Below, piece by piece: positions 1 to 64,000 of a DNA stretch of 64,000 bases; within the stretch, counting starts at the first letter, position 1, and every line of letters starts with the position of its first letter. Under the pieces are notes generated by a model. It was not told where the DNA came from and did not search any database. It saw only the letters and a list, made by a program, of their open reading frames with translations. The translations under genes were made by a program, and so were the position numbers. Where the stretch lies: positions 2,512 through 66,511 of the forward strand of contig JBBSMX010000004.1 of assembly GCA_038232935.1 (NCBI GenBank), read 5' to 3'. This stretch comes from Rhodothermales bacterium (lineage in GTDB: Bacteria > Bacteroidota > Rhodothermia > Rhodothermales > JANQRZ01).

Positions 1-1
1 C

Positions 2-1126
2 AACCTCCCCGACGACGGGCCGCTGCCCGAGCCGCGCAGCCTCGGCGACAGCTTCGGGGCCACGGGCACGTCGCTGCCCATCCTGCTCGCGCTCCCGTCC
101 GAGCGGCCGAGCGGGGGCAACGTCGCGCGCAACGGCACGGCCGCCCGCGCTACCCGCTACGCCTCCGCCTCCGTCACCCTCCCCGACGAGAACACCGGTG
201 CCGACGAACGCACGGTCGAGGTCGCCCAGCCGAAGTTCCGCATTGGGCTGGGGAGCGAGGCGTTACAGGAGTTCACTACGATTCAGATCGCCGACGTCGC
301 CCGCACCGAGTCGGGGCTGTTCGCGCTGCGCGAGGCGTTCATCCCGACGTGCCTGAGCATCGGCACCTCGCCCCGGCTGATGCAGATGGCGCGGCGGCTG
401 CTGGAGCTGCTCGTCGCCCGGAGTACGACGCTGGCCGAGCGCTGGCGCGGCGTCACGCAGCAGCGCGAGCTCTCGCCGGCCGATCTCACGGTGCTGGGAC
501 TCCACCTCGCCGCGAGCACGTACGTCCCCCTGCTGAGCCACCACCACGCCGGAGCCGGGAGCCACCCGGAGGCGCTCTACACGACGATGCTGGCACTCGG
601 CGGCCACCTCTCCGCCTTCACCCCCGGTGTCTCTACCGCGCCGCGCAATTATCCCGTCTACAACCACGCCGACCTCACGGCGTGCTTCGGCGCGCTCGAC
701 GCCATCCTGATGGAAGTGCTCGGCGGGGCCGGGCCGAAGGCGAACTACACCCGCGTCCCGCTCGAAGAGCAGCGGGAGAACCTCTACTTCGCGCGCCCCG
801 ACGGTGCCCTCCTGGAGAAGGCGCAGTTCTTCCTCATCGCTCGCACCGACGCGATCCCCGAGGCGCGGCTGTCGCAGGACCTCCCGCAGATGATCCGCGT
901 CGCCTCGCCGGACACCATCGACGCCGTGCTCCGCAGCTACACCCGTGCCCTGGGCGTGGACCACACGAATCGCCTGCCGTCCGGTGTCCCGATGGACGAC
1001 AAGGCCACGTACTTCCAGCTACAGAAGCGGGGGCCGTTCTGGGAAGCCATCCAGCAGAGCGGCGGCATCGCGCTCTTCATCCCCGCCGAGTTCAGCAGCC
1101 TGCAGATGGAGTTGATCGCCGCCTGA
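2..1126 (+). CDS. tssK: T6SS baseplate subunit TssK (ImpJ/VasE family), 5'-truncated by window edge
   Basis: Frame 2 has no stop from nt 2. The translated C-terminal part (..FIPTCLSIGTSPRLMQMARRLLELL.., ..YPVYNHADL.., ..FFLIARTD.., ..ATYFQLQKRGPFWEAI..GGIALFIPAEF..) looks like TssK. tssL begins 13 nt downstream. Confidence 0.85.
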   Translation, partial: NLPDDGPLPEPRSLGDSFGATGTSLPILLALPSERPSGGNVARNGTAARATRYASASVTLPDENTGADERTVEVAQPKFRIGLGSEALQEFTTIQIADVARTESGLFALREAFIPTCLSIGTSPRLMQMARRLLELLVARSTTLAERWRGVTQQRELSPADLTVLGLHLAASTYVPLLSHHHAGAGSHPEALYTTMLALGGHLSAFTPGVSTAPRNYPVYNHADLTACFGALDAILMEVLGGAGPKANYTRVPLEEQRENLYFARPDGALLEKAQFFLIARTDAIPEARLSQDLPQMIRVASPDTIDAVLRSYTRALGVDHTNRLPSGVPMDDKATYFQLQKRGPFWEAIQQSGGIALFIPAEFSSLQMELIAA

Positions 1127-1139
1127 CCCCGACGCAATC

Positions 1140-1865
1140 ATGAGCACGCGCACTGCGGATACGTCTTCCTTCTTTCGCACCGGCTTGGACGAGGCCGGCG
1201 GCCGGATGGAGGACGTCTACGCCCCGTGTTTCACGCTCGCCCTCCAGCTCCGCTCCGGCCAAGAGTTCGGCGATGCCGAGGTACTGCGCGGGCGGATCAA
1301 AGCGCTGCTGGAGAAGACGCGCCGTCAGGCGGAACGCACCGGCCTCGCCCCGGAGGACGTGCGCGAGGCCGAGTTCGCCCTCGTCGCCTTCCTCGACGAG
1401 ACGCTGCTCTCGTCGGACTGGAGCCAGAAGGACCGCTGGCTGGCCCGGCCGCTCCAGCTCGAGCTGTTCAACCGCTACGACGCGGGCGAAGAGTTCTTCC
1501 ACCGGCTCGATGGGCTCCGCGCGAACCCGAGCCTCCACGCCGAGGTGCTGGAGGTGTACTACCTCTGCATGGCCCTCGGCTTCAAGGGCAAGTACCAGCT
1601 CCACGGGCAGGAAGAGCTGCGCGGGCTGATCGAGGAGACGTACGCCGAGGTGGCGAAGCAGCCGGGCATGAAGACGACCGCGCTCGCCCCACACGGCAAG
1701 CCCCGCGACACCGTCGCCGCCGAGGTCGGCACCAAGGTGCCGGCGTGGGTGCTCGTGGTGGCGGCACTCGTGCTCGGGCTCCTCACCTACCTCGGCATGA
1801 GCGTCTACATCTCCAACACCGCCTCCGACGTAGCCCAGGACATCGAAGTCGTGATGCGTGAGTGA
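1140..1865 (+). CDS. tssL: T6SS membrane subunit TssL (DotU family)
   Basis: DotU-like cytoplasmic domain (FALVAFLDETLL, YYLCMALGFKGKY) followed by one C-terminal TM helix (VPAWVLVVAALVLGLLTYLGMSVYI). Lies between tssK and tssM. Confidence 0.9.
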   Translation: MSTRTADTSSFFRTGLDEAGGRMEDVYAPCFTLALQLRSGQEFGDAEVLRGRIKALLEKTRRQAERTGLAPEDVREAEFALVAFLDETLLSSDWSQKDRWLARPLQLELFNRYDAGEEFFHRLDGLRANPSLHAEVLEVYYLCMALGFKGKYQLHGQEELRGLIEETYAEVAKQPGMKTTALAPHGKPRDTVAAEVGTKVPAWVLVVAALVLGLLTYLGMSVYISNTASDVAQDIEVVMRE

Positions 1866-1887
1866 TGCGGGATGCGTGATACGTGAG
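1851..1887. repeat. Imperfect inverted copies of the heptamer array, overlapping the tssL stop codon
   Basis: gtgatgcgtgagtgatgcgggatgcgtgatacgtgag. gtgatgcgtg is the exact reverse complement of cacgcatcac, which recurs in the 1981-2015 array. Confidence 0.7.
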
Positions 1888-1980
1888 GGTGCCGTGGCGA
1901 GCGTCGCACCTTCGTTTTGCTTATTGCATATGCCAAAGCGCTACTCAACGTGACGAGCGGAAGGGGGCCCAACTAATTTC

Positions 1981-2015
1981 ACGCATCACGCATCACGCAT
2001 CACGCATCACGCATC
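1981..2015. repeat. Tandem heptamer repeat (ACGCATC)x5 in the tssL-tssM spacer
   Basis: Five perfect head-to-tail copies of acgcatc read directly from the sequence. They sit in an unusually long (235 nt) gap inside an otherwise tight operon. Confidence 0.95.
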
Positions 2016-2100
2016 ACCTCGCCCTCTCGAAGCACCGCGCTACCCCATCTTCCCCCTACCCGAACCTCTTCCCCCTGCCCGAACCGCAAACGCCGAATCC

Positions 2101-5100
2101 ATGAAGTGGCTGTTTAAGATCTTTACGAGCCGGGGCTTTCTGATCGGGCTGGGGTTCGTAATACTGGTGGCGCTCGTGCTGCTGGGCGGCCTCGTGATGG
2201 AGTGGTCGCTCGTGGTGACGGGGCTCGTGCTCGCCATCGTCCTGCTCGTGGTGGGCCTCGTGGTGATGATGGTGCAGATGCGGGCGACGAAGGCGGCGAG
2301 CGGAATCGAGCACCAGATCATGGCGCAGGCCCACGCGCAGCAGCTCAGCGTCCGGCCCGATCAGCAGGCCGAGATCGAGCGGCTCCAGCAGGACCTCGAG
2401 CGCGCCATCGAGACGCTCAAGCAGTCGAAGCTCGGCAAGAAGGGGTGGCGGCCGGGCGGTGGCAAGGCCGCGCTCTACGCTCTCCCGTGGTACCTCTTCA
2501 TCGGCCCGCCCGGCGCGGGCAAGACGACGGCCATCGCCAACTCCGGCCTCAACTTCCCCGTCGGCACCGACCGCGTGCGCGGCGTCGGCGGCACGCGCAA
2601 CTGCGACTGGTTCTTCACCGACCAGGCGATCCTGCTCGACACGGCAGGCCGCTACGTCACCGAGGCCGAGGACTCGGAGGAGTGGCTGGCTTTTCTCGAC
2701 ACGCTCAAGAAGCACCGCAAGGAGCGGCCCATCAACGGCGTCCTCGTCGGCATCGCCCTCGACGAGTTGGCCGGGGCCTCGGCCGCCGAGGTGGAGCGCC
2801 ACGCCGAGCAGGTCCGCGCCCGCGTGGACGAGCTCATCAAGCACCTCGGCATCCGCTTTCCCATCTACCTCCTCTTCACGAAGGCGGACCTGCTGCAGGG
2901 CTTCGTCGAGTTCTTCGGCGAGTTCGGGCGGAAGGAGCGCGAGGTGATGTGGGGGGCCACGCTCGACAGCGAGCAGCAGCGGGATCCCAACCTCCGCGCC
3001 GTCTTCGAGAAGGAGTTCGACACGCTGGCCGAGGCGCTCTCGGGCTTCCGCTCGCGGCGGCTGCGGCGGGCGATGAAGCGCGAGGACCGCAAGCTCGTCT
3101 ACAACTTCCCGCTCCAGTTCGCCACGGTGAAGGACAACCTCGCGCACTTCGTGGAGGGCCTCTTCCAGCCGAACCCGTACCAGGAGACCCCGATCTTCCG
3201 GGGGTTCTACTTCTCCAGCGGTACGCAGGAGGGCGTCCCCATCGACCTCGTCATTCGCGCCATCGAGGCCGAGTTCGGCCTCCCGCCCGAGGTGACCCCG
3301 CTCGATTCCGGGACGGAGGCGAAGAGCTACTTCATCAAAGACGTCTTCACCGACGTCATCGTGCCGGACCGCTTCCTAGCGCGGCGGACCTCGCGGGCGT
3401 CCACGCAGCAGCGGCTCGCCAAAGCCGGCACCTCCGTCGCGGCCGTAGTGGGCCTCCTCCTCTTTCTGGCCGCCACGTCGCAGGCGCTCGTCCGCAGCAA
3501 GCACGATCTCGGGAACGTGCAGGCCGCCGCCGCCGCCGCCGCGACCGTGCGGTGGGACGGGAGCGAGCCGCGCGACGAGGACCTCGCGCGCGTCGATAGT
3601 CTGCGGACCGAGATCGAGCGGCTCGAAGGCGGGCCGCCGCTGCTGCAACTCGGCCTCAACCGGCGCGGGGCCGTGCTGGAACCGGCCCGCCGGCTCTACC
3701 GCGCCCGCACCCGCGACTTCGTCGAGGCGTACCCCTTCGCCGTGCTCCGGCGGCAGCTCGGCAGCGTGCCCTCCATCGAGACGAATCCGACCGCCCGGCA
3801 GCGCACCTACGACGAGCTCAAGGCGTACCTGCTGCTGACGACGGACACCGGGCGGATCGCCGAAGAGCCGGAGGCGAACTTCCTCCGCCAGTACCTCATC
3901 GCGGTCACCCGCGAAGCCCTCTACGGCCCCGACTCCACGGCCGTCCTGCCGTCCGCCGCCGTCCTGATCGACGAGCAGATGGCGGCCTTCGTCGAGGGGC
4001 TGCGCGGGGGCGTGATCGCTCCGTTCGAGGCGGACGAGCGTACCGTCACGCGCGTCCGCGCGCTCATCTACGAGCAACCGACGATTGCAGGCGTCTACGC
4101 CCGGATCCGCAGCGAGGGCAACGCGACGCTCCCCGAGTTCCGCCTCGCCGATGCGATCCCCGGCCGCTTCCTCGGGATGTTTCAGACGGGCAGCGAGGAG
4201 GCAGAGGGGCTCGGCGGTCCGCGTGTGCCGGGCTTCTTCACCCAGCGCGGCTGGAGTGAGTACGTCGAAGACACCTTCAAAGAGGAGAGCGAGGACCCGT
4301 CCCGCGACGATTGGGTGATGGGCCGGACCGCCGGTGAGCTGCCGCCCGAGATGATGGACAGCGCGCTGATGCTCGAACGCCTTCAAGCGACGTACTTCGC
4401 CGAGTATGCCGCGGCGTGGCAGCAGTTCATGCGCAACGTGCGGTACAACGCCTTCGGCGACGCCCGCGCTGCCGTCCGCACCCTCGACGATCTCTCGAAC
4501 ACGACCGACTCGCCGCTGCTTTACCTGCTCGCCACCATCACCAACCAGACGACTTTTGCCAGCGCGCTGCCGGGTGGCGATCTCGCCAATGACGTAGTCT
4601 CTGCTGCCCGGCAGCGAGTGAACCGGGCGGCTCGGCGCGTCATCGGCGGTCGGACCGATGCGGGGCTGGGGGGAGAGGAGGGAAGTACGAATCCCGTGGA
4701 GCGGCAGTTCGCCGGGCTCCACGCGCTCCAGGCGCAGCAGGCCGCGAGCGGCGGCGCGTCGCCCGAACTGTACCAGGCGCTCGAAAGCCTCGGGCAGGTG
4801 TCCGGGGTGCTCGGCGGTGCCGCGGCCGACCCGGCGCAGGCCGCCGAGTTCGCTGCCACCGTAATCAGTCAGAACGGAGGCGAGTTCGACAACGCGCTCC
4901 GCTCGATCCGGGGTGGGCTCCGCCGCCTCGACGCGGACGTCCGGCGGACGCTGTTCGAGGAGCCCGTCGCCGTGGCGTGGGGGTCGATCCTCAACGAAGC
5001 GCAGCGCCACCTCAACGACCGGTGGCGCGAGGAGGTCGTCGCGCCGTTCCAGTCCACCCTCGCCGGGCGCTATCCCTTCGATTCGAACAGCCAGCAGGAG

Positions 5101-5721
5101 GCGCCGCTCGGCGACTTCGAGCGGTTCTTCCGCCCGCGCGACGGCACGCTCGCCGTGTTCTACGACGGGGCGCTCGCGCCGTACCTCACCCGCGACGGCC
5201 GCCCGCGCGCGTGGGAAGGGCGCTCCATCGGCTTATCGGCTCGGACTGAGGCCGCGCTCGAGCAGGCCCGGGAAATCGGTGAAGCCCTCTTCAGCGGCGG
5301 TGCGCTCCGGCTCGACTTCGAGATGCAGGCCGACGTGCCGGAGCGCGAAGGCAGCGCGCCGCCCGCGAGCCAGGTCTTCATCTCCATCCACGGGCAGGAC
5401 GACGCGTACCGGATGGGCTCGTACCGGCCGTGGACGCCGTTCTCGTGGCCGGGCCGTCCCGGCGCGCTCCTCTCCATCTCCACGCAGCAGGGCGATCTCC
5501 CGGCCAAACAGTTCACCGGCGACTGGGCGCTCTTCCGGCTCTTGCAGGAGGCGCAGGTGCGGCGCGAATCCTCGACCCAGTACGATCTGAGTTGGCCGTT
5601 CCGGCAGCCCGGCAGCTACACCCTCACCGCGCGCTATACGCTCCGCGCAAAGAGCGCGTCGGCACCGTTCGGCAACCCCGGCCGGTTCTTCACCTTCGAG
5701 CCCCCGCCGACGCTGAACTGA
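2101..5721 (+). CDS. tssM: T6SS membrane subunit TssM (IcmF family)
   Basis: 1206 aa. N-terminal TM helices, Walker A GPPGAGKTT, and IcmF-like length and C-terminal region. Synteny with tssL. Confidence 0.92.
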   Translation: MKWLFKIFTSRGFLIGLGFVILVALVLLGGLVMEWSLVVTGLVLAIVLLVVGLVVMMVQMRATKAASGIEHQIMAQAHAQQLSVRPDQQAEIERLQQDLERAIETLKQSKLGKKGWRPGGGKAALYALPWYLFIGPPGAGKTTAIANSGLNFPVGTDRVRGVGGTRNCDWFFTDQAILLDTAGRYVTEAEDSEEWLAFLDTLKKHRKERPINGVLVGIALDELAGASAAEVERHAEQVRARVDELIKHLGIRFPIYLLFTKADLLQGFVEFFGEFGRKEREVMWGATLDSEQQRDPNLRAVFEKEFDTLAEALSGFRSRRLRRAMKREDRKLVYNFPLQFATVKDNLAHFVEGLFQPNPYQETPIFRGFYFSSGTQEGVPIDLVIRAIEAEFGLPPEVTPLDSGTEAKSYFIKDVFTDVIVPDRFLARRTSRASTQQRLAKAGTSVAAVVGLLLFLAATSQALVRSKHDLGNVQAAAAAAATVRWDGSEPRDEDLARVDSLRTEIERLEGGPPLLQLGLNRRGAVLEPARRLYRARTRDFVEAYPFAVLRRQLGSVPSIETNPTARQRTYDELKAYLLLTTDTGRIAEEPEANFLRQYLIAVTREALYGPDSTAVLPSAAVLIDEQMAAFVEGLRGGVIAPFEADERTVTRVRALIYEQPTIAGVYARIRSEGNATLPEFRLADAIPGRFLGMFQTGSEEAEGLGGPRVPGFFTQRGWSEYVEDTFKEESEDPSRDDWVMGRTAGELPPEMMDSALMLERLQATYFAEYAAAWQQFMRNVRYNAFGDARAAVRTLDDLSNTTDSPLLYLLATITNQTTFASALPGGDLANDVVSAARQRVNRAARRVIGGRTDAGLGGEEGSTNPVERQFAGLHALQAQQAASGGASPELYQALESLGQVSGVLGGAAADPAQAAEFAATVISQNGGEFDNALRSIRGGLRRLDADVRRTLFEEPVAVAWGSILNEAQRHLNDRWREEVVAPFQSTLAGRYPFDSNSQQEAPLGDFERFFRPRDGTLAVFYDGALAPYLTRDGRPRAWEGRSIGLSARTEAALEQAREIGEALFSGGALRLDFEMQADVPEREGSAPPASQVFISIHGQDDAYRMGSYRPWTPFSWPGRPGALLSISTQQGDLPAKQFTGDWALFRLLQEAQVRRESSTQYDLSWPFRQPGSYTLTARYTLRAKSASAPFGNPGRFFTFEPPPTLN

Positions 5722-5805
5722 TTGTAGGGGTAGGGAAGGGCGGGGGTGTGAGGTACGACACCCGAACGCCCGCCTCCCAAACACCACCTCCCAACGCTCT
5801 GACCC

Positions 5806-6771
5806 ATGCAAGCGGATTCCCCCGGCGCGTCGTGCTTCGGCAAGCTGCCGGCCCACGGCGATTTCATTCGCTATAACGCGAGCGGACGGGCCATGCAGGC
5901 CTTCGATGCCTGGGTCCAGAAGGGGGTTATGGAGGCGCGCAATCAGCTCGGGCCGGATCTCGTCGCCGCCTTCGAAGAGGCCCGGCCGACCTGCTTCTTT
6001 ATCGACGTACCGAACGCGCCGCACATTCTCGCCGGGGCGTTCCGCCCGAGCCGGGACCGGTCGGGGCGACGCTACCCCTTTCTCGTCGCTGTCGAGGTGG
6101 AGAAGCGGCACGTGGAGGGGCGGCGGATTCCGGCGTGGCCGGACCGGTACGCGTCGTTCTATCAGGCCGCCGCTGCGCTCGTGGACGACGCCGTGAGCGA
6201 GCGGCTCGCCGAGGGCGACCTGGCCGGGCGGCTCCAGACCCTACGTGCGGGCTACGACGCCACGCCGTTCCCGGTGGACTACGAGTTCCGGATGCGCCAG
6301 ACTTCGGCGCAAGAACTCTGGACCCGGACGTGGGGCGATCCCGAGGACGGGCGTAAGTACGTCTTGCTCAAGAACCTCACGGAGACGATGGAGCGGATGA
6401 CGAACGGCCGCACGGTGAAGCTGCACGCCGCACTCCGGCTCCCGCTCCCCAACCCCGTGCGCGGACTCGACGTGAGCTTCTGGCTGGAGGCGTGCTGGCG
6501 ACTGCTCGGCACGACGCCTGACGCGCCTGCCTTTTTCTGGACGGCCCCCGAGGCGAGCGAGCCCATGCTGCTGGTGGCGTCCGCGCCGCCGCCAGCTGGC
6601 ATCTTCCCCCACCTTCTCGCCATGCCCTCGGACAACGGCGTCTTCACTCTCGACGATGCGGCGGGGCAGCCCACCGCGCTCGCCGCGCTCGCCCTCCCGG
6701 CCCGCTACGGCACCCTCCTCGAAGACGACGCCCTCTCGCTCCACGCCTTCATCCAACGCCTCAGCCCGTGA
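5806..6771 (+). CDS. tagF: T6SS-associated regulator TagF (ImpM/DUF2094 family)
   Basis: N-terminal CFGKLPAHGDFIRYN motif typical of TagF. 321 aa. Positioned directly after tssM. Confidence 0.8.
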   Translation: MQADSPGASCFGKLPAHGDFIRYNASGRAMQAFDAWVQKGVMEARNQLGPDLVAAFEEARPTCFFIDVPNAPHILAGAFRPSRDRSGRRYPFLVAVEVEKRHVEGRRIPAWPDRYASFYQAAAALVDDAVSERLAEGDLAGRLQTLRAGYDATPFPVDYEFRMRQTSAQELWTRTWGDPEDGRKYVLLKNLTETMERMTNGRTVKLHAALRLPLPNPVRGLDVSFWLEACWRLLGTTPDAPAFFWTAPEASEPMLLVASAPPPAGIFPHLLAMPSDNGVFTLDDAAGQPTALAALALPARYGTLLEDDALSLHAFIQRLSP

Positions 6772-8543
6772 GGCGCGATTACGTCGCGGTAGAAACGCAG
6801 CACCATTCCGTCTCCACCGCGAACACCGCGCTCCCAACCTCTCGACCTATGGCCGACGACCTCGAAGCCCCCGTCACCGAAGCCCCCGCTGCGGAAGATT
6901 CCGCCCCCGAAGCCCCGGACCCCTCCGACGCCGAGGCTCTCGACCCCGACCCTCCCGCCGAGGCCCCCGTTCTCTCTCCGTTCCTCCAGGCTGTCCGCGC
7001 GCCCATCTCGGCGTCGAACCCCGTCGGCGACGACGTGAAATACGAGGACAGCTTCCAGCAGCTCAAGACGGAGGTGGACAAGGTCCAGAGCGCGGGTGCC
7101 GACGCCGATTTCGACCGCATCGTCGAACTCGGGCGACGGGTGTTGACGACGCAGTCGAAAGACCTCACGGTGGCGGCCTATCTCGGCCTCGGCCTCGTCC
7201 GCACGCAAGGGATCGATGGCGTGGCCGAGAGCGCGGAAGCCGTCCGCATTCTCTGCGAGACGTTCTGGGAAGACCTCTATCCGCCCACGCGGCGGATGGT
7301 CGCCCGCAAGAACGCGCTCCAGCTCCTCATCGACCGCACGCTCGAGTGGGTCGAACCGCAGAAGCCGACGAAGAGCGATGGTGCCGCGCTGGACCGCGCA
7401 CTCGAAGGATACAAAGCAATTCAGGCGCTTGCTACGGAGAAGATGGGGGAGGACGCGCCCGTCCTCAGCAGGATCGTGAAGCTGCTGGAGGCGAAGGTCC
7501 GTGCCGTGCCCAAAGACGCCCCGCCGCCCCCGCCGTCCGCCGCCGGCCCCGCCGCTGATGGTGCCGCGCCCCGGCCGGCCGGCGCTACGGCAGGAGCTAC
7601 CGCCGACCCGGCCGAACTCCGCTCGCCGACGCAGGCGGGCGGGGTCGTGCTGAGCGCAGCGGCCTTTCTGCGTCAGCACAACAAGACGGACCCCACGCCG
7701 TTCCGCCTCGTCCGAGCGCTCCGCTGGGGGGCGCTCGCCGTAGCCCCGCCTTCGGAGAACGGGAAAACGCTCATCCCCCCGTTCATCAAGGAGCGGAAGA
7801 CGTACCTCAGCGGGCTGCTCGACCGCGCGCAGTTCGCTGAGCTTGCGGACGAGACCGAGAAATCTTTCCCCGAGCAGCCCTTCTGGCTGGATCTCCAACG
7901 CTACCTCGTCACGGCGATGGATGCGCTGGGGACGCCGTTCGCCGTGGCACGCGACGCCGTCGTGGAAGACATCGTCGGGCTCATCCGCCGGTTCCCGGAC
8001 CTGGGGTCGCTTACCTTCAGTGACGGAGCGCCCTTCGCCGACGCGGCCACGCAGGAATGGATCGAGGTCCGTATCCGACCCGCGCTCCAGGGCGGTGGGG
8101 GTAATGCGGTCCGCGCGGCAACGGACGGGGAGGCCGGCGAGATCGAGGTCCAGTACGCCGAGGCCCGGAAGCACCTCGCGAAAGGCGACCTCGCCGCTGC
8201 CGTCACGGCGCTCGGCGAAGGCCCCGACGCATCGGGCCGCGACCGCTTCCGCCGCAGGCTCTACCTCGCTGCCCTCTGCACGCGCGGCGGTCGCCCCGCC
8301 GTCGCCCGTCCCCTCCTCGAACAGCTCGATGCGGAGATCGATGCGCACCGCCTCGACACGTGGGCACCGGGCCTCGCGCTCGAAGTCTGGACGGCGCTGC
8401 ACGGGTGTTACGGAGCCATTCAGCGAAGCGCGCCCGCCGAACAAAAAATCGCCCTCGGACAGGCGGCTGACCGGGTTTTTGACAAGGTCTGTGCCGCCGA
8501 TCCGTCGCGTGCGCTCGCGATGCTGGAGTCGAGCCAGCGGTAA
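6768..8543 (+). CDS. tssA: T6SS protein TssA (ImpA N-terminal domain family)
   Basis: ImpA_N-like signature PISASNPVGDDVKYEDSFQQLKTEVDK. A GTG at 6768 overlaps the tagF stop (GTGA). The alternative ATG start at 6849 (MADDLEAP..) is equally plausible. Confidence 0.8.
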   Translation: MRRDYVAVETQHHSVSTANTALPTSRPMADDLEAPVTEAPAAEDSAPEAPDPSDAEALDPDPPAEAPVLSPFLQAVRAPISASNPVGDDVKYEDSFQQLKTEVDKVQSAGADADFDRIVELGRRVLTTQSKDLTVAAYLGLGLVRTQGIDGVAESAEAVRILCETFWEDLYPPTRRMVARKNALQLLIDRTLEWVEPQKPTKSDGAALDRALEGYKAIQALATEKMGEDAPVLSRIVKLLEAKVRAVPKDAPPPPPSAAGPAADGAAPRPAGATAGATADPAELRSPTQAGGVVLSAAAFLRQHNKTDPTPFRLVRALRWGALAVAPPSENGKTLIPPFIKERKTYLSGLLDRAQFAELADETEKSFPEQPFWLDLQRYLVTAMDALGTPFAVARDAVVEDIVGLIRRFPDLGSLTFSDGAPFADAATQEWIEVRIRPALQGGGGNAVRAATDGEAGEIEVQYAEARKHLAKGDLAAAVTALGEGPDASGRDRFRRRLYLAALCTRGGRPAVARPLLEQLDAEIDAHRLDTWAPGLALEVWTALHGCYGAIQRSAPAEQKIALGQAADRVFDKVCAADPSRALAMLESSQR

Positions 8544-8559
8544 TAAAGTCTAAACGCCC

Positions 8560-8600
8560 AAGGCCCTTGCACTTCGTCAAAATTTATATACCTTCTCCAT
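8560..8600 (+). promoter_or_regulatory. AT-rich patch upstream of tssB; candidate promoter region
   Basis: ttgcacttcgtcaaaatttatatacc stands out against the GC-rich background. No canonical -35/-10 spacing and no sigma-54 GG-N10-GC could be fitted. Confidence 0.25.
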
Positions 8601-8696
8601 CCCCCCGCAAGCACTTGAGGATGAGTTACTTCGTGCGTATCGTGCTCCCCAGGCCCCTTCCGCCCTTTTTAGTCCTTACTCAGAGGTAGAACCCCC

Positions 8697-9218
8697 ATGG
8701 CTCAGAGCTTTCAACGTGAGAAACCCCCCGCCCGCGTCAACCTCTTCTTGGAGGTGTCCAAAGGCGACTCCCAGCAGAAGATCGAGCTGCCGATGCGGCT
8801 GATGGTCCTAGGCGATTACAAGGGCCGCGCGGACAGCACCCCGCTCGCCGAGCGCGAACTCATCAACCTCAACAAGGACAACTTCGAATCCGTCCTCAAG
8901 TCGATGGATGCGAAGCTCGAGTACGCCGTCCCGGACACGTTCAAGGGCGGGGATGCGGAAATGAAGGTCGACATCGACATCAACTCGATGAAGTCGTTCG
9001 ATCCGGAGGAGGTGGCCAAGCAGGTGCCGCAGCTCAACCGGATGCTGGCGATGCGGAACCTCTTGCAGGACCTCCGGAACCGCGTCGTCTCCGCCAACGA
9101 TTTCCGGAAGCAACTCGAAGGCATCGTCAAGGACGAAGCGGCCCTCGAACGGCTCGCCGCCGAACTCGACCAGTTCGTACCGAAGCCGGCCGCCGACTCC
9201 GAAGCCGACGAGGCCTAA
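8697..9218 (+). CDS. tssB: T6SS sheath small subunit TssB (VipA)
   Basis: 173 aa. PPARVNLFLEV.., ELPMRLMVLGDY.., MKSFDPEEVAKQVPQLNRMLAMRNLL are typical TssB blocks. Confidence 0.93.
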   Translation: MAQSFQREKPPARVNLFLEVSKGDSQQKIELPMRLMVLGDYKGRADSTPLAERELINLNKDNFESVLKSMDAKLEYAVPDTFKGGDAEMKVDIDINSMKSFDPEEVAKQVPQLNRMLAMRNLLQDLRNRVVSANDFRKQLEGIVKDEAALERLAAELDQFVPKPAADSEADEA

Positions 9219-9265
9219 CCCGCTCTCCTTTATTCCGCTCACGACTAGACCTACGTAACCGCATC

Positions 9266-10801
9266 ATGGCTGAAGCTCAACAGGAAGGGGTCGCCCAAGC
9301 GGCCGCCACCGAGACCGAAGACAAGGGGAGCATCCTCGATTCCATCTTCCAGCAGGTCGCCGTCAGCGCGCCTACCGGGACCGTCGATGTCGGTGAGTTC
9401 GACGACGTAACGGCCAACGCAGACAAGCCGCGCGGGGCGGTCGTCGCCGCCGCCCTCCGCGTCTTCGTCGACGCCGTACACGACCTCGAAGGGCCAGTCC
9501 AGAAGGTGGACAAGGAGCTGATCGACTCGATGGTCGCCCAGCTCGACCACAAGCTCTCGCAGCAGCTCGACGTGATCATGCACCACGAGAAGTTCCAAGA
9601 GATGGAGTCCTCGTGGCGGAGTCTGAAGTTCCTCGTGGACCGGACGGACTTCCGCAAGAACGTCAAGATCGAGATGATCAACTGCTCGAAGGAGGACCTG
9701 CTGGAGTCCTTCGAGGACGCCCCCGAGCTGACGCAGTCGGCGCTCTACCGGCACATCTACACCAACGCCTACGACCAGCCCGGCGCAGATCCGTACAGCG
9801 CGATCGTCACGAACTACGAGTTCAAGAACACCCCGCAGGACATCTCGATTATGATGCAGGCGTCGAAGGTAGCGGCGGCGGCGCTATGCCCGTTCGTCGC
9901 GTCCGTCGGGTCGGACTTCTTCGGCAAGAAGTCCATGAGCGAGTTCAAGAAGATCCCGGACGTGACGGCCCACATGGAGACCGTCGACTACGTCAAGTGG
10001 AACGCGTTCCGCGAGAGCCCGGACGCCCGCTACCTCGCCCTCACGTTCCCGCGCTACATGCTCCGGCTCCCCTACGGCGAGGACACGGTCCCGGTCAAGA
10101 ACTTCAACTACAACGAGGAAGTCACCGGCGAGGACCACGACAAATACCTCTGGGGGAACGCCTCCTTCGCCTTTGCCTCGAACATGGTGCAGGCGTACGT
10201 CCGCGACGGGTGGAGCGTCCAGATCCGCGGCCCGCAGTCGGGTGGGAAAGTGGCGGACCTGCCGGTCCACCTCTACGACGTCGGTAAGGGCAAGCAGATG
10301 AAGATCCCGACGGAGGTGCCGATCTCGGAGACCCTCGAGTTCGAGTGCGCCAACCTCGGCCTCATCCCGCTCTCGATCTACGAGGGGAAGGACTTCGCCT
10401 GCTTCTTCTCGGCCAACTCGACGCAGTCCCCGACGCTCTACGACGACGCCGAGGCGACGGCCAACAGCCGCATCAATGCCCGGCTGCCGTACGTCATGCT
10501 CGGCTCTCGCATCGCGCACTACCTCAAGGTGCTTCAGCGCGAGAACATCGGCGCGACGAAGGACGCGGGCAAGATCGAGCAGGAGCTGAACAAGTGGCTC
10601 AGCGGCCTCGTCACGAAGATGCCGAATCCGAGCGAAGAGATGATCGCGAAATACCCCCTCCGCAGCGGGCAGGTGAAGGTCACGGACCAAGAGGACAACC
10701 CCGGCTTCTACCGCGTCGAGATGGCGATCATGCCGCACTTCCAGATCGAGGGGATGGACATCAACCTCTCGATGGTGAGCAAGATGCCGAAGGCGAAGTA
10801 A
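9266..10801 (+). CDS. tssC: T6SS sheath large subunit TssC (VipB)
   Basis: 511 aa. IMHHEKFQEMESSWRSLKFLVDR, LTFPRYMLRLPYGEDT, ..MAIMPHFQIEGMDINLSMV. Follows tssB. Confidence 0.93.
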   Translation: MAEAQQEGVAQAAATETEDKGSILDSIFQQVAVSAPTGTVDVGEFDDVTANADKPRGAVVAAALRVFVDAVHDLEGPVQKVDKELIDSMVAQLDHKLSQQLDVIMHHEKFQEMESSWRSLKFLVDRTDFRKNVKIEMINCSKEDLLESFEDAPELTQSALYRHIYTNAYDQPGADPYSAIVTNYEFKNTPQDISIMMQASKVAAAALCPFVASVGSDFFGKKSMSEFKKIPDVTAHMETVDYVKWNAFRESPDARYLALTFPRYMLRLPYGEDTVPVKNFNYNEEVTGEDHDKYLWGNASFAFASNMVQAYVRDGWSVQIRGPQSGGKVADLPVHLYDVGKGKQMKIPTEVPISETLEFECANLGLIPLSIYEGKDFACFFSANSTQSPTLYDDAEATANSRINARLPYVMLGSRIAHYLKVLQRENIGATKDAGKIEQELNKWLSGLVTKMPNPSEEMIAKYPLRSGQVKVTDQEDNPGFYRVEMAIMPHFQIEGMDINLSMVSKMPKAK

Positions 10802-10830
10802 ATTTTTATTTTTTATAGCAGTTGTGTCCC
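10799..10830 (+). promoter_or_regulatory. AT-rich element in the tssC-hcp spacer; candidate hcp promoter/UP region
   Basis: gtaaatttttattttttatagcag sits immediately after the tssC stop. A strong SD aaggagg lies at 10929-10935, ahead of the hcp ATG. Confidence 0.25.
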
Positions 10831-10941
10831 ATGGGGAGAGGCTCCTGCGTTTCCCCCTATGACACCCGAAGCTAGTCCCGCCGGCCCCGCCGGCTGGCTT
10901 CACCCGCGTCACTCACTTACTCACAGCAAGGAGGTTTTACC

Positions 10942-11412
10942 ATGGCCCTCGAAGGCGCACTGTATTACTCGAACGACATCGTAGGCAGCAACGAAAAGGG
11001 GGGGCGCGACGGCTCCTCCGCCGTGATCGAGTTCGATCACGAAGTCTACTCCCCGACGGACACCCAGCGCGGCATCGTCAGCGGCGCGCGTGTCCACGGC
11101 AACGTCGTCTTGACGAAGGAGATCGACACGGCCTCAGCCATCCTCTACCAGGCCTGCTGCAACGGCCAGACCCTCGACGAACTCAAGGTCGAGTGGTATC
11201 GGATCAATCCGATGGGACAGGAGGAGCTTTACTTCACGCACACGCTTTCGGGTGTGAAGGTGGCAGCCGTGGAGCAGATCCTCCCGAACACGAAGGATCC
11301 CAGCAAGGAGCACTTCCGCCACCTCGAGCGTCTGAAGCTGCTTTACGAGCGGATCAACTGGAAGCACGAGGAGGGCTACGAGTTCGAGGACGCATGGAAG
11401 GACGCGCAGTAG
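10942..11412 (+). CDS. hcp: T6SS tube protein Hcp (TssD)
   Basis: 156 aa. Size and position (after tssC, before tssE) fit Hcp, as do the blocks ..VIEFDHEVYSP.., ..TKEIDTASAILYQAC... Strong SD. Confidence 0.85.
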   Translation: MALEGALYYSNDIVGSNEKGGRDGSSAVIEFDHEVYSPTDTQRGIVSGARVHGNVVLTKEIDTASAILYQACCNGQTLDELKVEWYRINPMGQEELYFTHTLSGVKVAAVEQILPNTKDPSKEHFRHLERLKLLYERINWKHEEGYEFEDAWKDAQ

Positions 11413-11432
11413 CCGCCCACCGTTCGACCCCC

Positions 11433-11487
11433 GAAAGCCGCTTCCGGTCCACGGCCCATTCCCGGTCTGGAGGATCGGGCGGCTTTC
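11433..11487 (+). terminator. Stem-loop after hcp (possible attenuator/terminator)
   Basis: gaaagccgc (11433-11441) pairs with gcggctttc (11479-11487). The loop is large and is followed by a T-containing stretch. Not a textbook terminator. Confidence 0.3.
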
Positions 11488-11515
11488 AGCGTGTCAGCTT
11501 CGGTTCGTTCTCGTT

Positions 11516-11935
11516 ATGGAAGCAAGCATCTACGACATCCTGCGGGGCACCTTCGGCGACGGGCGTCGGGTTGCGAGCGTGAGCACGGACGCGTGGCGGG
11601 AGCGGAGCATCATATCCAACCTCGACCGGCTTATGAACACGCGGCGCGGGGCACTCTCCCACCTGTCGGAGTACGGGCTGCCGGATATCTCGGACGTCTA
11701 CCGCGACATGCCGGGGTCGATCACAGAGCTTCAGCAGGCTATCGAATCCGCCGTAGAGACGTACGAACCCCGCCTGCAGCATGTCCGTGTCGAGCACCAG
11801 TCCACGGACCGGTATTCGATGCAACTCGTGTTCTTGCTGACGGCGGAGACGTTGAACGGCGAGCGCATCCGCTTCAAGACGACGTTCTCGTCGGAGGATG
11901 AGGCGCACGTGGCCCCGGTCCGAAGCGCGGATTGA
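11516..11935 (+). CDS. tssE: T6SS baseplate subunit TssE (gp25/GPW lysozyme-like)
   Basis: 139 aa. SIISNLDRLMNTRRGALSHLSEYGLPDISDVY is the typical TssE/gp25 block. Confidence 0.88.
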   Translation: MEASIYDILRGTFGDGRRVASVSTDAWRERSIISNLDRLMNTRRGALSHLSEYGLPDISDVYRDMPGSITELQQAIESAVETYEPRLQHVRVEHQSTDRYSMQLVFLLTAETLNGERIRFKTTFSSEDEAHVAPVRSAD

Positions 11936-12025
11936 CGGGTCGTTTCGCACAAGAGGGTAGGGGATGCACCGAGCGGAGCCGGGTCGGGAGGGGAAAGAAA
12001 CCGAGCGAGATCACTTGCAGCAGGT

Positions 12026-13810
12026 ATGAGTCAGCGACGCTACTACGACGAGGAGATGCGCTACCTGCACGAAGCGGGGAAGGCGTTTGCGCGCGCGCAC
12101 CCCGAGCAGGCACGCTACCTTAACATCGACAGCGTGACCGACCGCGATCCGTACGTGGAGCGCCTCTTCGAAGGCTTTGCCCTGCTGACCGGTCGCATCC
12201 GCGAGCAGCTCGACGACGAACTGCCGCAGTACACCGAGGCGCTGTGCGAACTGCTGTTCCCCCACTTCCTCCGCCCCGTTCCCTCCCTCGCGATGGTAGG
12301 GTTTCGGGGACAGGCGGGACGGCTCCGCGAGACGACGCGGCTCCCACGCGGGACTGAGGTGCAGTCCGCCCCGGTTGGAGACGAAGGCGTCGTGTGCCGG
12401 TTCGTGACGACGCAGGACGTGTTCCTCCAGCCACTCAGCCTCGACGATGTGGCGCTCGCGTGGGCACCGGACGGCACCTCGAGCGTGGCCCTCTCGCTCG
12501 GGATGGGGGCCGGCGTCAGCCTTGCAGACCTCGATCTGCGCTCGCTCCGGCTCTACTTCCACGCCGAGCCGGCGACGGCCTCGGCCATGCACTACTTCTT
12601 TACCCGTCGGGTGCGTGAGATGACCGTCGAGAGCGGTCTGCCCGGCGGGCTCTCCATCGGGTTGGAGGGGTACGGACAGAACGAGGCGCTCACACTGCGT
12701 GGGCAGGAGTGGGTCCGGCCCGGCGGCCTCGACCCGAGCGAAGCCCTGCTCCCCCAGTCCGAGCGGTCGTTCTCCGGCCTCCGGCTTATGCAGGAGATGC
12801 TGTGCTTCCGGGCGAAGTTCTGGTGCGTCGATCTCCTCGGCCTCGATCGCTTCCGCCCCGAGACTGACCACGGCGCGCTCCGCGTCACCCTCCGCTTCGA
12901 CAGGGCATTCCCTCAACCGCAGCGGTTCGGGAAAGAGCAGGTCCGGCTGTTCACGAGTCCCGTCGTCAACCTGTTCGAGACGGACGGCGAGCCTGTGCGC
13001 GTGGACCACCGGAGCGCCGAGCACCGCGTGGTCCCAGACGCGAGCCATCGCAACGGCGTTGAGGTGTACGCGGTCCGGTCGGTGACGGGGATCGAGGACG
13101 TGACGGGGCGGCGGCACTCCTACCGCTCGCTCCTCTCGCCCGAGCGGGCGGCCGGCGGGCGGACCTACACCGCGGCATCGCGCCGCGGCCTCGCCTCCCG
13201 CTACGCGACGACGCTCGCCCTCCAGGGCATCACGCCGTCGGAAGGGCGGCTCCCCGTCGAGACGCTCTCGCTCGAACTCCGCTGCACGAACGGGGCGATC
13301 CCGCGCGAGCACCTCCGGGAGCACGCCCTCAAGCGCCTCGCCTCCCAGAGCGTGCGCGGCGTCGAGGTGGATAACTTTACGCAGCCGACGCTCATCCGCT
13401 ATCCTCCTACGGACCAGCATGCGGACTTCTACTGGATGCTGCTCTCGCACTGGTCGCTCAACTACCGCTCGGCAGCCACGCCCGAGGCGCTCGCCGGGGT
13501 GCTGAGCCTCTACGACTGGACCGATTCCGCGGTCAACAAGCAGCAGATCGAAGGCATCCGCGATGTGCGGTGGGCACCGAAGGAGCGCGTCCACCGGGGA
13601 GCCGTGCTGCGCGGTAGCGAGGTCACCGTCGAACTCGACGAGACACGGTTCGCCGATGTGGGCGATGCGGCCCTGCTCGGCCTCGGGCTCAGCCGGTTCT
13701 TCTCCGCCTACGCCACCCTCAACTCGTTCGTCCACCTCACCATCCTCCTCCTGCCCTCCGGGGAGCGGATGACGTGGGAGCCCGACAGCGGCGAGCAGCC
13801 GGTGCTATGA
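12026..13810 (+). CDS. tssF: T6SS baseplate subunit TssF (ImpG/VasA)
   Basis: 594 aa. N-terminus MSQRRYYDEEMRYLHEAGKAFARAHPEQARYLN.. is typical of TssF. Synteny tssE-tssF-tssG. Confidence 0.9.
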   Translation: MSQRRYYDEEMRYLHEAGKAFARAHPEQARYLNIDSVTDRDPYVERLFEGFALLTGRIREQLDDELPQYTEALCELLFPHFLRPVPSLAMVGFRGQAGRLRETTRLPRGTEVQSAPVGDEGVVCRFVTTQDVFLQPLSLDDVALAWAPDGTSSVALSLGMGAGVSLADLDLRSLRLYFHAEPATASAMHYFFTRRVREMTVESGLPGGLSIGLEGYGQNEALTLRGQEWVRPGGLDPSEALLPQSERSFSGLRLMQEMLCFRAKFWCVDLLGLDRFRPETDHGALRVTLRFDRAFPQPQRFGKEQVRLFTSPVVNLFETDGEPVRVDHRSAEHRVVPDASHRNGVEVYAVRSVTGIEDVTGRRHSYRSLLSPERAAGGRTYTAASRRGLASRYATTLALQGITPSEGRLPVETLSLELRCTNGAIPREHLREHALKRLASQSVRGVEVDNFTQPTLIRYPPTDQHADFYWMLLSHWSLNYRSAATPEALAGVLSLYDWTDSAVNKQQIEGIRDVRWAPKERVHRGAVLRGSEVTVELDETRFADVGDAALLGLGLSRFFSAYATLNSFVHLTILLLPSGERMTWEPDSGEQPVL

Positions 13811-14856
13811 CGGAGGCCGCCTCTCATATCGCCGAGCGCGAACAGCTCGATGAGGAGCCAACGACGCAGGGCGTGACGCCGCCGGAGCGCGGCATCTACG
13901 CCGACCTGTTCCGGACAGGCTATCGGTTCGATTTCTTCCAGGCCGTCCGCCTCCTCGAAGCCTTTTTCCCCGACGCGCCCCCGCCCGGCATGAGCGCCAA
14001 CCCTGCCGCCGAGCGCATCCGCTTCCGCCCGAACCCCGCCATGGTGTTCCCGTCGTCGGACGTGCGCTCTGTGACGTTGGACGAGGACGGGGCCGAGGTG
14101 ATGGTGACGTTCATGGGACTCTACGGGATCGCCTCGCCGCTCCCGATCTACCTCTACGAGGATCTCGCCACCGAGACGGACGACACCCTCCCGCTCCGCC
14201 ACTTCCTCGACATCTTCAACCACCGGCTCTACAGCTATTTCTACCGCGCGTGGAAGAAGTACCGCCCCGGTGGGATCGCGGAGGCAGACCGTGACGACAG
14301 CACGGCCCGCTTCCTCGCCGTAGCTGGGCTCGGGACGCCGGGTGCGCTCACCGACGCCCCCGTGTCCATCGGGCGCCTCGCCGGGTTCGCCGGGCTCCTC
14401 AACCGACGCGTCCGTAACGCAGAAGGATTGTACACGTTGCTGGCCGCGTTTACCGGCGGACTGAAGCTGGAGATCATCGAGAACGTGGTGCGGCGGGTAC
14501 GGGTGACGCAGCGGCCCCGCCTCGGGGGCGGAGGGCCCTCGGCCACGCTCGGCGGATCGGCCCTCCTCGGCGCGACCGTGCTCGACGCGGGCGGCAAGTT
14601 CCGCGTCGTCCTCGGCCCGATGGGACTGAATGATTTCGAATCCTACCTGCCCGGCGGCGAGAAAGCCGAAGCGCTCGGCTACCTCGTCCACCTTTACGCG
14701 CCCGACTTCCTCGACTTCGACGTGCTCCTTCGACTCGAAACCCAACACATGCCTGCCCTCCGCCTCGGCGACCGACAGGCCCGCCTCGGCGAAAATACCT
14801 GGGTGGGTCGCCCGCCCGACGCCGTCCTCACCGAACGCATCGTCACCTACGCCTAA
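13807..14856 (+). CDS. tssG: T6SS baseplate subunit TssG (ImpH/VasB)
   Basis: The ATG at 13807 overlaps the tssF stop (ATGA). YRFDFFQAVRLLE and MVTFMGLYGIASPLPIYLYE are TssG hallmarks. The ORF is open from 13774. Confidence 0.88.
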   Translation: MTEAASHIAEREQLDEEPTTQGVTPPERGIYADLFRTGYRFDFFQAVRLLEAFFPDAPPPGMSANPAAERIRFRPNPAMVFPSSDVRSVTLDEDGAEVMVTFMGLYGIASPLPIYLYEDLATETDDTLPLRHFLDIFNHRLYSYFYRAWKKYRPGGIAEADRDDSTARFLAVAGLGTPGALTDAPVSIGRLAGFAGLLNRRVRNAEGLYTLLAAFTGGLKLEIIENVVRRVRVTQRPRLGGGGPSATLGGSALLGATVLDAGGKFRVVLGPMGLNDFESYLPGGEKAEALGYLVHLYAPDFLDFDVLLRLETQHMPALRLGDRQARLGENTWVGRPPDAVLTERIVTYA

Positions 14857-14867
14857 CTCCCATCGCC

Positions 14868-17708
14868 ATGATCTCGAAAGACCTCAAGAAGCTCCTTCAG
14901 AAACTCAACGGCACCATGACGCGCGCCCTCGAAGCAGGGGCCGGGTTCAGCATCGCGCGCGGCCACTATGAGGTCACCACCGAGCACCTGCTCGCCAAGC
15001 TGCTCGAAGCCGGCGACGGCGACCTCCCCCGCATCCTCGACCGCTTCGGCGTGGACAACGGGAAGGTGTGGGAAGCGCTCATGGCGCGTTTGGAAAGCTT
15101 TAAGACCGGCAACACGGGCCGTCCCGCGTTCTCCCCGCTCATGCTCGACCTCGTCGAGAAAGCGTGGGTGGCGGGTTCCGTGCACCACGGCGACACGGAG
15201 GTCCGCTCGGGCTACCTCTTGGAGGCGATGCTGGAGAGCGAGGGGCTGCGGATGGACGAGGTGAAGGACGTGCTCCAGCCCGTCAAAGCCGAAGCGCTCC
15301 GCGACGACTTCTTCGAGATCGTCGCCGGCTCGTCCGAGAACCAGCCGTCGCACCGTGCCGGGGGGCCGAGTGCGAGCGGAGCCGGAAAGCGCGAGGGCGA
15401 GACCGCGCTCGACCTCTACACCGAGAACATCACGCAGAAAGCGCGTGACGGGAAGATCGACCCCGTGTTCGCCCGCGACGGCGAGATCCGGCAGATGGTG
15501 GATGTGCTCAGCCGCCGGCGCAAGAACAACCCGATCCTCGTCGGCGAGGCAGGCGTCGGCAAGTCCGCCGTGCTGGAAGGGTTCGCGCTCCGGCTGGCGC
15601 AGGGCGACGTGCCGGACAGCTTGAAGGAAGTCGAGATCGTCGCGCTCGACCTCGGGCTGTTGCAGGCCGGGGCCGGGGTGAAAGGCGAGTTCGAGAACCG
15701 GCTGAAGTCCGTGATCAAAGAGGTCAAAGAGGCCCCGAAGCCGACGATCCTCTTCATCGACGAGGCGCACACGCTCATTGGCGCGGGCGGGGCGGCGGGC
15801 ACGGCCGACGCCGCGAACCTGCTCAAGCCCGCCCTCGCGCGCGGCGAGCTCCGGACGGTCGCGGCGACGACGTGGAGCGAGTACAAGAAGTACATCGAGA
15901 AGGACCCCGCCCTCGAACGCCGTTTCCAGATGATCAAGGTCGATGAACCCTCCGTCGAGGACGCGTCGACGATGATGCGCGGGATCAAGTCGAAGTACGA
16001 GGATCACCACGACGTCCAGATCACGAACGCCGCCGCGCACGCCGCCGCCGCGCTTTCGGAGCGCTACATCACCGGCCGCCAACTCCCGGACAAAGCCGTG
16101 GACCTCATGGATACGGCCTCGGCTCGCGTCAAGATGAGCCAGTCCTCGAAGCCCGGTGCCGTCGACAACATCGAGCGCCGCCTGCTCGACCTCTCCATCA
16201 CCGCGAAGGCCATGCGGCGCGACCTCGATACCGGACTCACCCACGACCACGACGCCCTCAGCGCCATCGAGGCGGAGCACACTGAGTTCGAAGGGAAGCG
16301 CGACGCCCTGCTCGCCCGGTGGGAGCAGGAGCGCGACCTCGTGAAGCAGATCGACGGCCTCCGCCGCCAGATCTCCTCCAGCATCGGCGGCGATGGTTCG
16401 GCATCGCTCACCACAGGCTCCGCGCCGGCCGATCACCAGGCCCTCCGCGCCGACCTAGACCGGCTGAGCGCCGAGCTCGCCGCGATGCAGAAGGAGGAAG
16501 CGCTCGTCCACGCCGTCGTCAACGAGCACGTCATCGCCCGGATCATTGCGGATTGGACCGGCATCCCCGTCGGCAACATGGAGCAGGACGAGGCGCAGAT
16601 GCTGCTCCAACTCGAAGACCGCCTCCGCACAGCCATCAAAGGGCAGGACGAAGCGCTCGACCAGATCGCCGACTCGATCCGCACGGCGAAGGCGGGGATG
16701 GGCAATCCCGACGCGCCGATCGCCGTGTTCCTCCTCGTCGGGCCGAGCGGGACGGGCAAGACCGAGACGGCCAAGCAGCTCGCCGAGCTATTGTTCGGCG
16801 GCGAGCGCTTCCTTATCACCATCAACATGAGCGAGTACCAGGAGGCCCACACCGTCTCCTCGCTCAAAGGCTCGCCGCCCGGCTACGTCGGCTACGGCGA
16901 GGGCGGCGTGCTCACCGAGGCCGTCCGCCAGCGCCCGTACTCCGTCGTCCTCCTCGACGAAACGGAGAAGGCGCACCTCGACGTGATGGAGCTGTTCTAC
17001 CAGGTGCTCGACAGCGGTTTCATGCGCGATGGCGAGGGCCGCGAGATCAATTTCAAGAACACCATCATCCTGATGACCTCCAACATCGGGAGCGAGACCG
17101 TCGTCGAACTCGCGACCAGAGGCGATCGGCCCGATGCCGACACGCTGCGTACGGCCATCCACCCGCAGCTCGTCCACCACTTCCAGGCCGCCCTCCTGGC
17201 CCGGATGAAGGTGGTCCCGTACTTCCCGCTCGACAAGGTGGCCATCAGCCGGATCACCCGACTCAAGCTCAACAAGATCGGAAAGCGGCTCCGCAACACG
17301 CACGGGATGGCCTTCGAGTACGGCGACGACGTCGTGGACCGCATCGCCGAGCGCTGCACGCAGGTCGATTCCGGCGCGCGCAACATCGACTTCATCATCG
17401 ACCGGACGCTGCTCCCCGAGGCCTCGCGCGCTCTCCTCGCGCAGATGGCCGACGAGCACGTGCCCGAGCGGCTCGAACTCGGCATCAACGACCGCGGCGA
17501 CTTTACCTACACTTTCGACGGCGTCCGCTATGGCGCTGGCAACAGATTGGGCACCGATGAGCCGGAAGCCATCGATGAGCCGGAAGCCATAGCTACCGAC
17601 GAGGTTTCGATGGACGGTGAGACCGAAGCGGCTGTGATGCCTTCATCGGGAGATGGTGAGGTCGGGGAAGCCAGCGAGCCTGAGCGCCCCGAGACACCCG
17701 CTGAGTAG
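14868..17708 (+). CDS. tssH: T6SS AAA+ ATPase ClpV (TssH)
   Basis: 946 aa. Clp N-domain and two Walker A motifs (GEAGVGKSA, GPSGTGKTE). Carries an acidic low-complexity C-terminal tail. Confidence 0.93.
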   Translation: MISKDLKKLLQKLNGTMTRALEAGAGFSIARGHYEVTTEHLLAKLLEAGDGDLPRILDRFGVDNGKVWEALMARLESFKTGNTGRPAFSPLMLDLVEKAWVAGSVHHGDTEVRSGYLLEAMLESEGLRMDEVKDVLQPVKAEALRDDFFEIVAGSSENQPSHRAGGPSASGAGKREGETALDLYTENITQKARDGKIDPVFARDGEIRQMVDVLSRRRKNNPILVGEAGVGKSAVLEGFALRLAQGDVPDSLKEVEIVALDLGLLQAGAGVKGEFENRLKSVIKEVKEAPKPTILFIDEAHTLIGAGGAAGTADAANLLKPALARGELRTVAATTWSEYKKYIEKDPALERRFQMIKVDEPSVEDASTMMRGIKSKYEDHHDVQITNAAAHAAAALSERYITGRQLPDKAVDLMDTASARVKMSQSSKPGAVDNIERRLLDLSITAKAMRRDLDTGLTHDHDALSAIEAEHTEFEGKRDALLARWEQERDLVKQIDGLRRQISSSIGGDGSASLTTGSAPADHQALRADLDRLSAELAAMQKEEALVHAVVNEHVIARIIADWTGIPVGNMEQDEAQMLLQLEDRLRTAIKGQDEALDQIADSIRTAKAGMGNPDAPIAVFLLVGPSGTGKTETAKQLAELLFGGERFLITINMSEYQEAHTVSSLKGSPPGYVGYGEGGVLTEAVRQRPYSVVLLDETEKAHLDVMELFYQVLDSGFMRDGEGREINFKNTIILMTSNIGSETVVELATRGDRPDADTLRTAIHPQLVHHFQAALLARMKVVPYFPLDKVAISRITRLKLNKIGKRLRNTHGMAFEYGDDVVDRIAERCTQVDSGARNIDFIIDRTLLPEASRALLAQMADEHVPERLELGINDRGDFTYTFDGVRYGAGNRLGTDEPEAIDEPEAIATDEVSMDGETEAAVMPSSGDGEVGEASEPERPETPAE
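17556..17591 (+). repeat. Tandem 18-bp duplication inside the clpV acidic tail
   Basis: gatgagccggaagccatc followed by gatgagccggaagccata, encoding DEPEAI DEPEAI. Confidence 0.9.
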
Positions 17709-17758
17709 GGCCTACATATTCCTGATCATTCTACTCGCATTACACAGGTCAGCTTACG

Positions 17759-20700
17759 ATGCCGGAAAACAGGTTCTCATTTGAGGTCCAGGCGAACGAC
17801 GGTGACTCCACGGCCAAGCCTGCCAGACCCCCCACCGTAACGAGTTTTACTGTTCTGGCGTTCGAGGGGGAAGAGAAGGTCTCGCAGCCGTTCGAGTACC
17901 GGCTCGTCCTCGCCTATGAAAAAACGACCATCGATTTTGAGAAGGTGGTAAACCAGAATGCCACCCTCACGATGGAGTTGGTTGAGGTCTCAGCGGCCCC
18001 GACGACGGCCAGCAATGCAGCTAGCTCTACGGCAAGCACTACGACCAAGAGCAAGAAGGTCGTAAAGGGGATCGTGTCGAGCTTTCGGGTAACGCAGCAA
18101 CTCGACGACGGTCAACTGGAGTGCGAGGCAGTCCTCGTCCCCAAGCTGTGGCGGCTCGGGATGTTCTACCGGAGTCGGGTGTTTCAAGGCCTCACGGTGG
18201 TGGAGATCGTCGATAAGGTTTTGGGTCAGGACCTCGCCCCCCTCACCCAGGACCAGCTGGATGCAGCGGACTTGCTCGGCGGTGTTCCCGACACGAACAA
18301 TGTCCCCGCGCTCATCAAAGGGACGGACTACGACTTCAAGTTCACGGACCCGGTGGCGTTCGTGTATCCGAAGAGGGAGTTCGTCATGCAGTACCAAGAG
18401 ACCGACCTTGATTTCTTCCAGCGCTTGATCGAGGACATCGGGATCTATTACTATTTCGACGGTGGGAAGCTCATCTTTAACGATTCCAAGAGCCTACACC
18501 CTGACATAACGGGGAATAAAAGTGTAAAGTATCAGAAGGCGATGGCACCGGCTAAAGACCGCATATACCGCTTCGTGAGCAACGAGCGCGTGGTGCCTAA
18601 GACCGTTTCAGTCAGGGATTACGACTACGAGGCGTTCTCCCAGCACGCGAGCAAAAACATAGACACGAACACCACGAGTGCGGGAAATGACTACGCTCGT
18701 GTGGGGACCTACACCGAGCACGGACGATACGCTGTGGCGGACCGGGGGTGGGTGGGCCTGAAGACCGGTAAGGACGGTGATGGGATTCCTGCTGATCCTG
18801 TTACGAATGCCGAGGATAATCGCGTCAGCCGCTTGAAGCGCATCGCCCTCGTCCGGGCCGAAGAGCTCGAGGCGCAGCGAGAGCGGGGAGACGGGCTGTC
18901 GAACGTGTCGCGGCTCCAGGCGGGCCACGTCTTCACACTGGCCGGTCACTTCCTCACCCCGGTTAACGGGGACTACTTCATCACCTCGGTGCGTCACCGC
19001 TACGCCAAGGTCGCAACGAAGGTAAGGGAGACAATCAAGGTAAAAGACAAAGAACACACCGTAGAGCACACAGAGGAGAATCTGGTCTACGAGAACGAGT
19101 TCACCTGCCTGCCGGCTGGGATACAGTACCGCCCACCTCGCGTCACCCCAATTCCCCGCGTTCCCGGCATTATGACGGCGACGGTGAAGAATGACGACAA
19201 GATGGCCTACCTCGACGAGGAGGGTCGCTACCGCGTTCAGTTCCCCTTCGACCCTGCTCCCGAAGCTGGACCGTACAAGGGGAGTGAGGCCAAAAACCCC
19301 TCACGCCCGATCCGCCTCGCCCAGCCTTACGCTGGGAAGGATTTCGGGATGCACTTCCCCAACCGTGACAATGTGGAGATGGTGTTCGCCTGTCTCGACG
19401 GTGATCCCAACCGCCCTCTCGGCCTTTCCGTCGTCCCTACCCCCTGGATGCACTCGCCGGTCCCCAATACTGAACTCAAGCTAATCTCTCAGAACCCCGT
19501 AGCCGGCTCAGCTGCCTCTGCCGCTACTCAGGGGGGATCGGCCTGGGACGAGACCACCTTCGACGAGCTCAAAAACGTGATCCGCACGGCGGTCGGACAC
19601 CAGATTGTGATGGACGACGGCGATCCGGGGTCGAGTGTAGGCATCACGATTCAAACCGGGAAGTCGGAGAACGCCGCCGGGCGGGATCTGCACTGGAGCA
19701 GCAAGATCGAGATGGGCGGCTATCGCCACATGAGTCCCGTCGAACAAGCCTTCGGGATCGCCAGTCATACCATCGGGTGGCTCAAGACCGGCTTGAGCCG
19801 GGACTACCCTGGTCTCGCTTCGGGTGCCCTCGGGGCAGTAGCGTCGGCGGTCAACACCAACAACTACCTCGATGACACCTACGGGACTACGACACCGGTA
19901 GGAATTAACATAGCTACAAATAAAAATGTTGATATAACAGGAAAAGATGGAGTCAATATAACGTCACCCAACTTGTTTGGAATGTTTAGCTCTAGTCTGA
20001 TGGGTGAAGATAGTATAACGAAAAGAAGTCAATATTATGCAGAGGCTATATCGAAATTTGTTGTTAATACCGTTTGGCAGGATCTCGTAAGTAATACAGC
20101 CGAGCTGGCAGATGGACTAGCCGATAATATCAAGGATTACTCTAAAAAAGGGTATCCACACCCGCTGGGACAAGCGTTGTTGAACTGGCGGTCCAACATC
20201 ATAGATCAGCGCATTAGCGCTTTGTTTTTCACACTACTCCAGCGCACGGGAGTCAACATCTCCTCTATGGGCGAACTGAAGTTGACGTCGCTCCAAAGCA
20301 CGGCCGTCGCAGCAGGGCAGGGGGGGCTCACCCTGAATTCGTACGGAGGCATCGAGCAAAAGGCCGACCTCGATGTCAAGATTGAAGCTGCGCAAGGCAT
20401 CCGCATCGCTGCTGGAGGGGAGCGCTATAAGACGGACGGAATCCTAGGGGTCGTGGGGAAAAGAGCAAAGCCCTTTCTGCCCGTGCTAAAAGCCATTCAA
20501 TTTGTCTCGTCTTTGGGAGAGCGCCTAGGGCGAAAGAAGGAATACAACGAGGCGGAGTATCCTATAGAATTGGAAAACGAACAGGGTTCTATTTTCATTC
20601 ATACCGGTGGGCCTGACGAAGATGGGAAGGGCAATATTCTGATCCAGACCGAAGGGACGGGTGATATCAAAGCGTTTGCTAACAAAGAAAAGATTCATGG

Positions 20701-21190
20701 ATTTTCTACGAAGGAAGTCGTCTTCGAAGTTGGCGACCGTGAGGGCCTTAAGGACGAGGCTGTGCTGAAGCAATACGACGACGCGAAGAAGGGAAGCAAG
20801 CTGGGTACCCGCATCAAGCAGACGGACAAGGTCGTTGATGTCTTTGGGAAAGACGAAGTCATGCTCAGCACGATGAAAGATGGGAGCGAATCCTACCTCA
20901 AGATCAAAAAGGGAGATGAGATCGAGATCAAGTGCGGGCAGGCCAGCATCGTGCTGAAGAAAAACGGTGACATCACGTTCAAAGGCACGAATATCAAACT
21001 TGACGCGATGCAGAACATCGACGCGAAGGGCATGGACGTGAAGGTGAGCGCACAGAAGGAAGTGAGCATCAAGGGCGAACTGGGAGTCAAGACCGAGGGC
21101 GGCATTACAAATGATGTGAAAGGGGTCATGGTAACGCTCGATGGGACGATGACGGTTGTCAAGGGAAGCCTTGTCAAGGTGGGTTCCTAA
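17759..21190 (+). CDS. vgrG: T6SS spike protein VgrG (TssI) with about 550-aa C-terminal extension
   Basis: N-terminal VgrG core (FTVLAFEGEEKVSQPFEYRLVL, RPIRLAQPYAGKDFGMHFPNRDNVEMVFACLDGDPNRPLGL). The long Lys/Ile/Asn-rich beta-helix-like tail ends ..EIEIKCGQASIVLKKNGDITFKG..VKVGS. GC content is markedly below the flanks. Confidence 0.9.
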   Translation: MPENRFSFEVQANDGDSTAKPARPPTVTSFTVLAFEGEEKVSQPFEYRLVLAYEKTTIDFEKVVNQNATLTMELVEVSAAPTTASNAASSTASTTTKSKKVVKGIVSSFRVTQQLDDGQLECEAVLVPKLWRLGMFYRSRVFQGLTVVEIVDKVLGQDLAPLTQDQLDAADLLGGVPDTNNVPALIKGTDYDFKFTDPVAFVYPKREFVMQYQETDLDFFQRLIEDIGIYYYFDGGKLIFNDSKSLHPDITGNKSVKYQKAMAPAKDRIYRFVSNERVVPKTVSVRDYDYEAFSQHASKNIDTNTTSAGNDYARVGTYTEHGRYAVADRGWVGLKTGKDGDGIPADPVTNAEDNRVSRLKRIALVRAEELEAQRERGDGLSNVSRLQAGHVFTLAGHFLTPVNGDYFITSVRHRYAKVATKVRETIKVKDKEHTVEHTEENLVYENEFTCLPAGIQYRPPRVTPIPRVPGIMTATVKNDDKMAYLDEEGRYRVQFPFDPAPEAGPYKGSEAKNPSRPIRLAQPYAGKDFGMHFPNRDNVEMVFACLDGDPNRPLGLSVVPTPWMHSPVPNTELKLISQNPVAGSAASAATQGGSAWDETTFDELKNVIRTAVGHQIVMDDGDPGSSVGITIQTGKSENAAGRDLHWSSKIEMGGYRHMSPVEQAFGIASHTIGWLKTGLSRDYPGLASGALGAVASAVNTNNYLDDTYGTTTPVGINIATNKNVDITGKDGVNITSPNLFGMFSSSLMGEDSITKRSQYYAEAISKFVVNTVWQDLVSNTAELADGLADNIKDYSKKGYPHPLGQALLNWRSNIIDQRISALFFTLLQRTGVNISSMGELKLTSLQSTAVAAGQGGLTLNSYGGIEQKADLDVKIEAAQGIRIAAGGERYKTDGILGVVGKRAKPFLPVLKAIQFVSSLGERLGRKKEYNEAEYPIELENEQGSIFIHTGGPDEDGKGNILIQTEGTGDIKAFANKEKIHGFSTKEVVFEVGDREGLKDEAVLKQYDDAKKGSKLGTRIKQTDKVVDVFGKDEVMLSTMKDGSESYLKIKKGDEIEIKCGQASIVLKKNGDITFKGTNIKLDAMQNIDAKGMDVKVSAQKEVSIKGELGVKTEGGITNDVKGVMVTLDGTMTVVKGSLVKVGS

Positions 21191-21222
21191 GCTAATAACC
21201 ACTCGATACGGAGAAATACGGT

Positions 21223-21552
21223 ATGCCGAAACCTGCTGCCCAGCTCGCTGACAACGCCGCCCACGGCCCGCCACTCCTCGGTGCAGGCCAGCCGACGGTG
21301 CTCATCGCCAACCGTCCCGCGTGGTGCGTCGGCGACAACCACACGTGCCCGATCCCGAACGCGCCGCCGCCGGTCGGGCCGGGGACGCCGCACGGGCCGG
21401 GCATCACCGCGCCGCCGGGGGCCATCACCGTCCTCATCAACAACAAGCCCGCCGCAGCCCTCGGCGATATGGTGATGGAGCCGGGGGCCGTCATGCCGCC
21501 GATGATCCCGAACCCGATCGTGATGGGCGCGCCGACCGTGCTCGTAGGCTGA
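21223..21552 (+). CDS. PAAR-domain spike-tip protein
   Basis: 109 aa, Gly/Pro-rich. GQPTVLIANRPAWCVGDNHTCP and ITVLINNKPAAALGDMV..GAPTVLVG are PAAR-like blocks. Sits between the two vgrG genes. Confidence 0.85.
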   Translation: MPKPAAQLADNAAHGPPLLGAGQPTVLIANRPAWCVGDNHTCPIPNAPPPVGPGTPHGPGITAPPGAITVLINNKPAAALGDMVMEPGAVMPPMIPNPIVMGAPTVLVG

Positions 21553-21691
21553 GATAATCCGTTCGCTCGGCCTACGGTTATGGCCTGCTTGAACAGGCCT
21601 CTGCCGTCTTCCTCGTAACATAGACACAGATCGCGCACACCGCCGGATTTCGACGTGCCGCGGGTTGCGTTTCAACCGATTCCGAACTGTC

Positions 21692-24229
21692 ATGGCTACG
21701 AGTGCTGCGAACGAATCTCGCTTCTTTTTTAGCAACCCTGATATCCCACAGGAAGAACTCGAGGTCGTCGACTTCGTCGGCCGCGAGGCGATCTCTCAAC
21801 TCTCTCGCTTCGAACTGAACCTGGTGTCGAAGAACCCATCGGTGCCGTTCTCCGACGTCGTTGATCGTCCCGCGATGCTCACGATGCAGGCGGGTACGGA
21901 CCGATCGTACGTCCATGGCGTCGTAGCGGACTTTCAGCAGGGGAGCCCGGTCGGCGACTATTTCAGCTACCGAGCTGTGCTCGTCCCGCGACTGTGGCGA
22001 CTGTCCCTCACCTACCAGAGCCGGGTCTTCCAGCACCTCAGCGTGCCCGAGATCGTGCGGCAGGTGTTGCAGGAGAGCGGCTATGCCTCGGACGACTTCC
22101 GTTTCGGGCTCACGGCCAGCTATCAGCCACGGGAGTACTGCACGCAGTATCAGGAGACCGACCTCGCCTTCCTCTCCCGCCTGCTCGAATACGAAGGCAT
22201 CCAGTTCTTCTTCGAACAGGAGGAGGAGCGGGAGGTCCTCGTGCTGACCGACAACCGGGGCGAGAACCCGCCGATCGGTAGCGAGAACGCGAAGGTGATC
22301 TACCGGCCCTCCAGCGGGATGGTGCCGGCCCACGAGGAAACGGTGCGCGAGTTCGTCTTTCGGGAGCAGGCCGTCACGGGGCGCGTCGTGCTAAAGGATT
22401 ACAACTACCGGACGCCGGATGCGGACATCCGGGCCGAATTCCAGATCAGCGATGAACTGTCGGGCGTCCACTACGAATACGGCTCAAACATCAAGGATGC
22501 CGGAGAGGCCGAGCGGCTTGCGCGCGTCCGCAACGAGGAGATCGAGTGCCGGCGGCGGTTGGCTACGGGCGAGGGGACCAGCATGTATCTCCGGGCCGGT
22601 CACCACTTCACCCTCGACAAGCACTACCGCCTCGACCTCAACCAGTCCTATCTCGTGACCGAGGTCACGCACTACGGATCGCAACGCGGCCTCGTGTCGA
22701 TGCAGGTCGGTGAGGATGCCGCGATGCCCTACCGCAACGTCTTCACATGCGTCCCTGTCTCCGTACAGTTCCGCCCGCTGCGCGTCACGCCCGAGCCGAA
22801 GCTGCCCGGCATCATGACGGCCAAGGTTGAGTCCGGTGGCGGAGACTACGCCTACCTCGACGACGAGGGGCGCTACCGCATCAAGATGCCCTTCGACCTC
22901 GCCGAGACCGAGCAGGCCGGAGCGTCGAAGCCTATCCGGCTCGCGCAGCCCTACGCCGGGGCCGACTACGGGATGCACTTCCCCGTCCACGCCGACGCCG
23001 AGATGGTCTTCGCCTGCGTGGACGGCAACGTGGACCGTCCCCTCGGCCTCTCGACCGTGCCCAATCCCGCGCAGGGATCGCCGGTGAAGGGCGAAAACCA
23101 CACCCGGAACGTGATCCGCACAGCCTCCAAAAACGAGATCTACATGGAGGATGAAGTGGGGAACGAGCGGATCAAGATCGAATCCCCCTACAAGAACAGC
23201 ATCTTACAACTCGGCTCGCCCAACGTCGCGGCCGACGGCGTGTGCCTCACGACCGACGGGGCAACTGCCGTCCACGGAAAGGAAGGCGTATTCATCTCGG
23301 CGTGGGGCAGCATCGACCCCTCGCAGAGCTTGGCAGCGTGGAAGGCCGGCCTCTCGGTTCTGGACGGGAGCATGGGGGTGGTCGCTGCGGCTCTGGGGCT
23401 CCGACCCTTGTCGCTGCTGTCGGCGACGAACTTCGCTGGTTCGTTTGCAAGCCTTGTGACGGGCGTTCTGGGGCAGGGTGCTTACATCACGGCCCCGCAC
23501 GGCGTCGGTCTCTATTCGAGCACGAGCGTTTCCGCCGTGGCAGGCGCGGGAGGGATCGGCCTGTACAGCGCTGCCGGCGCGGACATCTGCTCGGCAGCAG
23601 GAATTTATCTGGGGACCGTGGCAGGCGGCGTTCATATCGGGGCCGCGCAAGGCGGCGTGAAGGTCGCGGCCGGCATAGGCAACATCGAAATCGAAACCAA
23701 GACAGACGACATCGTCCTGACCACGAAGCTGGGCAACATCAAGCTGGACGCGTTCGACAAAATGAGTCTTGCTGCTGGAACGGGTAGGGTCCGGATCGAG
23801 AGTGAGTCTGACAAGCTGGAGTGCGAGGCCCGGAAGGATATCGAGATCAAGTCGAGAGAGGGTAACGTGCGAGTGGAAGCTGATCAGGCTGTAAACATCA
23901 AAAGCTCCCAGGAGCGAGTGGTGATCGAAGCGGAAAAGGAAATCGTTCTCAAATGTGGCGACACCACGCTTAAGATCAGCCCGGACGGGATCGACCTCGA
24001 TACGAAGAACTACGTCGAAGTGAAGTCGGGCGGAAGTGTGAACGCCTATGCGGGCGGAAGCCGGGGGCCGGCTCTGCTCATGGGCGCGAGCGGTTCCTTC
24101 AGCATCGCAAACAACATGGCTGCTTATTCCTTGGACACGAGCGGTAAAGCCGCGATCAGTGCAGTTCAAGTCGATATCAATGCGAAAGCCATGGCCCAAT
24201 TAAAGGCCGCGCTCACTAAGGTCGGCTAA
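21692..24229 (+). CDS. vgrG: Second T6SS spike protein VgrG (TssI)
   Basis: LEVVDFVGREAISQLSRFELNLVS and KPIRLAQPYAGADYGMHFPVHADAEMVFACVDGNVDRPLGL. The C-terminal beta-helix ends ..EIVLKCGDTTLKISPDGIDL..LTKVG. The ORF is open from a TTG at 21665; the ATG at 21692 is preferred. Confidence 0.9.
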   Translation: MATSAANESRFFFSNPDIPQEELEVVDFVGREAISQLSRFELNLVSKNPSVPFSDVVDRPAMLTMQAGTDRSYVHGVVADFQQGSPVGDYFSYRAVLVPRLWRLSLTYQSRVFQHLSVPEIVRQVLQESGYASDDFRFGLTASYQPREYCTQYQETDLAFLSRLLEYEGIQFFFEQEEEREVLVLTDNRGENPPIGSENAKVIYRPSSGMVPAHEETVREFVFREQAVTGRVVLKDYNYRTPDADIRAEFQISDELSGVHYEYGSNIKDAGEAERLARVRNEEIECRRRLATGEGTSMYLRAGHHFTLDKHYRLDLNQSYLVTEVTHYGSQRGLVSMQVGEDAAMPYRNVFTCVPVSVQFRPLRVTPEPKLPGIMTAKVESGGGDYAYLDDEGRYRIKMPFDLAETEQAGASKPIRLAQPYAGADYGMHFPVHADAEMVFACVDGNVDRPLGLSTVPNPAQGSPVKGENHTRNVIRTASKNEIYMEDEVGNERIKIESPYKNSILQLGSPNVAADGVCLTTDGATAVHGKEGVFISAWGSIDPSQSLAAWKAGLSVLDGSMGVVAAALGLRPLSLLSATNFAGSFASLVTGVLGQGAYITAPHGVGLYSSTSVSAVAGAGGIGLYSAAGADICSAAGIYLGTVAGGVHIGAAQGGVKVAAGIGNIEIETKTDDIVLTTKLGNIKLDAFDKMSLAAGTGRVRIESESDKLECEARKDIEIKSREGNVRVEADQAVNIKSSQERVVIEAEKEIVLKCGDTTLKISPDGIDLDTKNYVEVKSGGSVNAYAGGSRGPALLMGASGSFSIANNMAAYSLDTSGKAAISAVQVDINAKAMAQLKAALTKVG

Positions 24230-24234
24230 CAGCA

Positions 24235-26895
24235 ATGCCGCTTCGCGCCGATATCGCTACGGGGGAGACCACGCTCGACCGGACTGACCTCCGGTTGGAG
24301 GGGGCGCTCCCGCTCGTGCTGGCTCGGCAGTACCGCAGCGGGGCGCCGGCCGGCATCTTCGGCGTCGGCTGGAGGCACGGGCTGGACCGGACGCTCCGCG
24401 TCGAGGCCGACCGGGTGGTCTACCGCGACGGCTCGGGGCGGGAGACCATCTTTGCGCCCGTCGGGGTGGGGATGGAGGCACGACACCCCGAGGGGCTGAC
24501 GCTCCAGCGTCACGCCGACGTGTGGGTGGTGTTTGCCTCGCCGCTCGCGCAGGAGGTCTTCCGCAAGGGGACAGGCAGCGGGCCGCTGCCGCTCGAACGG
24601 ATCGTAGACCCGAACGGCAATCGGATGAAACTGGGGTACACGAGCGGGCGGCTCGCCGAGATCACCGGCTCGGGCGGGCAGCGCATCCGGTTCGTGTACG
24701 CCGGCGGGGTCGTAGGGCAGATCGTGATCACCGGCGCGGACGGACGGGCGAGCGCGGTGCGGACGTTCCGCTACGGGGCGGGCAACACGCTCGTGGCCGA
24801 GACCGACGCGGCGGGGCGAACGACGGAGTACGCATACCAGGACGGCCTGCTCGTCCGTGCCGGTTCGGCGGGCGCGGCGTGGCTCGCGCAGTACGACGGC
24901 GATCGCCGCTGCATCGCCCTCTGGCACTCCGACGCCACCGCTGCGACCCACCTCGCCTACGACGCGCTTCGGCAGACGACGCGCGCCGTAGGCCTCGACG
25001 GGCGGCAGGCGCTCTATCGCTACGCCCCCGGCGCGGCGGGCACCGTCGTGCTCGAACGGATCGACGCCGAGGGCGAGAGCCTCAACTACTACTACGACGA
25101 GGCGCAGCGGCTCATCGGCTACTCCGCGCCCGGCGGCACCGTCGTCACGTTCCAGCGGCTGGATCCGGCAAAGGGGGAGCGCTTTCAGGTCGATTACGAA
25201 AGCCGTTTTTCGAACGCCGTGCTCGGACCGGGCGGTCTCATCGAAACGATAAACGGTTCCTCCGGGGGCGCTTTCGCGTTCGGCTACGACGAGCGCTTCA
25301 GCCTCGTGCGTCTCACGACGCCGCTCGGAGCGACGTGGACGTTCGAGCGAGACGGGAAGGGACGCGCCTCGGCCCTCATGAGCCCCGCTGGTCGGCGCAT
25401 TGGTCTCCGTCGTGAGGGTGTGACGCTTTTCGTGGAGGATGCCGAGGGCCTCCGCCTCCGCCTCACGTTCGACCTCCTCGGGCGGATCGCCGCGCGCACG
25501 GACCGGCTCGGCCGCGAGCAGCGTTTCCGCTACGACGCCGAAGGGCGGCTCATCAGTGTGGCGGTCGGCGACGGATATAGCGTGACGTGGGACTACGACG
25601 GGGCTGGTCGGCTCGTGCGCCTCGTGGATTCCGAGCGTGCCGAGATCCGCCGATCGCACGACGCGGCAGGCCGCGTGCTTACCGCCGAGTCGGATCGTGG
25701 CGCGGTACGCTTCACGTACGATCTCGCCGGGCGAATCCACGGTGTCGAAGGAGCCGGAGGCAAGGTCGGATTCGCCTACGACGAGCAGGACCGTCTCCTC
25801 CGCGCTGAAGGCCCCGGCGGCACGACCGTCTTCACCTATGAGGGGAGCGAGACGACCGTGACGACCGGCGACCGGCGCGAGGTCTACAGCGCGCACGGCG
25901 AGCCGCTCGAAGAGCACGCGCCCGACGGTAGCGCCCGGCGCTTCCAGTACGGTGCGGCCGGCGAGCTGCTTACAGTCGAGCACGACGTGGGAGACGAGAC
26001 GACGACCCTGCTCTTCGACTACGACGACGACGGTCGCCTCGTCAGCGCCGAACGCAGCGGCGCGGCCGTCGCGCTCGGCTACGATCTCGACGGCTTGCTG
26101 ACGACGGTGGAGAACGACGACCGCACGCTCCGCCTCGACTACGACGCCCGACTCCGCCCCGCCACGCTCCACCTCGGTGAGGCGGCCTATCGCTTTGCCT
26201 TCGACGACGGCGACCGGTTGACCGCGTTGAGCGGAGAGGAAACGGGCTGCACGTTCCAGTACGACACGCTCGACCGATGCACGGCGTTTCGCACGGGCCA
26301 CGAGGCGGAGCAGCGGACGACAGTCGGCACCGTCGAGCGTGTGCCGCTGGCGGACGGGCTGTTCGTGCTCGTCGCGCCGCGCGGTGCCGCGCTCGTCGCG
26401 GAGACCGACACCCTCGCGCTCCCACTGTGGGGGCAGGAGGAAATGCGGCTGCCGGAGCTTTCCCTCGAGGCACGGATCGTCCGAGCGCTCGTCCGCGGAC
26501 CGGAGGCGGCGCTTGCGTCTCCGCCCGAAGGGCCGGGGCCGCCGGTCGAGCGGTGGCAGGGGCTTGTACAGGCGGAAGGGTTCGAGACCGGACTCCCCAG
26601 TGCGACGGCACTCGGCTTGCCCTGGCCTGCGCTCGATTTCTTCGCCCTCGCCCGTAACCGCTACGATCCGCACTTCACCCGGCGGCGCGCGGGTGCCTTC
26701 CCGCACCACCAGCCCGATGGCGCTCGCGCCCCCGACGCCGCGCCCACCGGCTCCCATCGGACGGGCGTGCTCCAACCACCCGTGTGGGCCGAGCGCGCGC
26801 ACGGTACCCACCTCACGGCCATCCTACTCGCCTCGCCCGGCGGGGTCCCCGACACCCTCGCGCTCCGGCTCTACCGGACGCTCACACGCCCCTGA
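24235..26895 (+). CDS. Rhs/YD-repeat protein (DUF6531-like N-terminus), short, no recognisable C-terminal toxin boundary
   Basis: 886 aa. N-terminus ..ATGETTLDRTDLRLEGALPLVLARQYRS..GVGWRHGLD... Many YD repeats (RFRYDAEGRLISV, WDYDGAGRLVRLVD, FTYDLAGRIHGV, FAYDEQDRLLRAEG, FDYDDDGRLVSAE). Starts 5 nt after vgrG2. Confidence 0.85.
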   Translation: MPLRADIATGETTLDRTDLRLEGALPLVLARQYRSGAPAGIFGVGWRHGLDRTLRVEADRVVYRDGSGRETIFAPVGVGMEARHPEGLTLQRHADVWVVFASPLAQEVFRKGTGSGPLPLERIVDPNGNRMKLGYTSGRLAEITGSGGQRIRFVYAGGVVGQIVITGADGRASAVRTFRYGAGNTLVAETDAAGRTTEYAYQDGLLVRAGSAGAAWLAQYDGDRRCIALWHSDATAATHLAYDALRQTTRAVGLDGRQALYRYAPGAAGTVVLERIDAEGESLNYYYDEAQRLIGYSAPGGTVVTFQRLDPAKGERFQVDYESRFSNAVLGPGGLIETINGSSGGAFAFGYDERFSLVRLTTPLGATWTFERDGKGRASALMSPAGRRIGLRREGVTLFVEDAEGLRLRLTFDLLGRIAARTDRLGREQRFRYDAEGRLISVAVGDGYSVTWDYDGAGRLVRLVDSERAEIRRSHDAAGRVLTAESDRGAVRFTYDLAGRIHGVEGAGGKVGFAYDEQDRLLRAEGPGGTTVFTYEGSETTVTTGDRREVYSAHGEPLEEHAPDGSARRFQYGAAGELLTVEHDVGDETTTLLFDYDDDGRLVSAERSGAAVALGYDLDGLLTTVENDDRTLRLDYDARLRPATLHLGEAAYRFAFDDGDRLTALSGEETGCTFQYDTLDRCTAFRTGHEAEQRTTVGTVERVPLADGLFVLVAPRGAALVAETDTLALPLWGQEEMRLPELSLEARIVRALVRGPEAALASPPEGPGPPVERWQGLVQAEGFETGLPSATALGLPWPALDFFALARNRYDPHFTRRRAGAFPHHQPDGARAPDAAPTGSHRTGVLQPPVWAERAHGTHLTAILLASPGGVPDTLALRLYRTLTRP

Positions 26896-26899
26896 CCCC

Positions 26900-27949
26900 G
26901 TGGAGTCGCCGCCACTCACCTTCGATCTCGACCGGCTCCGGCCCGGCGCGGACCTGCGCGAGGCGGACCTGCGCGCGGTCTCTCTCGCGTCGGCCGATCT
27001 CACCGGGGCGAATCTCGCGGGAATAGATCTCCGGGAGACCGAGATCGCCGGGGCGATCCTCGAAGGCATAGACTTCAAGGGGGCCGATCTCCAGGGCGCT
27101 CGGTTCACTGAATCGCTGATGAGCGGAGCGAATTTTACCGAGGCCAATCTGACGGGAGTGACGTTCGACGGGTGCCTGCTCGAAGGCGCGCTGTTTCGCA
27201 ACGCTCGGCTCGACGGAGCCACGTTGGCGTCCTGCGTGGCCGACCGCGCCGACTTTCGCGGGGCCTCCCTGCCGCGCTGCACGATCGAAGGGTCGGTTCT
27301 CGAAGAGGCGAGCCTGGCCGGGTGCGAGATGGCGGGAGCGGTCCTCAGCGGGAGTGTCTTTAATGCCGCCGATCTCACCGGGGCGAAGCTCGTCGGCGCG
27401 AACCTCGAACAGACCCTGTTGAGTGAGGCCAACCTCGCCGGGGCCGACTTCACCGACGCCGTGCTCTCCGGGGCCATCCTCGACAAAGCGAGCGCGCCCG
27501 GTGCCATCTTTCGCCGCGCGTTTCTCGTCGCCACCTTCGCCCCGCGTGCCGACCTTTCGGGGTGCGACTTCTCGGGGGCCAAGCTCTCCGTCGGCACGTT
27601 CACCCGGTCGACACTAGCGCGGGCGACCTTCCTCCACACCACGGCCGAGAGCGCGGTCTTCGAGTACGCAGACCTCCGCGGGGCGAAGCTGAGCCAGTCC
27701 TCATTCAACTTCTCCAACTTCGTCGGGGCCGAGTTCGCGGGGGCGCAGGCTGCCACGTGCAGTTTCTTCGGAGCGGATTTCTACTGGACCGTGCTCGATG
27801 CTTTCCAGCGGACGCAGTGCGATTTCGAATCGGCCCGGATGCCCGAGTCGGTCCAGCCTGCGTTCGGGCCGGGCGTCGCGCCGCCGCCGATCCGCCCCCT
27901 GCCGCTCTATCGCCAGCCCGCCTCCGCGCAACCCCGTCCGAGCCGATGA
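26900..27949 (+). CDS. Pentapeptide-repeat protein
   Basis: About 300 aa of A(D/N)LxG-type pentapeptides (ADLREADLRAVSLASADLTGANLAGIDLRETEIAGAILEGIDFKGADLQGARF...). A GTG start 4 nt after the Rhs stop is chosen. The longer ORF from 26339 overlaps Rhs and is rejected. Confidence 0.8.
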   Translation: MESPPLTFDLDRLRPGADLREADLRAVSLASADLTGANLAGIDLRETEIAGAILEGIDFKGADLQGARFTESLMSGANFTEANLTGVTFDGCLLEGALFRNARLDGATLASCVADRADFRGASLPRCTIEGSVLEEASLAGCEMAGAVLSGSVFNAADLTGAKLVGANLEQTLLSEANLAGADFTDAVLSGAILDKASAPGAIFRRAFLVATFAPRADLSGCDFSGAKLSVGTFTRSTLARATFLHTTAESAVFEYADLRGAKLSQSSFNFSNFVGAEFAGAQAATCSFFGADFYWTVLDAFQRTQCDFESARMPESVQPAFGPGVAPPPIRPLPLYRQPASAQPRPSR

Positions 27950-29013
27950 ACGTCACGAATGACACGCCGTTCGTCGACGGCCTCGCGATCGGAATGGGGC
28001 CGGACCGGAAGCCGTGCCTCGCCGTGCTGCTCAAAGCCACGTTCCGGATCCCCGACGGGGCCGATGGTGCGCCCGCGCCCGCTGCCGACGAGCAACTCCC
28101 CATCGCGGCCAGCGACGAGTTCTTCAAAGGCGACATCACCGGCAGCGTCCGACTCGAAAGCGACGTCGTCCCGTTCAAGCCCCGCGCCGACATCGTGCTC
28201 GTCGGGCGGGCGTATGCGCCAGGCGGCAAGCCGGTGCCGGCGCTCGACGTGGCGCTCCGCGTCGGGCGGGCGCAGCAGGCCATCCGCGTCTTCGGCGACC
28301 GGCGGTGGGTGTTCCCGACCCGGCTGGTGATGGTACCGACGATGTCCGATCCCGAGCCGTTCGCCGAGATGCCGCTCGTCTACGAGCGCGCCTTCGGTGG
28401 GTTCGATCACAAAGGGCGGGCGTGGTGCACGCAGAACCACATCGGCCGCGGGTTCATCGGGAAGAAGACACGCGAGTCCGTGGACGGCAAGGTGCTGCCC
28501 AACCTCGAAGACCCCCGCCGCCCGATCCGCTCGTGGGATGACCAGCCCGCGCCCGTCGGCTTCGGCTTCTACGGCCGAAGCTGGCAGCCCCGCGCGGCCT
28601 TCACCGGCCGGGCCACGCACGACCTCGACCCCGAGTTCGGCTTGCCCGCCGACTTCGACTTCGGGTTCAACAACGGGGCGCACCCCGCGCTGCAAGTCCC
28701 CAGCTACCTCGCGGGCAACGAGGAAGTCGAGCTGCGGCATCTCACGCCCGACGGCTACCGGCGCTTCCAGCTTCCCGGCCTCCGACCCGATATCGCCCTT
28801 CACGTCTACGAAGGAGCAAGCGGCGAGGCAGGATCTGACGCCCCCCCCGAACAGGCCGAGCGCCCGGTGCACCGCCACCCGCTCACGACTCACCTCGATA
28901 CCCTCGTGTTTCTTCCCGACGAAGGTGTATTCTATCAGGTGTGGCGTGGGACGTATACCCTTCCTGAGCTAAGCCTAGGCACGATTGCGGGCATCGACCT
29001 CCGCATCGCATAA
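27946..29013 (+). CDS. DUF2169-family T6SS adaptor/accessory protein
   Basis: MNVTNDTPFVDGLAIGMGPDRKPCLAVLLKATFRIPDG.. matches the typical DUF2169 N-terminus. ATGA overlap with the preceding gene. Confidence 0.8.
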   Translation: MNVTNDTPFVDGLAIGMGPDRKPCLAVLLKATFRIPDGADGAPAPAADEQLPIAASDEFFKGDITGSVRLESDVVPFKPRADIVLVGRAYAPGGKPVPALDVALRVGRAQQAIRVFGDRRWVFPTRLVMVPTMSDPEPFAEMPLVYERAFGGFDHKGRAWCTQNHIGRGFIGKKTRESVDGKVLPNLEDPRRPIRSWDDQPAPVGFGFYGRSWQPRAAFTGRATHDLDPEFGLPADFDFGFNNGAHPALQVPSYLAGNEEVELRHLTPDGYRRFQLPGLRPDIALHVYEGASGEAGSDAPPEQAERPVHRHPLTTHLDTLVFLPDEGVFYQVWRGTYTLPELSLGTIAGIDLRIA

Positions 29014-29030
29014 CCCTCACCTCGACTGCC

Positions 29031-30857
29031 ATGAGCGATCCGCACAAAAACGTAGGCATCCGCATCACCTCAGACCCGGACACGACAGCCATTCCGCAGC
29101 CCGGCACGGGGGCCGTGAAACGCGAGGCGCGGATGCCGCTCCGCTTGCTGCTCGTCGCTGATCTCACGCCGCAACGGCGGCCGAACTGGCGGGGCGATTC
29201 GCTCCTGCGGCGGGTGGACGCGCACGGTTTCGCCGGGCTGATGGAGGAGTGGCAGCCCGCGCTCCGGCTCGACGTGCCGAACCGGCTCAGTCCGCAACCT
29301 CCGTCGCTAGAGATCGGACTTCGGTTTCGGTCCTTAAAGGACTTCGCGCCGTCCGCGATTGCTCGGCAGGTGCCGGCGCTCGCGCGACTGCTCGCGATCC
29401 GCACCGAGGTCTACGGCGTCCGCACAAAGGGGACCGACCGCGAGACCTTCCGCGACCGGCTCGGGGAGGCCGGGGTGGATGCGGCGTCGGCGGACGGGCT
29501 CTACGCCCAGCTCACCATCGAGCCGCCCAAGCCGAAGCCTGCGCCGGCCCCGCAGAGGGACGACGCGCTCGACCGGCTGATGGGGATGGTGGATTCCGGC
29601 GACGGCAGCGCCGACGAAACGAGCGGCAGCGGGGACGCGCTCGCCGAGGCGGTCTCCGACGGCGCGCGCCGCATCGCGACGTCGGCGGCCGATAAGATTC
29701 TGGAGGACTTCGACCGGAAGCTCGGCGGGCAGGTTCGGGCGATCATCGAGCACCCGGACGTGCGGCGGCTCGAAGCGGCGTGGCGCGGGCTGAAGCTGCT
29801 CGTGGACCGGCTCCCGTTCCGCGAGGGCGTCCACCTCGACGTGCTGGCCGCGCCCCGCGAGAGCCTGAGCGAGGCGCTCTATTTCCAGGTCCTCGTGCCG
29901 GAGCACGGTGCCGGAGAAGGCGACGGCCGCGACCCGCTCTCCGCCGTAATCCTCGGCTTCGCCTTCGATAACAGCCAGGCCGATATCGAACTGCTCGACG
30001 ACATCGCCGGGACGGGTGCGAGCCTGCAAGCCCCGTTCATCGCGTCCGCCGGGCCGGAGTTCTTCGGGTTCGATGCGCCGGAGAAGATCGGGCCGCTGCC
30101 GCTCGTGCCGCAGCTCGTCGCGGGGCCGGAGTACATCCACTGGAACAAGCTCCGCGAGAAGGACGAGGCAAGGTTCGCCGCGCTCGCGTTCCCGCCGTTC
30201 CTGCTCCGCGCACCCTACGGCCCGGACAACCCGTCGAAGGATTTTCCGCTCGAAGAAGCGGGGTTCCTGTGGGGCGGCGGTGCCCTCGCCGTCGCCGTCG
30301 CGATGGCCGACTCGTTCGCGGAGACGGGCTGGCCGACACACCTCGCCGGTCGGCGGATGGACGACCTGCCGATCCACGAGACCGAGCGCGGCCGAACGCC
30401 GCTCGCCGTGCTGATCCCCGAAGCCAAAGCCGCCGAACTCGCCGACGCCGGGTTCGTCGTGCTCACCGGGGAGGCGAACCGCGACCGGATACAGGTCGCC
30501 CGCGCCCCGAACATCGCGCGCGCACAAACCTTCGACGACCCGGAGAAGACGGCGCATGCGGCAGCGCACGCGACGCTCGGGTGCGGCCTCTTCGCGGCGC
30601 GGGCCGCCCACCGTATGCTGACGCTGCCTACCGAAATCGACCCCGCCGCCTCGTTGGAGGCCAAGCAGGCCGCGGTGATCGCTTCGCTGCGTGCGTTCCT
30701 CGGGGGGGACGTAGCGGCGGACGCCGTGACAGCGGAGCTGGTCCCCGAGGCCGAGATCGACGGGCACGACTTGCTGGCCGTTCGTTTGCAGCCACCGCGC
30801 CACGTGCTGGACAGCCCCGTTCACCTCGCCATCGGCCTTCCGGTCCCGCGAGCATGA
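29031..30857 (+). CDS. Single-chain TssB-TssC (VipA-VipB) fusion-like sheath paralogue
   Basis: The N-terminal ~150 aa parallel TssB at 8697 (PLRLLLVADL; LKDFAPSAIARQVPALARLLAIR). The C-terminal ~400 aa parallel TssC at 9266 (IIEHPDVRRLEAAWRGLKLLVDR; DPLSAVILGFAFDNS; ALAFPPFLLRAPYGPDNPSKDFPLEE). A low-complexity linker joins the halves. Confidence 0.7.
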   Translation: MSDPHKNVGIRITSDPDTTAIPQPGTGAVKREARMPLRLLLVADLTPQRRPNWRGDSLLRRVDAHGFAGLMEEWQPALRLDVPNRLSPQPPSLEIGLRFRSLKDFAPSAIARQVPALARLLAIRTEVYGVRTKGTDRETFRDRLGEAGVDAASADGLYAQLTIEPPKPKPAPAPQRDDALDRLMGMVDSGDGSADETSGSGDALAEAVSDGARRIATSAADKILEDFDRKLGGQVRAIIEHPDVRRLEAAWRGLKLLVDRLPFREGVHLDVLAAPRESLSEALYFQVLVPEHGAGEGDGRDPLSAVILGFAFDNSQADIELLDDIAGTGASLQAPFIASAGPEFFGFDAPEKIGPLPLVPQLVAGPEYIHWNKLREKDEARFAALAFPPFLLRAPYGPDNPSKDFPLEEAGFLWGGGALAVAVAMADSFAETGWPTHLAGRRMDDLPIHETERGRTPLAVLIPEAKAAELADAGFVVLTGEANRDRIQVARAPNIARAQTFDDPEKTAHAAAHATLGCGLFAARAAHRMLTLPTEIDPAASLEAKQAAVIASLRAFLGGDVAADAVTAELVPEAEIDGHDLLAVRLQPPRHVLDSPVHLAIGLPVPRA

Positions 30858-30903
30858 TGAGCGCGGATGACCCGCAATAGAGAAGAAAATCGTTCCTAGT
30901 TAC

Positions 30904-32712
30904 GTGGAGGCGCATTCCGTCTCGTGCCGCCCCATCATTCGTCCCTCCAGGGCCACTTTTTTGACCCCCCAACATCCTCCCTCTTCTCAGCCGACGGAGG
31001 CGCGGCCCACCATTCGGGTTCGCGTCGAAGGGAGTAGCGTACCCGGATTGGAACGGACATTTACGGAGCCGTTCACGATTGGCCGCGGGCTACAGGCAAC
31101 GCTGCACGTGGACTCCGGCCGCGTCAGCCGCATTCACGCTGAAGTCGTCTTCGAGGAGGGCTGGGTGCTCCGCGACGCGGGCAGCACAAACGGGGTGTAT
31201 TGTGACGGCGAGCGCATCGAATCGGTGCCGCTCGTGGGGGAGGTGGTGGTCCGGCTCGGGCGCGATGGCCCCGCCGTGCATTTCCAGGTAGCGGAAGCGG
31301 AGGGCAACTACACCCCGAGCGCCGATACGATTCCCAGCGATGCCCTGACGGGGAGCGAGCTCTCGCCGCCGGTGGATTTGCCGGGGAAAACGTCAGCGGC
31401 GAATTCCCGTGGCGATGACACCTCCGCGCGCGAGAAGCCATTCCCCTCGGAGGGCGGGACGATGGGGATACGGGGTGAGCCCCCATCACCGTCGGGCGCC
31501 GAAGGCAAGGGGAAGACGTCTGAGCGGTCGGTGAGCCAGGTCATCCGGCGCTACTTCGGCGACGATGCGGGGGAGCCTGCGGGCGAGCGGACGATGATGA
31601 TCCGCCGGGCGTATCAGGAGGTCCACACGAAACAGAAGCGGAAGTACAGCGGCATCATCGGAGGCGTAGCAGCGCTGCTAATCGCGGCGCTCGGCTTCGC
31701 CATCTGGCAACAGATGCGGGTGGAGAAGCTGACCAATACGGCCGAAGCGCTCTTTTACGAGATGAGAGAGCAGGATCTCGCAACGGCTGAGCTCCGCATG
31801 CTGGCTGAAGAGGGTGGCAATGCCGCGCTCGCCGCACAACTGGACGAACTGGAAGCCCGTCGTCGCCGTCAGGCCGAACTGTACCAGGGGTACGTTGAAG
31901 AACTGGGCATCTATCGCTCGCTCAACCCGCAGGAGAAGGAGATATACCGGGTGGCCCGCATCTTCAACGAGAGCGAGTTCACGATGCCGGCGGGTTTCGT
32001 CCGGGAGGTGAAGGGGGTGATCAGCGAATGGCAGCGCTCCGGCCGGCTCAAAAACGCCCTCCAACTGGCCGAGCGAAACGGCTACACCCCCGCCATCGTC
32101 CGGACGATGCAGAAGTATGGGCTCCCGCCCGAGTTCTTCTACCTCGCCCTGCAGGAGAGCAACTTCGACACGTGCATCAGTGGACCGGAGACACGCTGGG
32201 GGATCGCCAAAGGGATGTGGCAATTCATCCCGCCGACGGCCCAAGCCTACGGCCTCTCCACCGGCCCCCGCGTCGACCTCCGCGTGTGCGACCCGATGGA
32301 CGAGCGCCACGACTTCGCCCTCGCCACCGACGCCGCTGCCCGCTACCTCCTCTACATCTACACCCATCTGGCGCAGGCTTCCGGCCTGCTGGTCATGGCC
32401 TCGTACAACTGGGGCGAGCACCGCGTGTCCTCCAAGCTCGACGAGCTTCCCGAGACCCCCCTCGATCTCGTCCGGCAGGATTTCGAAGACGTGCCGCAGA
32501 ACCCGCAACAGCGTAGCTACTGGCGGTTCCTCAACGAGTACCGAGATCGGATGCCCGACGAGACGAAGAACTACGTCCTGCATATCTTCTCCGCCGCCGT
32601 CATCGGGCAAAACCCTCGGCTGTTCGGGTTCGACTTCGACAATCCGCTGGAGCCGTACCTCCAGGAACCGGCGTCTGACCCCTCCGCCGTGGCCCTTTCC
32701 ACCTCCCCTTGA
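30904..32712 (+). CDS. FHA domain - TM helix - soluble lytic transglycosylase (SLT) fusion protein (TagH/Fha-like)
   Basis: FHA block FTIGRGLQATLHVDSGRVSRIHAEVVFEEGWVLRDAGSTNGVYCDGERI. TM helix YSGIIGGVAALLIAALGFAIWQQ. SLT block FYLALQESNFD..GIAKGMWQFIPPTAQAYGL. Start uncertain: GTG 30904, or TTG 30961. Confidence 0.8.
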   Translation: MEAHSVSCRPIIRPSRATFLTPQHPPSSQPTEARPTIRVRVEGSSVPGLERTFTEPFTIGRGLQATLHVDSGRVSRIHAEVVFEEGWVLRDAGSTNGVYCDGERIESVPLVGEVVVRLGRDGPAVHFQVAEAEGNYTPSADTIPSDALTGSELSPPVDLPGKTSAANSRGDDTSAREKPFPSEGGTMGIRGEPPSPSGAEGKGKTSERSVSQVIRRYFGDDAGEPAGERTMMIRRAYQEVHTKQKRKYSGIIGGVAALLIAALGFAIWQQMRVEKLTNTAEALFYEMREQDLATAELRMLAEEGGNAALAAQLDELEARRRRQAELYQGYVEELGIYRSLNPQEKEIYRVARIFNESEFTMPAGFVREVKGVISEWQRSGRLKNALQLAERNGYTPAIVRTMQKYGLPPEFFYLALQESNFDTCISGPETRWGIAKGMWQFIPPTAQAYGLSTGPRVDLRVCDPMDERHDFALATDAAARYLLYIYTHLAQASGLLVMASYNWGEHRVSSKLDELPETPLDLVRQDFEDVPQNPQQRSYWRFLNEYRDRMPDETKNYVLHIFSAAVIGQNPRLFGFDFDNPLEPYLQEPASDPSAVALSTSP

Positions 32713-32723
32713 TCTGCTCGCTC

Positions 32724-33485
32724 ATGCTGTGGAAGCGCTCTGCCCGCCCGCTCACGATTCGCTTCGGCGCCAAGTCCGATGTCGGCCAAGTCCGCTCGGA
32801 GAATCAGGACGACTACGGGCGCTTCCCGGAGGTCCAGTCCACCCGCAATGGGGACCAGCTATTCGTCGTAGCCGACGGGATGGGCGGGCACGAGGACGGC
32901 GGCCGGGCTAGCCGGGTCGCCGTCGAAGCCGTGGGGGGCACGTACTTCACGCATCCGGAGGTACCCGTGGAGGACCGGCTGCGCCGGGCGGTCAGCGAGG
33001 CGAACGCGCGGGTCTATCAGTTCGCGCAGGCCGGTACCATCCCGAAGAAGATGGGCACCACCTGCACCGCCCTCGCCCTGGTGGGGGAAGACGCCTACCT
33101 CGCGCACGTCGGTGACAGCAGGGCCTATCGGATCAATCGGGACGGGATCTCGCAGCTCTCGCGGGATCACACGCTCGTGGAGGCGCTGATGCGCGAGGGG
33201 GTGCTGACCGAGGACGAGGCCGCGCGCCATCCGCAGCGGCACGCGCTCGTCCGAGCGATCGGGATCGAACCGGAGGTGCAGGTGGACGTGCGGCGGCTCA
33301 AGACCCCGCAGTCCGGCGATGCGTTTCTGCTGTGCTCCGACGGCCTCGCCCGCGTGACCAACGTGGAGATCCGCGACATCGTTCGTTCTGAAACACCGCA
33401 GCAGGCGGCCGAAACCCTCGTCCAACTGGCGAACGACCGCGGCGGGCACGATAATGTGACGGTTCTAGTAGTAAAGGTTGAATAG
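32724..33485 (+). CDS. PP2C-family Ser/Thr phosphatase (PppA-like)
   Basis: FGAKSDVGQVRSENQDDYG, FVVADGMGGHEDG, LCSDGL, ANDRGGHDNVTVLVVKV. The ORF is open from a TTG at 32709 that overlaps the upstream stop. Confidence 0.9.
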   Translation: MLWKRSARPLTIRFGAKSDVGQVRSENQDDYGRFPEVQSTRNGDQLFVVADGMGGHEDGGRASRVAVEAVGGTYFTHPEVPVEDRLRRAVSEANARVYQFAQAGTIPKKMGTTCTALALVGEDAYLAHVGDSRAYRINRDGISQLSRDHTLVEALMREGVLTEDEAARHPQRHALVRAIGIEPEVQVDVRRLKTPQSGDAFLLCSDGLARVTNVEIRDIVRSETPQQAAETLVQLANDRGGHDNVTVLVVKVE

Positions 33486-33550
33486 GCCGAGCAAGAGATT
33501 AGCTTTGCGTATCCTAGCGTCTTGGCCCTCCGCTCTTCGAAGTACCCTTT

Positions 33551-35539
33551 ATGCCTGACACCTACATCGGCCAAGAGATCGACGGCTTCCGCATCCTGGA
33601 GGAACTCGGGCGCGGCGGCATGGGCGTGGTGTACAAGGCGGAGGACGTGGCCCTCGCGAGGCCGGTCGCGCTCAAGATGATCGCCCGCGAACTCTCCCGC
33701 GACGAGTCGTTCGTGCGGCGCTTCCGGTCCGAGGCACGCGCCCTCGCCCGCATCAACAGCTCGTATATCACGAGCATCTACGCGCTACGCCGCACCGAGG
33801 ACGGCATCTTCATCGTGATGGAGTTCATCGGGGGCGGCACGCTCGGCGACCTGATGGAACGAGGGCCGGTGAAGTGGGCGGCGATCCGGCCGGCGGTCCT
33901 CGAAATGATCTCGGCACTCGAGCACGCCCACGGCGTCGGCGTCATCCATCGCGACATCAAGCCGGGCAACATCCTTCTCACCGAGGCCGGCCACGTCAAG
34001 GTGACTGACTTCGGCCTCGCCAAGCTCCACACGGCCGACCAGGGGGTGACCGTCACACAAGGGATCGCCGGCACGCTCTACTACATGTCGCCGGAGCAGG
34101 TCAAGGGCGAGCGCAACCTCGACGGCCGCAGCGACCTCTACGCCCTCGGCATCACGATCTACGAAGCGCTCAGCGGCCGGCTGCCCTTTGAGCGAGGGGG
34201 CAGCGAGTTCTCTACGATGCGGAAGATCGTTGAGGACGAGTACCCGCCGCTCGGGCAGTTCGTGCCTGATCTCCCGCCCGGCGTTGAGGCGGCCGTCATG
34301 AAGGCGCTCGCCAAGAATCCGGACGACCGCTACGCGAACGCCGCCGCGATGTGTGCCGCCTTCGATGCGATCCCCGGCGCCGCGGCCCACGCTCCGGTCG
34401 TGGCGAACGGCGCTCCGCGGCGCGAGGCCGAGACGGTGATCGCGGGCGAGGCGTACCAGCAAGCTCCAGTGAAACCGGTGCGGGAGAAGCGTGCGCTGCC
34501 GAAGCAAGGGCTGGTGATCGGCGGCGGCGTGCTCGCGGCGGTGGTGCTCGCCGTCCTCGCGTTCCTCCTCTGGCCCGGTGCTACGACGTTGAGCGTAGCC
34601 ACCAATCCGCCTGGAGCCGTCGTCACCCTCGACGGCCAACAGCTCGGTCGGACGCCGCTCGAGTCCGTCGCGGTAAAGGGCGACGGCGGAAGGCTGCGCG
34701 TCGAACGGACGGGCTACGCCCTCGTCGACACGCTGATCTCCTTCGCCGAGGGCGGGCCGCTGAACCTCCGGTTTCCGCTCGTCGCACTCGCTTCGCCATC
34801 GGGCGAGGGCTCGGTCGCGCTGCTGAACGTTACGTCTAATCCCTCGGGCGCTACCGTTCTCATCAACGGCGAGCGTGTGGGGCAGACGCCGTACACCCAC
34901 CGCGATAGCACCGCCCGCCCGCTCGCCGTACGCATCGAGCGCCGGGGCTATCAGCCGTGGAGCCAGACGGGCGTCGCACTCGATCCTGGCACGCCGACAG
35001 AGATCCGGGCCGACCTCGAACGAGCGGATGCGCCGACGACCCCGGCCGACACACGGCCCGTCGACACGCGGCCGACTGACACGGGGCCGCCGGACACCGG
35101 ACCGGCCCAGCAGGGCACTCTCACCGTCAGCGCGAATCCCGGCGGGACCGTGACCGTTGCGGGCCAGAGCCGGACGGATAGTGGGACGTTCAGCGTGCCC
35201 GCCGGCTCTACACGCATTCGTTGCCAGAACCCACTATACGGCACCTTCGAAGGGACAGTCAACGTGCGCGGCGGGCAGACGGCGACGGCGACATGCTATT
35301 TCACAGCCACCGTCAACGTCAACGTCACCACCGACGAGGGACCCACGTGGGGGTCCGTCTGGGTCGACGGACGCAACGCGGGGGAGACGCCGGCCAGCCT
35401 GACGCTCGGCCCCGGCACCCACACCGTCGAGGTCCGACGAGCAGGCTATCAGACACTCGATCCGTCTCGAACCATCACCATCGCGGCCGGACTGCAGCCG
35501 AAGACCGAGCGCCTGGTATTTCAGATGAGGAAGGAGTGA
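33551..35539 (+). CDS. Ser/Thr protein kinase (PpkA-like) with TM helix and PEGA-type extracytoplasmic repeats
   Basis: Hanks kinase motifs GRGGMGVVYKA, HRDIKPGNILL, DFGLAK. TM helix GLVIGGGVLAAVVLAVLAFLLW. Three PEGA-like modules (VATNPPGAVVTLDGQQLGRTP, VTSNPSGATVLINGERVGQTP, VWVDGRNAGETP). Confidence 0.9.
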   Translation: MPDTYIGQEIDGFRILEELGRGGMGVVYKAEDVALARPVALKMIARELSRDESFVRRFRSEARALARINSSYITSIYALRRTEDGIFIVMEFIGGGTLGDLMERGPVKWAAIRPAVLEMISALEHAHGVGVIHRDIKPGNILLTEAGHVKVTDFGLAKLHTADQGVTVTQGIAGTLYYMSPEQVKGERNLDGRSDLYALGITIYEALSGRLPFERGGSEFSTMRKIVEDEYPPLGQFVPDLPPGVEAAVMKALAKNPDDRYANAAAMCAAFDAIPGAAAHAPVVANGAPRREAETVIAGEAYQQAPVKPVREKRALPKQGLVIGGGVLAAVVLAVLAFLLWPGATTLSVATNPPGAVVTLDGQQLGRTPLESVAVKGDGGRLRVERTGYALVDTLISFAEGGPLNLRFPLVALASPSGEGSVALLNVTSNPSGATVLINGERVGQTPYTHRDSTARPLAVRIERRGYQPWSQTGVALDPGTPTEIRADLERADAPTTPADTRPVDTRPTDTGPPDTGPAQQGTLTVSANPGGTVTVAGQSRTDSGTFSVPAGSTRIRCQNPLYGTFEGTVNVRGGQTATATCYFTATVNVNVTTDEGPTWGSVWVDGRNAGETPASLTLGPGTHTVEVRRAGYQTLDPSRTITIAAGLQPKTERLVFQMRKE

Positions 35540-35621
35540 CGCGAGTCCTCCTTCGTACTTACATTGGGGGGCTTCCCTCCCTATATCTACTAAGAACAGA
35601 AAGCTAAAGAGGTGACCAGTG

Positions 35622-36665
35622 ATGCCCCCGATTCTATCCCGTTTGTTGTGTGCGGCGCTCTGCGTCGTTGCCGTTTCGTTCGCCCCCGTGCAGGCGCAGG
35701 ACGTGGCGCTACAGAAGGCTATCGAGGCCTATAGCGTCGCGGAGTACGACCAGGCCATCACCGGCTTCGCCGCCCTCGTCGAAGACGCCTCGACGGACAA
35801 GGCCGTGAAGAAGGAGGCGCTCCAGTATCTCGGCCGCGCCTACGTCGCCAAGCGGGCCTACGACGACGTGCGCTCCACCATCGACCGGCTCCTCGACCTC
35901 GAGCCGCCGCTCGTCGAGCTCGACCCGGAGGACGAGCCGCCTGCGCTCATGAAGCTCTACTACGAAGTCCGCCGCGACTACGCGGGCTACGAGGTCCAAC
36001 GGCCCGAGCCCGGTATGAAGACGCTGGCCGTGATGGACTTCACGAACACATCCGTGGACGAGAAGGAGCGCTTCGACTCGATGCAGCAGGGGTTCGCCTC
36101 GATGATGATCAACTACCTCGAAGGCGCGACTGGGCTGAAGGTGGTCGAGCGCGAGCGCATCCAGTGGCTCCTCGACGAGCTGGAGCTTCAGCGCGACGGG
36201 GGCCTCGTAGACCAAGCCTCGGCCGTGCGTACGGGCAAGCTCCTCGGCGCGAACGCCGTCCTCTTCGGTGCCTTCACCGTGCATGGGAACCAGATGTGGA
36301 TCTCGGCCCGCCTCGTGAAAGTGGAGACCGGCGAGATCCTGCTGGCCGAGCAGATCTTCGGGAAGAAAGACGAATTCTTCGAGCTCATCGAGAAGCTCTC
36401 CGATCAGGTCGCCGATGCGATCGGTGTGGAGCTAGCCAAAAACAACAACGACAACAACGGTGGGAGTGCGAGTGCCGGGGGAGATGGCGAATCCCACTCG
36501 CTCGACGCCGTGCTGTCGTATTCGCAGGGGCTCGGGCTCATCGAGCAGGAGAAGTATCAGGAGGCCTACGACAAGTTCATCGAGGCGCTCGAGTACGACC
36601 CGAACTACACCCGCGCTCGGCGCAAGGCCGACAGCTTGAGGCCGCAGCTGGCGGCGGCTGGCTAA
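35622..36665 (+). CDS. Secreted TPR + CsgG-like domain protein
   Basis: Signal peptide MPPILSRLLCAALCVVAVSFAPVQAQ. TPR-like N- and C-terminal regions. Central block LAVMDFTNTSVDE..LKVVERERIQWLLDELELQRDG..GKLLGANAVLFGAFT resembles CsgG-family lipoprotein domains. Confidence 0.6.
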   Translation: MPPILSRLLCAALCVVAVSFAPVQAQDVALQKAIEAYSVAEYDQAITGFAALVEDASTDKAVKKEALQYLGRAYVAKRAYDDVRSTIDRLLDLEPPLVELDPEDEPPALMKLYYEVRRDYAGYEVQRPEPGMKTLAVMDFTNTSVDEKERFDSMQQGFASMMINYLEGATGLKVVERERIQWLLDELELQRDGGLVDQASAVRTGKLLGANAVLFGAFTVHGNQMWISARLVKVETGEILLAEQIFGKKDEFFELIEKLSDQVADAIGVELAKNNNDNNGGSASAGGDGESHSLDAVLSYSQGLGLIEQEKYQEAYDKFIEALEYDPNYTRARRKADSLRPQLAAAG

Positions 36666-36732
36666 CCTGCGCAAACCGCTGTCGTACTCTCTGGCTTGGG
36701 ACCATGTCCCCCTCTCCGTCACCCCTCCCTTT

Positions 36733-38034
36733 ATGTTTCGCGGACTCGCTCTTCTCTCCCTGCTGACGCTCGGGCTGCTGGCCGCCTGTGCGCCAACGAA
36801 CGAGATCGGCACCGTAGCTCCGGAGAAGCTGGGCCGCGCCATCGACCGCGCCCGTGCCGACCTCGTCCGAAGGCCGAACGAGGCGAGCGCGCTCCGCGAC
36901 CTCGGTGCCCTCCTCTCGCAGGACGAGCGGTTCGACGAGGCGGCCCCGTACCTCCGGCAGGCCTACGTCGAAGATCCATCCGGTGCGAAGACGCTCTACT
37001 ACCTCGGCCTGCTCAACGAGAAGGAAGGCAGCCCCGACGAGGCCTTAAAGTTCTACGGACGGTTCGCGGATGTCTCGGTGCGCTCCCCCTTCCGGCCTCT
37101 GTTGAAGGGGCGCTACGAGTCGCTCGTTCGGGAGCGGATCCAGCAGGAAATGGGGGCGCTCGCGGCGCGGGAGGACACGCTCGCGACGGCGGAGGACATG
37201 CCTCCGACGGTCGCTGTGTTTCCATTCGCGTACCGCGGGAGCGACCCCCGCTTCGCTCCGCTCGGACGAGGGCTGGGGGAGATGGTGCAGGCCGACCTCG
37301 CCGGTATCGGCGGGCTTCAGGTGGTGGAACGGCTCCGTCTCCAGTCGCTGCTCGACGAGCTCTCGCTGTCGCAATCCGAGGCGTTCGATCCGTCCACCAC
37401 GCCGCGCGTGGGGCGTCTGCTCCGCGCAGGCCGCGCTGTAGGCGGCTCTTTCGACGTGGACAACCGCGACCTCCGCATCGACGCCGCGCTGTGGAACTGG
37501 GAGGACCAGCCGTCGCCGAACTTACAGACCCGCTCGGATAACCTCGATAAGCTCTTCCAACTGAAGCGAGAGGTCGTGTTAGGGCTTGTAGAGCAGTTGG
37601 GCGTCCCCCTCACCGCCGAGGAGCGAGCCATGCTCGACGAGGTGCCGACGCGCAATCTGCAGGCGTTCATCATCTACTCGCGAGGGCTAGAGCAGGAGGA
37701 CGCCGGCAACTTCCCTGATGCCGCCGGCCTTTACCGCGAAGCGGCGAAGCTGGACCCGACGTTCGAGCGCGCCGCCGCCGGGGCCGAGCGGGCAGCGGAG
37801 GTCGACCATGCCGGGGGATCGCTCGAGCACGGCCTCGCCGCCGCTCTTGCGCTCGAAGACCTCGGGGGGATTAACCTCGTCGCCAACCGGCTCAGCAAGC
37901 TCAACGATAGCATTGGGGCGACTTTTCTTCCAGGGGCGGGGGGCGACCGTGACAGCCCTGCGGGGGAAGCCGCAGCCGCGGACGGCATCTTCGACTCCCT
38001 TCCTGATCCCCCCGACCCGCCGGGTGGCAACTGA
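36733..38034 (+). CDS. Lipoprotein with TPR + CsgG-like domain (paralogue of the preceding gene)
   Basis: Lipobox LLAAC. TPR-like region. VAVFPFAYRGSDPRF..LQVVERLRLQSLLDELSLSQS..GRLLRAGRAVGGSF parallels the preceding protein. Confidence 0.6.
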   Translation: MFRGLALLSLLTLGLLAACAPTNEIGTVAPEKLGRAIDRARADLVRRPNEASALRDLGALLSQDERFDEAAPYLRQAYVEDPSGAKTLYYLGLLNEKEGSPDEALKFYGRFADVSVRSPFRPLLKGRYESLVRERIQQEMGALAAREDTLATAEDMPPTVAVFPFAYRGSDPRFAPLGRGLGEMVQADLAGIGGLQVVERLRLQSLLDELSLSQSEAFDPSTTPRVGRLLRAGRAVGGSFDVDNRDLRIDAALWNWEDQPSPNLQTRSDNLDKLFQLKREVVLGLVEQLGVPLTAEERAMLDEVPTRNLQAFIIYSRGLEQEDAGNFPDAAGLYREAAKLDPTFERAAAGAERAAEVDHAGGSLEHGLAAALALEDLGGINLVANRLSKLNDSIGATFLPGAGGDRDSPAGEAAAADGIFDSLPDPPDPPGGN

Positions 38035-38063
38035 TCCCAACGTTTTAATATGCGTGCATTGAT

Positions 38064-39746
38064 ATGAACAGGCTTTGGACTGGACGGCTCACAGCGTTTC
38101 TCCTCGTGCTCTCACTGGGCTTCGGGCCGGGCGTGCGCGCACAGGACTTCGAGGTGGAGACGGGCGGGGTGCCGGTGCCCGGTCAGTCGCTGAGCGCTAC
38201 GGTGACCGTGTTCGCGAACAACCCCAGCAACGGCACGCTCTTTTACCGCCCCACCGGGACGAGGGAGTACGCTTCCTTGACCCCCCAGCAGAACAGCAAC
38301 GTGTTCACCGTGGAGATCCCGGCCGGAGCAGTGACGGAACGTGGGCTCGATGTCTACGGCACGTACTTCGACGATGGAGAGCTGCGGACCTACCCCATCG
38401 AGAACCCGGAGGAGTTCCCGTACCGCCTCCCTGTGTATCTCGGCTCGTATCCCGTTCCCGTCGAGTTAGCGCCGCGCCAGTACCGGATGGTTTCGGTCGC
38501 GGCCGACCTCGGCGCGGGGACGGCGGCGGGCGAGCTCACGGACGACTTCGGCATGCCGAACATCGCGCGGTGGCGAGCGGCCCGGTGGAACCCCGCACGC
38601 AGCCAGTACGAGGAACTGCCGGACATCGCAAGCTCGCTTACGGAGGGCACGGCTTTCTGGCTGATCACAGCAGCCGGGGGCGGGTTCGACATCGACGCGG
38701 CGACCTCCACCAACCCCGACTCGCTACCGACCATCACGCTCGCGCCGGGGTTCAATCAAGTCGCTAACCCGTACGCGTTCCCCATCGCGTGGGACGACAT
38801 TTTGAATGCGTCGGAGCTCGGTGGGTCGGACATCGGGGTGCCGTTGGCATTCGACGGGGTGTCCCCGTACGTCGAGGAGACCGTACTGCAGCCGTGGACG
38901 GGCTACTTCGTGCAGAACAACACGGGGCAGGCGTTGACGCTGACGGTGCCGGACTCCGAAGCGCTGGGCGATGGAGGCCGTCCCGATCTGCCCGAGGCGA
39001 CCTACACCGTCCGTGTGAGTGCTGAGGCTGATGCCTACCGCGATACGCTGAACGTGATCGGGTTCGCGACAGGGTCCGAGATAGGGCGTGACGGGATGGA
39101 CCTCGCGGAGCCGCCGCCCATCGGCGCCTACGTCCGTGTGAGCGTGATCGAGAACGGCGAGCGCCTGATGCGGAGCCTGAGACCGGAACGCGCCGACGGC
39201 GAGCTGTGGGACGTGGAGGTGACGGCGTCGGCCGATCTGCTCGAAGGCGGGCCGCGCCGTGCCGCCGTGTCGCTGAGCGAGGAGGGCGTGCGCCCGAGCG
39301 GCTTTCAGCTTTACGTGATCGACCGAGACCGCGCGACGGCGGTACCCGTGACGGACGGGGTGTTCGAGCTCGTGCTGAGCCGGGAAGCCCCGGTGCGACG
39401 GCTCCGGCTGATCGCGGGGACGGAAGACTTCGCCCGCACCGGCAGCGAGGGCGCGCCGCTCGAGTTCACCGGGTTCGCGCTCGACGCGAGCTACCCCAAT
39501 CCGTTCGAGGACCAGGCTACGATCGGCTACCGGCTCGAAGGGCTGGGCTGGGCCACGCTGGAGGTCTTCGACCTGCTCGGCCGCCGCGTACGCGTGCTCG
39601 CCGACGGCGAGCACAGCGCCGGGCCGCACACCGCCGAGTGGGATGGCCGCGACGGGACCGGGCGGGCTGTCGCCAACGGCATCTACCTAGTCCGGCTCCG
39701 CGCCGGTGATGCCTCGGCGACGCGCCGGGCCACCGTGCTTCGCTAA
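38064..39746 (+). CDS. Secreted protein of unknown function with T9SS type-A C-terminal sorting domain
   Basis: Signal peptide ..LVLSLGFGPGVRAQ. C-terminus YPNPFEDQATIGYRLEGLGWATLEVFDLLGRRVRVLADGEHSAGPHTAEWDGRDGTGRAVANGIYLVRLRAGDASATRRATVLR. Confidence 0.75.
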   Translation: MNRLWTGRLTAFLLVLSLGFGPGVRAQDFEVETGGVPVPGQSLSATVTVFANNPSNGTLFYRPTGTREYASLTPQQNSNVFTVEIPAGAVTERGLDVYGTYFDDGELRTYPIENPEEFPYRLPVYLGSYPVPVELAPRQYRMVSVAADLGAGTAAGELTDDFGMPNIARWRAARWNPARSQYEELPDIASSLTEGTAFWLITAAGGGFDIDAATSTNPDSLPTITLAPGFNQVANPYAFPIAWDDILNASELGGSDIGVPLAFDGVSPYVEETVLQPWTGYFVQNNTGQALTLTVPDSEALGDGGRPDLPEATYTVRVSAEADAYRDTLNVIGFATGSEIGRDGMDLAEPPPIGAYVRVSVIENGERLMRSLRPERADGELWDVEVTASADLLEGGPRRAAVSLSEEGVRPSGFQLYVIDRDRATAVPVTDGVFELVLSREAPVRRLRLIAGTEDFARTGSEGAPLEFTGFALDASYPNPFEDQATIGYRLEGLGWATLEVFDLLGRRVRVLADGEHSAGPHTAEWDGRDGTGRAVANGIYLVRLRAGDASATRRATVLR

Positions 39747-39754
39747 CCCCCCCG

Positions 39755-40843
39755 ATGCTCGTGAAACGCTTCCTCTTTTCGATCCTTCTCGCTACGCTGG
39801 CCGCGCCGATTGCGCTCGGGCAACCGTCGGCGCTCTACGCTAATGCAGAGCGGCAGCCCTTCCGGGTCACGATGGAGGGGCTCTTCCAGCGCTTCTCCGA
39901 CGACGGGGAAGACATCAGCGAGGTGAGCCTGCCCCTGGGCCTGTTCCTCCCCATCGGCGATAACGTCGCGCTCAGCATGCAGACGAACTACGCGGCGGTG
40001 AGTGGGAGTGATATCGAAACCGTCTCTAGGTTGGGCGATGCGCAGTTCGTGGCGAGCTACTTCCAACCTGCCGGGGTGGGCAGCCTCGTGTTCAGCCTCG
40101 GCGTGAACGCGACTACGGGCAACAGCGCGCTCTCCTTCCAGGAATTCCGGACGTCCACGCTGGCGGGTCAGACCGCGTACGACCTCCGCGTGCCCACGTT
40201 CGGGCAAGGCATCCGCGTGGCTCCAGCCGTTACCTACGCCTTCCCCGTTGGGGAACGCCTCGCGCTCGGCCTCGGGGTCTCGTACCAGTACCGTGGTCCC
40301 TACGAACCCCTCGACGACCTCCCAGACCAGTACGACCCCGGCGAAGAAGTCTTGCTCACGGCTGGGGCCGACCTGGGCGTCACGCCGACCTCCTCGTTCT
40401 CCCTCGACCTGTCGCTCGGTCTCAACGGAACCGACACGTGGGGCCCGATGACGTACGAGCCCGGAAACACCGTGACGGCGACGGCCCAATACCTCCTCCT
40501 CCTCGGCTTCCACCAAGTCCGTGCGGTAGCGCGCTACCGGGACCGAGGCGAGGGCAATCTGCCAAACGAAGCCGCTACGGCAGAGACGGCGGTGCCGACC
40601 CAGATCCAGTTCTTCACCGATGTCCGCTACCAGGTCACCCCGACCTTCGAGGTGGGCGCGCTCGCGCGCGTTCGTAATTACGGAGAGAGCGCCCTCCTCG
40701 GAGAGTCGCAGACGCTTTTCGATATCGGGGTAAACCCGGCTGTGGCGGTGACCGAGCAGGTGAGCCTGACCGGGCGCTTCGTCTACACGCTCGGTGGGTT
40801 TACAGGGATTACGGCCGGGGGAGGATTGAGCCTTTCATTCTAG
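39755..40843 (+). CDS. Outer-membrane beta-barrel protein (unknown family)
   Basis: Signal peptide MLVKRFLFSILLATLAAPIALGQ. Alternating amphipathic strands, many aromatic/Gly turns, and a C-terminal ..GGGLSLSF ending in Phe. Starts 8 nt after the previous gene. Confidence 0.6.
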   Translation: MLVKRFLFSILLATLAAPIALGQPSALYANAERQPFRVTMEGLFQRFSDDGEDISEVSLPLGLFLPIGDNVALSMQTNYAAVSGSDIETVSRLGDAQFVASYFQPAGVGSLVFSLGVNATTGNSALSFQEFRTSTLAGQTAYDLRVPTFGQGIRVAPAVTYAFPVGERLALGLGVSYQYRGPYEPLDDLPDQYDPGEEVLLTAGADLGVTPTSSFSLDLSLGLNGTDTWGPMTYEPGNTVTATAQYLLLLGFHQVRAVARYRDRGEGNLPNEAATAETAVPTQIQFFTDVRYQVTPTFEVGALARVRNYGESALLGESQTLFDIGVNPAVAVTEQVSLTGRFVYTLGGFTGITAGGGLSLSF

Positions 40844-40870
40844 CCGATGAGGCCTGGAGTGAGGTCGGAC

Positions 40871-40909
40871 GCGGCGGGGCAGCGCTACCCGCTGCCCCGC
40901 CGCGTTTTT
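40871..40909 (+). terminator. Rho-independent terminator closing the long + strand array
   Basis: Perfect 13-bp stem gcggcggggcagc / gctgccccgccgc, 7-nt loop gctaccc, followed by gttttt. Confidence 0.75.
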
Positions 40910-40972
40910 GGTCAGGAGCCTGCTGTTTATCGCTCGTTCAACCCCTATCTTGAGGCCCTTTCCCGAGGCTCC

Positions 40973-41488
40973 ATGATTCCCTTCCAGCGCATTCTCGTCC
41001 CGTTTGACTTCTCGCGGCTCGCTGAGCAGGGGGTAGAGTATGCCGAGGAGTTGGCCGAGCTACACGGGGCGAAGCTGGACATCCTTCACATCGTTGAGGA
41101 ACCAGCCTTCCCCTCGTTCTTCAAGCTCGGAGCGATGCGGATCTACGGCATGGTGCCGAATCTGGAGAAGGTGGCGTGGACGGCGCTGGAAAAACGATTC
41201 GGCAGCCCCGGTGCGCAGCCGCATTTGAGCTTCCACGTCGTCAAAGGCAGCGCGGACGTCGAGATCATCCGGTTCGCGGGGGAGCACGAGAACGACCTCG
41301 TCGTGATGACCTCACACGGGTTGACCGGGCTGCAGCACGTCCTCATAGGGAGCGTAGCCGAGAAGGTAATGAAGATGGCTCCGTGCCCCGTGCTCGTCGT
41401 GAAAGCCTTTACCAAGCGACCGAATCCGATTGAGGACGCGAAGAGCGCTGAGATGGCAGAAGATAACGGCGCGTCGGCGGGTGCTTGA
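40973..41488 (+). CDS. Universal stress protein (UspA family)
   Basis: MIPFQRILVPFDFS.., ..DLVVMTSHGLTGLQHVLIGSVAEKVMKMAPCPVLVVK. The upstream part of the ORF (from 40847) runs through the terminator and is rejected. Confidence 0.85.
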   Translation: MIPFQRILVPFDFSRLAEQGVEYAEELAELHGAKLDILHIVEEPAFPSFFKLGAMRIYGMVPNLEKVAWTALEKRFGSPGAQPHLSFHVVKGSADVEIIRFAGEHENDLVVMTSHGLTGLQHVLIGSVAEKVMKMAPCPVLVVKAFTKRPNPIEDAKSAEMAEDNGASAGA

Positions 41489-41576
41489 GGGAGCCGTTTG
41501 CTGGCAGGTGAGTTAGAGGAAACCTCCCGTAGCGCGAGGCGCTACGGTTCATCCCTACCGCCTCACCCGCCCCAAG

Positions 41577-43226
41577 ATGCCCAACCCCGTCATCCTCGTC
41601 GTGGACGACGACCCCGATGTCCTCCGCGCTATCGCCCGCGATCTTCGGCGCCGGTACGGTCAGGACTACCGGGTGCTCCGTGCTTCGTCGGGCCCTGAAG
41701 CAATCGCTGCCCTTGACGAGTTGAAGGAGCGGGGGGAATCCGTCGCCCTGCTGCTCTCCGACCAGCGAATGCCTCGGATGGATGGGGTTGCGTTCCTGAG
41801 CGAGGCCATGGTGCAGTATCCACGCAGCAAACGCGCCCTGCTCACGGCCTATGCCGACACCGACGCTGCGATCTCGGCCATCAACCGCTCGCAGGTCGAT
41901 TACTACCTCCTCAAGCCATGGGACCCGCCCGAAGAGCGTTTGTATCCGGTTCTCGACGATCTCCTCAGCGACTGGCGAGCGGGGTATCGGCCGGGGTACG
42001 GCGGCGTTCGTATCGTCGGGAGTCGGTGGTCGCCGGAGTCACACCGGGTCAAGGATTTCCTCGCGCGCAACGCCGTCCCGTATCAGTTCGTGGACATCGA
42101 GAGCGAGGAAGGCATTGACGCGCTCGGATCGACCGATGGGGAGCAGGTGCTCCCGCTCGTGATCCTGTCTGATGGGGAACGGATGGCGAATCCAGCCTTG
42201 GGTGAACTGGCCGACAAACTCGGTCTCCGCACGCGGGCTGAAGACGAGTTCTACGATCTCGCGATTGTCGGCGGTGGGCCGGCTGGACTGGCGGCGGCCG
42301 TATACGGTGCCTCGGAAGGACTCCGGACGGTGCTGATCGAGCGCGAGGCACCGGGAGGGCAGGCCGGTACGTCCAGCCGCATCGAGAACTACCTCGGGTT
42401 CCCCGCCGGGCTCTCCGGTGCCGACCTCGCCCGGCGGGCTGTGACGCAGGCCGAGCGCTTCGGCGTCGAGATCCTCGCGCCGCAGGAGGTGGAGCGCCTC
42501 ACCGTCGACGGTCCGTACAAGCGGCTCCGCCTTTCCAACGGCAGCGAGGTGTCGTGCCACGTGCTCATGCTGGCGATGGGCGTCGCGTGGCGCAAGCTCC
42601 CGGCGCCCGGCGCCGAGCGGCTTGCCGGGCGAGGGATCTACTACGGCGCCGCGATGACCGAAGCCATCGGCTGCAAAGACGAAGTGGTCTATATCGTTGG
42701 CGCGGGTAACTCAGCCGGACAGGCGGCGATGTACTTCGCCGAGTACGCGGCGCGGGTCGTCATGCTCATCCGCGGCGGTGACCTCGGCTCGAAGATGAGC
42801 CATTACCTCGTCGAGCGGATCGAGGCGCACGAGCGGATCGATGTGGAGCTAAACACGGAGATCGTCGGGTGCGAGGGTGACGACCACCTCGAACGCCTCG
42901 TGCTGGAGTGCAGTGTGACCGGGGACCGGGAGGCGGTCGAGACGCGGTACCTCTTCGTGTTCATCGGAGCTGCGCCGAATACGGAGTGGCTCGATGGCGT
43001 CGTGGTCCGCGATACGCAAGGGTTCGTCCCTACCGGCCCTGACCTCGCCGAGCACGAGCTCGATGGCTGGCCGCTGGAGCGCGCGCCGTATTTGCTGGAG
43101 ACGAACGTGCCCGGCATCTTCGTCGCGGGCGACGTGCGCCACGAGTCCGTTAAACGGGTGGCGAGCGCGGTCGGCGAAGGGTCGGTCGCCGTCCACTTCA
43201 TGCACCGCCACCTCGCCACGCTCTGA
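41577..43226 (+). CDS. Fused response-regulator receiver / thioredoxin-disulfide-reductase-like flavoprotein
   Basis: REC domain (ILVVDDDPDVL..LLLSDQRMPRMDG). FAD/NAD(P) oxidoreductase (YDLAIVGGGPAGLAAAVYGASEGL, VYIVGAGNSAGQAA, GIFVAGDVR). Confidence 0.88.
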   Translation: MPNPVILVVDDDPDVLRAIARDLRRRYGQDYRVLRASSGPEAIAALDELKERGESVALLLSDQRMPRMDGVAFLSEAMVQYPRSKRALLTAYADTDAAISAINRSQVDYYLLKPWDPPEERLYPVLDDLLSDWRAGYRPGYGGVRIVGSRWSPESHRVKDFLARNAVPYQFVDIESEEGIDALGSTDGEQVLPLVILSDGERMANPALGELADKLGLRTRAEDEFYDLAIVGGGPAGLAAAVYGASEGLRTVLIEREAPGGQAGTSSRIENYLGFPAGLSGADLARRAVTQAERFGVEILAPQEVERLTVDGPYKRLRLSNGSEVSCHVLMLAMGVAWRKLPAPGAERLAGRGIYYGAAMTEAIGCKDEVVYIVGAGNSAGQAAMYFAEYAARVVMLIRGGDLGSKMSHYLVERIEAHERIDVELNTEIVGCEGDDHLERLVLECSVTGDREAVETRYLFVFIGAAPNTEWLDGVVVRDTQGFVPTGPDLAEHELDGWPLERAPYLLETNVPGIFVAGDVRHESVKRVASAVGEGSVAVHFMHRHLATL

Positions 43227-43229
43227 CGT

Positions 43230-45596
43230 ATGGACCTCGTTCTCGCCGCCAGCGCCCCGCCGTTCCTCGTCGAAACCGCCGTGCTTATCGTCGCGGGCGC
43301 GGTTGTGGCGTACGTCGGCTACCGGCTCGGGCTCGTCCCGATCGTCGGGTTCCTGCTGACCGGTGTGCTGATTGGGCCGCACGCGCTCGGGCTGATCGAG
43401 GACCCGGAGATGGTCGACGCGCTCGCCGAGGTCGGCGTGATCCTGCTGCTCTTTACGATCGGGATCGAGTTCTCGCTCGAAAAGCTCGCGCGGATCCAAC
43501 GGCTCATCTTCGGCGGTGGCGGGTTGCAGGTCGTCCTCACGACGGCGGCGACGGCAGGCGTGCTTATGCTCGCGGGCGTGCCGTGGCAGGCGGGCGTCTT
43601 TACCGGCTTCCTCGTCGCCCTCTCTTCGACGGCGATCGTGCTCAAGCTGCTCGGCAGCCGGGGCGAGTCGAACGCGCCGCACGGCCAGGTCGGCCTCGGG
43701 CTTCTCATCTTTCAGGACCTCGCGATCATCGTGATGGTCTTGCTCGTGCCGATGCTGGCCGGGGCGGGCGGTACGGCGCTCGACATCGGGTGGGCGCTCC
43801 TCAAGGCCGGACTCGTGATCGCGGCCGTCCTCCTCGGGGCGCGTCGGGTGATGCCGGCCGTGCTGGAGCGCGTAGCGCGGACGTGCTCGCAGGAGCTATT
43901 CCTGCTGTCCGTCATCGCGCTCTGCTTCGGCACGGCGTGGCTGACGAGCCTCGCGGGCGTCTCCGTCGCGCTCGGCGCGTTCCTCGCCGGACTGATCGTG
44001 AGCGAGAGCCGGTTCAGCGAGCACGCCTTCGGCGAGATCATGCCGCTCCAGATCCTCTTCTCCGCGACGTTCTTCGTCTCGGTCGGGATGCTGCTCGACC
44101 TCGGGTTCCTCGTCACGAACCTCCCGCTCGTGCTCGGCGTGGTCGTAGCCGTGCTCGTGCTGAAAGCCGTCGTGGCGGGCGTGAGCGTGCGATTGCTGGG
44201 GTACGGGCTGCCCGTCGCGGCAGCGTCGGGGCTGCTGCTGGCGCAGGTCGGCGAGTTCTCGTTCGTGCTCGAACGGGCAGGGCGCGAGCTGGGGTTGTAC
44301 CCGGCCGGGCTCGAAGGGACCGGCAGCCAGGCGTTCATCGCGGCGACCGTTCTGCTGATGGTGCTGACGCCCGCGCTCGCGAGCCTCGGCGCGCGGCTCG
44401 GGCGAACGATGGAAGCGAAGCGCGAGGACGCCGAAGTGGAGGCAATGGAGGAGCAGGCTGAAGGACTGGCCCCGGAATATGCCGGGATCGAGAACCACGT
44501 GATCGTCGCGGGCTACGGGCGCTCGGCCCGGCGGCTCGTGCGCGTGCTGCGCGGCAGCGGAATCCCCCACGTCGTCGTCACGCTCAGCCCGCCGCGCGCC
44601 GACGAGGCCGAAGCCGACGGGCTCGTCGTCGTGCGCGGCCACCCGACGCGGGCGCACACGCTGAGGGAGGCCCGCATCGGCAAAGCCAAACTCCTCGTCC
44701 TCGCCGACGACGACCACGACCTCGCCCAGCGCACGATCTCCGTCGCCCGCACCCTGAACCCGACGATGCGGATCGTCGCCCGCACGCGCTATCTCTCCGA
44801 GGCGCAGGAACTAGAGGAAGCGGGGGCTGACCGCGCGATCGCGCAGGAGTTCGAGATCGTCGTCCAGCTCTTCGCCGACCTCCTGCGTGACTACGGCGTG
44901 AGCCGCGAGGAGATCGAGCGCCACATCGAGGCGATGCGCGGGAACGGCTACGTTGCGCTCCGCGAAGAGGCCGAGGCGGGCACACCGATCATCTGTCATC
45001 CGGACCGCGCCACGCTGGCCCGGCGTCACGTCCACGTCCGCACCGATGCGGCGGCGGCAGGCCAGTCGCTCGCCGCACTCGACCTACCACGCTACGATAT
45101 CACCGTAGAGCAGATTCTCCGCGCCGCACAACCGGTTGAGACCGACGGTGCGTTCGTGCTGGAGCCCGGCGACGAGCTCGTGATGACGGGCTCGGCCGAA
45201 GGGTTTTTGGAGAGCGCGCCGCTGTTTCGGCCCGCCGGACTCGGTCTTGACGAGCACGGAGCAAACATCCCCGAGGCCATCGCCCAGTCCGGCGGCGACG
45301 GCTCCGCTTCGCCGGTGGACGACGACCGCGCCCCGGTGCGGCCGCGCCTTTACGGCGCGGACTGGTGCGCGCTCACGAGCGGCTTCCGTACCTACCTCGA
45401 TCGGAAGGGAATCCCCTTCGATTACTACAACGTCGAGAAAGACGAGGCAGCAGCCGACGCCGTCCGCGTCATGAACAACGGCAAGCTGAAGTTTCCGATG
45501 GTCGTCGTCGGAGACCGGGAAATGAAGAATCCGACCTTGGATGAGCTGGACGCGGCGCTGGACGACGCCGGACTTCAGGTCGCCGACATCGCGTGA
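43230..45596 (+). CDS. CPA2 (Kef-type) cation:proton antiporter fused to RCK/TrkA-N and a C-terminal glutaredoxin-like domain
   Basis: About 12 TM helices with the LLFTIGIEFS motif. RCK domain (HVIVAGYGRSARRL). C-terminus YGADWCALTSGFRTYLDRKGIPFDYYNVEKDE..KFPMVVV is a glutaredoxin/mycoredoxin-like fold with a single Cys. Confidence 0.85.
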   Translation: MDLVLAASAPPFLVETAVLIVAGAVVAYVGYRLGLVPIVGFLLTGVLIGPHALGLIEDPEMVDALAEVGVILLLFTIGIEFSLEKLARIQRLIFGGGGLQVVLTTAATAGVLMLAGVPWQAGVFTGFLVALSSTAIVLKLLGSRGESNAPHGQVGLGLLIFQDLAIIVMVLLVPMLAGAGGTALDIGWALLKAGLVIAAVLLGARRVMPAVLERVARTCSQELFLLSVIALCFGTAWLTSLAGVSVALGAFLAGLIVSESRFSEHAFGEIMPLQILFSATFFVSVGMLLDLGFLVTNLPLVLGVVVAVLVLKAVVAGVSVRLLGYGLPVAAASGLLLAQVGEFSFVLERAGRELGLYPAGLEGTGSQAFIAATVLLMVLTPALASLGARLGRTMEAKREDAEVEAMEEQAEGLAPEYAGIENHVIVAGYGRSARRLVRVLRGSGIPHVVVTLSPPRADEAEADGLVVVRGHPTRAHTLREARIGKAKLLVLADDDHDLAQRTISVARTLNPTMRIVARTRYLSEAQELEEAGADRAIAQEFEIVVQLFADLLRDYGVSREEIERHIEAMRGNGYVALREEAEAGTPIICHPDRATLARRHVHVRTDAAAAGQSLAALDLPRYDITVEQILRAAQPVETDGAFVLEPGDELVMTGSAEGFLESAPLFRPAGLGLDEHGANIPEAIAQSGGDGSASPVDDDRAPVRPRLYGADWCALTSGFRTYLDRKGIPFDYYNVEKDEAAADAVRVMNNGKLKFPMVVVGDREMKNPTLDELDAALDDAGLQVADIA

Positions 45597-45602
45597 CGAA
45601 CC

Positions 45603-45917
45603 ATGCCGACTTCTGCGCCCTTCATCGACACCCGTACGCCCATCACGTTCGAGCCTGATCCGAGCGCGGCGTGCTCCCACACCGATCAGATTCGGCCGGT
45701 CCGACCGAGCGCCCCAGGGTGCGAGGAATGTCTTGCCGTGGGCGATGCGTGGGTCCACCTTCGGGTTTGCGTCATCTGCGGCCACGTCGGCTGCTGCGAT
45801 TCGTCGAAGAACAAGCACGCCACCAAGCACTTCCACGCTACCGGCCACCCGATCATCCGCTCCATCGAGCCGGGCGAAACGTGGGGTTGGTGCTACGTGG
45901 ACGAACTCATGCTCTGA
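45603..45917 (+). CDS. UBP-type zinc-finger protein
   Basis: CEECLAVGDAWVHLRVCVICGHVGCCDSSKNKHATKHFHATGHP is the zf-UBP Cys/His pattern. Confidence 0.85.
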   Translation: MPTSAPFIDTRTPITFEPDPSAACSHTDQIRPVRPSAPGCEECLAVGDAWVHLRVCVICGHVGCCDSSKNKHATKHFHATGHPIIRSIEPGETWGWCYVDELML

Positions 45918-45922
45918 GCCCT

Positions 45923-47326
45923 ATGGATACCACCGCCGTCCCCGTCGCCGATCTCCGCCAGGTGCCCGACCTCCAGGGGCTCCCCGACGAAACCTTCGAG
46001 TGGTTCGCTGAGCACGGCGAATACGCGGAGTTTGTGGTGGGGGAGAAGATGTTCGAGAGCGGGCAGGTGGCGGAGAAGATGACGATCCTGCTCGGCGGAG
46101 CCATGCAGCTCCTCTTCGAGGTCGGCGGCCAGCATCTGCTCGTGGACACGCTCCGGGGTGGCCGCATCACGGGACTGCTCCCGTATTCGCGGATGACCCA
46201 CCACACGGGGATGGGGCTCGTCGTCGAGCCTGTGCGGGCTGTTATCGTGCACAGGCGAGACTTCTCCTCGATGCTGGCGACGAGCGAGGAATTGGGGCAG
46301 CGCCTCGTCGCGCTGATGAGCGACCGGGTACGCGAGGGAACGCGGATGGCGCAGCAACGGGAAAAGTTGATGGCGCTTGGAAAACTCTCGGCGGGCCTCG
46401 CGCACGAACTGAACAACCCCGCCGCCGCCATCCGCCGCTCCGTCGCCGACCTGCAAGAGCGGATCGCGCAGCTCCCAGGGCTCGTCGCACGGATGACCGA
46501 GCACAGGGTCAGCGCCGAGCAAGTGCGCCTCGCGAGCGAGGTAAAAAAGGAGGTCGCGGACGAGTCGCTCGAAGCGCTGTCGCCCCTCGTCCGCAGCGAG
46601 CGCGAAGACGAGCTCGCCGACCGGCTCGAAGGCCTCGGCGTCGAAGACGGCTGGCGGCTAGCCGAGACGCTCGTGGAATCGGGATTCACGCCGGAATGCC
46701 TCGATGACATCGCTGCTGAAGTCCCGGAGGACGCCGTGCCCGACGTGCTTCGCTGGATCGAAGGCGGATTGGCCGCGGACCGGCTCCTCGCCGAGATCGG
46801 CTCGGCAGCGGGGCGCATCTCCGACCTCGTCGCCTCGGTGAAGACGTACTCGCACATGGACCAGGCGCCGGACAAACAGCTCACTGCCATCGCCCCCGGC
46901 ATCGACTCGACCGTGACGATGCTCGGGCACAAGTTCAAAAAGAAAGACATCCACTTCGTCCGCTCGATTCCCGAAGACCTGCCGGTGGTCCCGGCATACC
47001 CCGGCGAACTCAATCAGGTCTGGACCAACCTGCTCGACAACGCGCTCGACGCCGTCGTCGAAGGCGGGGCCATCGGCATCAGCGCCGAGGTGGCGGGTCC
47101 CTTCCTGTGCGTTTACGTGAGCGATGACGGAGCCGGTATCCCCGCCGAGATCCAGTCCCGCATCTTCGAGCCGTTCTTCACGACGAAAGGGGTCGGCGAA
47201 GGGAGCGGGCTCGGGCTCGACGTGGTACGCCGGATCGTCGTCAACCAGCACGGCGGCACGCTCGCTCTCGACTCGCAGCCGGGACGCACGGTGTTCAAGG
47301 TCTGCCTGCCGTTGCACGATGAGTGA
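45923..47326 (+). CDS. Sensor histidine kinase with N-terminal cyclic-nucleotide-binding-like domain
   Basis: cNMP-binding-like N-terminus. H-box LSAGLAHELNNPAAAI. N/G boxes NLLDNALDA, DDGAGIP, GSGLGL. The longer ORF from 45671 overlaps the zf-UBP gene and is rejected. Confidence 0.85.
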   Translation: MDTTAVPVADLRQVPDLQGLPDETFEWFAEHGEYAEFVVGEKMFESGQVAEKMTILLGGAMQLLFEVGGQHLLVDTLRGGRITGLLPYSRMTHHTGMGLVVEPVRAVIVHRRDFSSMLATSEELGQRLVALMSDRVREGTRMAQQREKLMALGKLSAGLAHELNNPAAAIRRSVADLQERIAQLPGLVARMTEHRVSAEQVRLASEVKKEVADESLEALSPLVRSEREDELADRLEGLGVEDGWRLAETLVESGFTPECLDDIAAEVPEDAVPDVLRWIEGGLAADRLLAEIGSAAGRISDLVASVKTYSHMDQAPDKQLTAIAPGIDSTVTMLGHKFKKKDIHFVRSIPEDLPVVPAYPGELNQVWTNLLDNALDAVVEGGAIGISAEVAGPFLCVYVSDDGAGIPAEIQSRIFEPFFTTKGVGEGSGLGLDVVRRIVVNQHGGTLALDSQPGRTVFKVCLPLHDE

Positions 47327-47510
47327 TCGCGTCCTCATCGGATCGCCCGATGTGAAATTCGACGAATCAGCGTAGGTCCGGCAACAAGACGAAATGGCGT
47401 TGGTACATAATGATGCACATGCAAACGGTGCGCCGTCCGCTGGTCTCTCTTCCCACCTCACGCCGCCGGACGGGACCTATCTCCTCTCTTTTCTCCATTC
47501 GTACGGCACC

Positions 47511-48014
47511 ATGGAACTCAACACGCTCCACGACCTCTACCTCCAGCAACTCAAGGACCTCTACAGCGCCGAAACCCAACTCGTCGATGCCCTGCCGGAC
47601 ATGGCGAAGGCGGCCCACCACCCGGACCTGAAGCAGGCCTTCAGCGAGCACCTCCAGCAGACCAAGCAGCAGAAGAGCCGGCTCGACAAGGTCGGCCAGT
47701 CCCTCGGCGAAGACCTCTCCGGTGAGACCTGCCAGGCCATGAAGGGCCTCATTAAGGAAGGCAAGGAGATGATCAAGCTGAAGGCCGCCGAGCCCGTGAA
47801 GGACGCCGGTCTCATCGCCGCCGCCCAGCGCGTCGAGCATTACGAGATCGCCGGCTACGGCACCGTGTGCACCTTCGCCGAGATGCTCGGCCGCCACGAC
47901 GACCTCCATCTCCTCAAGGAGACTCTCTCCGAAGAAAAGAACACGGATGAGAAGCTGAGCAAGATCGCGAAGCGGACGGTGGATCCCGCAGCGATGCAGG
48001 GAGCCCCGGCGTAA
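47511..48014 (+). CDS. DUF892 (YciE/YciF ferritin-like) stress protein
   Basis: MELNTLHDLYLQQLKDLYSAETQLVDALPDMAKAA..AAQRVEHYEIAGYGT is a typical DUF892 pattern. Confidence 0.85.
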   Translation: MELNTLHDLYLQQLKDLYSAETQLVDALPDMAKAAHHPDLKQAFSEHLQQTKQQKSRLDKVGQSLGEDLSGETCQAMKGLIKEGKEMIKLKAAEPVKDAGLIAAAQRVEHYEIAGYGTVCTFAEMLGRHDDLHLLKETLSEEKNTDEKLSKIAKRTVDPAAMQGAPA

Positions 48015-48027
48015 CGCCAGCTTCGGT

Positions 48028-48062
48028 GGCGGGGGCTTGCATGGCGAGCCCCCGCCTTCTTC
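48028..48062 (+). terminator. Probable intrinsic terminator after the DUF892 gene
   Basis: 10-bp stem ggcgggggct / agcccccgcc, 9-nt loop, then ttcttcccc. Confidence 0.5.
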
Positions 48063-48147
48063 CCCTCTAAGGCGCTTTGGAGATGTACGAGACTTTCAGG
48101 AAGGAGGACGACAGCATCGAGGTCGTCCTCGAGCAGAGGACGGTCTG

Positions 48148-49179
48148 ATGAAGAAGACGCTGCTGACGCTCGGCGGCATCGCCGGAGCAATCGGGCTGAG
48201 CCGGGTCGTGCGGACGCAGCACCGGATCCCGTTGCGGGGCCGGACCGTGCTGATCTCCGGTGGGTCGCGCGGGCTCGGGCTCGTCCTCGCCCGACGGTTC
48301 GCCCAGGAGGAAGCCCGCCTCGTCCTGTTGGCCCGGACCGCCGACGATCTCGACCGAGCCCGCGATGACCTGGAGTTACGCGGGGCCGATGTGCTCACCA
48401 TCCCGTGCGATGTCCGGGATCGGGAGGCCGTGGAGGCCGCTGTCGCCCAAGCGGTCAAGCTGTTCGGCCGGCTGGACGTGCTCGTCCACAACGCCGGGGT
48501 GATCGAGGTCGGCCCGGCCGAGCACATGGACGAGCGGGATTACCGCGAGGCGCTCGACGTGCATTTCTGGGGCGCGTACTATCTCACCGAAGCCGCGCGG
48601 CCCCACCTCCGGCGCGATAGGGAAGGGCGGATCGCGTACGTCGCCTCCATCGGCGGGCGCGTAGCCGTGCCCCACCTCGCGCCCTACGCTGTGAGCAAGT
48701 TCGCGCTCGTCGGCTTCGCCGATGCGATGCGGGCGGAGCTGGCCGCCGAGGGCATCCGCGTCACGACGATCACGCCGGGGCTCATGCGGACGGGCTCCCA
48801 CGTCAACGCTACCGTCAAAGGCCGGCACGAGGAGGAGTTCGCGTGGTTCGCCATCTCCGACGCCAACCTCCTCCTCTCCGCTGACGCCGACCGCGCCGCC
48901 CGGCAGATCGTCGAGGCCGTCCGCTACGGCGACCCGGCGCTCACGATCACACTCCCGGCCAAGCTCCTTGCCGCGCTCGACGGCGCGTTCCCCGGCCTCG
49001 TCGGCACGGCGATGAAGGGGGCGAGCCGCCTGCTTCCCGGCCTCGCCGGCCCGTCGGGCGACCGGCGCCAGACGGGGTGGGAGAGCTTCTCCGCCGCCGC
49101 GCCCTCCGTCCTCACCCGCCCTGCCGACGAGGCGATCTCCGCGAACAACGAGTTGCGCGGCCACGAGAACATCGTGTGA
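48148..49179 (+). CDS. SDR-family oxidoreductase with N-terminal membrane anchor
   Basis: MKKTLLTLGGIAGAIGL.. anchor. TVLISGGSRGLG Rossmann motif. YAVSKFALVGF catalytic YxxxK. Confidence 0.85.
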   Translation: MKKTLLTLGGIAGAIGLSRVVRTQHRIPLRGRTVLISGGSRGLGLVLARRFAQEEARLVLLARTADDLDRARDDLELRGADVLTIPCDVRDREAVEAAVAQAVKLFGRLDVLVHNAGVIEVGPAEHMDERDYREALDVHFWGAYYLTEAARPHLRRDREGRIAYVASIGGRVAVPHLAPYAVSKFALVGFADAMRAELAAEGIRVTTITPGLMRTGSHVNATVKGRHEEEFAWFAISDANLLLSADADRAARQIVEAVRYGDPALTITLPAKLLAALDGAFPGLVGTAMKGASRLLPGLAGPSGDRRQTGWESFSAAAPSVLTRPADEAISANNELRGHENIV

Positions 49180-49328
49180 TGCGAAGCCGAGCGATCACGA
49201 CGGGGCGGGCGACCACGAGACGAGGGTCGTCTCTACGGGTGTAGAAAATTGGGTGTAGGGGCAAGCCCTCGTGGCTGCCCGACCCCGCCTCTGCCGCCGC
49301 GGATTGCCCGGCCCCCCACGCCCTCGTC

Positions 49329-49401
49329 TCAGAACCGGTAGCGGAGCTGGAGGGCGAGGTCGCGCACGCGGCTGCCCTCGACCTCGTTGAGCCCGCTGCT
49401 G
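49329..49401 (-). pseudogene. Remnant A: truncated copy of the 3' end (stop codon included) of the HhH/OM gene at 61708
   Basis: 73 nt beginning tcagaa.. align with 61708-61780 with only 3 mismatches by eye. It would encode ..SGLNEVEGSRVRDLALQLRYRF*. No upstream ORF. Confidence 0.8.
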
Positions 49402-49511
49402 CGGCGCAGCGACGAGACTAACCCATCAATAATTTGCATGTCGCTCTAAAATTTCATACAGTGCAGGAACGGCTACCGCCTACGAACAGTCTGTGCCACC
49501 CAAACCGAACG

Positions 49512-52188
49512 GTGCCATGCGTACTCTCTCTCTCTCTCTGCGCACTGAGTTTAGCCCTGATAGCGAGCGCTGACTATTCACGAGCGCAAGACCCCTCCGG
49601 TGACTGGTGTGCTTTCGAGCCCCCAGCCACCGAGCCCGCTGTCAATTACCTCCTCGCGCCGACCGGGCCGATCCGCGTCCCCGTCGTCTTCCACGTCTTC
49701 TACAACGATGCAGGGGTGGGGAACCACGATCTCGCCGACCTCCAGACGCAGATCGACACGATGAACATGGCGCTCGACGGCAGCGACATCACTCTCTTCC
49801 TACGGGGCGTGAACCGCGTCGAGGACAACGCACTCTTCGAGAACATCGACTCGACCGGTGCCAACGGGAGCGGAGCCAAGCAGACGCACTACGTCGATTC
49901 GGGCCGCGTGCTCAACGTGTACCTCGGCCATATTCCGGGTAGCACCGGCGGCTATGCTCAGATGCCGGTCCCTGGTTCCGGCGGTATTGGCGACGCCGTC
50001 ACCGTCGAGACCTTCACGATTCCAGGTAACCCCTGGCGGATGGGGAGCCAGCCGGACGAAGGGGGCACCTTCGTCCACGAGGTCGGCCACTGGCTCGGTC
50101 TCTACCATACGTTCCAAGGCTCTCTCCTCGTGTCCGGTCGCGACGTACCCCGCCTGCCTCAGCAACGGCGACCAAGTCTGTGACACGCCCCCTGACTCGT
50201 TAGATTTGAATCAACCCCCCAACATCTGTTACGCGCAGAACTCCTGCCCCGACATGCTCGGACCTGGCGGGACCGACGCTGACGACGACATCTACAACTA
50301 CATGGACTACAGCCTCAACTTCTGCTGGCGGCACTTCACGCCGGGGCAGTTCGAGCGGATGCGGGCGCTCGTGGGGCAGTACCGGGCGGGGCTCGTGAAC
50401 GGTGACGGGGCGACGGTCCGCTACGACCGGAGCATCACCGTCGCGTCGAACCAGAATTGGGCGTGGTACGGGGCCAACGTTCGATTCCCCGCCTCCGAGG
50501 GGTACACCGTCTACGGAGGGCTCACCTCCTCCAACGCTACGTTTGGTCCTACTGATGCCGCACAAGGTTGGGACGGGTTCCGCTTCGAGAGCGGGGCTTC
50601 CGGGTCCCTCTCCGGGCCATCCGCTGGGTCCACCGTTGAGGGGGTGAAGCAATACGGCGGTGCGGCTCTCTACGTTCTGAACGCCGACCTCACCCTCGAC
50701 GGTGCCACCATCACGGGGAGCACGCTCGGGAGCGGAGCGGCCGGTGTCTACGCTACCGGCTCCAGCGCCTACGTCCATGTCAAGAACGGTAGCTTCATCA
50801 AGAGCAATGAGGGGCGTGGGATCTATGCCGGCAATGGGGCTGATGTCTATGTCGAGGAGAGCTTCATCGAACAGAATAACGGGGATGGGGTCTACGCAGG
50901 CAACGCCGACGTCTTCCTCTACGACAGCGAGGTCAAGAGCAACGGCGGGTACGGCACGCGCGCCCACTATTTCGGCAACGTCGTATTCGGCATCCCCTTC
51001 AGCGGCTACCCCACGCCGAACCAGAACAACCTCCTGACGCAGAACTCCACCGGCACGCTCGCCGCTACGAGCTACGCCGACCTCAGCGCCGGGTCTACTC
51101 CCGGCGATTTCTCCCAGAACGACTTCTACCGGCAATCCTCCCAGCTCCACGCCTACGCCCGAACCTCCTCCGACGTCCGCGCCCAGTGTGACTTCTGGGG
51201 GAGTACGAGCGGTCCGAACCTCTCCTACGTGAACCTCGATGGGAGCAGTACCTTCACGTACGTGCCCTACCTGATCCAATCAGGGGGGAACTGCGGGACA
51301 GTCAACGCCCGCTCCAGTGAAACCCCCGGTGTAGCCAGCGTAAATGGAATAGAAGGCGATGAGACTCCGTCTGGTTTCACACCGCTGGTGTGGCAAGCAC
51401 TTCAGGCAGCCGATGCCGGAGACTTCGCCACCGCCGCCGGCCTACTCCGGCGGGCTATCCGGGGAGCCGAAAGCCAGGCAGACCGGGAGCGAGCCTATGC
51501 TGTGGTCACCCGGCTCATGAGGCGGGTGGAGCCTGAACTGCTCGTCGCCTTCCTCGAAGGGCGGAGAAGCCGGGTGACGGAGCGGCCGTGGGTACTCTTG
51601 GCGCTGGCCGAGGCACACCTCGCGGCCGGGGATGCGGAGGCTGCATCGGCTGCTGCCTCGGCGCTTACCGAGGAGAACCCCGAGGGAGCGCACGGCCTCT
51701 TTGGGTACGCCATCCTGCACAGGCTGGCACTCACGTCAGGGGACGTGTCGGCGGCTGAGGCGGTGCTCACATCGGCAGAAGTCGGGTGGCCGGACGCGGA
51801 GGTGACGGCGCTCATGCAATCCGAGCACGCGGCGTGGCTGGGCGAGGAACCGGCTGGCGGCGCGCGCTCGGCACCGACTCCTCTCGCGGCGGTAGCGGCG
51901 GTGGCTCCCGAGGCATACGCCCTCGAAGCGCCGTATCCGAATCCGACCGATGGGAGCGTGACGGTACCATTCAGGCTGGCAGACGAAGCTGAGGTGACGG
52001 TCGAGGTGCTCGACGTGCTCGGTCGCCGCGTAGCGGTGCTCCTACGTGAGCGGCTTCCGGCCGGGCAGCACGAGGCCGTACTCGACGCTGCACACTTCGC
52101 GCCGGGGCTCTACCTGCTCCGCGCTGAGGTACAGACGGACGCAGGCGACGTGCGTTTACTTCAGCAGCAACTCACCGTCGTCCATTGA
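49512..52188 (+). pseudogene. M43 (cytophagalysin/pappalysin-type) zinc metallopeptidase with beta-helix repeats, TPR-like region and T9SS CTD; frameshifted
   Basis: The frame-3 ORF carries the signal peptide and HEVGHWLGLYHTFQG, then runs to a stop at 50183. The family continuation ..CPVATYPACLSNGDQVCDTPPDS..NYMDYS..FTPGQFERM is in frame 1. The shift lies within 50121-50130 (tctctcctcg). C-terminal T9SS CTD YPNPTDGSVTVPF..LYLLRAEV... Confidence 0.75.
49524..49539 (+). repeat. (CT)8 dinucleotide tract in the signal-peptide coding region of the M43 gene
   Basis: ctctctctctctctct read directly from the sequence. An ATG at 49517 is out of frame with the ORF by the equivalent of one CT unit. Confidence 0.95.
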
Positions 52189-52259
52189 ATACGCTAGAGG
52201 CGGAGGAGGCTTGTGCGAGCGGGCCCTCTCCGCTTCTGCGTTTAGTCCGGAGGTCGGCA

Positions 52260-53564
52260 ATGAAACGCGCTGTGTTGTTTGCAACGATGATTGGCTTCTG
52301 CGCCACGGCTTCTCAAGTTCCGGCTCAGCCTCTGGGTAGGCTCAATTGGGAACCCGTTGGCACGCTTGCTTATGCTGAAGGGCTATTTACGGCCGGCGAT
52401 ACAGCCGTCTATGCTGCTTCTGGTACCAATGGATTCTTCGTCATCCGGCAGGAGGAGCAGGATTGGACGCCGATTGTAGCGCCTCATGCCCAAGATGTAT
52501 GGGTCTCATCTGAAGGGTACCTTTTCGCCTTCAATACGGTCGATACAGATCGCTCGACGGATGGAGGGCAGACGTGGCGCGAAGTTCTCAGCGGTAGTGA
52601 GACCGTCCCCTTCCTCACGCCTTCGAGAACCCTCTTGGCGGGCGAGGGCAATTGCTGCGGCCTCGCCCGCTCCACCGACGCCGGGGCGCGCTGGACGACG
52701 ATCGAGATGGATGAGTTCGTCGGGTTCGGCCTCATCCCCTATGGCTTCGCCGCCCTTCCACCTTCGGAGACGCTCCCCCGGGACCGCATCGTCGGGGCAG
52801 GGCGCGGCGGTATCGTTTACAGCGACGACGACGGGCTCACGTGGGAGCCGACGGCGCTCGTTCAGAACTTCAACATCGTCGCGCGCTCCATCGTCCGCGC
52901 TCCCAACGGGTTCTTCTACGCCGCCGTCAACGGCCTCTTCGCCAGCGCGTTCGGCGGCGTCTTCGAGAGCGCGGACGGGGCAACGTGGGAGCTGGCCGGG
53001 ACGATCCCCGGCGAGTGGAGCTACGGCTATCAACTTCTCTCTACCCCGGACGGTGCGCTCTACGCCATCGCCGTCGGGCAGCCCGAGGGGGGTGAGGTGT
53101 ACCGGTCGCTCGACGCGGGGCGGACGTGGAAAGAGACGGGGCCGGTGTGGACGGAGCGGAATGTGCGGCTCAACGAGCTGGTGGTGGGGCCGGGCGGGCA
53201 CCTCTGGGCCGGGACCACCGGGGTCGGAGCGGGGGCCACGGGCGGCGTGTTTCGGACGGTGGGGCCGGTGTTCACGGTGGCGGCGGAGGCCCCTGCTGCG
53301 GCGTCCTCGGGCCTCCGGCTCTATGCCTACCCCAACCCGTCGAGCGGAGGCGCGAACGTGGCGCTGACCCTCCCGGCCCCGTCGGTCGTCCGCCTCGCCG
53401 TCTACGACGCGCTCGGGCGCGAGGTGGCCGTCCTCCACGACGGCCTGCTTGGTGCAGGCGACCACCGGTTCTCCGTAGGCTCCGGCCTCGCACCAGGCAT
53501 CTACGTCCTCCGTGCCACGGCGGGTGGGGCCTCGGTCTCGGCTCACGTCACCCTCATCCGCTGA
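52260..53564 (+). CDS. Asp-box (BNR) beta-propeller protein with T9SS CTD
   Basis: Signal peptide MKRAVLFATMIGFCATASQVPAQ. Asp-boxes STDGGQTW, STDAGARW, SDDDGLTW, SADGATW, SLDAGRTW. CTD YPNPSSGGANVALTL..IYVLRATA..TLIR. Confidence 0.85.
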   Translation: MKRAVLFATMIGFCATASQVPAQPLGRLNWEPVGTLAYAEGLFTAGDTAVYAASGTNGFFVIRQEEQDWTPIVAPHAQDVWVSSEGYLFAFNTVDTDRSTDGGQTWREVLSGSETVPFLTPSRTLLAGEGNCCGLARSTDAGARWTTIEMDEFVGFGLIPYGFAALPPSETLPRDRIVGAGRGGIVYSDDDGLTWEPTALVQNFNIVARSIVRAPNGFFYAAVNGLFASAFGGVFESADGATWELAGTIPGEWSYGYQLLSTPDGALYAIAVGQPEGGEVYRSLDAGRTWKETGPVWTERNVRLNELVVGPGGHLWAGTTGVGAGATGGVFRTVGPVFTVAAEAPAAASSGLRLYAYPNPSSGGANVALTLPAPSVVRLAVYDALGREVAVLHDGLLGAGDHRFSVGSGLAPGIYVLRATAGGASVSAHVTLIR

Positions 53565-53625
53565 GTTGGGCACCGTGCGTGTGAGGCTCGCTCAACGAGC
53601 TCTCCACTTACCTGATCGAAACGCC

Positions 53626-54537
53626 ATGAAACGACTTGCTACGATCTGCCCACTCCTGCTGCCCTTTGTCCTCGCGGCCCCGACCTACGCGCAGGAGGAG
53701 ATGCCCGACACGACGAGCGCCGAGCGCTACTTCCCCCTCGAGGGGGGGAACGTGTGGGAGTACGAGGGCGAGAACACCCTGTTTGGAACGCGAGAAGACC
53801 AGCGGCGGGCGGTGACGGGGGATACCCTCGTCGGCGACGTCCGCTACTTCCGCTACGAACAGCAGCTCGTGGATTCCACCGGGGCACCGGCCGGGCCGCT
53901 CCGCGTGGCCTACGTCCGCTTCGACACCCTCTCCACCGAGGTCCGGACCCTGGGCGGGAGTGGAGGCACCTACGGCGTTCCGTATGACTTCCCGCTCGGG
54001 GCACCCTTCGGCAGTAGCCCGGAGTACGACGGCTGTACCACGGATGTGCGCGGGGGGTACGGAATGACGGTCGAGATCCGTGACGACGCCGTCGTCACGT
54101 CCGTGAAGGTCGTGGACTTGGGAAATTGCGAGTATCGTAGCACCTTCGCGGCCGGCATCGGTTTCGTGGACTACAATGCGCTCGGCGGTTACCTCGACCT
54201 CGTCTACGCCCGCGTCGGCGGCATCGAATACGGCGAGCCCATCGCCGTAGCCGCTGAAGCTGCACCGGACACCATCGAGCCTCCTGCCTTCGAAGTCTAT
54301 CCGAACCCCGCGCGCCGGTCGGTGACGGTTCTGTACGAAACAGCCGTGCCCGGAAACGTCCGGCTGACGGCGACAGACGCGCTCGGACGGGCCGTAGCCG
54401 TGCTGGAGGACGGGTTCAAACCGGCGGGGCACCACGAAGCGCGCCTCGACGTAGCGGGCCTGGTGCCGGGGGTGTACGTGCTCCGGCTGACTACGGCTAC
54501 AGGCAAGAGAACGCAAAAACTGACGGTGCTGCGGTAG
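53626..54537 (+). CDS. Secreted protein of unknown function with T9SS CTD
   Basis: Signal peptide MKRLATICPLLLPFVLAAPTYAQ. CTD VYPNPARRSVTVLYE..VYVLRLTTATGKRTQKLTVLR. Confidence 0.8.
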   Translation: MKRLATICPLLLPFVLAAPTYAQEEMPDTTSAERYFPLEGGNVWEYEGENTLFGTREDQRRAVTGDTLVGDVRYFRYEQQLVDSTGAPAGPLRVAYVRFDTLSTEVRTLGGSGGTYGVPYDFPLGAPFGSSPEYDGCTTDVRGGYGMTVEIRDDAVVTSVKVVDLGNCEYRSTFAAGIGFVDYNALGGYLDLVYARVGGIEYGEPIAVAAEAAPDTIEPPAFEVYPNPARRSVTVLYETAVPGNVRLTATDALGRAVAVLEDGFKPAGHHEARLDVAGLVPGVYVLRLTTATGKRTQKLTVLR

Positions 54538-54560
54538 GGGCGAGCGCGCTGCGCCCCTAC
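54534..54560. terminator. Palindromic hairpin at the convergence point of + and - strand genes
   Basis: Perfect 9-bp stem gtaggggcg / cgcccctac with a 9-nt loop. It overlaps the TAG stop of the gene ending at 54537. Confidence 0.45.
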
Positions 54561-54584
54561 GTCGTTTACGGCGGCGTGTCCCCC

Positions 54585-54745
54585 TCAGAATCGATAGCGG
54601 AGCTGGAGGGCGAGGTCGCGCACGCGGCTGCCCTCGATCTCGTTCAGCCCGCTGCTGACGGTGCGGCGGTCCTCGAAGCGCGTCTCGGCCAGCTTCAGCC
54701 GGAGGTCGAGGCCCTCGAACCGGCCGCCCGGCTTGAAGGTCAGCA
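54585..54745 (-). pseudogene. Remnant B: truncated copy of the 3' end (stop codon included) of the HhH/OM gene at 61708
   Basis: About 160 nt beginning tcagaa.. align with 61708-61868 at roughly 9 of 10 positions by eye. It would encode ..FEGLDLRLKLAETRFEDRRTVSSGLNEIEGSRVRDLALQLRYRF*. It has no start and abuts the stop of the gene ending at 54755. Confidence 0.8.
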
Positions 54746-54754
54746 CCCCGGCTG

Positions 54755-56362
54755 TCATCGTACCATCGTGACCCGCTCGGTTAAGTGCCTCTCCCCGACT
54801 TCCGCACGGACGAGGTAAAGCCCACTTGGGAGGCCCGCCCCGTCGAGCGCGAACTCGTGCTTACCCGGCGCGAGCCACCCCTCATGCAACACTCCCACCT
54901 CACGCCCGAGCACATCGTAAACCGCAACCCCCACGTCCGATGCCGCGTCGAGCGTGAGCACGACGGTCGCCGCCCCCGCCGACGGGTTGGGGTACGCCGA
55001 GAGCGACACGGCTTCTGGCTCTGTCGCCTGCTCCTCCGCACTCGTCCCCTGTGTCACCGTCAGCGTGAGCGGGACCTCGACGGCCGCGCCCGTTCCGGCG
55101 TCGAACGCCTGCAACGCCGAGGTGTACATGCCCACCGCCCGAGCGCCCGCCCGGAACGTCAGCACGACTTCCATGCTGTCGCCCGGCGCGAGCGTCCCAT
55201 CCCACGCTCCCTCCGGCCCGGCGTCCGAGCCCACCACGAGCCACGACGGCGGGAGCGGGTGCGGGCGGACGCCGACGATGCCGGTGTGCTCGAAGTTCGT
55301 GAACGTCATGTACATCACGCCGTTGGGGTCGATCCTGCTGCGGAGCGGGTTCGCCCGTGGGCCGAAGCCGGCGTTCTCGAAGAGCACAGCCGGCACCGGC
55401 GTCTCTAGCTCCTCGCCCTCGCTGGTGCCCCAGCGGTCCACCACGGCGATGCGGTTGAAGCCGGGCGCGCCCTGGGGGAAGGCGGCGTACTCGATGCGGA
55501 CGCCTTCGGCTCCGCCCTCCGTGCCGCCGTGGGCGTCGGGGGTGCCGATGAGCGCGGGCGGGGGATACGGCTCGGGGCGGAGGGGGTAGCCTTCGGCGAG
55601 GGTGCCCGTGCGGTCCACCGCCCATATTGCCCGCGTCTCCCCGTTGACCCCGACGAAGTAAAAGAGGTCGGTGGCCGCGTCGTAGCTCGGGCCACCGGCG
55701 ACGAAGTCGTCCACAGGCCCCTCCGGGGGGGCGAGTTCGATGCGGCGGCCGGTGGCGACCCCGTCGAGGTCGCCTTCGAGGAGAAGCACGCGGAACGTCA
55801 CACGCTGCCCGTTGATCGAGCGGTTCTCCCCGTTCATCCACCACAGCGTCCCGCTCTCGGTGTCGTAGCCCACGCCCCACGTACCGGGGAAGGGGTCGAG
55901 TTCGGGGACGGTGGGGTGCTCGAACGAGCGGAGGAGCGCGAGGTTGGGCGTGAACTCGAACGTCCGGTGCAGCCCGCTCACCTCGGCGGAGAAGAGACGG
56001 CCCTCCGGCGTCATCGCAATGGCGGCGGGTCCCCACCCGCCCCCGAGGTCGTCCTCGTCGAAGCGGTAGAGCACCTCGCCGTAGGCCCCGCACGGCGCGC
56101 CCCCACCGGCCGCACCCCCCGCAAGCCGGGCTTCTCCTTCGGTTCGCTGCAACGGGCGGTCGAAGGAGACGCAGAAGGTGAGCGCTTCGCTCCCCGCGTT
56201 CGTCAGCGCCACCGTCCGCGTGATCGTTTCGTACCGCGCGACGTCTACACTCACGCTCGACGGCTCGATCACGAGTTGTGCCCGCGCGGGGGCGGCGCTC
56301 ATCAACACCACGCCGAGCGCCACCCCCGCTGCGACGCAGCGTAGAGTCAGCGTCTCCATCAT
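54755..56362 (-). CDS. Secreted protein of unknown function with T9SS CTD (tandem paralogue 1)
   Basis: Signal peptide ..VVLMSAAPARAQ. 535 aa, colinear similarity to the next gene. CTD YPNPSAGAATVVLTL..LYLVRAEVGERHLTERVTMVR. Confidence 0.8.
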   Translation of the reverse strand: MMETLTLRCVAAGVALGVVLMSAAPARAQLVIEPSSVSVDVARYETITRTVALTNAGSEALTFCVSFDRPLQRTEGEARLAGGAAGGGAPCGAYGEVLYRFDEDDLGGGWGPAAIAMTPEGRLFSAEVSGLHRTFEFTPNLALLRSFEHPTVPELDPFPGTWGVGYDTESGTLWWMNGENRSINGQRVTFRVLLLEGDLDGVATGRRIELAPPEGPVDDFVAGGPSYDAATDLFYFVGVNGETRAIWAVDRTGTLAEGYPLRPEPYPPPALIGTPDAHGGTEGGAEGVRIEYAAFPQGAPGFNRIAVVDRWGTSEGEELETPVPAVLFENAGFGPRANPLRSRIDPNGVMYMTFTNFEHTGIVGVRPHPLPPSWLVVGSDAGPEGAWDGTLAPGDSMEVVLTFRAGARAVGMYTSALQAFDAGTGAAVEVPLTLTVTQGTSAEEQATEPEAVSLSAYPNPSAGAATVVLTLDAASDVGVAVYDVLGREVGVLHEGWLAPGKHEFALDGAGLPSGLYLVRAEVGERHLTERVTMVR

Positions 56363-56364
56363 CG

Positions 56365-57975
56365 CTACCTCAAGAGGGTGATCCGCCGTGTGAGCACTTC
56401 GCCCGGCGTCTCTGCCCGGAGGAGATAGACACCGGAGGGGAGGCTACGACCACCGAAGCGGAAGCGGTGCGTGCCTGCCTCGCGTGGCCCCTCAGCAAGA
56501 ACAGCCACGCGGCGGCCGAGCACGTCGTAGACCGTGAGACGAACTTCGGCATCGGTCGGCAGCGTGAGGACTACGGTCGCGGCTCCCGCCGACGGGTTCG
56601 GGTACGCCGCCAGCGACACGGCTTCCGGCACGCCGGCCCCGTCCTCCGCGTCCGTCCCCCGCGTCACCGTCAGCGTGAGCGGGACTTCCACCGCCTCGCC
56701 CGTCGCTGCATCGAACGCCTGCAACGCCGAGGTGTACGTCCCCACCTCGCGTGCGCCTGCCCGGAACGTGAGCACGACCTGCCGACTCTCGTCCGGCGCA
56801 AGCGTCCCGTCCCACGCCGCCTCCGGCCCGGCGTCCGAGTCTACGACGAGCCACGACGGCGGCAACGGGTGCGGACGGATGCCGACGATGCCGGTGTGGT
56901 CAAAGTTCGTGAACGTCATGTACATCACACCGTTGGGGTCCGTCCGGCTCCGCAGCGGGTTTCCATTCGGACCGGCCCCGCCTGCTTCGAGGAGCACCGA
57001 CGGCACCGGCGTCTCGAGCGCCTCGCCCTCGCTGTTGCCCCAGCGGTCTACGACGGCGATCCGGTCGTTCCCCGGCGCGCCCAGCGGGAACGCCCCGTAC
57101 TCGACCCGCACGCCTTCGGGTCCGCCCTCGGCCCCACCGTGAGCGTCGATGATGTTGAAGACGCCCTCGGAGTAGGGCTCCGGGCGGACGGGGTAGCCCT
57201 CGGGCACGGTGCCCGCGCGGTCCACGGCCCAGAGCCTCCAGTTGTCGGGGTTCTGACGGTCGCCGAGTATCCCGAGGAAGTAGAAGCGGTCGGTGGCTAC
57301 GTCGTAGGCGAGGCCGCCGGGGTCGAAAGAGTCGATGGGGTCGTCGGGCGGGGCGACCTGGATGCGGCGGCCGGTGGGGACGCCGTCGAGGTCGCCTTCG
57401 AGGAGGAGCACGCGGCGGGTGCCGCCCTGACTTCCGCCCTGTCGCTCGAAGTTCATCCACCACAGCGTCCCGCTCTCGGTGTCGTAGCCCACGCCCCGTG
57501 TAGCGGGAAACGGCACGAGTTCGGCGACGGTGGGATGCTCAAAGGAGCGGATGAGCGTGAGGTCGTGCGTGAACTCGAACGTCCGGTGGAGAAAGCTCAC
57601 CTCGGAGGTGAAGAGCCGACCCTCCGGCGTCATCACGACGCCAACGGGTCCCCACCCCGCGCCAAAGTCCTCCTCGTCGAAGTAGTGGAGCACTTCGCCG
57701 TATTCACCGCAGGGTGTACCACCGCTGGCTGCGCCCTCCACGAGCCGAGTCTCTCCTTCGGCCCGCTGCAACGGCCGCTCGAAGGAGACACAGAAGGTGA
57801 GCGGCTCCGCCCCCGCATTCGTCAGCGTCACCGTCTGCGTGACCGTCTCCTCCTGCGGCACCATCACCTCGATGCTCTGGGGTTCGATCACGAGTTGCGC
57901 CCACGCGGGGACGGCACTCAGCAAGACCACGCCGAACACCGCCCCCGCCGCGACGCGATACGAGGTCGTCGTCAT
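56365..57975 (-). CDS. Secreted protein of unknown function with T9SS CTD (tandem paralogue 2)
   Basis: 536 aa. Signal peptide ..VVLLSAVPAWAQ. Shares blocks with paralogue 1 (LTFCVSF(D/E)RPLQR, HRTFEFT, GVGYDTESGTLWWMN, DRWG(T/N)SEGE). Its CTD is near-identical to that of the S8 peptidase. Confidence 0.8.
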   Translation of the reverse strand: MTTTSYRVAAGAVFGVVLLSAVPAWAQLVIEPQSIEVMVPQEETVTQTVTLTNAGAEPLTFCVSFERPLQRAEGETRLVEGAASGGTPCGEYGEVLHYFDEEDFGAGWGPVGVVMTPEGRLFTSEVSFLHRTFEFTHDLTLIRSFEHPTVAELVPFPATRGVGYDTESGTLWWMNFERQGGSQGGTRRVLLLEGDLDGVPTGRRIQVAPPDDPIDSFDPGGLAYDVATDRFYFLGILGDRQNPDNWRLWAVDRAGTVPEGYPVRPEPYSEGVFNIIDAHGGAEGGPEGVRVEYGAFPLGAPGNDRIAVVDRWGNSEGEALETPVPSVLLEAGGAGPNGNPLRSRTDPNGVMYMTFTNFDHTGIVGIRPHPLPPSWLVVDSDAGPEAAWDGTLAPDESRQVVLTFRAGAREVGTYTSALQAFDAATGEAVEVPLTLTVTRGTDAEDGAGVPEAVSLAAYPNPSAGAATVVLTLPTDAEVRLTVYDVLGRRVAVLAEGPREAGTHRFRFGGRSLPSGVYLLRAETPGEVLTRRITLLR

Positions 57976-57977
57976 CG

Positions 57978-60900
57978 CTACCTCAGCAGGGTAATCCGGC
58001 GCGTGAGCACCTCGCCCGGCGTCTCCGCTCGGAGGAGGTACACGCCGGAGGGGAGGCTACGGCCACCGAAGCCGAAGCGATGCGTCCCGGCCTCGCGCGG
58101 TCCCTCGGCGAGCGTCGCCACCCGGCGGCCGAGCACGTCGTAGACCGTGAGGTGCACCTCACCGTCGCGCGGCAGCGTGAGAGCCACCGTTGCGGCTCCC
58201 GCCGACGGATTCGGATATGCCGCCAGCGACACCCCCGCCGCATCAGGCAGGACAGCATCGGTTCCCCGAGCGAGTGCTTCCAGCCCAGCCCCCCGCGCGC
58301 GCTCACCGCTTCCGGCACGCTCGGCGTAGACCGAAGCGAGGTCGAGCAGCACCTCGTCCAGCCCGCTCTCCGGCTCCCCGTTCGCCGCCTCCTCAGCCGC
58401 TACGGCTGCCACGAGCGCCGCGGCCTCGGCGTAGCGCCCCGCCCCCGCTTCGAGGTGGGCTTCCACGAGCGAGAGCACCCGGCCGACCCCGCCGCCCTCC
58501 ACCGGCAGCGCGAGGAGCTCCCGCGCGCCCTCGTGCTCGCCCCGCGTCAGAAGCTCGACGGCCTCGACTTCGAGCGCGGCCTCGGCCGTCGCCCGCAGCA
58601 GAGCCGGGAGGTTCGGATTGTTCAGCCGGGCGCGGAGGCTGCGGAGCTGCCCCCACGAGGCGGCGCGCTCGCCCGTCTCGTCGTCCCGGTCGCGGCGGTG
58701 GAGCGCCGCGAGGGTACGGACGAGACCGGGGGCGACCTCCGCCGCCGGGTCCGCCACGAGCGCCGCACGGGTCGCCCGGATCAACGCACGGAGTGCTGCA
58801 CGCTCGCCGCGCTGCTGCTCCGTGCCGGAGGCATCACGTCCTGAGAGTGCGAGCGTGCCGGTGCTCGTCCGGCTCGCCGTGAGGCATTCGGGCGGCGAAA
58901 CCGTGTAGTCGCAGTCCGAGGCCACCCCCACCTTGATGACGCCGCCGGTGAGGGCACCGGCGGGCGGTCCGCCCACATGGTCCCAGTACGTGTTCCCCGC
59001 GTAGATCGTCGCCCCGGAGTTGTTGGCGATGAAGACGCCGCTGTCGTCGTAGATCGAGTTGCGCCCGTCGTCGTCAGCGGTCCCCAGAGACCCGATGAAG
59101 GCCGTCCCGCCGGAGGCGATGGCGACCTCGCTCCCCGTGTTGCCCGCCACGCGGTTCACGCCGTAGGGCTGAGGGTTATTCGATTTCATCTGGAGATCGC
59201 CGCCCGCGAGGACCCAGATCCCGGCCTTGTTGGTGCCGAAGCCGCCCGCCACCCCATTCCCTTCGAGGATGTTGTGGTCGAACGGGTCCACGGTCGCGTC
59301 GGAGAGGCGGAGGCCGGAGAGCCCGTTCCCGCTCATCACCGTCTCCTGAATAACCGCGTCGGCCGAGATCGCGTAGACGCCGTTGCCGGTGTTGCCGTTC
59401 ACGAACGAGTCGAGAAGGGTGAACGTGCTGCGGCACGCGCCGAAGCAGAAGACGCCCCCGCCAATCGTCTCGGGAATCCCGCTCCGAATGCCGGTCCCGT
59501 TCTGCTCCACCGTCGAGCCAGCGATGACCGTGCCGTCGTTGGAGAGCACGTCGATACCAACGGTATTGTCGCGGATCGTCGAGTTCGCAATCGTGGCCGT
59601 GCCGGGGTCGTAGACCGTGACCCCCACCGTCGCGTGCTCGATAGTGGCGTCATCGAGGTCGAGCGTGCCATCTGCGGCAATACCTCCCCACCCCTGCCCC
59701 GCGTCGCGCTCGGTGAACGTGGTACCGTCCGCGTTGAGCGTGCCCTCCACGATGAGGCGGGTGCCCGGTGCGAACGCGAGCGTGACATCTCCCAGGTCCC
59801 ACGTCTCCCCGGCCGGAATCGTCACATCCTGGGCGAGCGTGCCGCCGTAGAGCTCCAGCGTCTGCACGAGCGCCTGATACGCGTTCACTCGACCGTTCCC
59901 CGCCCACCGTGGGTGGTAGCTGGGGTCGTAGTCCGCCGTCTGCTTGATGAGATCCGTGACCTGGGTCACGGAGAGATCCGGGTTGATCGCTAGGATGAGT
60001 GTGGCGATACCTGCGACCTGTGGGGCCGCGGCGGAGGTCTTGCTAAAGTTAGAGGTGTAACCGTCATCGACAGTTATCGTGGTAACAAAGAGCAGGCCCC
60101 CACTGCTTGGAGCGACTACGTCAGCCCTTCGCTCCCCGCTCGGAAAGACTTGGGGAGAATATGGGCCGCGGTTGTTCTCGCTCGTTACGCCCCCGACGGC
60201 AATCACGCCAGGCAGCAAAGCAGGGAACGCTATGAAGTCGGGTCCAGCCGTCTCCCCGTTGTTGCCTGCTGCAGCTACCATCACGATTCCTTTTCCGCCG
60301 CGCCCGTCTTCGAGCGCCCGTTCAAAGGCCGCTGCAACGTCGTCGTTATAGACACCAGGGAATCTGGTGCCCCAACTGTGGTTCATGACATCTGCCCCTC
60401 GCACACGCGCAGTGTCAATAGCGGCGGCAATTTCCCTGAAAGGAGCGAAAACGTCGCTCTGGATAGCAATCGGGAGGATTCGTGTCTTCTCGGATACGCC
60501 CCGCACCCCAATAGTGTTGAAGTCGGCTGCGGCGAGACCGGCAACATTTTGACCGTGGACGGCCCCTTTCCTCGGGGAGCCGTCACCGCCGCCTAAGGCC
60601 GGGGCCGTCCAGCCGTTTGCGAGCCGCTGTCCAGGTTCGAAGTCCATATGGTCTTCCACCCCGGAGTCGACGATCGCGGCCGTTACGGAGGCGCTTCCCG
60701 TCGTGATGCCCCAGGCGAGGTCGGCGTCGATGTCTACATCAGGGGTAATCCCGGACTGACCCGTGTTCTCGAGGTGCCACTGGTTGGGATAGAGGGGGTC
60801 GTCGATACTCCCTCCGCTGAAACTGGCGCTCGGCATGACGGGGCTGAGGCTCGGCGCGGCCAGGGAGAACGAGGGTTCGCTCTGGAGCGAGAGGTCAGCG

Positions 60901-61475
60901 TAGGCGTCGGGCACAGCCCATTCGGTCAGGCTATCGGTGTAGTAGGCGTTCGCCACCTCCAGCGTGCTGTACGCCGCACCGGCCGGCACGCCGAGGGTGT
61001 AGACCGAGGAGCCGTCAGCGAACGTGCCGGAGTCGACGGTCTGGACGCCGTACTGGGCGTTGAGCCCGGACACCTGAGCCGCCGTCACGCCGGGGCCGAA
61101 CCCGGCGCGGACGTAGTCGGTGATCGTGAACCGCATGGTGCCGGTGCCCACGTAATAATCCGGGTGGTAGCGGGCTACCGATGTACTAGCGTCTAGTAGA
61201 GATTCGGCCTCGCCCTCCGTCAGCCCGCTCGCCGCGTCCACGACGTAGAAGTCTCGCGGGAGCACTTCGAGAACGGAGAAGTCCGATCCCAGCGCCTGCG
61301 CGAGGGCGGTCTCATCCACACCGGATGCCGCCTCCACGACGTACTGCCCATCTATAGGCGTGAGGGCAATCTGCCCTCCGCCCGACCAGTAATACTGCGC
61401 GAGGGGAGTCGGGGCGGCGGCGCAGAGGAGGAACGCGGTCAGAATGTATAGTAACGGTCGGGGGGGGCGCTTCAT
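57978..61475 (-). CDS. S8 subtilisin-like serine peptidase with beta-helix region, TPR-like region and T9SS CTD
   Basis: Signal peptide MKRPPRPLLYILTAFLLCAAAPTPLAQ. Catalytic triad blocks AIVDSGV (Asp), HGQNVAGLAAA (His), KTSAAAPQVAGIA (Ser). CTD YPNPSAGAATVALTL..VYLLRAETPGEVLTRRITLLR. The ORF is open to 61568. Confidence 0.88.
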   Translation of the reverse strand: MKRPPRPLLYILTAFLLCAAAPTPLAQYYWSGGGQIALTPIDGQYVVEAASGVDETALAQALGSDFSVLEVLPRDFYVVDAASGLTEGEAESLLDASTSVARYHPDYYVGTGTMRFTITDYVRAGFGPGVTAAQVSGLNAQYGVQTVDSGTFADGSSVYTLGVPAGAAYSTLEVANAYYTDSLTEWAVPDAYADLSLQSEPSFSLAAPSLSPVMPSASFSGGSIDDPLYPNQWHLENTGQSGITPDVDIDADLAWGITTGSASVTAAIVDSGVEDHMDFEPGQRLANGWTAPALGGGDGSPRKGAVHGQNVAGLAAADFNTIGVRGVSEKTRILPIAIQSDVFAPFREIAAAIDTARVRGADVMNHSWGTRFPGVYNDDVAAAFERALEDGRGGKGIVMVAAAGNNGETAGPDFIAFPALLPGVIAVGGVTSENNRGPYSPQVFPSGERRADVVAPSSGGLLFVTTITVDDGYTSNFSKTSAAAPQVAGIATLILAINPDLSVTQVTDLIKQTADYDPSYHPRWAGNGRVNAYQALVQTLELYGGTLAQDVTIPAGETWDLGDVTLAFAPGTRLIVEGTLNADGTTFTERDAGQGWGGIAADGTLDLDDATIEHATVGVTVYDPGTATIANSTIRDNTVGIDVLSNDGTVIAGSTVEQNGTGIRSGIPETIGGGVFCFGACRSTFTLLDSFVNGNTGNGVYAISADAVIQETVMSGNGLSGLRLSDATVDPFDHNILEGNGVAGGFGTNKAGIWVLAGGDLQMKSNNPQPYGVNRVAGNTGSEVAIASGGTAFIGSLGTADDDGRNSIYDDSGVFIANNSGATIYAGNTYWDHVGGPPAGALTGGVIKVGVASDCDYTVSPPECLTASRTSTGTLALSGRDASGTEQQRGERAALRALIRATRAALVADPAAEVAPGLVRTLAALHRRDRDDETGERAASWGQLRSLRARLNNPNLPALLRATAEAALEVEAVELLTRGEHEGARELLALPVEGGGVGRVLSLVEAHLEAGAGRYAEAAALVAAVAAEEAANGEPESGLDEVLLDLASVYAERAGSGERARGAGLEALARGTDAVLPDAAGVSLAAYPNPSAGAATVALTLPRDGEVHLTVYDVLGRRVATLAEGPREAGTHRFGFGGRSLPSGVYLLRAETPGEVLTRRITLLR

Positions 61476-61577
61476 GAGGGTACCTCGTTGGGCTGATGGA
61501 CGAAGCGGCGTAGGGCTATGGCGCGGGCTTCGGTGCAAGTGCCACTTCGGGTGTCGTGGGTCATTCAATCGTTCTTC

Positions 61578-61606
61578 ACACTACGCAGAAAACCTGACGA
61601 AGTCAA
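61578..61606 (-). promoter_or_regulatory. Candidate sigma-70-like promoter for the S8 peptidase operon
   Basis: The minus strand reads TTGACT-N17-TAGTGT, about 100 nt upstream of the ATG at 61475. The promoter consensus of this lineage is unknown. Confidence 0.3.
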
Positions 61607-61707
61607 ATACAGGACAACAGGAGCCGTAGTTGTGACCGGAACAGTCCACCCTCGGCGGCCTACTCCGTGCGCCCGGCAGATTGCTGAGGCTGCCAGATAT
61701 ACGCTCC

Positions 61708-63879
61708 TCAGAAGCGGTAGCGGAGCTGGAGGGCGAGGTCGCGCACGCGGCTGCCCTCGACCTCGCCGAGCCCGCTGCTGATCGTGCGGCGGTCCTCGAA
61801 CCGCGTCTCGGCCAGCTTCACCCGGAGGTCGAGTCCCTCGAACCGGCCGCGTGGCTTGAACGTCACCATCGCGTAGGCCCGCGTGCCGCGCCCGTAGAGC
61901 AGTGTGTTGGCGAAGACGCCGAGCAGGTCGTTCTCGAACTGGTAGAGCCGGGCGTCGTAACTCTCGGTGTCGAAGAACGTGAGGCGCGTGTCGAGCCGGA
62001 GTGTTTGGGTGAACTGCCAGCGGACGTCCTGGAAGAGGAGCACGCCGGTCTCGACCGGCCCGTCGTCCTCCCGGTAGCGGGAGCCCTCGACGCGGGTGCG
62101 GAAGCGGAGGTCGCGACTGGCTTCGTACTCGCCCTGCACGCGGAGGCTCTGCCGTGTCTCCGGCACGAGGCCCGAGAGCACGGCTCCCGTCGGCTGCGCG
62201 AAGTCGGCGCTGGTCTCGCGCGTTTCGGTGCGGCCCTGCACGTAGAGCGTGATCCACCGGCGCGGCTTGTGCTCGACGTAGAGGAGCGCTTCGTGGCCCG
62301 TCGAGGGGCGGGGGATCGTGAAGCGCACCCACGGGAAGCGGTACTGGTCGAAGTAGCCCGAGACGACCCACGCCTTGGCAGGACGGAGGCCGAGGCCGAG
62401 GTAAAGCCCCGTCTCGTTCTGACTTACGCCGTTCCGCTCGCCGAAGGCGTAGCCGTGGAGCGAGACGAAGTCGCGCGGGTAATGGCGGGCGACCACGACG
62501 GCTTCGAGCCGGCCCAAACTCGCCTCGGCTCCGGCGAGGCCCGCGAACACACCGTTCGTCTGCGCGACCTCGCCGAAGAGCTGGAAGTCGCTGAGGAACA
62601 CGCTCGCGTACGCGCTCGCCGTCGTCACGTCGTCGCCGCTGAAATCGAACCGCTCGTAGGGGCGAGGACCGGGCGCGAGCGGGTTGTCGAACCGGGCGTT
62701 GTAGCCGACCACGCCGACCGTCGCGCGGTCGAGCCGGTACTCGATGCCGCCGCCGAAGAGGGTTTCGCCGAGGGCATCTTTCTTCGCGATCTCGCCGGGG
62801 GTGCGGTGGAGGCCGTCGGCGGCGAGGCCGGCCACGGTCGCATCCGTGATCGGGGCCTCGACGTCGGTCGTGTCCACGTCATTGAACGAGGCGTCGAGCG
62901 TGCGGCGGCTGCCGAAGGCCGTGGCGTAGAGGGCAGGCGTGACGGCGACCGTCGCGGCGGCCCCGCGGAAGAACTGGTTCTCGTCGGTCGAACCGTAGGG
63001 CCGGATCCCGCGCCCGCGCTTGACGAGCGGCCGGACCGACTCCCTCCCTTTGCCGAAGCCAGCGGCGCGCCAGAGCGCGAGCCCCTGCCCGAACTCGGCC
63101 ACGTAGTCTCCCACGACGAGCGACTCGATCCGGCCGATGCGGAGGGCGGCGAGGTGGAAAGAGGCGAAGTCGTAGCCGTAGCTGCCGATGCCGGGGTCGA
63201 ACGTGAAGGGCTCGCCGGGGTCTTTTTCGAGGGTGACGTTCGCGCTGAGGTTGCGGCGGAAGCTGGCTCGGACGCGGGTGTAGATCCGCTCGGGCGAGCC
63301 GGCGTAGCGCGTCGGCGCGTCGGGGTCATCGGCGAGGCTGTCGGGCAGGGCGTCGTACCCCCGGCCGAGGTCGAGGCGGCGCGTGACGCGCTGGAGCACT
63401 TCGACGCGGGCGTTCGCGCGGACCTCAGCGAAGCTCGGGACCTCGGGGTAGCGCGACGCCTCGGGCGCGGTGCGCGGGAGCGGCAGGCCGATGGAGAGGT
63501 ACGGCCGGGCTTCGAGGTAGGTGTTCGGGTCGATGCCCTCGACGGCGCGCAGCTCCGGGATCGAGCGGAAGAGCCCGTTCTCCTCGCGGAAGCGGACGAT
63601 GTCGCGGGCGATGAGGGGCGAAAACGAGGGGACCTGCGCCAGATCTTCGGCCGAGGCGCGGTTGACGTCGAGCGGGTTCTCGCGGAGGTCTTCGAGCAGC
63701 TCCAGCAGTTCGGTCGGGTCGCCGGAGATCTCGTCGTCGGAGAGGTTTTCCAGTACGGCCTCCTCCGTCTGATCCGTGTCGGTGGTATCGGCCGGGACCT
63801 CCTGCGCGAGCACGGCCGGCGCGAGGAGGAAGAGGAGTAGAGGGAGAGCGGGGGAAAGGAAGGGGGGGAGGGGACGCAT
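61708..63879 (-). CDS. Helix-hairpin-helix (ComEA-like) domain protein with large OM beta-barrel-like body
   Basis: Signal peptide MRPLPPFLSPALPLLLFLLAPAVLAQ. HhH region LDVNRASAEDLAQVPSFSPLIARDIVRFREENGLFRSIPELRAVEGI. Beta-rich body ending ..LQLRYRF. The ORF is open to 63975. Confidence 0.8.
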   Translation of the reverse strand: MRPLPPFLSPALPLLLFLLAPAVLAQEVPADTTDTDQTEEAVLENLSDDEISGDPTELLELLEDLRENPLDVNRASAEDLAQVPSFSPLIARDIVRFREENGLFRSIPELRAVEGIDPNTYLEARPYLSIGLPLPRTAPEASRYPEVPSFAEVRANARVEVLQRVTRRLDLGRGYDALPDSLADDPDAPTRYAGSPERIYTRVRASFRRNLSANVTLEKDPGEPFTFDPGIGSYGYDFASFHLAALRIGRIESLVVGDYVAEFGQGLALWRAAGFGKGRESVRPLVKRGRGIRPYGSTDENQFFRGAAATVAVTPALYATAFGSRRTLDASFNDVDTTDVEAPITDATVAGLAADGLHRTPGEIAKKDALGETLFGGGIEYRLDRATVGVVGYNARFDNPLAPGPRPYERFDFSGDDVTTASAYASVFLSDFQLFGEVAQTNGVFAGLAGAEASLGRLEAVVVARHYPRDFVSLHGYAFGERNGVSQNETGLYLGLGLRPAKAWVVSGYFDQYRFPWVRFTIPRPSTGHEALLYVEHKPRRWITLYVQGRTETRETSADFAQPTGAVLSGLVPETRQSLRVQGEYEASRDLRFRTRVEGSRYREDDGPVETGVLLFQDVRWQFTQTLRLDTRLTFFDTESYDARLYQFENDLLGVFANTLLYGRGTRAYAMVTFKPRGRFEGLDLRVKLAETRFEDRRTISSGLGEVEGSRVRDLALQLRYRF

Positions 63880-63978
63880 CGGCGAGCGGAGCAGGGAGGA
63901 GGGCGTTTCCCGTTCCCTCGTTCGCCCGCTCTCCCAATCTCCCATTCTCCCTGTCACCCTTTCTTTCATTCTCAAACC

Positions 63979-64000
63979 TCAGAACTGCACGCCGAAGCCG
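63979..64000 (-). CDS. 3' end of a further minus-strand gene (probable OM protein), truncated by window edge
   Basis: The reverse complement reads ..GFGVQF-stop, a typical OMP C-terminus. Only 22 nt are visible. Confidence 0.25.

Follow-up and report, generated by a model that had tools for sequence, protein, structure and literature searches.

A GC-poor, hypervariable vgrG spike gene in the T6SS main cluster of a Rhodothermales-like genome

The locus described here raises the question why a spike gene of a T6SS main cluster differs so strongly in base composition from its neighbours. The window, i.e. the whole 64-kb stretch of DNA that was analysed, derives from a Rhodothermales-like (Bacteroidota/Rhodothermota) genome carrying a T6SS main cluster with proteobacterial-type core genes (TssM/IcmF, TssA); all features given below lie on its + strand. 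Against a background GC of 0.666 (s.d. 0.054 for 200-bp windows), sliding windows placed the lowest-GC 60-, 200-, 500- and 1000-bp windows, thus at every scale tested, within a single gene, vgrG1 (17759..21190), with the 200-bp minimum of 0.345 at position 19901. The gene has a GC of 0.555 and a GC3 of 0.69, compared to a GC3 of 0.77-0.93 in 32 other genes. The depression begins at ~17500 in the acidic, repeat-containing tail of clpV (17500..17708; 18-nt tandem repeat at 17552-17587), where GC3 falls from ~0.93 to 0.62-0.68, spans the whole of vgrG1 and ends at the PAAR gene (21223..21552; PF05488, 2.3e-13; GC 0.724, GC3 0.89). Sliding-window GC and GC3 thereby confirmed the course described in an earlier, sequence-only reading of the window, and our recount agreed with its line counts of G+C (20/60 for each of the lines at 19921 and 19981, 40/60 for that at 24241). 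Codon usage likewise deviated beyond the background, as windows at aa 701-780 showed a lower codon adaptation than 816 of 816 reference windows of 40 codons. Amino-acid composition alone does not account for the dip, because the TssB, TssC and Hcp genes also have a GC of 0.61-0.63, yet keep a GC3 of 0.87-0.93.

The vgrG1 product is a long-type VgrG/TssI spike of 1143 aa, which matches PF05954 (3e-58) and TIGR03361 (9e-70), both above the curated cut-offs. The order TssF-TssG-ClpV-long VgrG-PAAR-Rhs-..-DUF2169-fused TssBC was found in full in three related loci (L009, L010, L011) and is partly kept in four more (L001, L002, L008, L012). In every relative whose flanks are long enough, the gene between clpV and PAAR encodes a long VgrG; vgrG1 is the main cluster's resident spike gene, conserved in position, and not an inserted island. 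Our sample consists of metagenome assemblies only, with ~30 members of the long-VgrG family in databases. Within it, the GC of the long vgrG lies below that of its flanks in 8 of 8 loci with measured flanks and also in L014 and L015, and its GC3 below that of the adjoining PAAR gene in 10 of 12 loci, the sampled host genomes all being GC-rich (flanks 0.61-0.73). Since no sampled locus has a long vgrG as GC-rich as its flanks, low GC appears to be a property of the allele pool and not of one recent event in the window.

The position of the gene is conserved, but its similarity to relatives does not run vertically with PAAR. vgrG1 shares 41-50% amino-acid identity with positional homologs whose flanks are 81-92% identical. 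At the nucleotide level, TssF to ClpV are 81-85% and PAAR 79-89% identical to relatives, and the PAAR protein is 90-92% identical to those of L001, L002, L005, L010, L011 and L013. The nucleotide identity profile runs at 0.85-0.98 over 16500-17500, at ~0.5-0.6 over 17500-21200 and at 0.8-0.9 over 21300-21500. At ~17500, identity to L001, L002, L009, L010 and L011 drops from 0.85-0.98 to 0.5-0.7, and BLASTN alignments end at 17533 (L001) and 17523 (L009). The divergent interval (~17500 to 21200) thus coincides with the GC-depressed one. Moreover, VgrG similarity is incongruent with PAAR similarity: L010 and L013 share 98% identity in PAAR and 39% in VgrG, L005 and L007 63% and 69%, respectively.

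The vgrG alleles are mosaics of shuffled C-terminal segments. The tails of P0013 and P0016 agree to 97% but their cores to 46%, P0012 and P0016 have cores of 88% and tails of 25% identity, and P0005 and P0007 agree in core (94%) and tail (100%) but only to 35% over aa 1001-1050. The allele nearest to the window accordingly differs by segment of vgrG1. P0002, P0003 and P0004 are nearest with 63-65% over aa 1-420 and 71-79% over aa 421-560, aa 1001-1050 resemble P0004, P0007, P0013 and P0017 only, and the tail (aa 1086-1143) is 67% identical to P0008 and ~30% to most others. By these comparisons, VgrG is the one hypervariable gene of the cluster, and they support the view that it alone departs from vertical descent. 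The horizontal replacement of a spike gene or module proposed by the sequence-only reading therefore holds in part: divergence, incongruence, mosaicism and an imported-looking patch of 273 bp speak for it, while the long VgrG resident between clpV and PAAR in all flanked relatives speaks against vgrG1 being an added gene.

This ultra-low-GC patch (19886..20158, codons 710-800) was delimited by a GC3 change-point scan. It has a GC3 of 0.30 versus 0.73 in the remaining vgrG1 (LLR 32.9 versus a maximum of 12.0 over 100 permutations) and a sharp 5' edge; the codon ATA occurs 5 times in 88 codons versus 0.93 per 1000 in reference genes. The lowest-GC stretch had been taken for part of a newly appended domain, but it encodes the most conserved motif of the long-VgrG family (TTPVG..GKDGVNITSPNLFGMFS; SPNLFGMF), with invariant residues G728-S744, followed by a stretch that is unusually divergent in the window allele. 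Over aa 772-821, this allele is 0.27-0.36 identical to other alleles, which among themselves reach 0.57-0.58, and the 3' half of the patch departs from the family about twice as strongly as the sequence around it. A second, weaker low-GC3 zone (20381..20731, codons 875-991; GC3 0.51 versus 0.75, LLR 13.7) came out of the same scan in the variable part of an internal module and coincides with excess divergence, the identity of the window to other alleles being 0.56-0.66 of their mutual identity. No donor or near-identical allele was found for vgrG1 or the patch, in which the best nucleotide identity was 0.57-0.74, and no truly low-GC member of the long-VgrG family is known that could supply DNA of 34% GC, all sampled hosts being GC-rich. 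The most fitting interpretation of the patch is a short tract that recombination brought in from an AT-richer allele outside the sample.

We consider it probable that vgrG is a hypervariable cassette whose divergent alleles are exchanged by recombination, with the patch being one imported tract. Divergent alleles of a shared, GC-poorer pool would be exchanged between lineages by homologous recombination, for which the conserved clpV 3' end and the PAAR gene may serve as 5' and 3' arms, respectively. Within vgrG1, further recombination would shuffle segments among alleles, and the patch would be one such shuffled tract. A crossover at its 5' edge is plausible, since the alleles are most alike at the most conserved motif, which begins at this edge. 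The compositional anomaly, the synteny, the shared boundaries of divergence and GC, the incongruence with PAAR and the allele mosaicism are direct observations, from which we infer how the recombination works, which way transfer went and where the patch came from; that the spike diversifies to match cargo or adaptors is a guess.

Accelerated evolution in situ, without any transfer, appears unlikely. Here, the spike would be under diversifying or relaxed selection, with the patch and the second zone as its fastest-drifting parts; as mutation is AT-biased in GC-rich bacteria, a fast-evolving gene under weak codon selection would drift to lower GC. Such drift agrees with a GC below the flanks in all alleles, whatever the host, with the match between low-GC3 zones and zones of unusual divergence in the window allele and with the missing donor. 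An amino-acid divergence of ~50% is hard to reach by mutation in place, however, directly beside a last kilobase of clpV that is 95-98% identical at the nucleotide level in L002, L010 and L011. Neither the incongruence between VgrG and PAAR nor segments of 97-100% identity in alleles with 46% identical cores fit it well. Furthermore, the lowest GC3 falls into the invariant motif, where amino-acid evolution is slowest, and the patch sets in abruptly at its 5' edge. The PAAR protein, which caps the VgrG trimer one to one, is similarly scarce in the apparatus, yet its gene keeps a GC3 of 0.89. As a counterpoint to exchange, the lower GC in all alleles could reflect an intrinsic process acting on a fast-evolving gene.

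Alternatively, the AT-rich, rare-codon tract at SPNLFGMF might be a selected nucleotide-level feature, such as a translational pause that helps the beta-helix to fold or trimerise co-translationally, or a site of low structure in mRNA or DNA. The 33-codon motif has a significantly low GC3 in the window and likewise in L011 (0.36), L012 (0.33), L002 and L008, and when windows are ranked by relative GC3 over the ten other alleles, it comes third from the bottom. In addition, each of the invariant Ile 718, 726 and 734 is encoded by the rare ATA in 3-4 alleles, as is otherwise the case for only one column (aa 875). Yet 5 of 11 alleles (L005, L007, L009, L010, L013) lack the dip, with a motif GC3 of 0.94 in L009 and L010, and the tract of the window overruns the motif by ~55 codons into the non-conserved stretch. 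Promoter- or terminator-like signals in the tract did not exceed shuffled expectation, and a search for an alternative ORF found none. We judge such selection to be quite improbable. Gene conversion that spreads an AT-rich version of the motif would be expected to yield low GC3 there in some alleles and not in others; the recurrence of low GC3 in 5 of 11 alleles could nevertheless reflect nucleotide-level selection and not recombination.

An assembly chimera, in which reads of another strain or species from the same community would have decided the path through a bubble, is very unlikely to have produced the patch. The window does come from a MAG contig, and the Logan contig from the same run ends at 16982 and at 21369; these two breaks flank the cassette and hint at a graph that branches between strains. 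This independent assembly is nonetheless identical to the window over 16982-21369, including both patch edges, and throughout the patch the frame stays open and the residues invariant in the family are in place. For a chimera, an AT-rich allele would also have to share exact k-mers with the window on either side of the patch, and this allele would itself have to be a near-identical recombinant in the community.

The architecture of vgrG1 bears on its unusual length. The gp27-like hub and gp5 OB-fold region (17873..19438, aa ~39-560; Phage_GPD match at aa 39-416) is alignable with the downstream vgrG2 up to aa 562 through the OB-fold motifs. It is followed by a family-specific internal module (19547..20758, aa ~597-1000), ordered as beta-helix start, helical inserts, SPNLFGMF block, DUF2345-like block and variable region, and by a C-terminal beta-helix spike tip ending in ..VKVGS (20816..21187). 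Thus, what had been described as a low-GC C-terminal extension is internal and precedes an ordinary tip; the quoted Lys/Ile/Asn-rich peptides and the E-I-x-x-K-C-G ... K-V-G ending shared by both VgrGs are present. Profile searches matched the tip, and that part only, to the Francisella VgrG 6u9e (7.5e-6), the spike protein 7b5h and VgrG1 4mtk/4uhv, and hhalign aligned it with the vgrG2 tail at a probability of 80%. Over the module, no Pfam family above threshold and no PDB sequence match was obtained, and searches of Pfam, NCBIfam and PDB revealed no effector, enzyme, toxin or known adaptor domain. AlphaFold models were of low confidence (pLDDT 36.6 and 46.9), with predicted helices between beta segments. 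A DUF2345 signal at aa 831-879 in 6 of 9 family members (19.4 bits, below the Pfam cut-off of 30.7) suggests a structural beta-helix extension. Judging from its conservation together with the core across the whole family, this insert of roughly 450 aa between the gp5 OB-fold and the tip is most likely a family-wide structural module of the rare long-VgrG family.

EAEC VgrG1 carries a DUF2345 and TTR extension that binds Tle1. With DUF2345-type VgrGs, e.g. vgrG2, vgrG1 shares an extended beta-helix behind the gp27 and gp5 core, the weak DUF2345 similarity and the same tip; it differs in its sub-cut-off score, its long inserts of predicted helix and the invariant SPNLFGMF block, both absent from vgrG2, and in belonging to a tiny family (only 17 clusters at 50% identity in a set of 1.84 billion proteins). 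In evolved VgrGs such as V. cholerae VgrG1-ACD and VgrG3, an enzymatic C-terminal effector domain follows the spike. P. aeruginosa VgrG2b is of the same kind (PMC11751169). vgrG1 resembles these in far exceeding the canonical ~650 aa, whereas its additional region lies before the tip, lacks a recognisable catalytic domain and is conserved in the family. That the extension is an effector or adaptor domain of its own, acquired as a module, is highly improbable: the product is ~450 aa longer than canonical VgrGs and its additional region has predicted helices and no annotated family, but this region is internal, ahead of a normal tip that PAAR would cap, is family-wide and gave no enzymatic or toxin hit, its DUF2345 signal points to structure, and PAAR, not an immunity-like gene, follows directly after 32 nt.

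The proposed exchange of the vgrG cassette has precedents. Short gene-conversion tracts produce mosaic genes, as in mosaic pbp genes and pilin cassettes; like these, the patch spans a few hundred bases of foreign composition with one sharp edge in an otherwise intact reading frame, and unlike them it has no identified donor sequence or silent cassette. In T6SS islands, the vgrG 3' end is exchanged together with effector/immunity genes by homologous or homology-facilitated recombination (P. aeruginosa vgrG islands, PMC11751169), and likewise in auxiliary clusters of V. cholerae (PMC4557670). Common to those systems and the present locus are conserved flanks around divergent alleles at one locus, replaced vgrG segments, mosaic alleles and a composition off from the surrounding cluster. 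Here, in contrast, variation covers the main-cluster spike gene in its entirety, PAAR and the Rhs N-terminal part remain conserved, no effector-immunity pair visibly travels with the variable part, and exchange would occur among genus- or family-level relatives (~83% flank nucleotide identity) and not strains of one species. We regard vgrG1 as a good illustration of an already known mode of evolution, not as a new system.

The second spike gene, vgrG2 (21692-24229), lies in a segment (21553..24234) between PAAR and the DUF6531/RHS-repeat protein (24235..26895; PF20148 and RHS repeats), where the conserved region resumes and relatives are 70-82% nucleotide-identical from 24232-24240 onward. In L001, L002, L009, L010 and L011, Rhs starts within ~40 nt of the PAAR stop, compared to ~2.7 kb in the window. 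Because vgrG2 is missing between PAAR and Rhs in every relative, it is, by gene order, the true lineage-specific insertion, and its use as a native reference fails. Nor is it fully native in composition, as had been assumed, with a GC of 0.621, a GC3 of 0.80 and dips to 0.55-0.59 at both ends. It is of the DUF2345 type (PF10106), and its VgrG family is large and common, with 68% identity to the best homolog.

The compositional anomaly of vgrG1, the long-type VgrG/TssI spike gene between clpV and PAAR (17759-21190, plus strand; 1143 aa), was confirmed and is statistically strong. Against a GC content of 66.6% for the window (200-bp windows: mean 0.666, sd 0.054), this ORF holds the lowest 60-, 200-, 500- and 1000-bp GC windows of the entire 64 kb, with a 200-bp minimum of 0.345 at 19901. 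A recount reproduced the hand G+C counts of the sequence-only reading exactly, and the depression runs, as described there, from the acidic clpV tail (~17500) to the PAAR gene (GC 0.724). The gene as a whole has a GC of 0.555 and a GC3 of 0.69, compared to GC3 values of 0.77-0.93 in 32 other genes of the window. The TssB/TssC/Hcp genes (8697-11412) provide an internal control, as their GC dips to 0.61-0.63, a dip that stems from their amino-acid composition, yet their GC3 stays at 0.87-0.93. Since GC3 is kept there, amino-acid composition alone does not explain vgrG1, in which GC3 and codon adaptation drop too. Low expression is also an unlikely cause, as high GC3 is retained in PAAR, TssM, TssA and TagF.

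Along vgrG1, GC3 lies at ~0.65-0.85, falls suddenly to 0.25-0.40 at aa 700-800 and is ~0.5 at aa 880-980. A likelihood change-point scan placed the main low-GC patch at codons 710-800 (nt 19886-20158; 273 bp), with a GC3 of 0.30 versus 0.73 elsewhere in the gene (LLR 32.9, where 100 permutations reached 12.0 at most), and a second, weaker low-GC3 zone at codons 875-991. Codon adaptation of aa 701-780 to the other window genes was below that of all 816 reference 40-codon windows, and ATA occurs five times in 88 codons compared to 0.93 per 1000 in reference genes. In its atypical base composition and codon usage, vgrG1 resembles a horizontally acquired genomic island.

We compared the locus with the DNA of eleven further alleles from relatives (loci L001, L002, L005 and L007-L015, including a second, divergent vgrG of L010). 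The order TssF-TssG-ClpV-long VgrG-PAAR-Rhs-..-DUF2169-fused TssBC is kept wherever flanks exist, and L001, L002, L009, L010, L011, L012 and L013 all have a long vgrG between clpV and PAAR. This conserved gene order identifies vgrG1 as the resident spike of this T6SS cluster type; as relatives carry a long vgrG there, it is not an island absent from their locus. The GC of the long vgrG is lower than that of its flanks in every locus with measured flanks (for example, 0.571 vs 0.690 in L011, 0.532 vs 0.677 in L012, 0.654 vs 0.732 in L009 and 0.502 vs 0.627 in L015), and in 10 of 12 loci its GC3 is also lower than in the neighbouring PAAR gene. L010, a Rhodothermales MAG, carries two long vgrG in tandem ahead of PAAR (6001-9438 and 9621-13094 of that locus), showing that the clpV-PAAR interval also gains genes. 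The second of these copies is without the SPNLFGMF motif and only 27-30% identical to all other copies.

TssF, TssG, ClpV and PAAR of the window share 73-92% amino-acid identity with their counterparts in L001, L002 and L009-L012; vgrG1 shares only 41-50% with the positionally equivalent long VgrG of these loci (for L010, over the alignable extension only). BLASTN to relatives gave 81-85% identity over 12026-17708, 79-89% over PAAR and 70-82% from 24235 onward, and inside vgrG1 only scattered fragments at 63-72%. In 100-bp steps, nucleotide identity is 0.85-0.98 up to ~17500, ~0.5-0.6 over 17500-21200 and 0.8-0.9 at 21300-21500; the boundaries of divergence are those of GC (~17500 and ~21200). 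Conserved arms with a sharp identity drop at the variable gene are the layout of an allelic cassette. An 18-nt tandem repeat (17552-17587, 94% identical), which codes for the DEPEA-type repeats of the acidic ClpV tail, sits exactly where identity to relatives begins dropping.

Judged from pairwise identity matrices, VgrG similarity is incongruent with PAAR similarity: L010 and L013 have PAARs that are 98% identical and VgrGs that are 39% identical, while the values for L005 and L007 are 63% and 69%. A co-variation of PAAR with the type of spike tail was rejected, as PAARs are 90-98% identical across differing tails. Segment comparisons further show that the long-VgrG alleles are mosaics. Among the family proteins, the tails of P0013 and P0016 are 97% identical and their cores 46%, P0012 and P0016 agree to 88% in the core and to 25% in the tail, and P0005 and P0007 agree in core (94%) and tail (100%) and are 35% identical in the region between. 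The allele nearest to vgrG1 likewise changes by segment, being P0002/P0003/P0004 for the core, P0004/P0007/P0013/P0017 for aa 1001-1050 and P0008 for the last 58 aa.

The most economical reading of vgrG1 has three parts. The gene would be a hypervariable cassette with the clpV 3' end and PAAR as its conserved arms, and its alleles would come from a pool circulating between related lineages, with a GC below that of any sampled host. Segments would be shuffled further within the gene, and the 273-bp patch would have arisen by conversion of a short tract, with an unsampled, more AT-rich allele as donor and the conserved motif as point of entry. The data show the compositional anomaly, the synteny, the matching boundaries, the incongruence and the mosaicism; how recombination proceeded and where the patch came from are inferred, and the number of alleles is small. 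Counting against the cassette, neither a donor nor a low-GC family member is among the sampled alleles, and the same allele was not found in a different flank background. As to further marks of a horizontally acquired island, no integrase or transposase ORF lies between clpV and Rhs, no significant flanking repeats were detected in 17000-24500, and repeats or mobile-element signatures at the cassette edges were not convincing. Fast evolution of vgrG1 in situ, under AT-biased mutation, is an unlikely alternative, for which the missing donor would speak; the coincidence of GC and divergence boundaries and the near-identical segments in otherwise divergent alleles fit the cassette better.

Across the long-VgrG family, no block is better conserved than the one encoded in the low-GC patch, DDT(Y/F)GxTTPVG..TNKNV.VTGKDGVNITSPNLFGMFS, in which G728-S744 are nearly all invariant in the family alignment. 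This contradicts a reading of the AT-rich stretch as a novel appended domain. A search of 5.8 billion proteins revealed ~19 full-length relatives of 1055-1204 aa and 38-56% identity, all from metagenomes and some labelled Rhodothermales, the closest full-length allele being 54-56% identical to vgrG1. An extension profile run against 1.84 billion representatives placed the module that holds the SPNLFGMF block (aa ~597-1000) in no more than 17 clusters (50% identity), with more than 1000 other hits of this profile covering the spike tip only. Peptide-pattern scans for the module returned four loci in GTDB genomes and one locus in JGI metagenomes.

Among 10 alleles, none qualified as a nucleotide donor of the patch (identity 0.57-0.74), and amino-acid identity to the sampled alleles is 0.6-0.87 in this region. 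A plasmid collection gave no match in DNA or protein mode, and a word-index search for homologues of the 146-aa patch peptide (16 candidates, one fragment) was uninformative. The 5' edge is abrupt, spanning ~10-20 bases at ~19890, where the conserved block begins, and the 3' half (aa 772-821) differs from the other alleles about twice as much as these differ among themselves.

Much less probably, the patch is a selected rare-codon or low-structure tract, for which the recurrence of low GC3 at the motif in other alleles would speak. GC3 of the 33-codon motif is significantly low in L011 (0.36), L012 (0.33), L002 (0.61) and L008 (0.67), and not significantly low in L005, L007, L009, L010 and L013. 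ATA recurs at isoleucines 718, 726 and 734, all invariant (window 19910, 19934 and 19958), in three to four alleles each, as seen in aligned columns of L001, L008, L011, L012 and L013, including otherwise GC3-rich alleles; only one other alignment column (aa 875) shows the same recurrence. Within the patch, no overlapping ORF of at least 33 aa and no internal promoter or terminator above shuffled expectation were found. We consider it improbable that the AT-rich, rare-codon tract at SPNLFGMF is a maintained nucleotide-level feature of the family, serving either as a preferred crossover site for shuffling spike modules between alleles or as a programmed pause in translation while an unusual, helix-studded spike assembles; the ~450-aa module would then form a novel type of spike extension, with a separate function in docking cargo or penetrating membranes.

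An assembly chimera is a further, very unlikely alternative. Over 16982-21369, a Logan assembly of run SRR24807093 matches the window exactly, and two assemblers thus concur over both edges of the patch. This Logan contig (L006) ends within clpV and PAAR, on either side of the cassette, which could reflect branching of the assembly graph by vgrG alleles co-occurring in the sample.

At the protein level, vgrG1 combines a gp27-like hub and a β-helix tip with a position in a T6SS cluster beside a PAAR cap gene, as a VgrG should. The hub was recognized by PF05954 (E 3e-58; 197.9 bits, cut-off 30.1) and TIGR03361 (235.7 bits, cut-off 186.35). PF04717 did not match vgrG1; its residues 444-562 align to the OB-fold region of the PF04717-positive vgrG2, the second spike gene of the window (21692-24229), and several long-VgrG family members have a precomputed PF04717 match. 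In a search of the extension profile against the PDB, the last ~120 aa matched spike chains of VgrG and contractile injection systems (6u9e, a Francisella VgrG, and 7b5h, 7q5p, 4uhv and 4mtk), and the tail aligns to that of vgrG2 with an hhalign probability of 80%. NF041249 matched aa 1051-1133 with 26 bits, far under its cut-off of 100. A C-terminal trimeric β-helix tip is thus predicted for vgrG1.

The ~450 aa between core and tip have no match in Pfam or the PDB. As this region is flanked by core and spike-tip matches, the "extension" is internal and not a terminal appendage. A sub-threshold DUF2345 signal (PF10106) is present at aa 831-879 (19.4 vs 30.7 bits, E ~1e-3) and recurs in six of the nine long-VgrG members tested; vgrG1 thereby stays below the gathering score for a DUF2345-type VgrG, while vgrG2 passes with 74.9 bits. 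AlphaFold models of the extension are of low confidence (mean pLDDT 36.6 for 547 aa with 9 sequences, 46.9 for 336 aa with 16 sequences) and can be read for secondary structure only, in which long helices interrupt β-segments. An evolved VgrG carrying an effector, which the extra length might suggest, is very unlikely, as vgrG1 ends in the spike tip with the extra region internal, and Pfam, NCBIfam and a PDB profile search gave no toxin or enzymatic domain C-terminal to the spike. The proposed spike acquisition is partly supported: horizontal or recombinational turnover holds up, whereas a recent one-off gain of an effector-bearing extension does not, given the lack of an effector domain and the long vgrG resident in relatives.

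The role of vgrG2 as a native reference for composition was not borne out either, since it is absent between PAAR and Rhs in five relatives. In L001, L002, L009, L010 and L011, the Rhs start codon lies within ~40 nt of the PAAR stop, and in the window ~2.7 kb with vgrG2 separate the two (21553-24234). vgrG2 (DUF2345 type, 845 aa from 21692) is a lineage-specific insertion with a composition nearer to the host's than that of vgrG1; only in the window is the PAAR-Rhs position occupied. Absence from the same locus in relatives therefore applies to vgrG2 and not to vgrG1. The vgrG2 family is large and common (1324 hits at E <= 1e-30; best homologue 68% identical), and no mobility gene is visible at the insertion. 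The intuitive reading of the locus is thereby overturned, with the GC-poor vgrG1 being resident and the better-matched vgrG2 inserted.

In V. cholerae, vgrG 3' ends are reportedly replaced together with effector/immunity genes. A like replacement proceeds in P. aeruginosa via homologous or homology-facilitated recombination (PMC11751169). While the vgrG 3' end varies in Pseudomonas and Vibrio, it is the whole main-cluster spike that varies in the window, with PAAR and the Rhs N-terminus conserved. Also unlike those cases, cassette exchange appears between genus- or family-level relatives, and the VgrG architecture is a rare, unannotated variant. Work on Pseudomonas and Vibrio has already described recombinational exchange of vgrG modules, atypical GC included, which keeps the broader significance moderate. 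Still, composition alone flagged a hypervariable, apparently recombination-reshuffled gene in an otherwise vertically conserved secretion cluster; in this Rhodothermales-type T6SS, the spike itself is diversified and not the effector tips alone. The comparison also defines a rare, uncharacterised long-VgrG architecture, with an invariant SPNLFGMF block inside a ~450-aa module that lacks a Pfam or PDB counterpart and is a reasonable structural target for cargo carriage by spikes.

vgrG1 is embedded in a complete T6SS gene set whose core genes are of the proteobacterial type. Upstream of vgrG1 lie TssK (C-terminal part), TssM, TagF, TssA, TssB, TssC, Hcp, TssF, TssG and ClpV, and downstream PAAR (after 32 nt), an RHS-repeat protein, DUF2169, Fha, PppA and PpkA. 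The RHS-repeat protein (within 24235-29013) has only 886 aa, made up of DUF6531 and RHS repeats, and no toxin domain is recognisable at its C-terminus. Next come a pentapeptide-repeat ORF (within 26339-27949) and the DUF2169 protein, and gene starts in 24235-29013 are uncertain because ORFs overlap. Downstream of DUF2169, a fused TssB/TssC-type protein of 608 aa (29031-30857; VipA/TssB at aa 26-160, VipB/TssC N-terminal at aa 222-487) is encoded in addition to TssB (8697-9218) and TssC (9266-10801), and is also found in L009 and L011. We know of no described role for such a second, fused sheath-like protein. The regulatory set (30904-35539) comprises a PP2C phosphatase, a Ser/Thr kinase bearing three PEGA domains and an FHA-SLT (lytic transglycosylase) fusion, which is unusual among Fha proteins of T6SS. 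Further along, β-helix and subtilase proteins that carry a T9SS sorting domain at the C-terminus (49858-52188, plus strand; 57978-61568, minus strand) support a Bacteroidota/Rhodothermota origin of the contig.

What the first reader, a model, noticed from the sequence alone, without database searches (positions are those of the whole stretch)
29031..30857. Single-chain TssB-TssC fusion paralogue encoded in addition to the canonical tssBC pair
Seen in sequence:
- One 608-aa ORF starts 17 nt after the DUF2169 gene.
- Its first ~150 aa track the canonical TssB of this locus block by block: PLRLLLVADL vs PMRLMVLGDY, and LKDFAPSAIARQVPALARLLAIR vs MKSFDPEEVAKQVPQLNRMLAMR.
- Its last ~400 aa track TssC: IIEHPDVRRLEAAWRGLKLLVDR vs IMHHEKFQEMESSWRSLKFLVDR; DPLSAVILGFAFDNS vs DPYSAIVTNYEFKNT; ALAFPPFLLRAPYGPDNPSKDFPLEE vs ALTFPRYMLRLPYGEDTVPVKNFNYNEE.
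- An Ala/Asp/Gly/Pro-rich linker replaces the N-terminal ~90 aa of TssC.
Established knowledge: in characterised sheaths that N-terminal TssC segment carries the ClpV-binding element. T6SS sheaths are TssB/TssC heterodimers, whereas phage, pyocin and eCIS sheaths are single chains.
A diverged covalent fusion placed between the cargo adaptor and the FHA/kinase module is outside the standard 13-gene model.
Inference: it could be a sheath-nucleating or capping ring, a ClpV-insensitive protomer, or a regulator tied to the adjacent phosphorylation pathway.
Basis: partly seen in the sequence, partly recalled or inferred. Interest (0 to 1): 0.8.

Follow-up and report, generated by a model that had tools for sequence, protein, structure and literature searches.

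The report
Single-chain accessory T6SS sheath paralogue
This gene encodes a complete type VI secretion sheath building block (TssB and TssC joined in one chain), kept alongside the normal two-protein sheath and usually next to a membrane-anchored FHA/cell-wall-cutting protein; it belongs to a large, conserved and so far unstudied family that probably forms a specialised part of the sheath.

Summary
The ORF at 29031-30857 is real. It encodes 608 aa with a VipA/TssB domain, then a VipB/TssC domain, and the window also holds a canonical tssB-tssC pair. It is not an assembly artefact: more than 150 protein clusters (50% identity) share the fused architecture, including complete genomes of isolates.

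The linker does not replace the TssC N-terminus. Profile alignment covers TssC residues 18-510, and the linker carries a strongly conserved short helix (DDALDRLMGMVD) where canonical TssC has its ClpV-binding helix. The AlphaFold2 model (pLDDT 87.6) is a full sheath protomer.

The family forms one deep clade separate from canonical TssC (300/300 bootstraps) and evolves much faster. In 12 of 18 informative loci, from several phyla, the gene lies next to an FHA-transmembrane-SLT gene, often followed by PP2C phosphatase and Ser/Thr kinase genes.

In this subclade the N-terminal arm linker is 8-10 residues longer than the invariant canonical length. Experiments on VipA show that lengthening this linker by 2 or more residues blocks contraction but not assembly.

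Best reading (about 0.4): a low-copy specialised sheath protomer, tied to the FHA-SLT/phosphorylation module and probably still recognised by ClpV. I found no published description.

The parts
29031..30857 (+). Fused TssB-TssC paralogue, 608 aa (stop codon 30855-30857)
   Evidence: ORF and translation. Pfam VipA + VipB. NCBIfam TssB/TssC matches below the equivalog cut-offs. AF2 model pLDDT 87.6, pTM 0.84. Foldseek to VipB/TssC chains TM 0.72-0.75 and to TssB TM 0.72.
29031..29129 (+). Disordered N-terminal arm (aa 1-33) carrying the conserved strand motif VGIRITSDPD (aa 8-17, nt 29052-29081), followed by a linker 8-10 aa longer than in canonical TssB
   Evidence: pLDDT below 50 for aa 1-32. 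Motif conserved across the Rhodothermales-type clade. Spacing 26 here against an invariant 18 in 42/42 canonical TssB. hhalign places a 10-aa insertion right after the strand.
29106..29510 (+). TssB/VipA-like domain (aa 26-160)
   Evidence: Pfam PF05591, E 1.2e-21. hhalign to 41 canonical TssB: prob 99.95, E 5.7e-37.
29511..29663 (+). Junction (aa 161-211): Pro-rich TssB C-terminal tail, conserved helix DDALDRLMGMVD (aa 177-188, nt 29559-29594), Gly/Asp-rich loop and second short helix DALAEAV
   Evidence: Family alignment and column counts. Collinear with TssC residues 18-78 in hhalign. ClpV-binding role of the canonical helix from PMC5048182.
29664..30590 (+). TssC/VipB-like main body (aa 212-520)
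   Evidence: Pfam PF05943, E 2.4e-50. phmmer to PDB VipB 5mxn_A, E 1.2e-49. E464 is the equivalent of VipB D333.
30591..30854 (+). C-terminal gp25-like sheath domain (aa 521-608) with the terminal beta-strands
   Evidence: Not found by Pfam. Aligned to TssC 408-510 by hhalign. Confidently folded: two helices and three strands, pLDDT above 87.
8697..9218 (+). Canonical TssB
   Evidence: Pfam VipA, E 2.3e-46.
9266..10801 (+). Canonical TssC, with N-terminal helix GSILDSIFQQV
   Evidence: Pfam VipB E 2.8e-119 and VipB_2 E 5.8e-42. Sequence.
14868..17708 (+). ClpV, candidate partner of the conserved linker helix
   Evidence: Pfam Clp_N + two AAA modules.
27562..29013 (+). DUF2169 adaptor gene immediately upstream (true start probably near 27990)
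   Evidence: Pfam DUF2169, E 7.9e-78, matching aa 150-462 of the ORF.
30904..32712 (+). FHA-TM-SLT protein (the public gene call starts 48 codons later, near 31048): cytoplasmic FHA domain, one transmembrane helix, periplasmic lytic transglycosylase
   Evidence: Pfam FHA + SLT. TM segment YSGIIGGVAALLIAALGFAIW read in the translation. Adjacent to the fused gene in 12 of 18 informative loci. 554-aa public gene call.
32709..35539 (+). PP2C phosphatase (32709-33485) and Ser/Thr kinase with PEGA domains (33551-35539)
   Evidence: Pfam. Syntenic in L001, L004, L007, L013, L056 and L093.
35619..40843 (+). Conserved downstream envelope module: CsgG/LpoB-like TPR protein, TPR protein (its orthologues in L001 and L004 also carry CsgG), FlgD_ig/CTD protein, and a 362-aa ORF with no Pfam match
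   Evidence: Pfam. Conserved order in Salinibacter, Rubrivirga and other loci.

Best explanation
The gene encodes an accessory, single-chain T6SS sheath protomer. It descends from an ancient tssB-tssC duplicate whose two genes fused.

Shown here:
- It keeps every structural element of a TssB/TssC protomer: the N-terminal arm strand, the TssB helices, the TssC N-terminal helix, the main body and the C-terminal strand-exchange domain.

Inferred:
- It can insert into the TssBC lattice built by the canonical genes of the same cluster, and it is used in low copy at a specialised position rather than as bulk sheath.
- The most parsimonious position is the ring next to the baseplate and membrane complex.
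- There the cytoplasmic FHA domain of the neighbouring FHA-TM-SLT protein docks it, under control of the adjacent Ser/Thr kinase and PP2C phosphatase. This would couple local peptidoglycan opening and envelope signalling to sheath nucleation or stabilisation.
- In this subclade the N-terminal arm linker is 8-10 residues longer than the canonical length, which is invariant. Lengthening this linker rewires ring connectivity and blocks contraction in engineered VipA. The ring it forms is therefore expected to be a static collar or lock, not a contracting element.
- The conserved linker helix probably still recruits ClpV, so the protomer can be removed after firing.
For: Architecture and fold:
-.
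- AF2 model pLDDT 87.6 with only the arm and junction disordered.
- Foldseek TM 0.72-0.75 to VipB/TssC over ~420-440 columns, and 0.72 to TssB.
- hhalign covers TssC 18-510 and TssB 7-164.

Real, selected family:
- More than 100 clusters at 90% identity and at least 150 at 50% identity.
- It forms one clade apart from canonical TssC, with 300/300 NJ bootstraps.
- Mean identity is 0.32 within the clade against 0.63 among canonical TssC.

Accessory position:
- It coexists with canonical tssBC in the window.
- It always sits at the edge of T6SS-i clusters, after ClpV, VgrG and cargo genes.

Coupling to FHA-TM-SLT:
- Adjacent in 12 of 18 informative loci. These include a Nitrospirae locus with reversed gene order and the sister subclade with a canonical-length linker.

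Arm linker:
- Canonical spacing is 18 in 42/42 TssB. It is 26 here, and 25-27 in 82 of 88 relatives. hhalign places a 10-aa insertion.
- VipA linker insertions of 2 or more residues abolish contraction but not assembly. Such subunits co-assemble with wild type (PMC5797969), and the long linker reconnects within the same ring (PMC5813253).

Linker helix:
- Conservation counts. Role of the canonical helix in ClpV binding (PMC5048182).

Expression hint:
- Weaker codon bias than tssC/tssB (Nc 36.5 against 30.2 and 32.0), consistent with lower expression.
Against: - There is no direct evidence of co-assembly, stoichiometry, location or phosphorylation.
- A sister subclade has the canonical 18-residue linker, so non-contractility cannot be the family's common property.
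- The VipB D333 equivalent, needed for contraction, is retained here as E464.
- FHA-SLT proteins also occur without the fused gene: 2 of 3 reciprocal look-ups. The fused gene also occurs without FHA-SLT or as an orphan (L002, L005, L027, L087, L088).
- The helix equivalence is not significant on its own (E 0.1).
- The N-terminal TSDPD motif tracks phylogeny rather than FHA adjacency; L014 has the FHA-SLT gene but lacks the motif.
- Codon bias is only a weak proxy for expression.
Confidence: 0.4

Rival explanations
1. Regulated brake. The protein is a natural dominant-negative sheath subunit. When it incorporates anywhere in the growing sheath it locks the sheath in the extended state or prevents firing. 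The kinase/phosphatase/FHA module sets how much is available, and ClpV clears it.
For: - The long N-terminal linker.
- The experimental precedent: VipA-N5 co-assembles with wild-type subunits and blocks T6SS activity in a dose-dependent way.
- Genomic linkage to the phosphorylation genes.
- The retained ClpV-type helix.
Against: - The sister subclade with a canonical linker length has the same FHA-SLT neighbour, so the shared function is not explained by the long linker.
- The cluster already encodes a dedicated post-translational repressor, TagF.
- There are no expression or phenotype data.
Confidence: 0.2
2. Soluble sheath mimic. The protein does not polymerise. Instead it presents a constitutively exposed ClpV-binding helix, and perhaps an FHA-binding arm. 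It would act as an adaptor or decoy that recruits or titrates ClpV, or the FHA protein, at the assembly site.
For: - The linker helix is the best-conserved short motif and lies in a disordered loop.
- The family evolves fast compared with bulk sheath proteins.
- Orphan copies exist away from T6SS clusters.
Against: - A mimic would not need the complete fold. Yet the C-terminal strand-exchange domain, the N-terminal arm strand and a family-specific fixed arm length are all conserved.
Confidence: 0.15
3. It is the sheath of a separate, second contractile machine, or the main sheath in some lineages, rather than an accessory of the canonical one.
For: - The Acidobacteriota locus L027 has two tandem fused genes right after tssJ-K-L-M, with no canonical tssBC in the 20 kb seen.
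- Single-chain sheaths are the rule in phages and eCIS.
Against: - In the window and in the Salinibacter-type loci there is no second set of tube, baseplate or spike genes next to it.
- Genes upstream in L003 and L014 are cargo-like, not structural.
- Only +/-10 kb around L027 could be read.
Confidence: 0.08
4. It is a decaying or functionless duplicate, or an assembly or gene-call artefact.
For: - Scores fall below the NCBIfam equivalog cut-offs.
- The family diverges fast.
Against: - The ORF is intact.
- Hundreds of full-length relatives exist across phyla, including complete isolate genomes.
- The model is confident.
- Motifs and synteny are conserved.
Confidence: 0.02

Closest known systems
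Canonical T6SS sheath heterodimer TssB/TssC (VipA/VipB; PDB 3j9g, 5mxn, 5urw)
   Same: - It has the same three-domain protomer fold and the same order of elements.
- These elements are the N-terminal arm strand, the TssB helices, the TssC N-terminal helix, the TssC body and the C-terminal gp25-like domain.
- It is encoded in a T6SS-i cluster.
   Different: - It is one polypeptide instead of two.
- It forms a separate deep clade, with only 24-29% identity to the cluster's own TssB and TssC.
- A loop of about 20-25 aa in domain 3 is deleted.
- The arm linker is 8-10 aa longer.
- It scores below the NCBIfam equivalog cut-offs.
- It is encoded next to FHA-SLT rather than next to hcp and tssE.
Engineered non-contractile VipA-N2 to VipA-N7 sheath subunits (PMC5797969; PDB 5mxn)
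   Same: - It is a sheath subunit whose N-terminal linker is lengthened by more than 2 residues.
- In the engineered case, such subunits assemble and co-assemble with wild type but do not contract.
   Different: - The insertion here is natural and conserved (+8-10 aa with its own SDPD motif).
- It occurs in a paralogue that coexists with normal subunits.
- Its behaviour has not been tested.
Paralogous sheath proteins of extracellular contractile injection systems (Afp2/3/4, Pvc2/3/4), where one paralogue is restricted to baseplate-proximal layers. The layer restriction is from my own knowledge; the structures appear among the hits.
   Same: - It follows the same concept: a second, diverged sheath paralogue with a specialised place in one machine.
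- It is a single chain.
   Different: - It belongs to a different branch of the sheath superfamily (Foldseek TM 0.3-0.5).
- A paralogue of this kind has not been described for T6SS.
T6SS threonine phosphorylation pathway (PpkA/TagE, PppA/TagG, Fha1/TagH, TagF) and peptidoglycan-remodelling helpers (MltE, TagX)
   Same: - The neighbouring genes encode a Hanks-type kinase, a PP2C phosphatase, an FHA protein and TagF.
- An SLT lytic transglycosylase is part of the module.
   Different: - The FHA domain is fused through a transmembrane helix to the SLT domain.
- The kinase carries PEGA domains.
- The sensor proteins are CsgG/LpoB-like TPR proteins rather than TagQRST.
- No sheath paralogue is part of the known pathway.
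Sheath-end factors TssA, TagA/TsmA, TagB/TsmB and TagJ (review PMC13584744)
   Same: - These are accessory factors that stabilise extended sheaths, form collars or clamp sheath ends. That is the kind of role proposed here.
   Different: - They are unrelated folds, and none is a sheath homologue.
- The cluster here has a long TssA (ImpA_N + VasJ). No TagA, TagB or TagJ was recognised among the genes scanned.

Membership tests
TssB / VipA (PF05591, TIGR03358) | Sequence match to the family profile above the curated threshold | tested here: inconclusive
   The Pfam domain threshold is met (77.5 bits against 24). The NCBIfam equivalog cut-off is not met (74.9 against 97.25). hhalign to 41 canonical TssB gives prob 99.95. 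It is a homologous domain, not an equivalog.
TssC / VipB (PF05943 + PF18945, TIGR03355) | Sequence match to both TssC domains above curated thresholds | tested here: inconclusive
   PF05943 is met (171.7 bits against 27). PF18945 is not detected. TIGR03355 scores 184.7 against a cut-off of 271.5. hhalign covers TssC 18-510 at E 6e-88, and the C-terminal domain is folded in the model.
Canonical T6SS sheath protomer | Two separate polypeptides (TssB and TssC) encoded by adjacent genes | tested here: not met
   A single 608-aa ORF with no stop or frameshift. The architecture is shared by at least 150 cluster representatives.
Canonical T6SS sheath protomer | Three-domain sheath fold with a C-terminal strand-exchange domain | tested here: met
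   AF2 pLDDT 87.6. Foldseek TM 0.72-0.75 to VipB/TssC chains over ~420-440 columns, and 0.72 to TssB.
Canonical T6SS sheath protomer | Fixed length of the TssB N-terminal linker (18 residues from the RVN strand to the LP core strand), needed for contraction | tested here: not met
   Spacing is 18 in 42/42 canonical TssB and in the window's own TssB, and 26 in this protein. hhalign places a 10-aa insertion. Functional relevance comes from PMC5797969.
Canonical T6SS sheath protomer | Acidic residue equivalent to VipB D333, required for contraction | tested here: met
   E464 aligns to D333. Across the fused family it is D/E in only 34 of 56 sequences, against 14 of 14 canonical.
Canonical T6SS sheath protomer | N-terminal TssC helix that binds the ClpV N-domain | tested here: inconclusive
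   A conserved helix at aa 177-188 is collinear with TssC 18-30. The isolated-segment alignment picks the same helix, but only at E 0.1. Binding cannot be tested with these tools.
Canonical T6SS sheath protomer | Polymerises around Hcp into a contractile six-start helix | not testable with these tools
   Needs purification with EM, or live imaging.
T6SS threonine phosphorylation pathway (as substrate or FHA ligand) | Phosphothreonine-dependent binding to the FHA protein, or phosphorylation by the cluster kinase | not testable with these tools
   The only evidence is gene adjacency. The conserved N-terminal T/S-S-D-P-D motif is a candidate site but tracks phylogeny.

The most novel reading that the evidence does not exclude
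T6SS sheaths in these bacteria are heterotypic. A dedicated single-chain paralogue forms a non-contracting ring that serves as collar, lock or anchor. It is docked to a membrane FHA-lytic-transglycosylase protein and switched by Ser/Thr phosphorylation. It would be a natural counterpart of the engineered VipA-N3 lock, and the first sheath-level firing checkpoint known in any T6SS.
Probability: 0.25. Interest if true: 0.85.

Novelty: new variant of a known kind. Interest (0 to 1): 0.62.

Why it matters
T6SS sheaths are described as homogeneous polymers of one TssB/TssC heterodimer. Known accessory factors that control sheath length, stability or firing are all non-sheath proteins.

A conserved second sheath protomer would add a new class of T6SS component. 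It is fused into one chain, has its own fixed arm length, and is wired to a membrane FHA/peptidoglycan-cutting protein and a kinase-phosphatase pair. It would give a handle on how firing is held back or triggered.

It also offers natural variants of the linker length that experiments have shown to decide between contractile and locked sheaths. Cultured hosts exist (Salinibacter ruber, Rhodothermaceae bacterium RA, Rubrivirga). Whether they are genetically tractable was not checked here.

Tried and rejected
1. Literature. Seven full-text searches and five papers were read. None describes a natural TssB-TssC fusion. The August 2026 review of T6SS accessory factors lists no sheath paralogue.
2. 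Isolated linker against the isolated TssC N-terminus by hhalign. It finds the expected helix, but E is 0.1 over 6 columns. The ClpV-helix equivalence therefore rests on collinearity and motif only.
3. N-terminal T/S-S-D-P-D motif as the FHA ligand. Its presence follows the clade, not FHA-SLT adjacency. L014 has the neighbour without the motif, and L002 has the motif without the neighbour. This is not usable as evidence.
4. Loss of the VipB D333 equivalent as a sign of non-contractility. It is retained here as E464.
5. Long linker as a property of the whole family. Rejected, because a sister subclade has the canonical 18-residue spacing.
6. Obligate fused/FHA-SLT pair. The reciprocal look-ups found FHA-SLT genes without the fused gene in 2 of 3 cases.
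7. Genes upstream in L003 and L014 as parts of a different apparatus. The only shared similarities are a PG_binding_1 protein, a short C-terminal segment of the preceding ORF, and (with L009) a DcrB protein, which look like cargo.
8. Giant 1100-2150 aa 'proteins' with several sheath units (P0178 and others). They look like merged gene calls.
9. Technical. The Biopython bootstrap timed out. A first numpy version produced invalid distances. It was redone with capped distances.
10. A chimeric AF2 run (ClpV-N plus the helix) was considered and not attempted.
Full report
**1. What is in the window**

The window is about 68% G+C. It carries a complete T6SS-i cluster on the + strand:
- Core genes: TssK (cut by the window start), TssL/DotU, TssM, TagF, TssA (ImpA_N + VasJ), TssB 8697-9218, TssC 9266-10801, Hcp, TssE, TssF, TssG and ClpV.
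- Cargo region: a low-GC VgrG-like gene, VgrG, Rhs, a pentapeptide-repeat gene and DUF2169.
- Then the ORF in question, 29031-30857.
- Downstream module: FHA-TM-SLT, PP2C, a Ser/Thr kinase with PEGA domains, a CsgG/LpoB-like TPR protein, a TPR protein, a FlgD_ig/CTD protein and a 362-aa ORF with no Pfam match.

The closest relatives come from Rhodothermales, Salinibacter and Rubrivirga.

**2. The observation**

The ORF is exactly as described: ATG at 29031, TGA at 30855-30857, 17 nt after the DUF2169 stop, 608 aa.

- Pfam finds VipA at aa 26-160 (E 1.2e-21) and VipB at aa 222-487 (E 2.4e-50).
- NCBIfam finds the TssB and TssC equivalog models, both below their curated cut-offs.
- Against the window's own sheath proteins it is 24% identical to TssB (E 2e-14) and 29% identical to TssC (E 1e-52).
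- phmmer finds every solved T6SS sheath structure.

The similarity is therefore far beyond chance, and the gene is additional to a canonical pair.

**3. Not an artefact**

- The protein search returned more than 100 clusters at 90% identity with the same VipA+VipB architecture at about 600-690 aa. These include Salinibacter ruber and other complete genomes.
- A profile search of 1.84 billion representatives listed 150 best hits. Almost all were single full-length matches of about 600 aa, and scores were still near 385 bits at rank 150.
- Fused ORFs also occur in Nitrospirae and Acidobacteriota MAGs.

**4.

An AlphaFold2 model built on 56 family members has pLDDT 87.6 and pTM 0.84. Only aa 1-32 and 188-210 are disordered.

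Foldseek matches VipB/TssC chains with target-normalised TM 0.72-0.75 over about 420-440 columns, which includes the C-terminal domain. It matches TssB with TM 0.72. Phage, pyocin and eCIS sheaths follow at TM 0.3-0.5.

Profile-profile alignment of the fused family against canonical TssC runs from fused residue 175 to 607 and covers TssC 18-510 (prob 100, E 6e-88). The N-terminal part aligns to TssB 7-164 (prob 99.95, E 5.7e-37).

The protein is therefore essentially full-length TssB joined to almost full-length TssC. The TssB C-terminal tail (…LTIEPPKP, compare canonical …LDQFVPKP) runs straight into the TssC N-terminal region. Only a loop of about 20-25 aa is missing.

The 'linker' is not a replacement of the TssC N-terminus. 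It contains the best-conserved short motif of that region, D177-D-A-L-D-R-L-M-G-M-V-D188. Across 56 sequences L180 is always aliphatic, D181 is kept in 47, M186 in 49 and V187 in 50. The motif is present even in the Nitrospirae and Acidobacteriota members.

It is collinear with the canonical helix (window TssC GSILDSIFQQV; family consensus SLLDxIL). In characterised systems that helix binds the ClpV N-domain, for example EAEC TssC2 15-29 ATDDCLEEIINNTRA (PMC5048182).

A caveat applies. Aligned in isolation, the segment finds exactly this helix, but only at E 0.1. One structural difference remains: the helix is now internal, so ClpV would have to engage a loop rather than a free N-terminus. That last point is my inference.

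**5. Evolution**

I built a neighbour-joining tree of the TssC-equivalent 404 columns. It included 29 fused sequences that group together, three further fused sequences (P0111, P0244, P0236) and 30 canonical TssC.

- All accessory fused proteins fall in one clade, separate from every canonical TssC including the window's own. The split appears in 300 of 300 bootstraps.
- Long-branch effects cannot be excluded with this simple method.
- Mean identity is 0.32 inside the fused clade, 0.63 among canonical TssC and 0.285 between the two.
- P0111, P0244 and P0236 sit inside the canonical clade. They are independent events or merged gene calls.

This is an old, fast-evolving paralogous family, not a recent local duplication.

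**6. Genomic context**

I compared the window's proteins with ORFs of related loci and used the precomputed Pfam hits. Among 18 loci with enough flanking sequence, the fused gene is directly next to an FHA-TM-SLT gene in 12: the window, L001 (S. ruber), L003, L004, L007, L009, L013 (Rubrivirga), L014 (Nitrospirae, reversed order), L056, L089, L090 and L093.

- PP2C, the PEGA kinase and the CsgG/TPR genes follow in most Rhodothermales-type loci.
- Upstream there is always variable cargo: VgrG, PAAR, Rhs, DUF2169, DcrB or PG_binding_1 proteins.
- Exceptions: orphan copies (L002, L088), a copy followed by a kinase only (L005), a copy after ClpV with nothing else (L087), a Nitrospirae copy (L046) with no FHA-SLT match in the roughly 3 kb on either side, and an Acidobacteriota locus with two tandem fused genes after tssJKLM (L027).
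- The reverse does not hold. Two of three more distant FHA-SLT homologues sit in non-T6SS contexts.

The FHA-SLT protein has a transmembrane helix between the FHA domain (aa 58-119) and the SLT domain (aa 401-513). The FHA domain therefore faces the cytoplasm, where the sheath is.

**7. A measurable structural difference**

In canonical TssB, the distance from the N-terminal arm strand (R-V/I-N) to the first core strand (LP-L-K/R) is 18 residues. This holds in all 42 TssB proteins extracted from unrelated loci, in the window's own TssB, and by my own count in VipA.

- In the fused protein the distance is 26.
- Of 88 relatives with the VG-x-x-I-T-S-D-P-D motif, 66 have 26 and 82 have 25-27.
- hhalign places a 10-residue insertion immediately after the strand.
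- A sister subclade, which also neighbours FHA-SLT, has 18.

Published experiments show that inserting 2 or more residues into this linker of VipA abolishes contraction. Assembly is unaffected, and such subunits co-assemble with wild type and poison it (PMC5797969). In VipA-N3 the long linker reconnects to a neighbour in the same ring (PMC5813253).

The residue equivalent to VipB D333, which is needed for contraction, is retained here as E464. It is relaxed across the family: D/E in 34 of 56 sequences against 14 of 14 canonical.

Codon bias is weaker than for tssC and tssB (Nc 36.5 against 30.2 and 32.0). This is a weak hint of lower expression.

**8. Interpretation**

Shown:
- A complete, conserved, single-chain sheath protomer of a distinct ancient clade.
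- It coexists with the canonical pair.
- It is usually adjacent to an FHA-TM-SLT gene.
- It carries a clade-specific fixed arm length outside the range that supports contraction in V. cholerae.

Inferred:
- It enters the TssBC lattice in low copy at a special place, most simply the ring next to the baseplate and membrane complex, where an SLT enzyme and a cytoplasmic FHA domain would sit.
- There it acts as a static collar or nucleus under kinase/phosphatase control.
- It remains a ClpV client.

I put about 0.4 on this. The rivals are a regulated dominant-negative brake (0.2), a soluble ClpV/FHA adaptor or decoy (0.15), the sheath of a separate machine (0.08) and a functionless or artefactual gene (0.02).

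**9. Comparison with what is known**

- As a fold, it is a member of the VipA/VipB sheath superfamily.
- It is not an equivalog of TssB or TssC. It fails the NCBIfam cut-offs, is a single chain, has a different arm length and forms a separate clade.
- Its closest functional analogies are the engineered VipA-N mutants and the layer-specific sheath paralogues of eCIS. The latter comparison rests on my own knowledge.
- Databases label it only as a 'T6SS contractile sheath domain-containing protein' or 'hypothetical'.
- Neither the literature searches nor a 2026 review of accessory factors mention such a component.

**10. Verdict**

I rate the finding a new variant of a known kind. It is of solid interest to T6SS specialists and can be tested in cultured hosts.

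Noticed in passing
window 30904-32712 (public gene call starts near 31048): FHA domain, one transmembrane helix and an SLT lytic transglycosylase sit in one protein. This links phosphothreonine recognition in the cytoplasm to peptidoglycan cleavage in the periplasm. It belongs to a large family (at least 120 close clusters), and some members lie outside T6SS loci (Aminicenantes L091, L092).
   Followed up: partly
window 17759-21190: A VgrG-like gene of 1143 aa has much lower G+C (0.555, GC3 0.69, Nc 49) than the rest of the cluster (about 0.68). It looks like a recently acquired spike/effector gene placed ahead of the resident VgrG.
   Followed up: no
window 26339-27949: A pentapeptide-repeat protein (8 repeats, E 1.8e-52) is encoded between Rhs and DUF2169. 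The ORF as listed overlaps the Rhs 3' end and the DUF2169 ORF, so the true starts of both genes are probably later than the longest ORFs.
   Followed up: no
window 32709-40843: A conserved envelope-signalling module follows the FHA-SLT gene: PP2C, a Ser/Thr kinase with periplasmic PEGA domains, a CsgG/LpoB-like TPR protein, a TPR protein (its orthologues in L001 and L004 also carry CsgG), a FlgD_ig/T9SS-CTD protein and a 362-aa protein with no Pfam match. The order is the same in Salinibacter, Rubrivirga and other loci. It may be an analogue of TagQRST-PpkA-PppA.
   Followed up: partly
L027 8133-9854 and 9890-11824 (Acidobacteriota MAG): Two tandem fused VipA+VipB genes lie directly after tssJ-K-L-M. 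The first is shorter and lacks the conserved linker helix. No canonical tssBC was seen within the 20 kb held.
   Followed up: partly
proteins P0111, P0244, P0236; P0178, P0197, P0201, P0250: P0111, P0244 and P0236 are further fused TssB-TssC proteins that fall inside the canonical TssC clade. They are either independent fusions or merged gene calls. The others are gene calls of 1100-2150 aa carrying two or three sheath units. P0178 also carries TPR, kinase and TssK parts, and again places a kinase next to a fused sheath unit.
   Followed up: no
window 49858-61568, both strands: A run of proteins carries T9SS C-terminal sorting domains (Por_Secre_tail), including a 1196-aa subtilase with a beta-helix region. 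This fits a Bacteroidota/Rhodothermota host.
   Followed up: no
L003 3748-4446 and L014 3502-4368: A PG_binding_1 protein is shared (36% identity) between the cargo regions upstream of the fused gene in a Rhodothermaceae genome and in a Nitrospirae MAG. A DcrB-domain gene lies immediately upstream of the fused gene in L009, L089 and L090.
   Followed up: partly

What the first reader, a model, noticed from the sequence alone, without database searches (positions are those of the whole stretch)
30904..32712. FHA domain fused through a TM helix to a lytic transglycosylase, next to PP2C and Ser/Thr kinase
Seen in sequence:
- An N-terminal FHA domain (GRVSRIHAEV..RDAGSTNGVY).
- One TM helix (IIGGVAALLIAALGFAIW) and a coiled-coil-like stretch.
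- A C-terminal SLT-type domain with the catalytic ES motif (LALQESNFD) and the GMWQFIPPTA block.
Established knowledge: in the T6SS threonine-phosphorylation pathway, a cytoplasmic FHA protein reads the pThr marks written by PpkA. Separately, T6SS membrane complexes need local peptidoglycan cleavage, supplied by a recruited housekeeping lytic transglycosylase or a dedicated hydrolase in the studied systems.
Here both functions sit in one bitopic polypeptide. This suggests that kinase signalling could directly position or license cell-wall opening at the assembly site (inference).
Basis: partly seen in the sequence, partly recalled or inferred. Interest (0 to 1): 0.65.

Follow-up and report, generated by a model that had tools for sequence, protein, structure and literature searches.

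The report
Phospho-reader fused to a wall-cutting enzyme
A membrane protein in a bacterial "type VI" weapon gene cluster joins a cytoplasmic phospho-threonine reader to a periplasmic cell-wall-cutting enzyme; the family is widespread and undescribed, and it suggests kinase signals decide where the wall is opened.

Summary
ORF 30904-32712 encodes an FHA domain (Pfam E 2.5e-12), one N-in/C-out TM helix, a periplasmic helical hairpin and an MltD-type SLT lytic transglycosylase (E 4.6e-12). The pThr-binding residues and the catalytic Glu-Ser are intact. It sits in a complete T6SS-i cluster, directly before a PP2C phosphatase and a receptor Ser/Thr kinase.

It is not a one-off. I found 688 clusters (50% identity) and at least 590 species across Rhodothermales (including Salinibacter ruber), Gemmatimonadota, Acidobacteriota and Desulfobacterota. 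No curated family model or paper describes it.

- The protein does not replace the cytoplasmic FHA protein. A canonical TagH and TssJ lie 3 kb left of the window, so this is a second pThr reader.
- Only 21 of 42 large loci carry T6SS genes within 10 kb, and 12 have neither T6SS nor kinase nearby.
- The same TM-plus-transglycosylase cassette also occurs fused to two FHA domains, or to a Ser/Thr kinase domain itself.
- An invariant juxtamembrane Thr-x-x-(I/V/L) motif is a candidate phosphosite.

Best reading (0.45): a kinase-controlled, T6SS-associated transglycosylase. Function is untested. Novelty: new variant of a known kind. Interest: 0.6.

The parts
30904..32712 (+). Whole FHA-TM-SLT gene. 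602 aa from GTG 30904; an alternative start at TTG 30961 gives 583 aa.
   Evidence: Homologue N-termini support a start upstream of 'IRVRVEG'.
31012..31290 (+). Cytoplasmic FHA domain (aa 37-129 of 602). The pThr-binding residues are R61, S75, R76, H78, S94 and N96.
   Evidence: Pfam E 2.5e-12. AF2 pLDDT above 90. Foldseek match to 6ccd, TM-score 0.86. These residues are invariant or near-invariant in 81 sequences from several phyla.
31306..31527 (+). Disordered, poorly conserved cytoplasmic linker (aa 135-208).
   Evidence: pLDDT below 50. Length and sequence vary across the alignment.
31528..31647 (+). Conserved cytoplasmic juxtamembrane segment. It holds an invariant Tyr and the motif G-[ED]-[HR]-T-x-[MFL]-[IVL]-R-x-A-[YF]. 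T230 (codon 31591-31593) is a candidate phospho-acceptor and FHA ligand.
   Evidence: Thr in 79 of 81 sequences; I/V/L at +3 in 81 of 81. The motif is absent from the kinase-fused relatives. The phosphosite role is inference.
31648..31707 (+). Single transmembrane helix (aa 249-268), oriented N-in/C-out.
   Evidence: Hydropathy and the positive-inside rule hold in 83 of 84 members.
31708..31905 (+).
   Evidence: AF2 helices 2-36 and 39-66 of the periplasmic model, block pLDDT 74-91.
31927..32661 (+). Periplasmic MltD-type (family 1) lytic transglycosylase domain with a family-specific conserved N-terminal extension. The catalytic E418 is at codon 32155-32157, followed by S419. The GMWQ and SYNWG motifs are present.
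   Evidence: Pfam SLT E 4.6e-12. Profile match to PDB 8rhe, E 3.8e-16. NCBIfam MltD PRK10783, E 3.4e-9, below its cut-off. E, S, Q, Y and N are invariant in 81 of 81 sequences.
32709..33485 (+). PP2C Ser/Thr phosphatase (PppA/TagG-like). As listed, the ORF overlaps the stop of the FHA-SLT gene; the first ATG is at 32724.
   Evidence: PP2C_2 E 3.9e-19. Stp1/IreP family, 241 bits against a cut-off of 230.
33551..35539 (+). Receptor Ser/Thr kinase (PpkA/TagE-like in position). Kinase domain aa 14-266, TM helix near aa 315-351, PEGA-repeat ectodomain.
   Evidence: Pkinase E 9.5e-48 and PEGA E 1.5e-38. TM helix from hydropathy.
29031..30857 (+). Fused TssB-TssC-like paralogue (608 aa) immediately upstream. 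It forms a conserved gene pair with FHA-TM-SLT.
   Evidence: VipA E 1.2e-21 plus VipB E 2.4e-50. 24% identity to TssB and 29% to TssC. The pair is conserved in loci listed.
35619..38034 (+). Two signal-peptide proteins with CsgG/LpoB-like and TPR domains. They are conserved downstream of the kinase and are candidate periplasmic sensor partners.
   Evidence: Conserved in L001-L003, L008, L009, L056, L082 and L083.
1..24229 (+). T6SS-i core on the same strand: TssK (cut by the window edge), TssL (241 aa, no peptidoglycan-binding domain), TssM, TagF, TssA, TssB, TssC, Hcp, TssE, TssF, TssG, ClpV and two VgrG genes.
   Evidence: TagH and TssJ lie just left of the window on L086.

Best explanation
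The gene encodes a bitopic inner-membrane protein.

Shown:
- A cytoplasmic FHA domain competent to bind pThr.
- A flexible linker and a conserved juxtamembrane helix.
- A single TM helix.
- A periplasmic helical hairpin, then an MltD-type lytic transglycosylase with an intact catalytic Glu.

Inferred: it is an accessory component of this T6SS's threonine-phosphorylation pathway and acts beside the canonical soluble TagH, not instead of it. The adjacent receptor kinase (PEGA ectodomain) and PP2C write and erase pThr marks. The FHA domain docks on such a mark. Candidate sites are the kinase, TssL, TagH, the neighbouring TssB-TssC-like protein, or the protein's own invariant T230-x-x-I motif, in cis or in trans. 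Docking would concentrate or activate the tethered transglycosylase at the site where a T6SS membrane complex is being built. The peptidoglycan would then be cut locally. In studied systems that job falls to recruited MltE or to the endopeptidase TagX.
For: - Domains, topology and residue conservation.
- Gene position: co-directional, between T6SS structural or effector genes and PP2C plus the kinase. No terminator-like site lies between these genes.
- The same block occurs in Salinibacter ruber and in many Rhodothermales MAGs.
- T6SS core genes lie within 10 kb in 21 of 42 large loci. These come from Rhodothermales, Gemmatimonadota/Longimicrobiales, Desulfobacterota and Acidobacteriota, and they interleave with the orphan loci on the family tree.
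- A Ser/Thr kinase lies within 0.1-6.5 kb in 22 of 42 loci.
- The cassette is also fused to two FHA domains or to a kinase domain, with the catalytic residues kept.
- The T-x-x-(I/V/L) motif matches the usual FHA ligand pattern (the ligand pattern is from established FHA knowledge).
- TssL here has no peptidoglycan-binding domain.
- The T6SS literature knows only recruited MltE and TagX for wall opening (PMC13584744).
Against: - Nothing was tested for enzymatic activity, phosphorylation or T6SS dependence.
- Half of the large loci show no T6SS gene within 10 kb, and 12 of 42 show neither T6SS nor a kinase. Their neighbours are unrelated housekeeping genes.
- A canonical TagH already exists in this cluster, so an FHA reader for assembly is not missing.
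- Kinase-ectodomain logic in the kinase-fused relatives would make the transglycosylase domain an input, not an output.
- Structure search did not give a significant transglycosylase match. The best hit was Slt70 at E 0.06.
- Whether genomes with orphan copies have a T6SS at all could not be checked.
Confidence: 0.45

Rival explanations
1. General cell-wall enzyme under Ser/Thr-kinase control. On this reading the family is a housekeeping or stress-responsive transglycosylase used for growth, division or peptidoglycan turnover. FHA binding to phosphoproteins governs its activity or placement. T6SS adjacency in some lineages is secondary.
For: - 21 of 42 large loci lack T6SS genes nearby.
- Orphan copies sit among unrelated metabolic genes.
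- In two Ignavibacteria loci the upstream gene is the peptidoglycan-recycling muramidase NamZ.
- Kinase-fused and double-FHA variants exist, and no T6SS gene is seen around the one kinase-fused example inspected.
- The taxa concerned (Acidobacteriota, Desulfobacterota) are rich in eukaryotic-type Ser/Thr kinases (general knowledge).
Against: - A 50% rate of T6SS genes within 10 kb is far above what a random gene would show. It recurs in four phyla and is spread across the tree.
- In Rhodothermales the gene lies deep inside the T6SS block and is paired with a TssB-TssC-like gene.
- Orphan location does not exclude a T6SS encoded elsewhere in the genome.
Confidence: 0.25
2. Outside-in sensor or site-selector. 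The periplasmic transglycosylase domain engages peptidoglycan, for example at damaged or newly opened sites, and clusters there. The cytoplasmic FHA domain then recruits phosphorylated T6SS or pathway components to that spot. This would be analogous to PASTA ectodomains on PknB-type kinases, or to TagQRST-PpkA envelope sensing.
For: - In relatives, the cassette takes the ectodomain position of a receptor kinase (P0364, P0365, P0377).
- FHA is a reader with no enzymatic output, so it suits recruitment.
- The cluster already has TagH to promote assembly.
Against: - The catalytic Glu-Ser and all family-1 motifs are invariant in 81 of 81 sequences and in the kinase fusions. This argues that catalysis, not only binding, is under selection.
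- The neighbouring kinase has its own PEGA ectodomain and lipoprotein partners that could do the sensing.
Confidence: 0.2
3. Peptidoglycan anchor. The transglycosylase domain mainly binds the wall to root the membrane complex. That would compensate for a TssL that lacks an OmpA-like domain, the role played by TagL, TagN or 'evolved' TssL elsewhere.
For: - TssL is 241 aa and ends just after its TM helix.
- No OmpA/PG_binding domain was found in the annotated T6SS genes of the window.
- The review PMC13584744 describes this kind of compensation by accessory genes.
Against: - Invariant catalytic residues.
- Known anchors use OmpA/MotB-type domains, not SLT.
- Not every ORF in the window was screened for peptidoglycan-binding domains.
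Confidence: 0.1

Closest known systems
TagH / Fha1 (T6SS-associated FHA protein; TIGR03354; Pfam FHA + T6SS_FHA_C)
   Same: N-terminal FHA domain with the pThr-binding residues, followed by a long disordered linker. Encoded in a T6SS cluster with PpkA-like, PppA-like and TagF genes.
   Different: No T6SS_FHA_C domain and no TIGR03354 hit. It is membrane-anchored and carries a periplasmic enzyme. A separate canonical TagH is present in the same cluster. The two FHA domains share only 31% identity.
MltD, family 1D lytic transglycosylase (PRK10783; PDB 8rhe)
   Same: Best sequence match for the catalytic domain. It has the E-S catalytic motif, a GLMQ-like motif, an AYNxG-like motif and the C-terminal YW...P.ET.DYV segment.
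   Different: MltD is an outer-membrane lipoprotein with LysM repeats. This protein has no lipobox and no LysM. Its anchor is an inner-membrane TM helix, and it has a cytoplasmic signalling domain plus a conserved helical hairpin and N-terminal extension.
MltE recruited by TssM (EAEC Sci-1), and TagX L,D-endopeptidase (Acinetobacter)
   Same: The proposed job is the same: local peptidoglycan opening for T6SS membrane-complex assembly (PMC13584744).
   Different: MltE is a housekeeping enzyme encoded elsewhere and recruited by protein contact. TagX is an endopeptidase. Neither carries a phospho-reader or is known to be tied to the kinase pathway.
YscD/PrgH/EscD-type T3SS inner-membrane ring proteins; FhaB/FipA (Rv0019c); GltG
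   Same: Bitopic layout with a cytoplasmic FHA-fold domain, one TM helix and a periplasmic part. There are weak profile hits to PF16697, FhaB and GltG.
   Different: Those periplasmic parts are ring-building or other non-enzymatic domains. YscD-type FHA domains generally lack the pThr-binding residues (general knowledge); here they are invariant.
PknB/Stk1-type receptor kinases with PASTA ectodomains
   Same: Conceptually, a peptidoglycan-directed ectodomain wired through one TM helix to Ser/Thr-phospho signalling. The kinase-TM-SLT relatives of this family have exactly that layout.
   Different: PASTA domains bind muropeptides and are not enzymes. Here the ectodomain keeps a complete transglycosylase active site.

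Membership tests
TagH/Fha1 (T6SS FHA protein) | FHA domain with conserved pThr-binding Arg/Ser/His/Asn | tested here: met
   Pfam FHA E 2.5e-12. R61, S75, R76, H78, S94 and N96 are conserved in at least 79 of 81 sequences.
TagH/Fha1 (T6SS FHA protein) | C-terminal T6SS_FHA_C domain (PF20232) / match to TIGR03354 | tested here: not met
   No PF20232 hit at E<=0.01. No TIGR03354 hit at E<=0.001. By contrast, the upstream protein on L086 hits TIGR03354 at E 2e-24, though that score (87 bits) is below the model's 120-bit cut-off, and carries a weak PF20232 hit.
TagH/Fha1 (T6SS FHA protein) | Soluble cytoplasmic protein | tested here: not met
   One TM helix with N-in/C-out topology.
TagH/Fha1 (T6SS FHA protein) | Phosphorylated by, or bound to, PpkA and required for Hcp secretion | not testable with these tools
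   Needs phosphoproteomics, kinase assays and genetics.
Family 1 lytic transglycosylases (SLT, PF01464), MltD-like | SLT profile match above the gathering score | tested here: met
   46 bits against a cut-off of 21.3. Profile match to PDB 8rhe, E 3.8e-16.
Family 1 lytic transglycosylases (SLT, PF01464), MltD-like | Catalytic Glu in an E-S motif, plus GLMQ-like and AYNxG-like motifs | tested here: met
   QE418S419, GMWQ and SYNWG are present and invariant in 81 of 81 sequences.
Family 1 lytic transglycosylases (SLT, PF01464), MltD-like | Lysozyme-like transglycosylase fold confirmed by structure comparison | tested here: inconclusive
Family 1 lytic transglycosylases (SLT, PF01464), MltD-like | MltD-specific lipoprotein anchor and LysM repeats; equivalog score for PRK10783 | tested here: not met
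   No LysM hit. PRK10783 scores 35.5 bits against a cut-off of 508. The anchor is a TM helix.
Family 1 lytic transglycosylases (SLT, PF01464), MltD-like | Produces 1,6-anhydroMurNAc products from peptidoglycan | not testable with these tools
   Needs an enzyme assay.
Secretion-system-dedicated ('specialised') peptidoglycan hydrolases | Encoded within the secretion-system gene cluster | tested here: met
   True in the window. True in 21 of 42 large related loci, so not universal for the family.
Secretion-system-dedicated ('specialised') peptidoglycan hydrolases | Required for, or stimulates, assembly of the machine and contacts its membrane complex | not testable with these tools
   Needs genetics and interaction assays.
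YscD/PrgH-type bitopic FHA ring proteins | Periplasmic ring-building motifs after the TM helix | tested here: not met
   The periplasmic part is a helical hairpin plus an SLT domain. PF16697 scores 22.3 bits against a cut-off of 33.2.

The most novel reading that the evidence does not exclude
A general, undescribed transmembrane module in diderm bacteria. A catalytically intact MltD-type lytic transglycosylase is hard-wired through one TM helix to cytoplasmic Ser/Thr-phospho signalling domains: FHA, two FHA domains, or the kinase itself. Eukaryotic-type kinase signalling would thereby directly gate peptidoglycan cleavage across the membrane. In T6SS clusters this module would be the missing dedicated wall-opener, recruited by pThr marks (possibly its own invariant T-x-x-I site read by TagH or by itself) to the firing site. 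The adjacent TssB-TssC-like fusion might couple it to the sheath or baseplate.
Probability: 0.3. Interest if true: 0.8.

Novelty: new variant of a known kind. Interest (0 to 1): 0.6.

Why it matters
Two questions about type VI secretion remain open. How does the megadalton membrane complex get through the cell wall in systems with no known hydrolase? And what does the threonine-phosphorylation pathway physically do to trigger assembly?

A wall-cutting enzyme that carries its own pThr reader, encoded between the T6SS genes and the kinase and phosphatase, links the two questions. It can be tested with a few point mutants (E418Q, R61A/S75A, T230A).

More broadly, the FHA-, double-FHA- and kinase-fused versions of one transglycosylase cassette cover about 700 protein clusters in at least four phyla. 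This suggests a general route by which Ser/Thr kinases control peptidoglycan cleavage in Gram-negative-type bacteria. That control is so far known mainly for synthesis and from Gram-positives.

If the family turns out to be housekeeping, it is still an unannotated class of regulated transglycosylase. Databases currently label it only 'FHA domain-containing', 'SLT domain-containing' or 'MltD'.

Tried and rejected
1. 'It is the cluster's only FHA protein and replaces TagH.' An FHA profile found no other FHA ORF in the 64 kb. But the window starts inside tssK, and a 99.95%-identical contig shows TagH and TssJ just upstream. Rejected.
2. 'The family is strictly T6SS-linked.' Rejected. tblastn found T6SS genes within 10 kb in only 21 of 42 large loci. 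No T6SS family appeared among the 25 listed (of 111 matched) for 65 neighbour ORFs from ten orphan loci. Direct Pfam scans of ten immediate neighbours found none either.
3. A separate T6SS-linked subclade. Rejected: linked and orphan members interleave on a neighbour-joining tree.
5. Terminator and promoter scan of 26000-41600. Uninformative: fewer terminator-like sites than in shuffles, and sigma-70 rules may not apply to this lineage.
6. Literature. No paper combines 'FHA domain' with 'SLT domain'. A 2026 review of T6SS accessory genes and a Bacteroidota membrane-complex paper do not mention such a protein. There is nothing on Rhodothermales T6SS.
7. A later start codon that splits off the FHA domain. 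Rejected from homologue N-termini and the AF2 strand at 'TIRVRV'.
8. Genome-level co-occurrence with T6SS.
Full report
**Observation.** The ORF at 30904-32712 (+) exists and translates to 602 aa from GTG. Pfam finds an FHA domain (aa 58-119, E 2.5e-12) and an SLT lytic-transglycosylase domain (aa 401-513, E 4.6e-12). Both are well above their gathering scores. There is one TM-grade hydrophobic segment (aa 249-268, Kyte-Doolittle 2.26) and no second one. Across 84 family members, K+R residues average 5.2 on the N side of the helix and 2.1 on the C side, with the N side richer in 83 of 84. The FHA domain is therefore cytoplasmic and the SLT domain periplasmic.

AlphaFold2 with an 84-sequence alignment gives mean pLDDT 81.3. 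In 583-aa numbering (start TTG 30961) the model shows:
- an FHA sandwich at 18-110;
- a disordered linker at 116-189;
- a short helix at 191-199;
- one long helix at 209-285 that contains the TM segment;
- a returning helix at 288-315;
- a helical C-terminal domain at the SLT position.

The FHA part superposes on M. tuberculosis Rv1747 FHA-1 with TM-score 0.86 and rmsd 1.8 A. Homologues carry the first FHA strand ('IRVRVEG'). The start is therefore GTG 30904 or TTG 30961, not a downstream codon. The 554-aa gene call in the public record clips that strand.

**Context in the window.** All genes listed here lie on the + strand:
- T6SS core: TssK (cut by the window edge), TssL (DotU only, 241 aa), TssM, TagF, TssA, TssB, TssC, Hcp, TssE, TssF, TssG, ClpV and two VgrG genes.
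- Effector region: an RHS protein, a pentapeptide-repeat protein and DUF2169.
- A 608-aa fused TssB-TssC-like paralogue, then the FHA-TM-SLT gene.
- A PP2C phosphatase whose ORF overlaps the stop of the FHA-TM-SLT gene.
- A Ser/Thr kinase with a TM helix and a PEGA-repeat ectodomain.
- Two signal-peptide CsgG/LpoB-like TPR proteins, and a FlgD_ig/T9SS-tail protein.

This is a complete T6SS-i cluster with a threonine-phosphorylation module. The T9SS sorting domains and 68% GC point to Rhodothermales, and the closest database relatives carry that label.

**A correction to the premise.** An FHA profile finds no other FHA ORF in the 64 kb. However, the window begins inside tssK. A contig 99.95% identical to window 1-2006 extends 3 kb to the left. 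It carries a canonical TagH and TssJ directly upstream of TssK. That TagH has FHA plus T6SS_FHA_C, and TIGR03354 is its best hit at E 2e-24, though below that model's cut-off. A related locus (L019) also has a canonical TagH beside the FHA-SLT gene. The protein under study is therefore a second pThr reader, not a fused replacement for TagH. Its FHA domain is only 31% identical to TagH's.

**The family.**
- Size and naming: the top 120 database relatives (43-100% identity) nearly all carry both domains; one lists SLT alone. Their names are generic. A profile search of 1.84 billion representatives gives 688 clusters at E<=1e-30.
- Spread: at least 590 GTDB species encode it, in Rhodothermales (Salinibacter, Roseithermus, Rubrivirga), Gemmatimonadota, Acidobacteriota, Desulfobacterota, Ignavibacteria, Aminicenantes and others.
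- Conservation: in 81 sequences from these phyla the FHA pThr-binding residues (R61, S75, R76, H78, S94, N96) are conserved in at least 79 of 81. The transglycosylase residues (E418, S419, the Q of GMWQ, the Y and N of SYNWG) are invariant.
- Catalytic domain type: it is closest to MltD (PDB 8rhe E 3.8e-16; PRK10783 far below its cut-off). It has no LysM repeats and no lipobox.
- Annotation and literature: no NCBIfam model covers the architecture and no paper in the library describes it.

**New features.**
1. A conserved juxtamembrane motif, G-[ED]-[HR]-T-x-[MFL]-[IVL]-R-x-A-[YF], lies about 19 residues before the TM helix. Thr is present in 79 of 81 sequences, and I/V/L at +3 in 81 of 81. T-x-x-(I/L/V) is the usual FHA ligand pattern (established FHA knowledge). 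T230 is therefore a candidate phosphosite read in cis, in trans, or by TagH. This is inference.
2. Relatives exist in which the same TM, hairpin and transglycosylase cassette is fused to two FHA domains (P0257, P0326), or to a Ser/Thr kinase domain in place of FHA (P0364, P0365, P0377). All keep the catalytic residues. The kinase fusions lack the Thr motif. The cassette is thus recurrently wired to pSer/Thr signalling.
3. A TssB-TssC-like fusion gene immediately precedes the FHA-SLT gene in many Rhodothermales. It lies within a few kb of it in some Desulfobacterota.

**How tight is the T6SS link?** There are 42 related loci of at least 15 kb. Of these, 21 have T6SS core genes within 10 kb, 22 have a Ser/Thr kinase within 0.1-6.5 kb, 13 have both and 12 have neither. 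T6SS-linked loci occur in Rhodothermales, Gemmatimonadota/Longimicrobiales, Desulfobacterota and Acidobacteriota. They interleave with orphan loci on a neighbour-joining tree. Salinibacter ruber has the same block as the window. Orphan loci have unrelated neighbours: an RND pump, prolyl oligopeptidase, NamZ, a DNA methylase, DUF1501 and DUF885. Whether those genomes encode a T6SS elsewhere could not be tested.

**Mechanism.** Best reading, confidence 0.45: this is a kinase-controlled transglycosylase that serves the T6SS. The receptor kinase and PP2C set pThr marks. The FHA domain docks on one of them and concentrates or activates the tethered enzyme where a membrane complex is assembling, so the wall is opened locally. 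MltE or TagX do that job in studied systems (PMC13584744).
- Shown: architecture, topology, intact sites, gene neighbourhood, conservation.
- Inferred: the partner, the direction of signalling, and T6SS dependence.

Rivals:
- A general Ser/Thr-kinase-regulated wall enzyme whose T6SS adjacency is secondary (0.25).
- An outside-in sensor or site-selector, suggested by the kinase-fused relatives (0.2).
- A peptidoglycan anchor compensating for a TssL without a wall-binding domain (0.1). The invariant catalytic residues argue against this one.

**Comparison with known systems.** The protein works like a TagH-type reader joined to a specialised transglycosylase, but it fails membership of each known family:
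- TagH: it has no T6SS_FHA_C domain, no TIGR03354 hit, and it is not soluble.
- MltD proper: it has no LysM repeats and no lipoprotein anchor.
- YscD/PrgH type: it has no ring-building motifs.

**Verdict.** This is a real, widespread, undescribed architecture, best classed as a new variant of known kinds. It gives a directly testable hypothesis linking T6SS phospho-signalling to wall opening. Interest 0.6.

Noticed in passing
window 29031-30857 (+): A 608-aa single polypeptide combines a TssB/VipA domain (aa 26-160) with the N-terminal part of TssC/VipB (aa 222-487). It exists in addition to the canonical TssB and TssC genes. Identity is 24% to TssB and 29% to TssC residues 79-426, and there is no VipB_2 hit. 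The family has about 100 clusters, mostly in Rhodothermales, including Salinibacter ruber, Rubrivirga and Roseithermus. The gene sits next to the FHA-TM-SLT gene, even in Roseithermus, where no Pfam-annotated T6SS core gene lies within 10 kb. I found no description of such a sheath-fusion paralogue.
   Followed up: partly
L086 671-2629 (2967 bp left of window position 1): A canonical TagH (459 aa, FHA + T6SS_FHA_C) and TssJ (119 aa) sit directly upstream of the truncated tssK that opens the window. The cluster therefore has two FHA proteins.
   Followed up: yes
window 33551-40843 (+): The kinase has a PEGA-repeat ectodomain. It is followed by two CsgG/LpoB-like TPR proteins with signal peptides, a FlgD_ig/T9SS-tail protein and an unannotated 362-aa secreted protein. 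This block is conserved in most Rhodothermales loci that extend far enough. It may be a sensor set analogous to TagQRST. The first lipoprotein has a sub-threshold hit to the TssQ family (E 6.8e-5).
   Followed up: partly
P0364, P0365, P0377 (relatives; L085 for P0365): These proteins have a Ser/Thr kinase domain, one TM helix and the same MltD-type transglycosylase cassette with intact catalytic residues. In other words, they are receptor kinases whose ectodomain is a wall-cutting enzyme.
   Followed up: partly
L022 7946-9364 (-), L028 8428-9903 (-): In Gemmatimonadota loci, a second FHA protein near the FHA-SLT gene is an FHA domain fused to a trypsin-like peptidase. Other neighbouring FHA proteins include FHA-GAF-SpoIIE (L014) and cyclase-FHA (L043).
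   Followed up: no
window 17759-22000: GC content drops to 0.56-0.58, against about 0.68 elsewhere. The dip covers the 3' part of the first, unusually long VgrG (1143 aa, with Phage_GPD only at aa 39-416) and the following spacer. This may be a horizontally acquired C-terminal effector extension.
   Followed up: no
window 30904-31050; protein P0001: The public gene call for this protein (554 aa) starts at an internal TTG and removes the first beta-strand of the FHA domain. Homologues and the AF2 model support a start at 30904 or 30961.
   Followed up: yes
window 49858-61568: A run of proteins carries T9SS C-terminal sorting domains. It includes a 1196-aa S8 subtilase with a beta-helix region, a BNR-repeat protein, and two paralogous proteins of about 535 aa. 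They appear unrelated to the T6SS block.
   Followed up: no
L042 8467-9846 (+), L073 8596-9822 (+): In Ignavibacteria orphan locus L042, the gene immediately upstream of the FHA-SLT homologue is the peptidoglycan-recycling exo-muramidase NamZ. A second NamZ among the scanned neighbours is probably the equivalent ORF in L073, but that was not checked individually. This hints at a wall-turnover role in that lineage.
   Followed up: no
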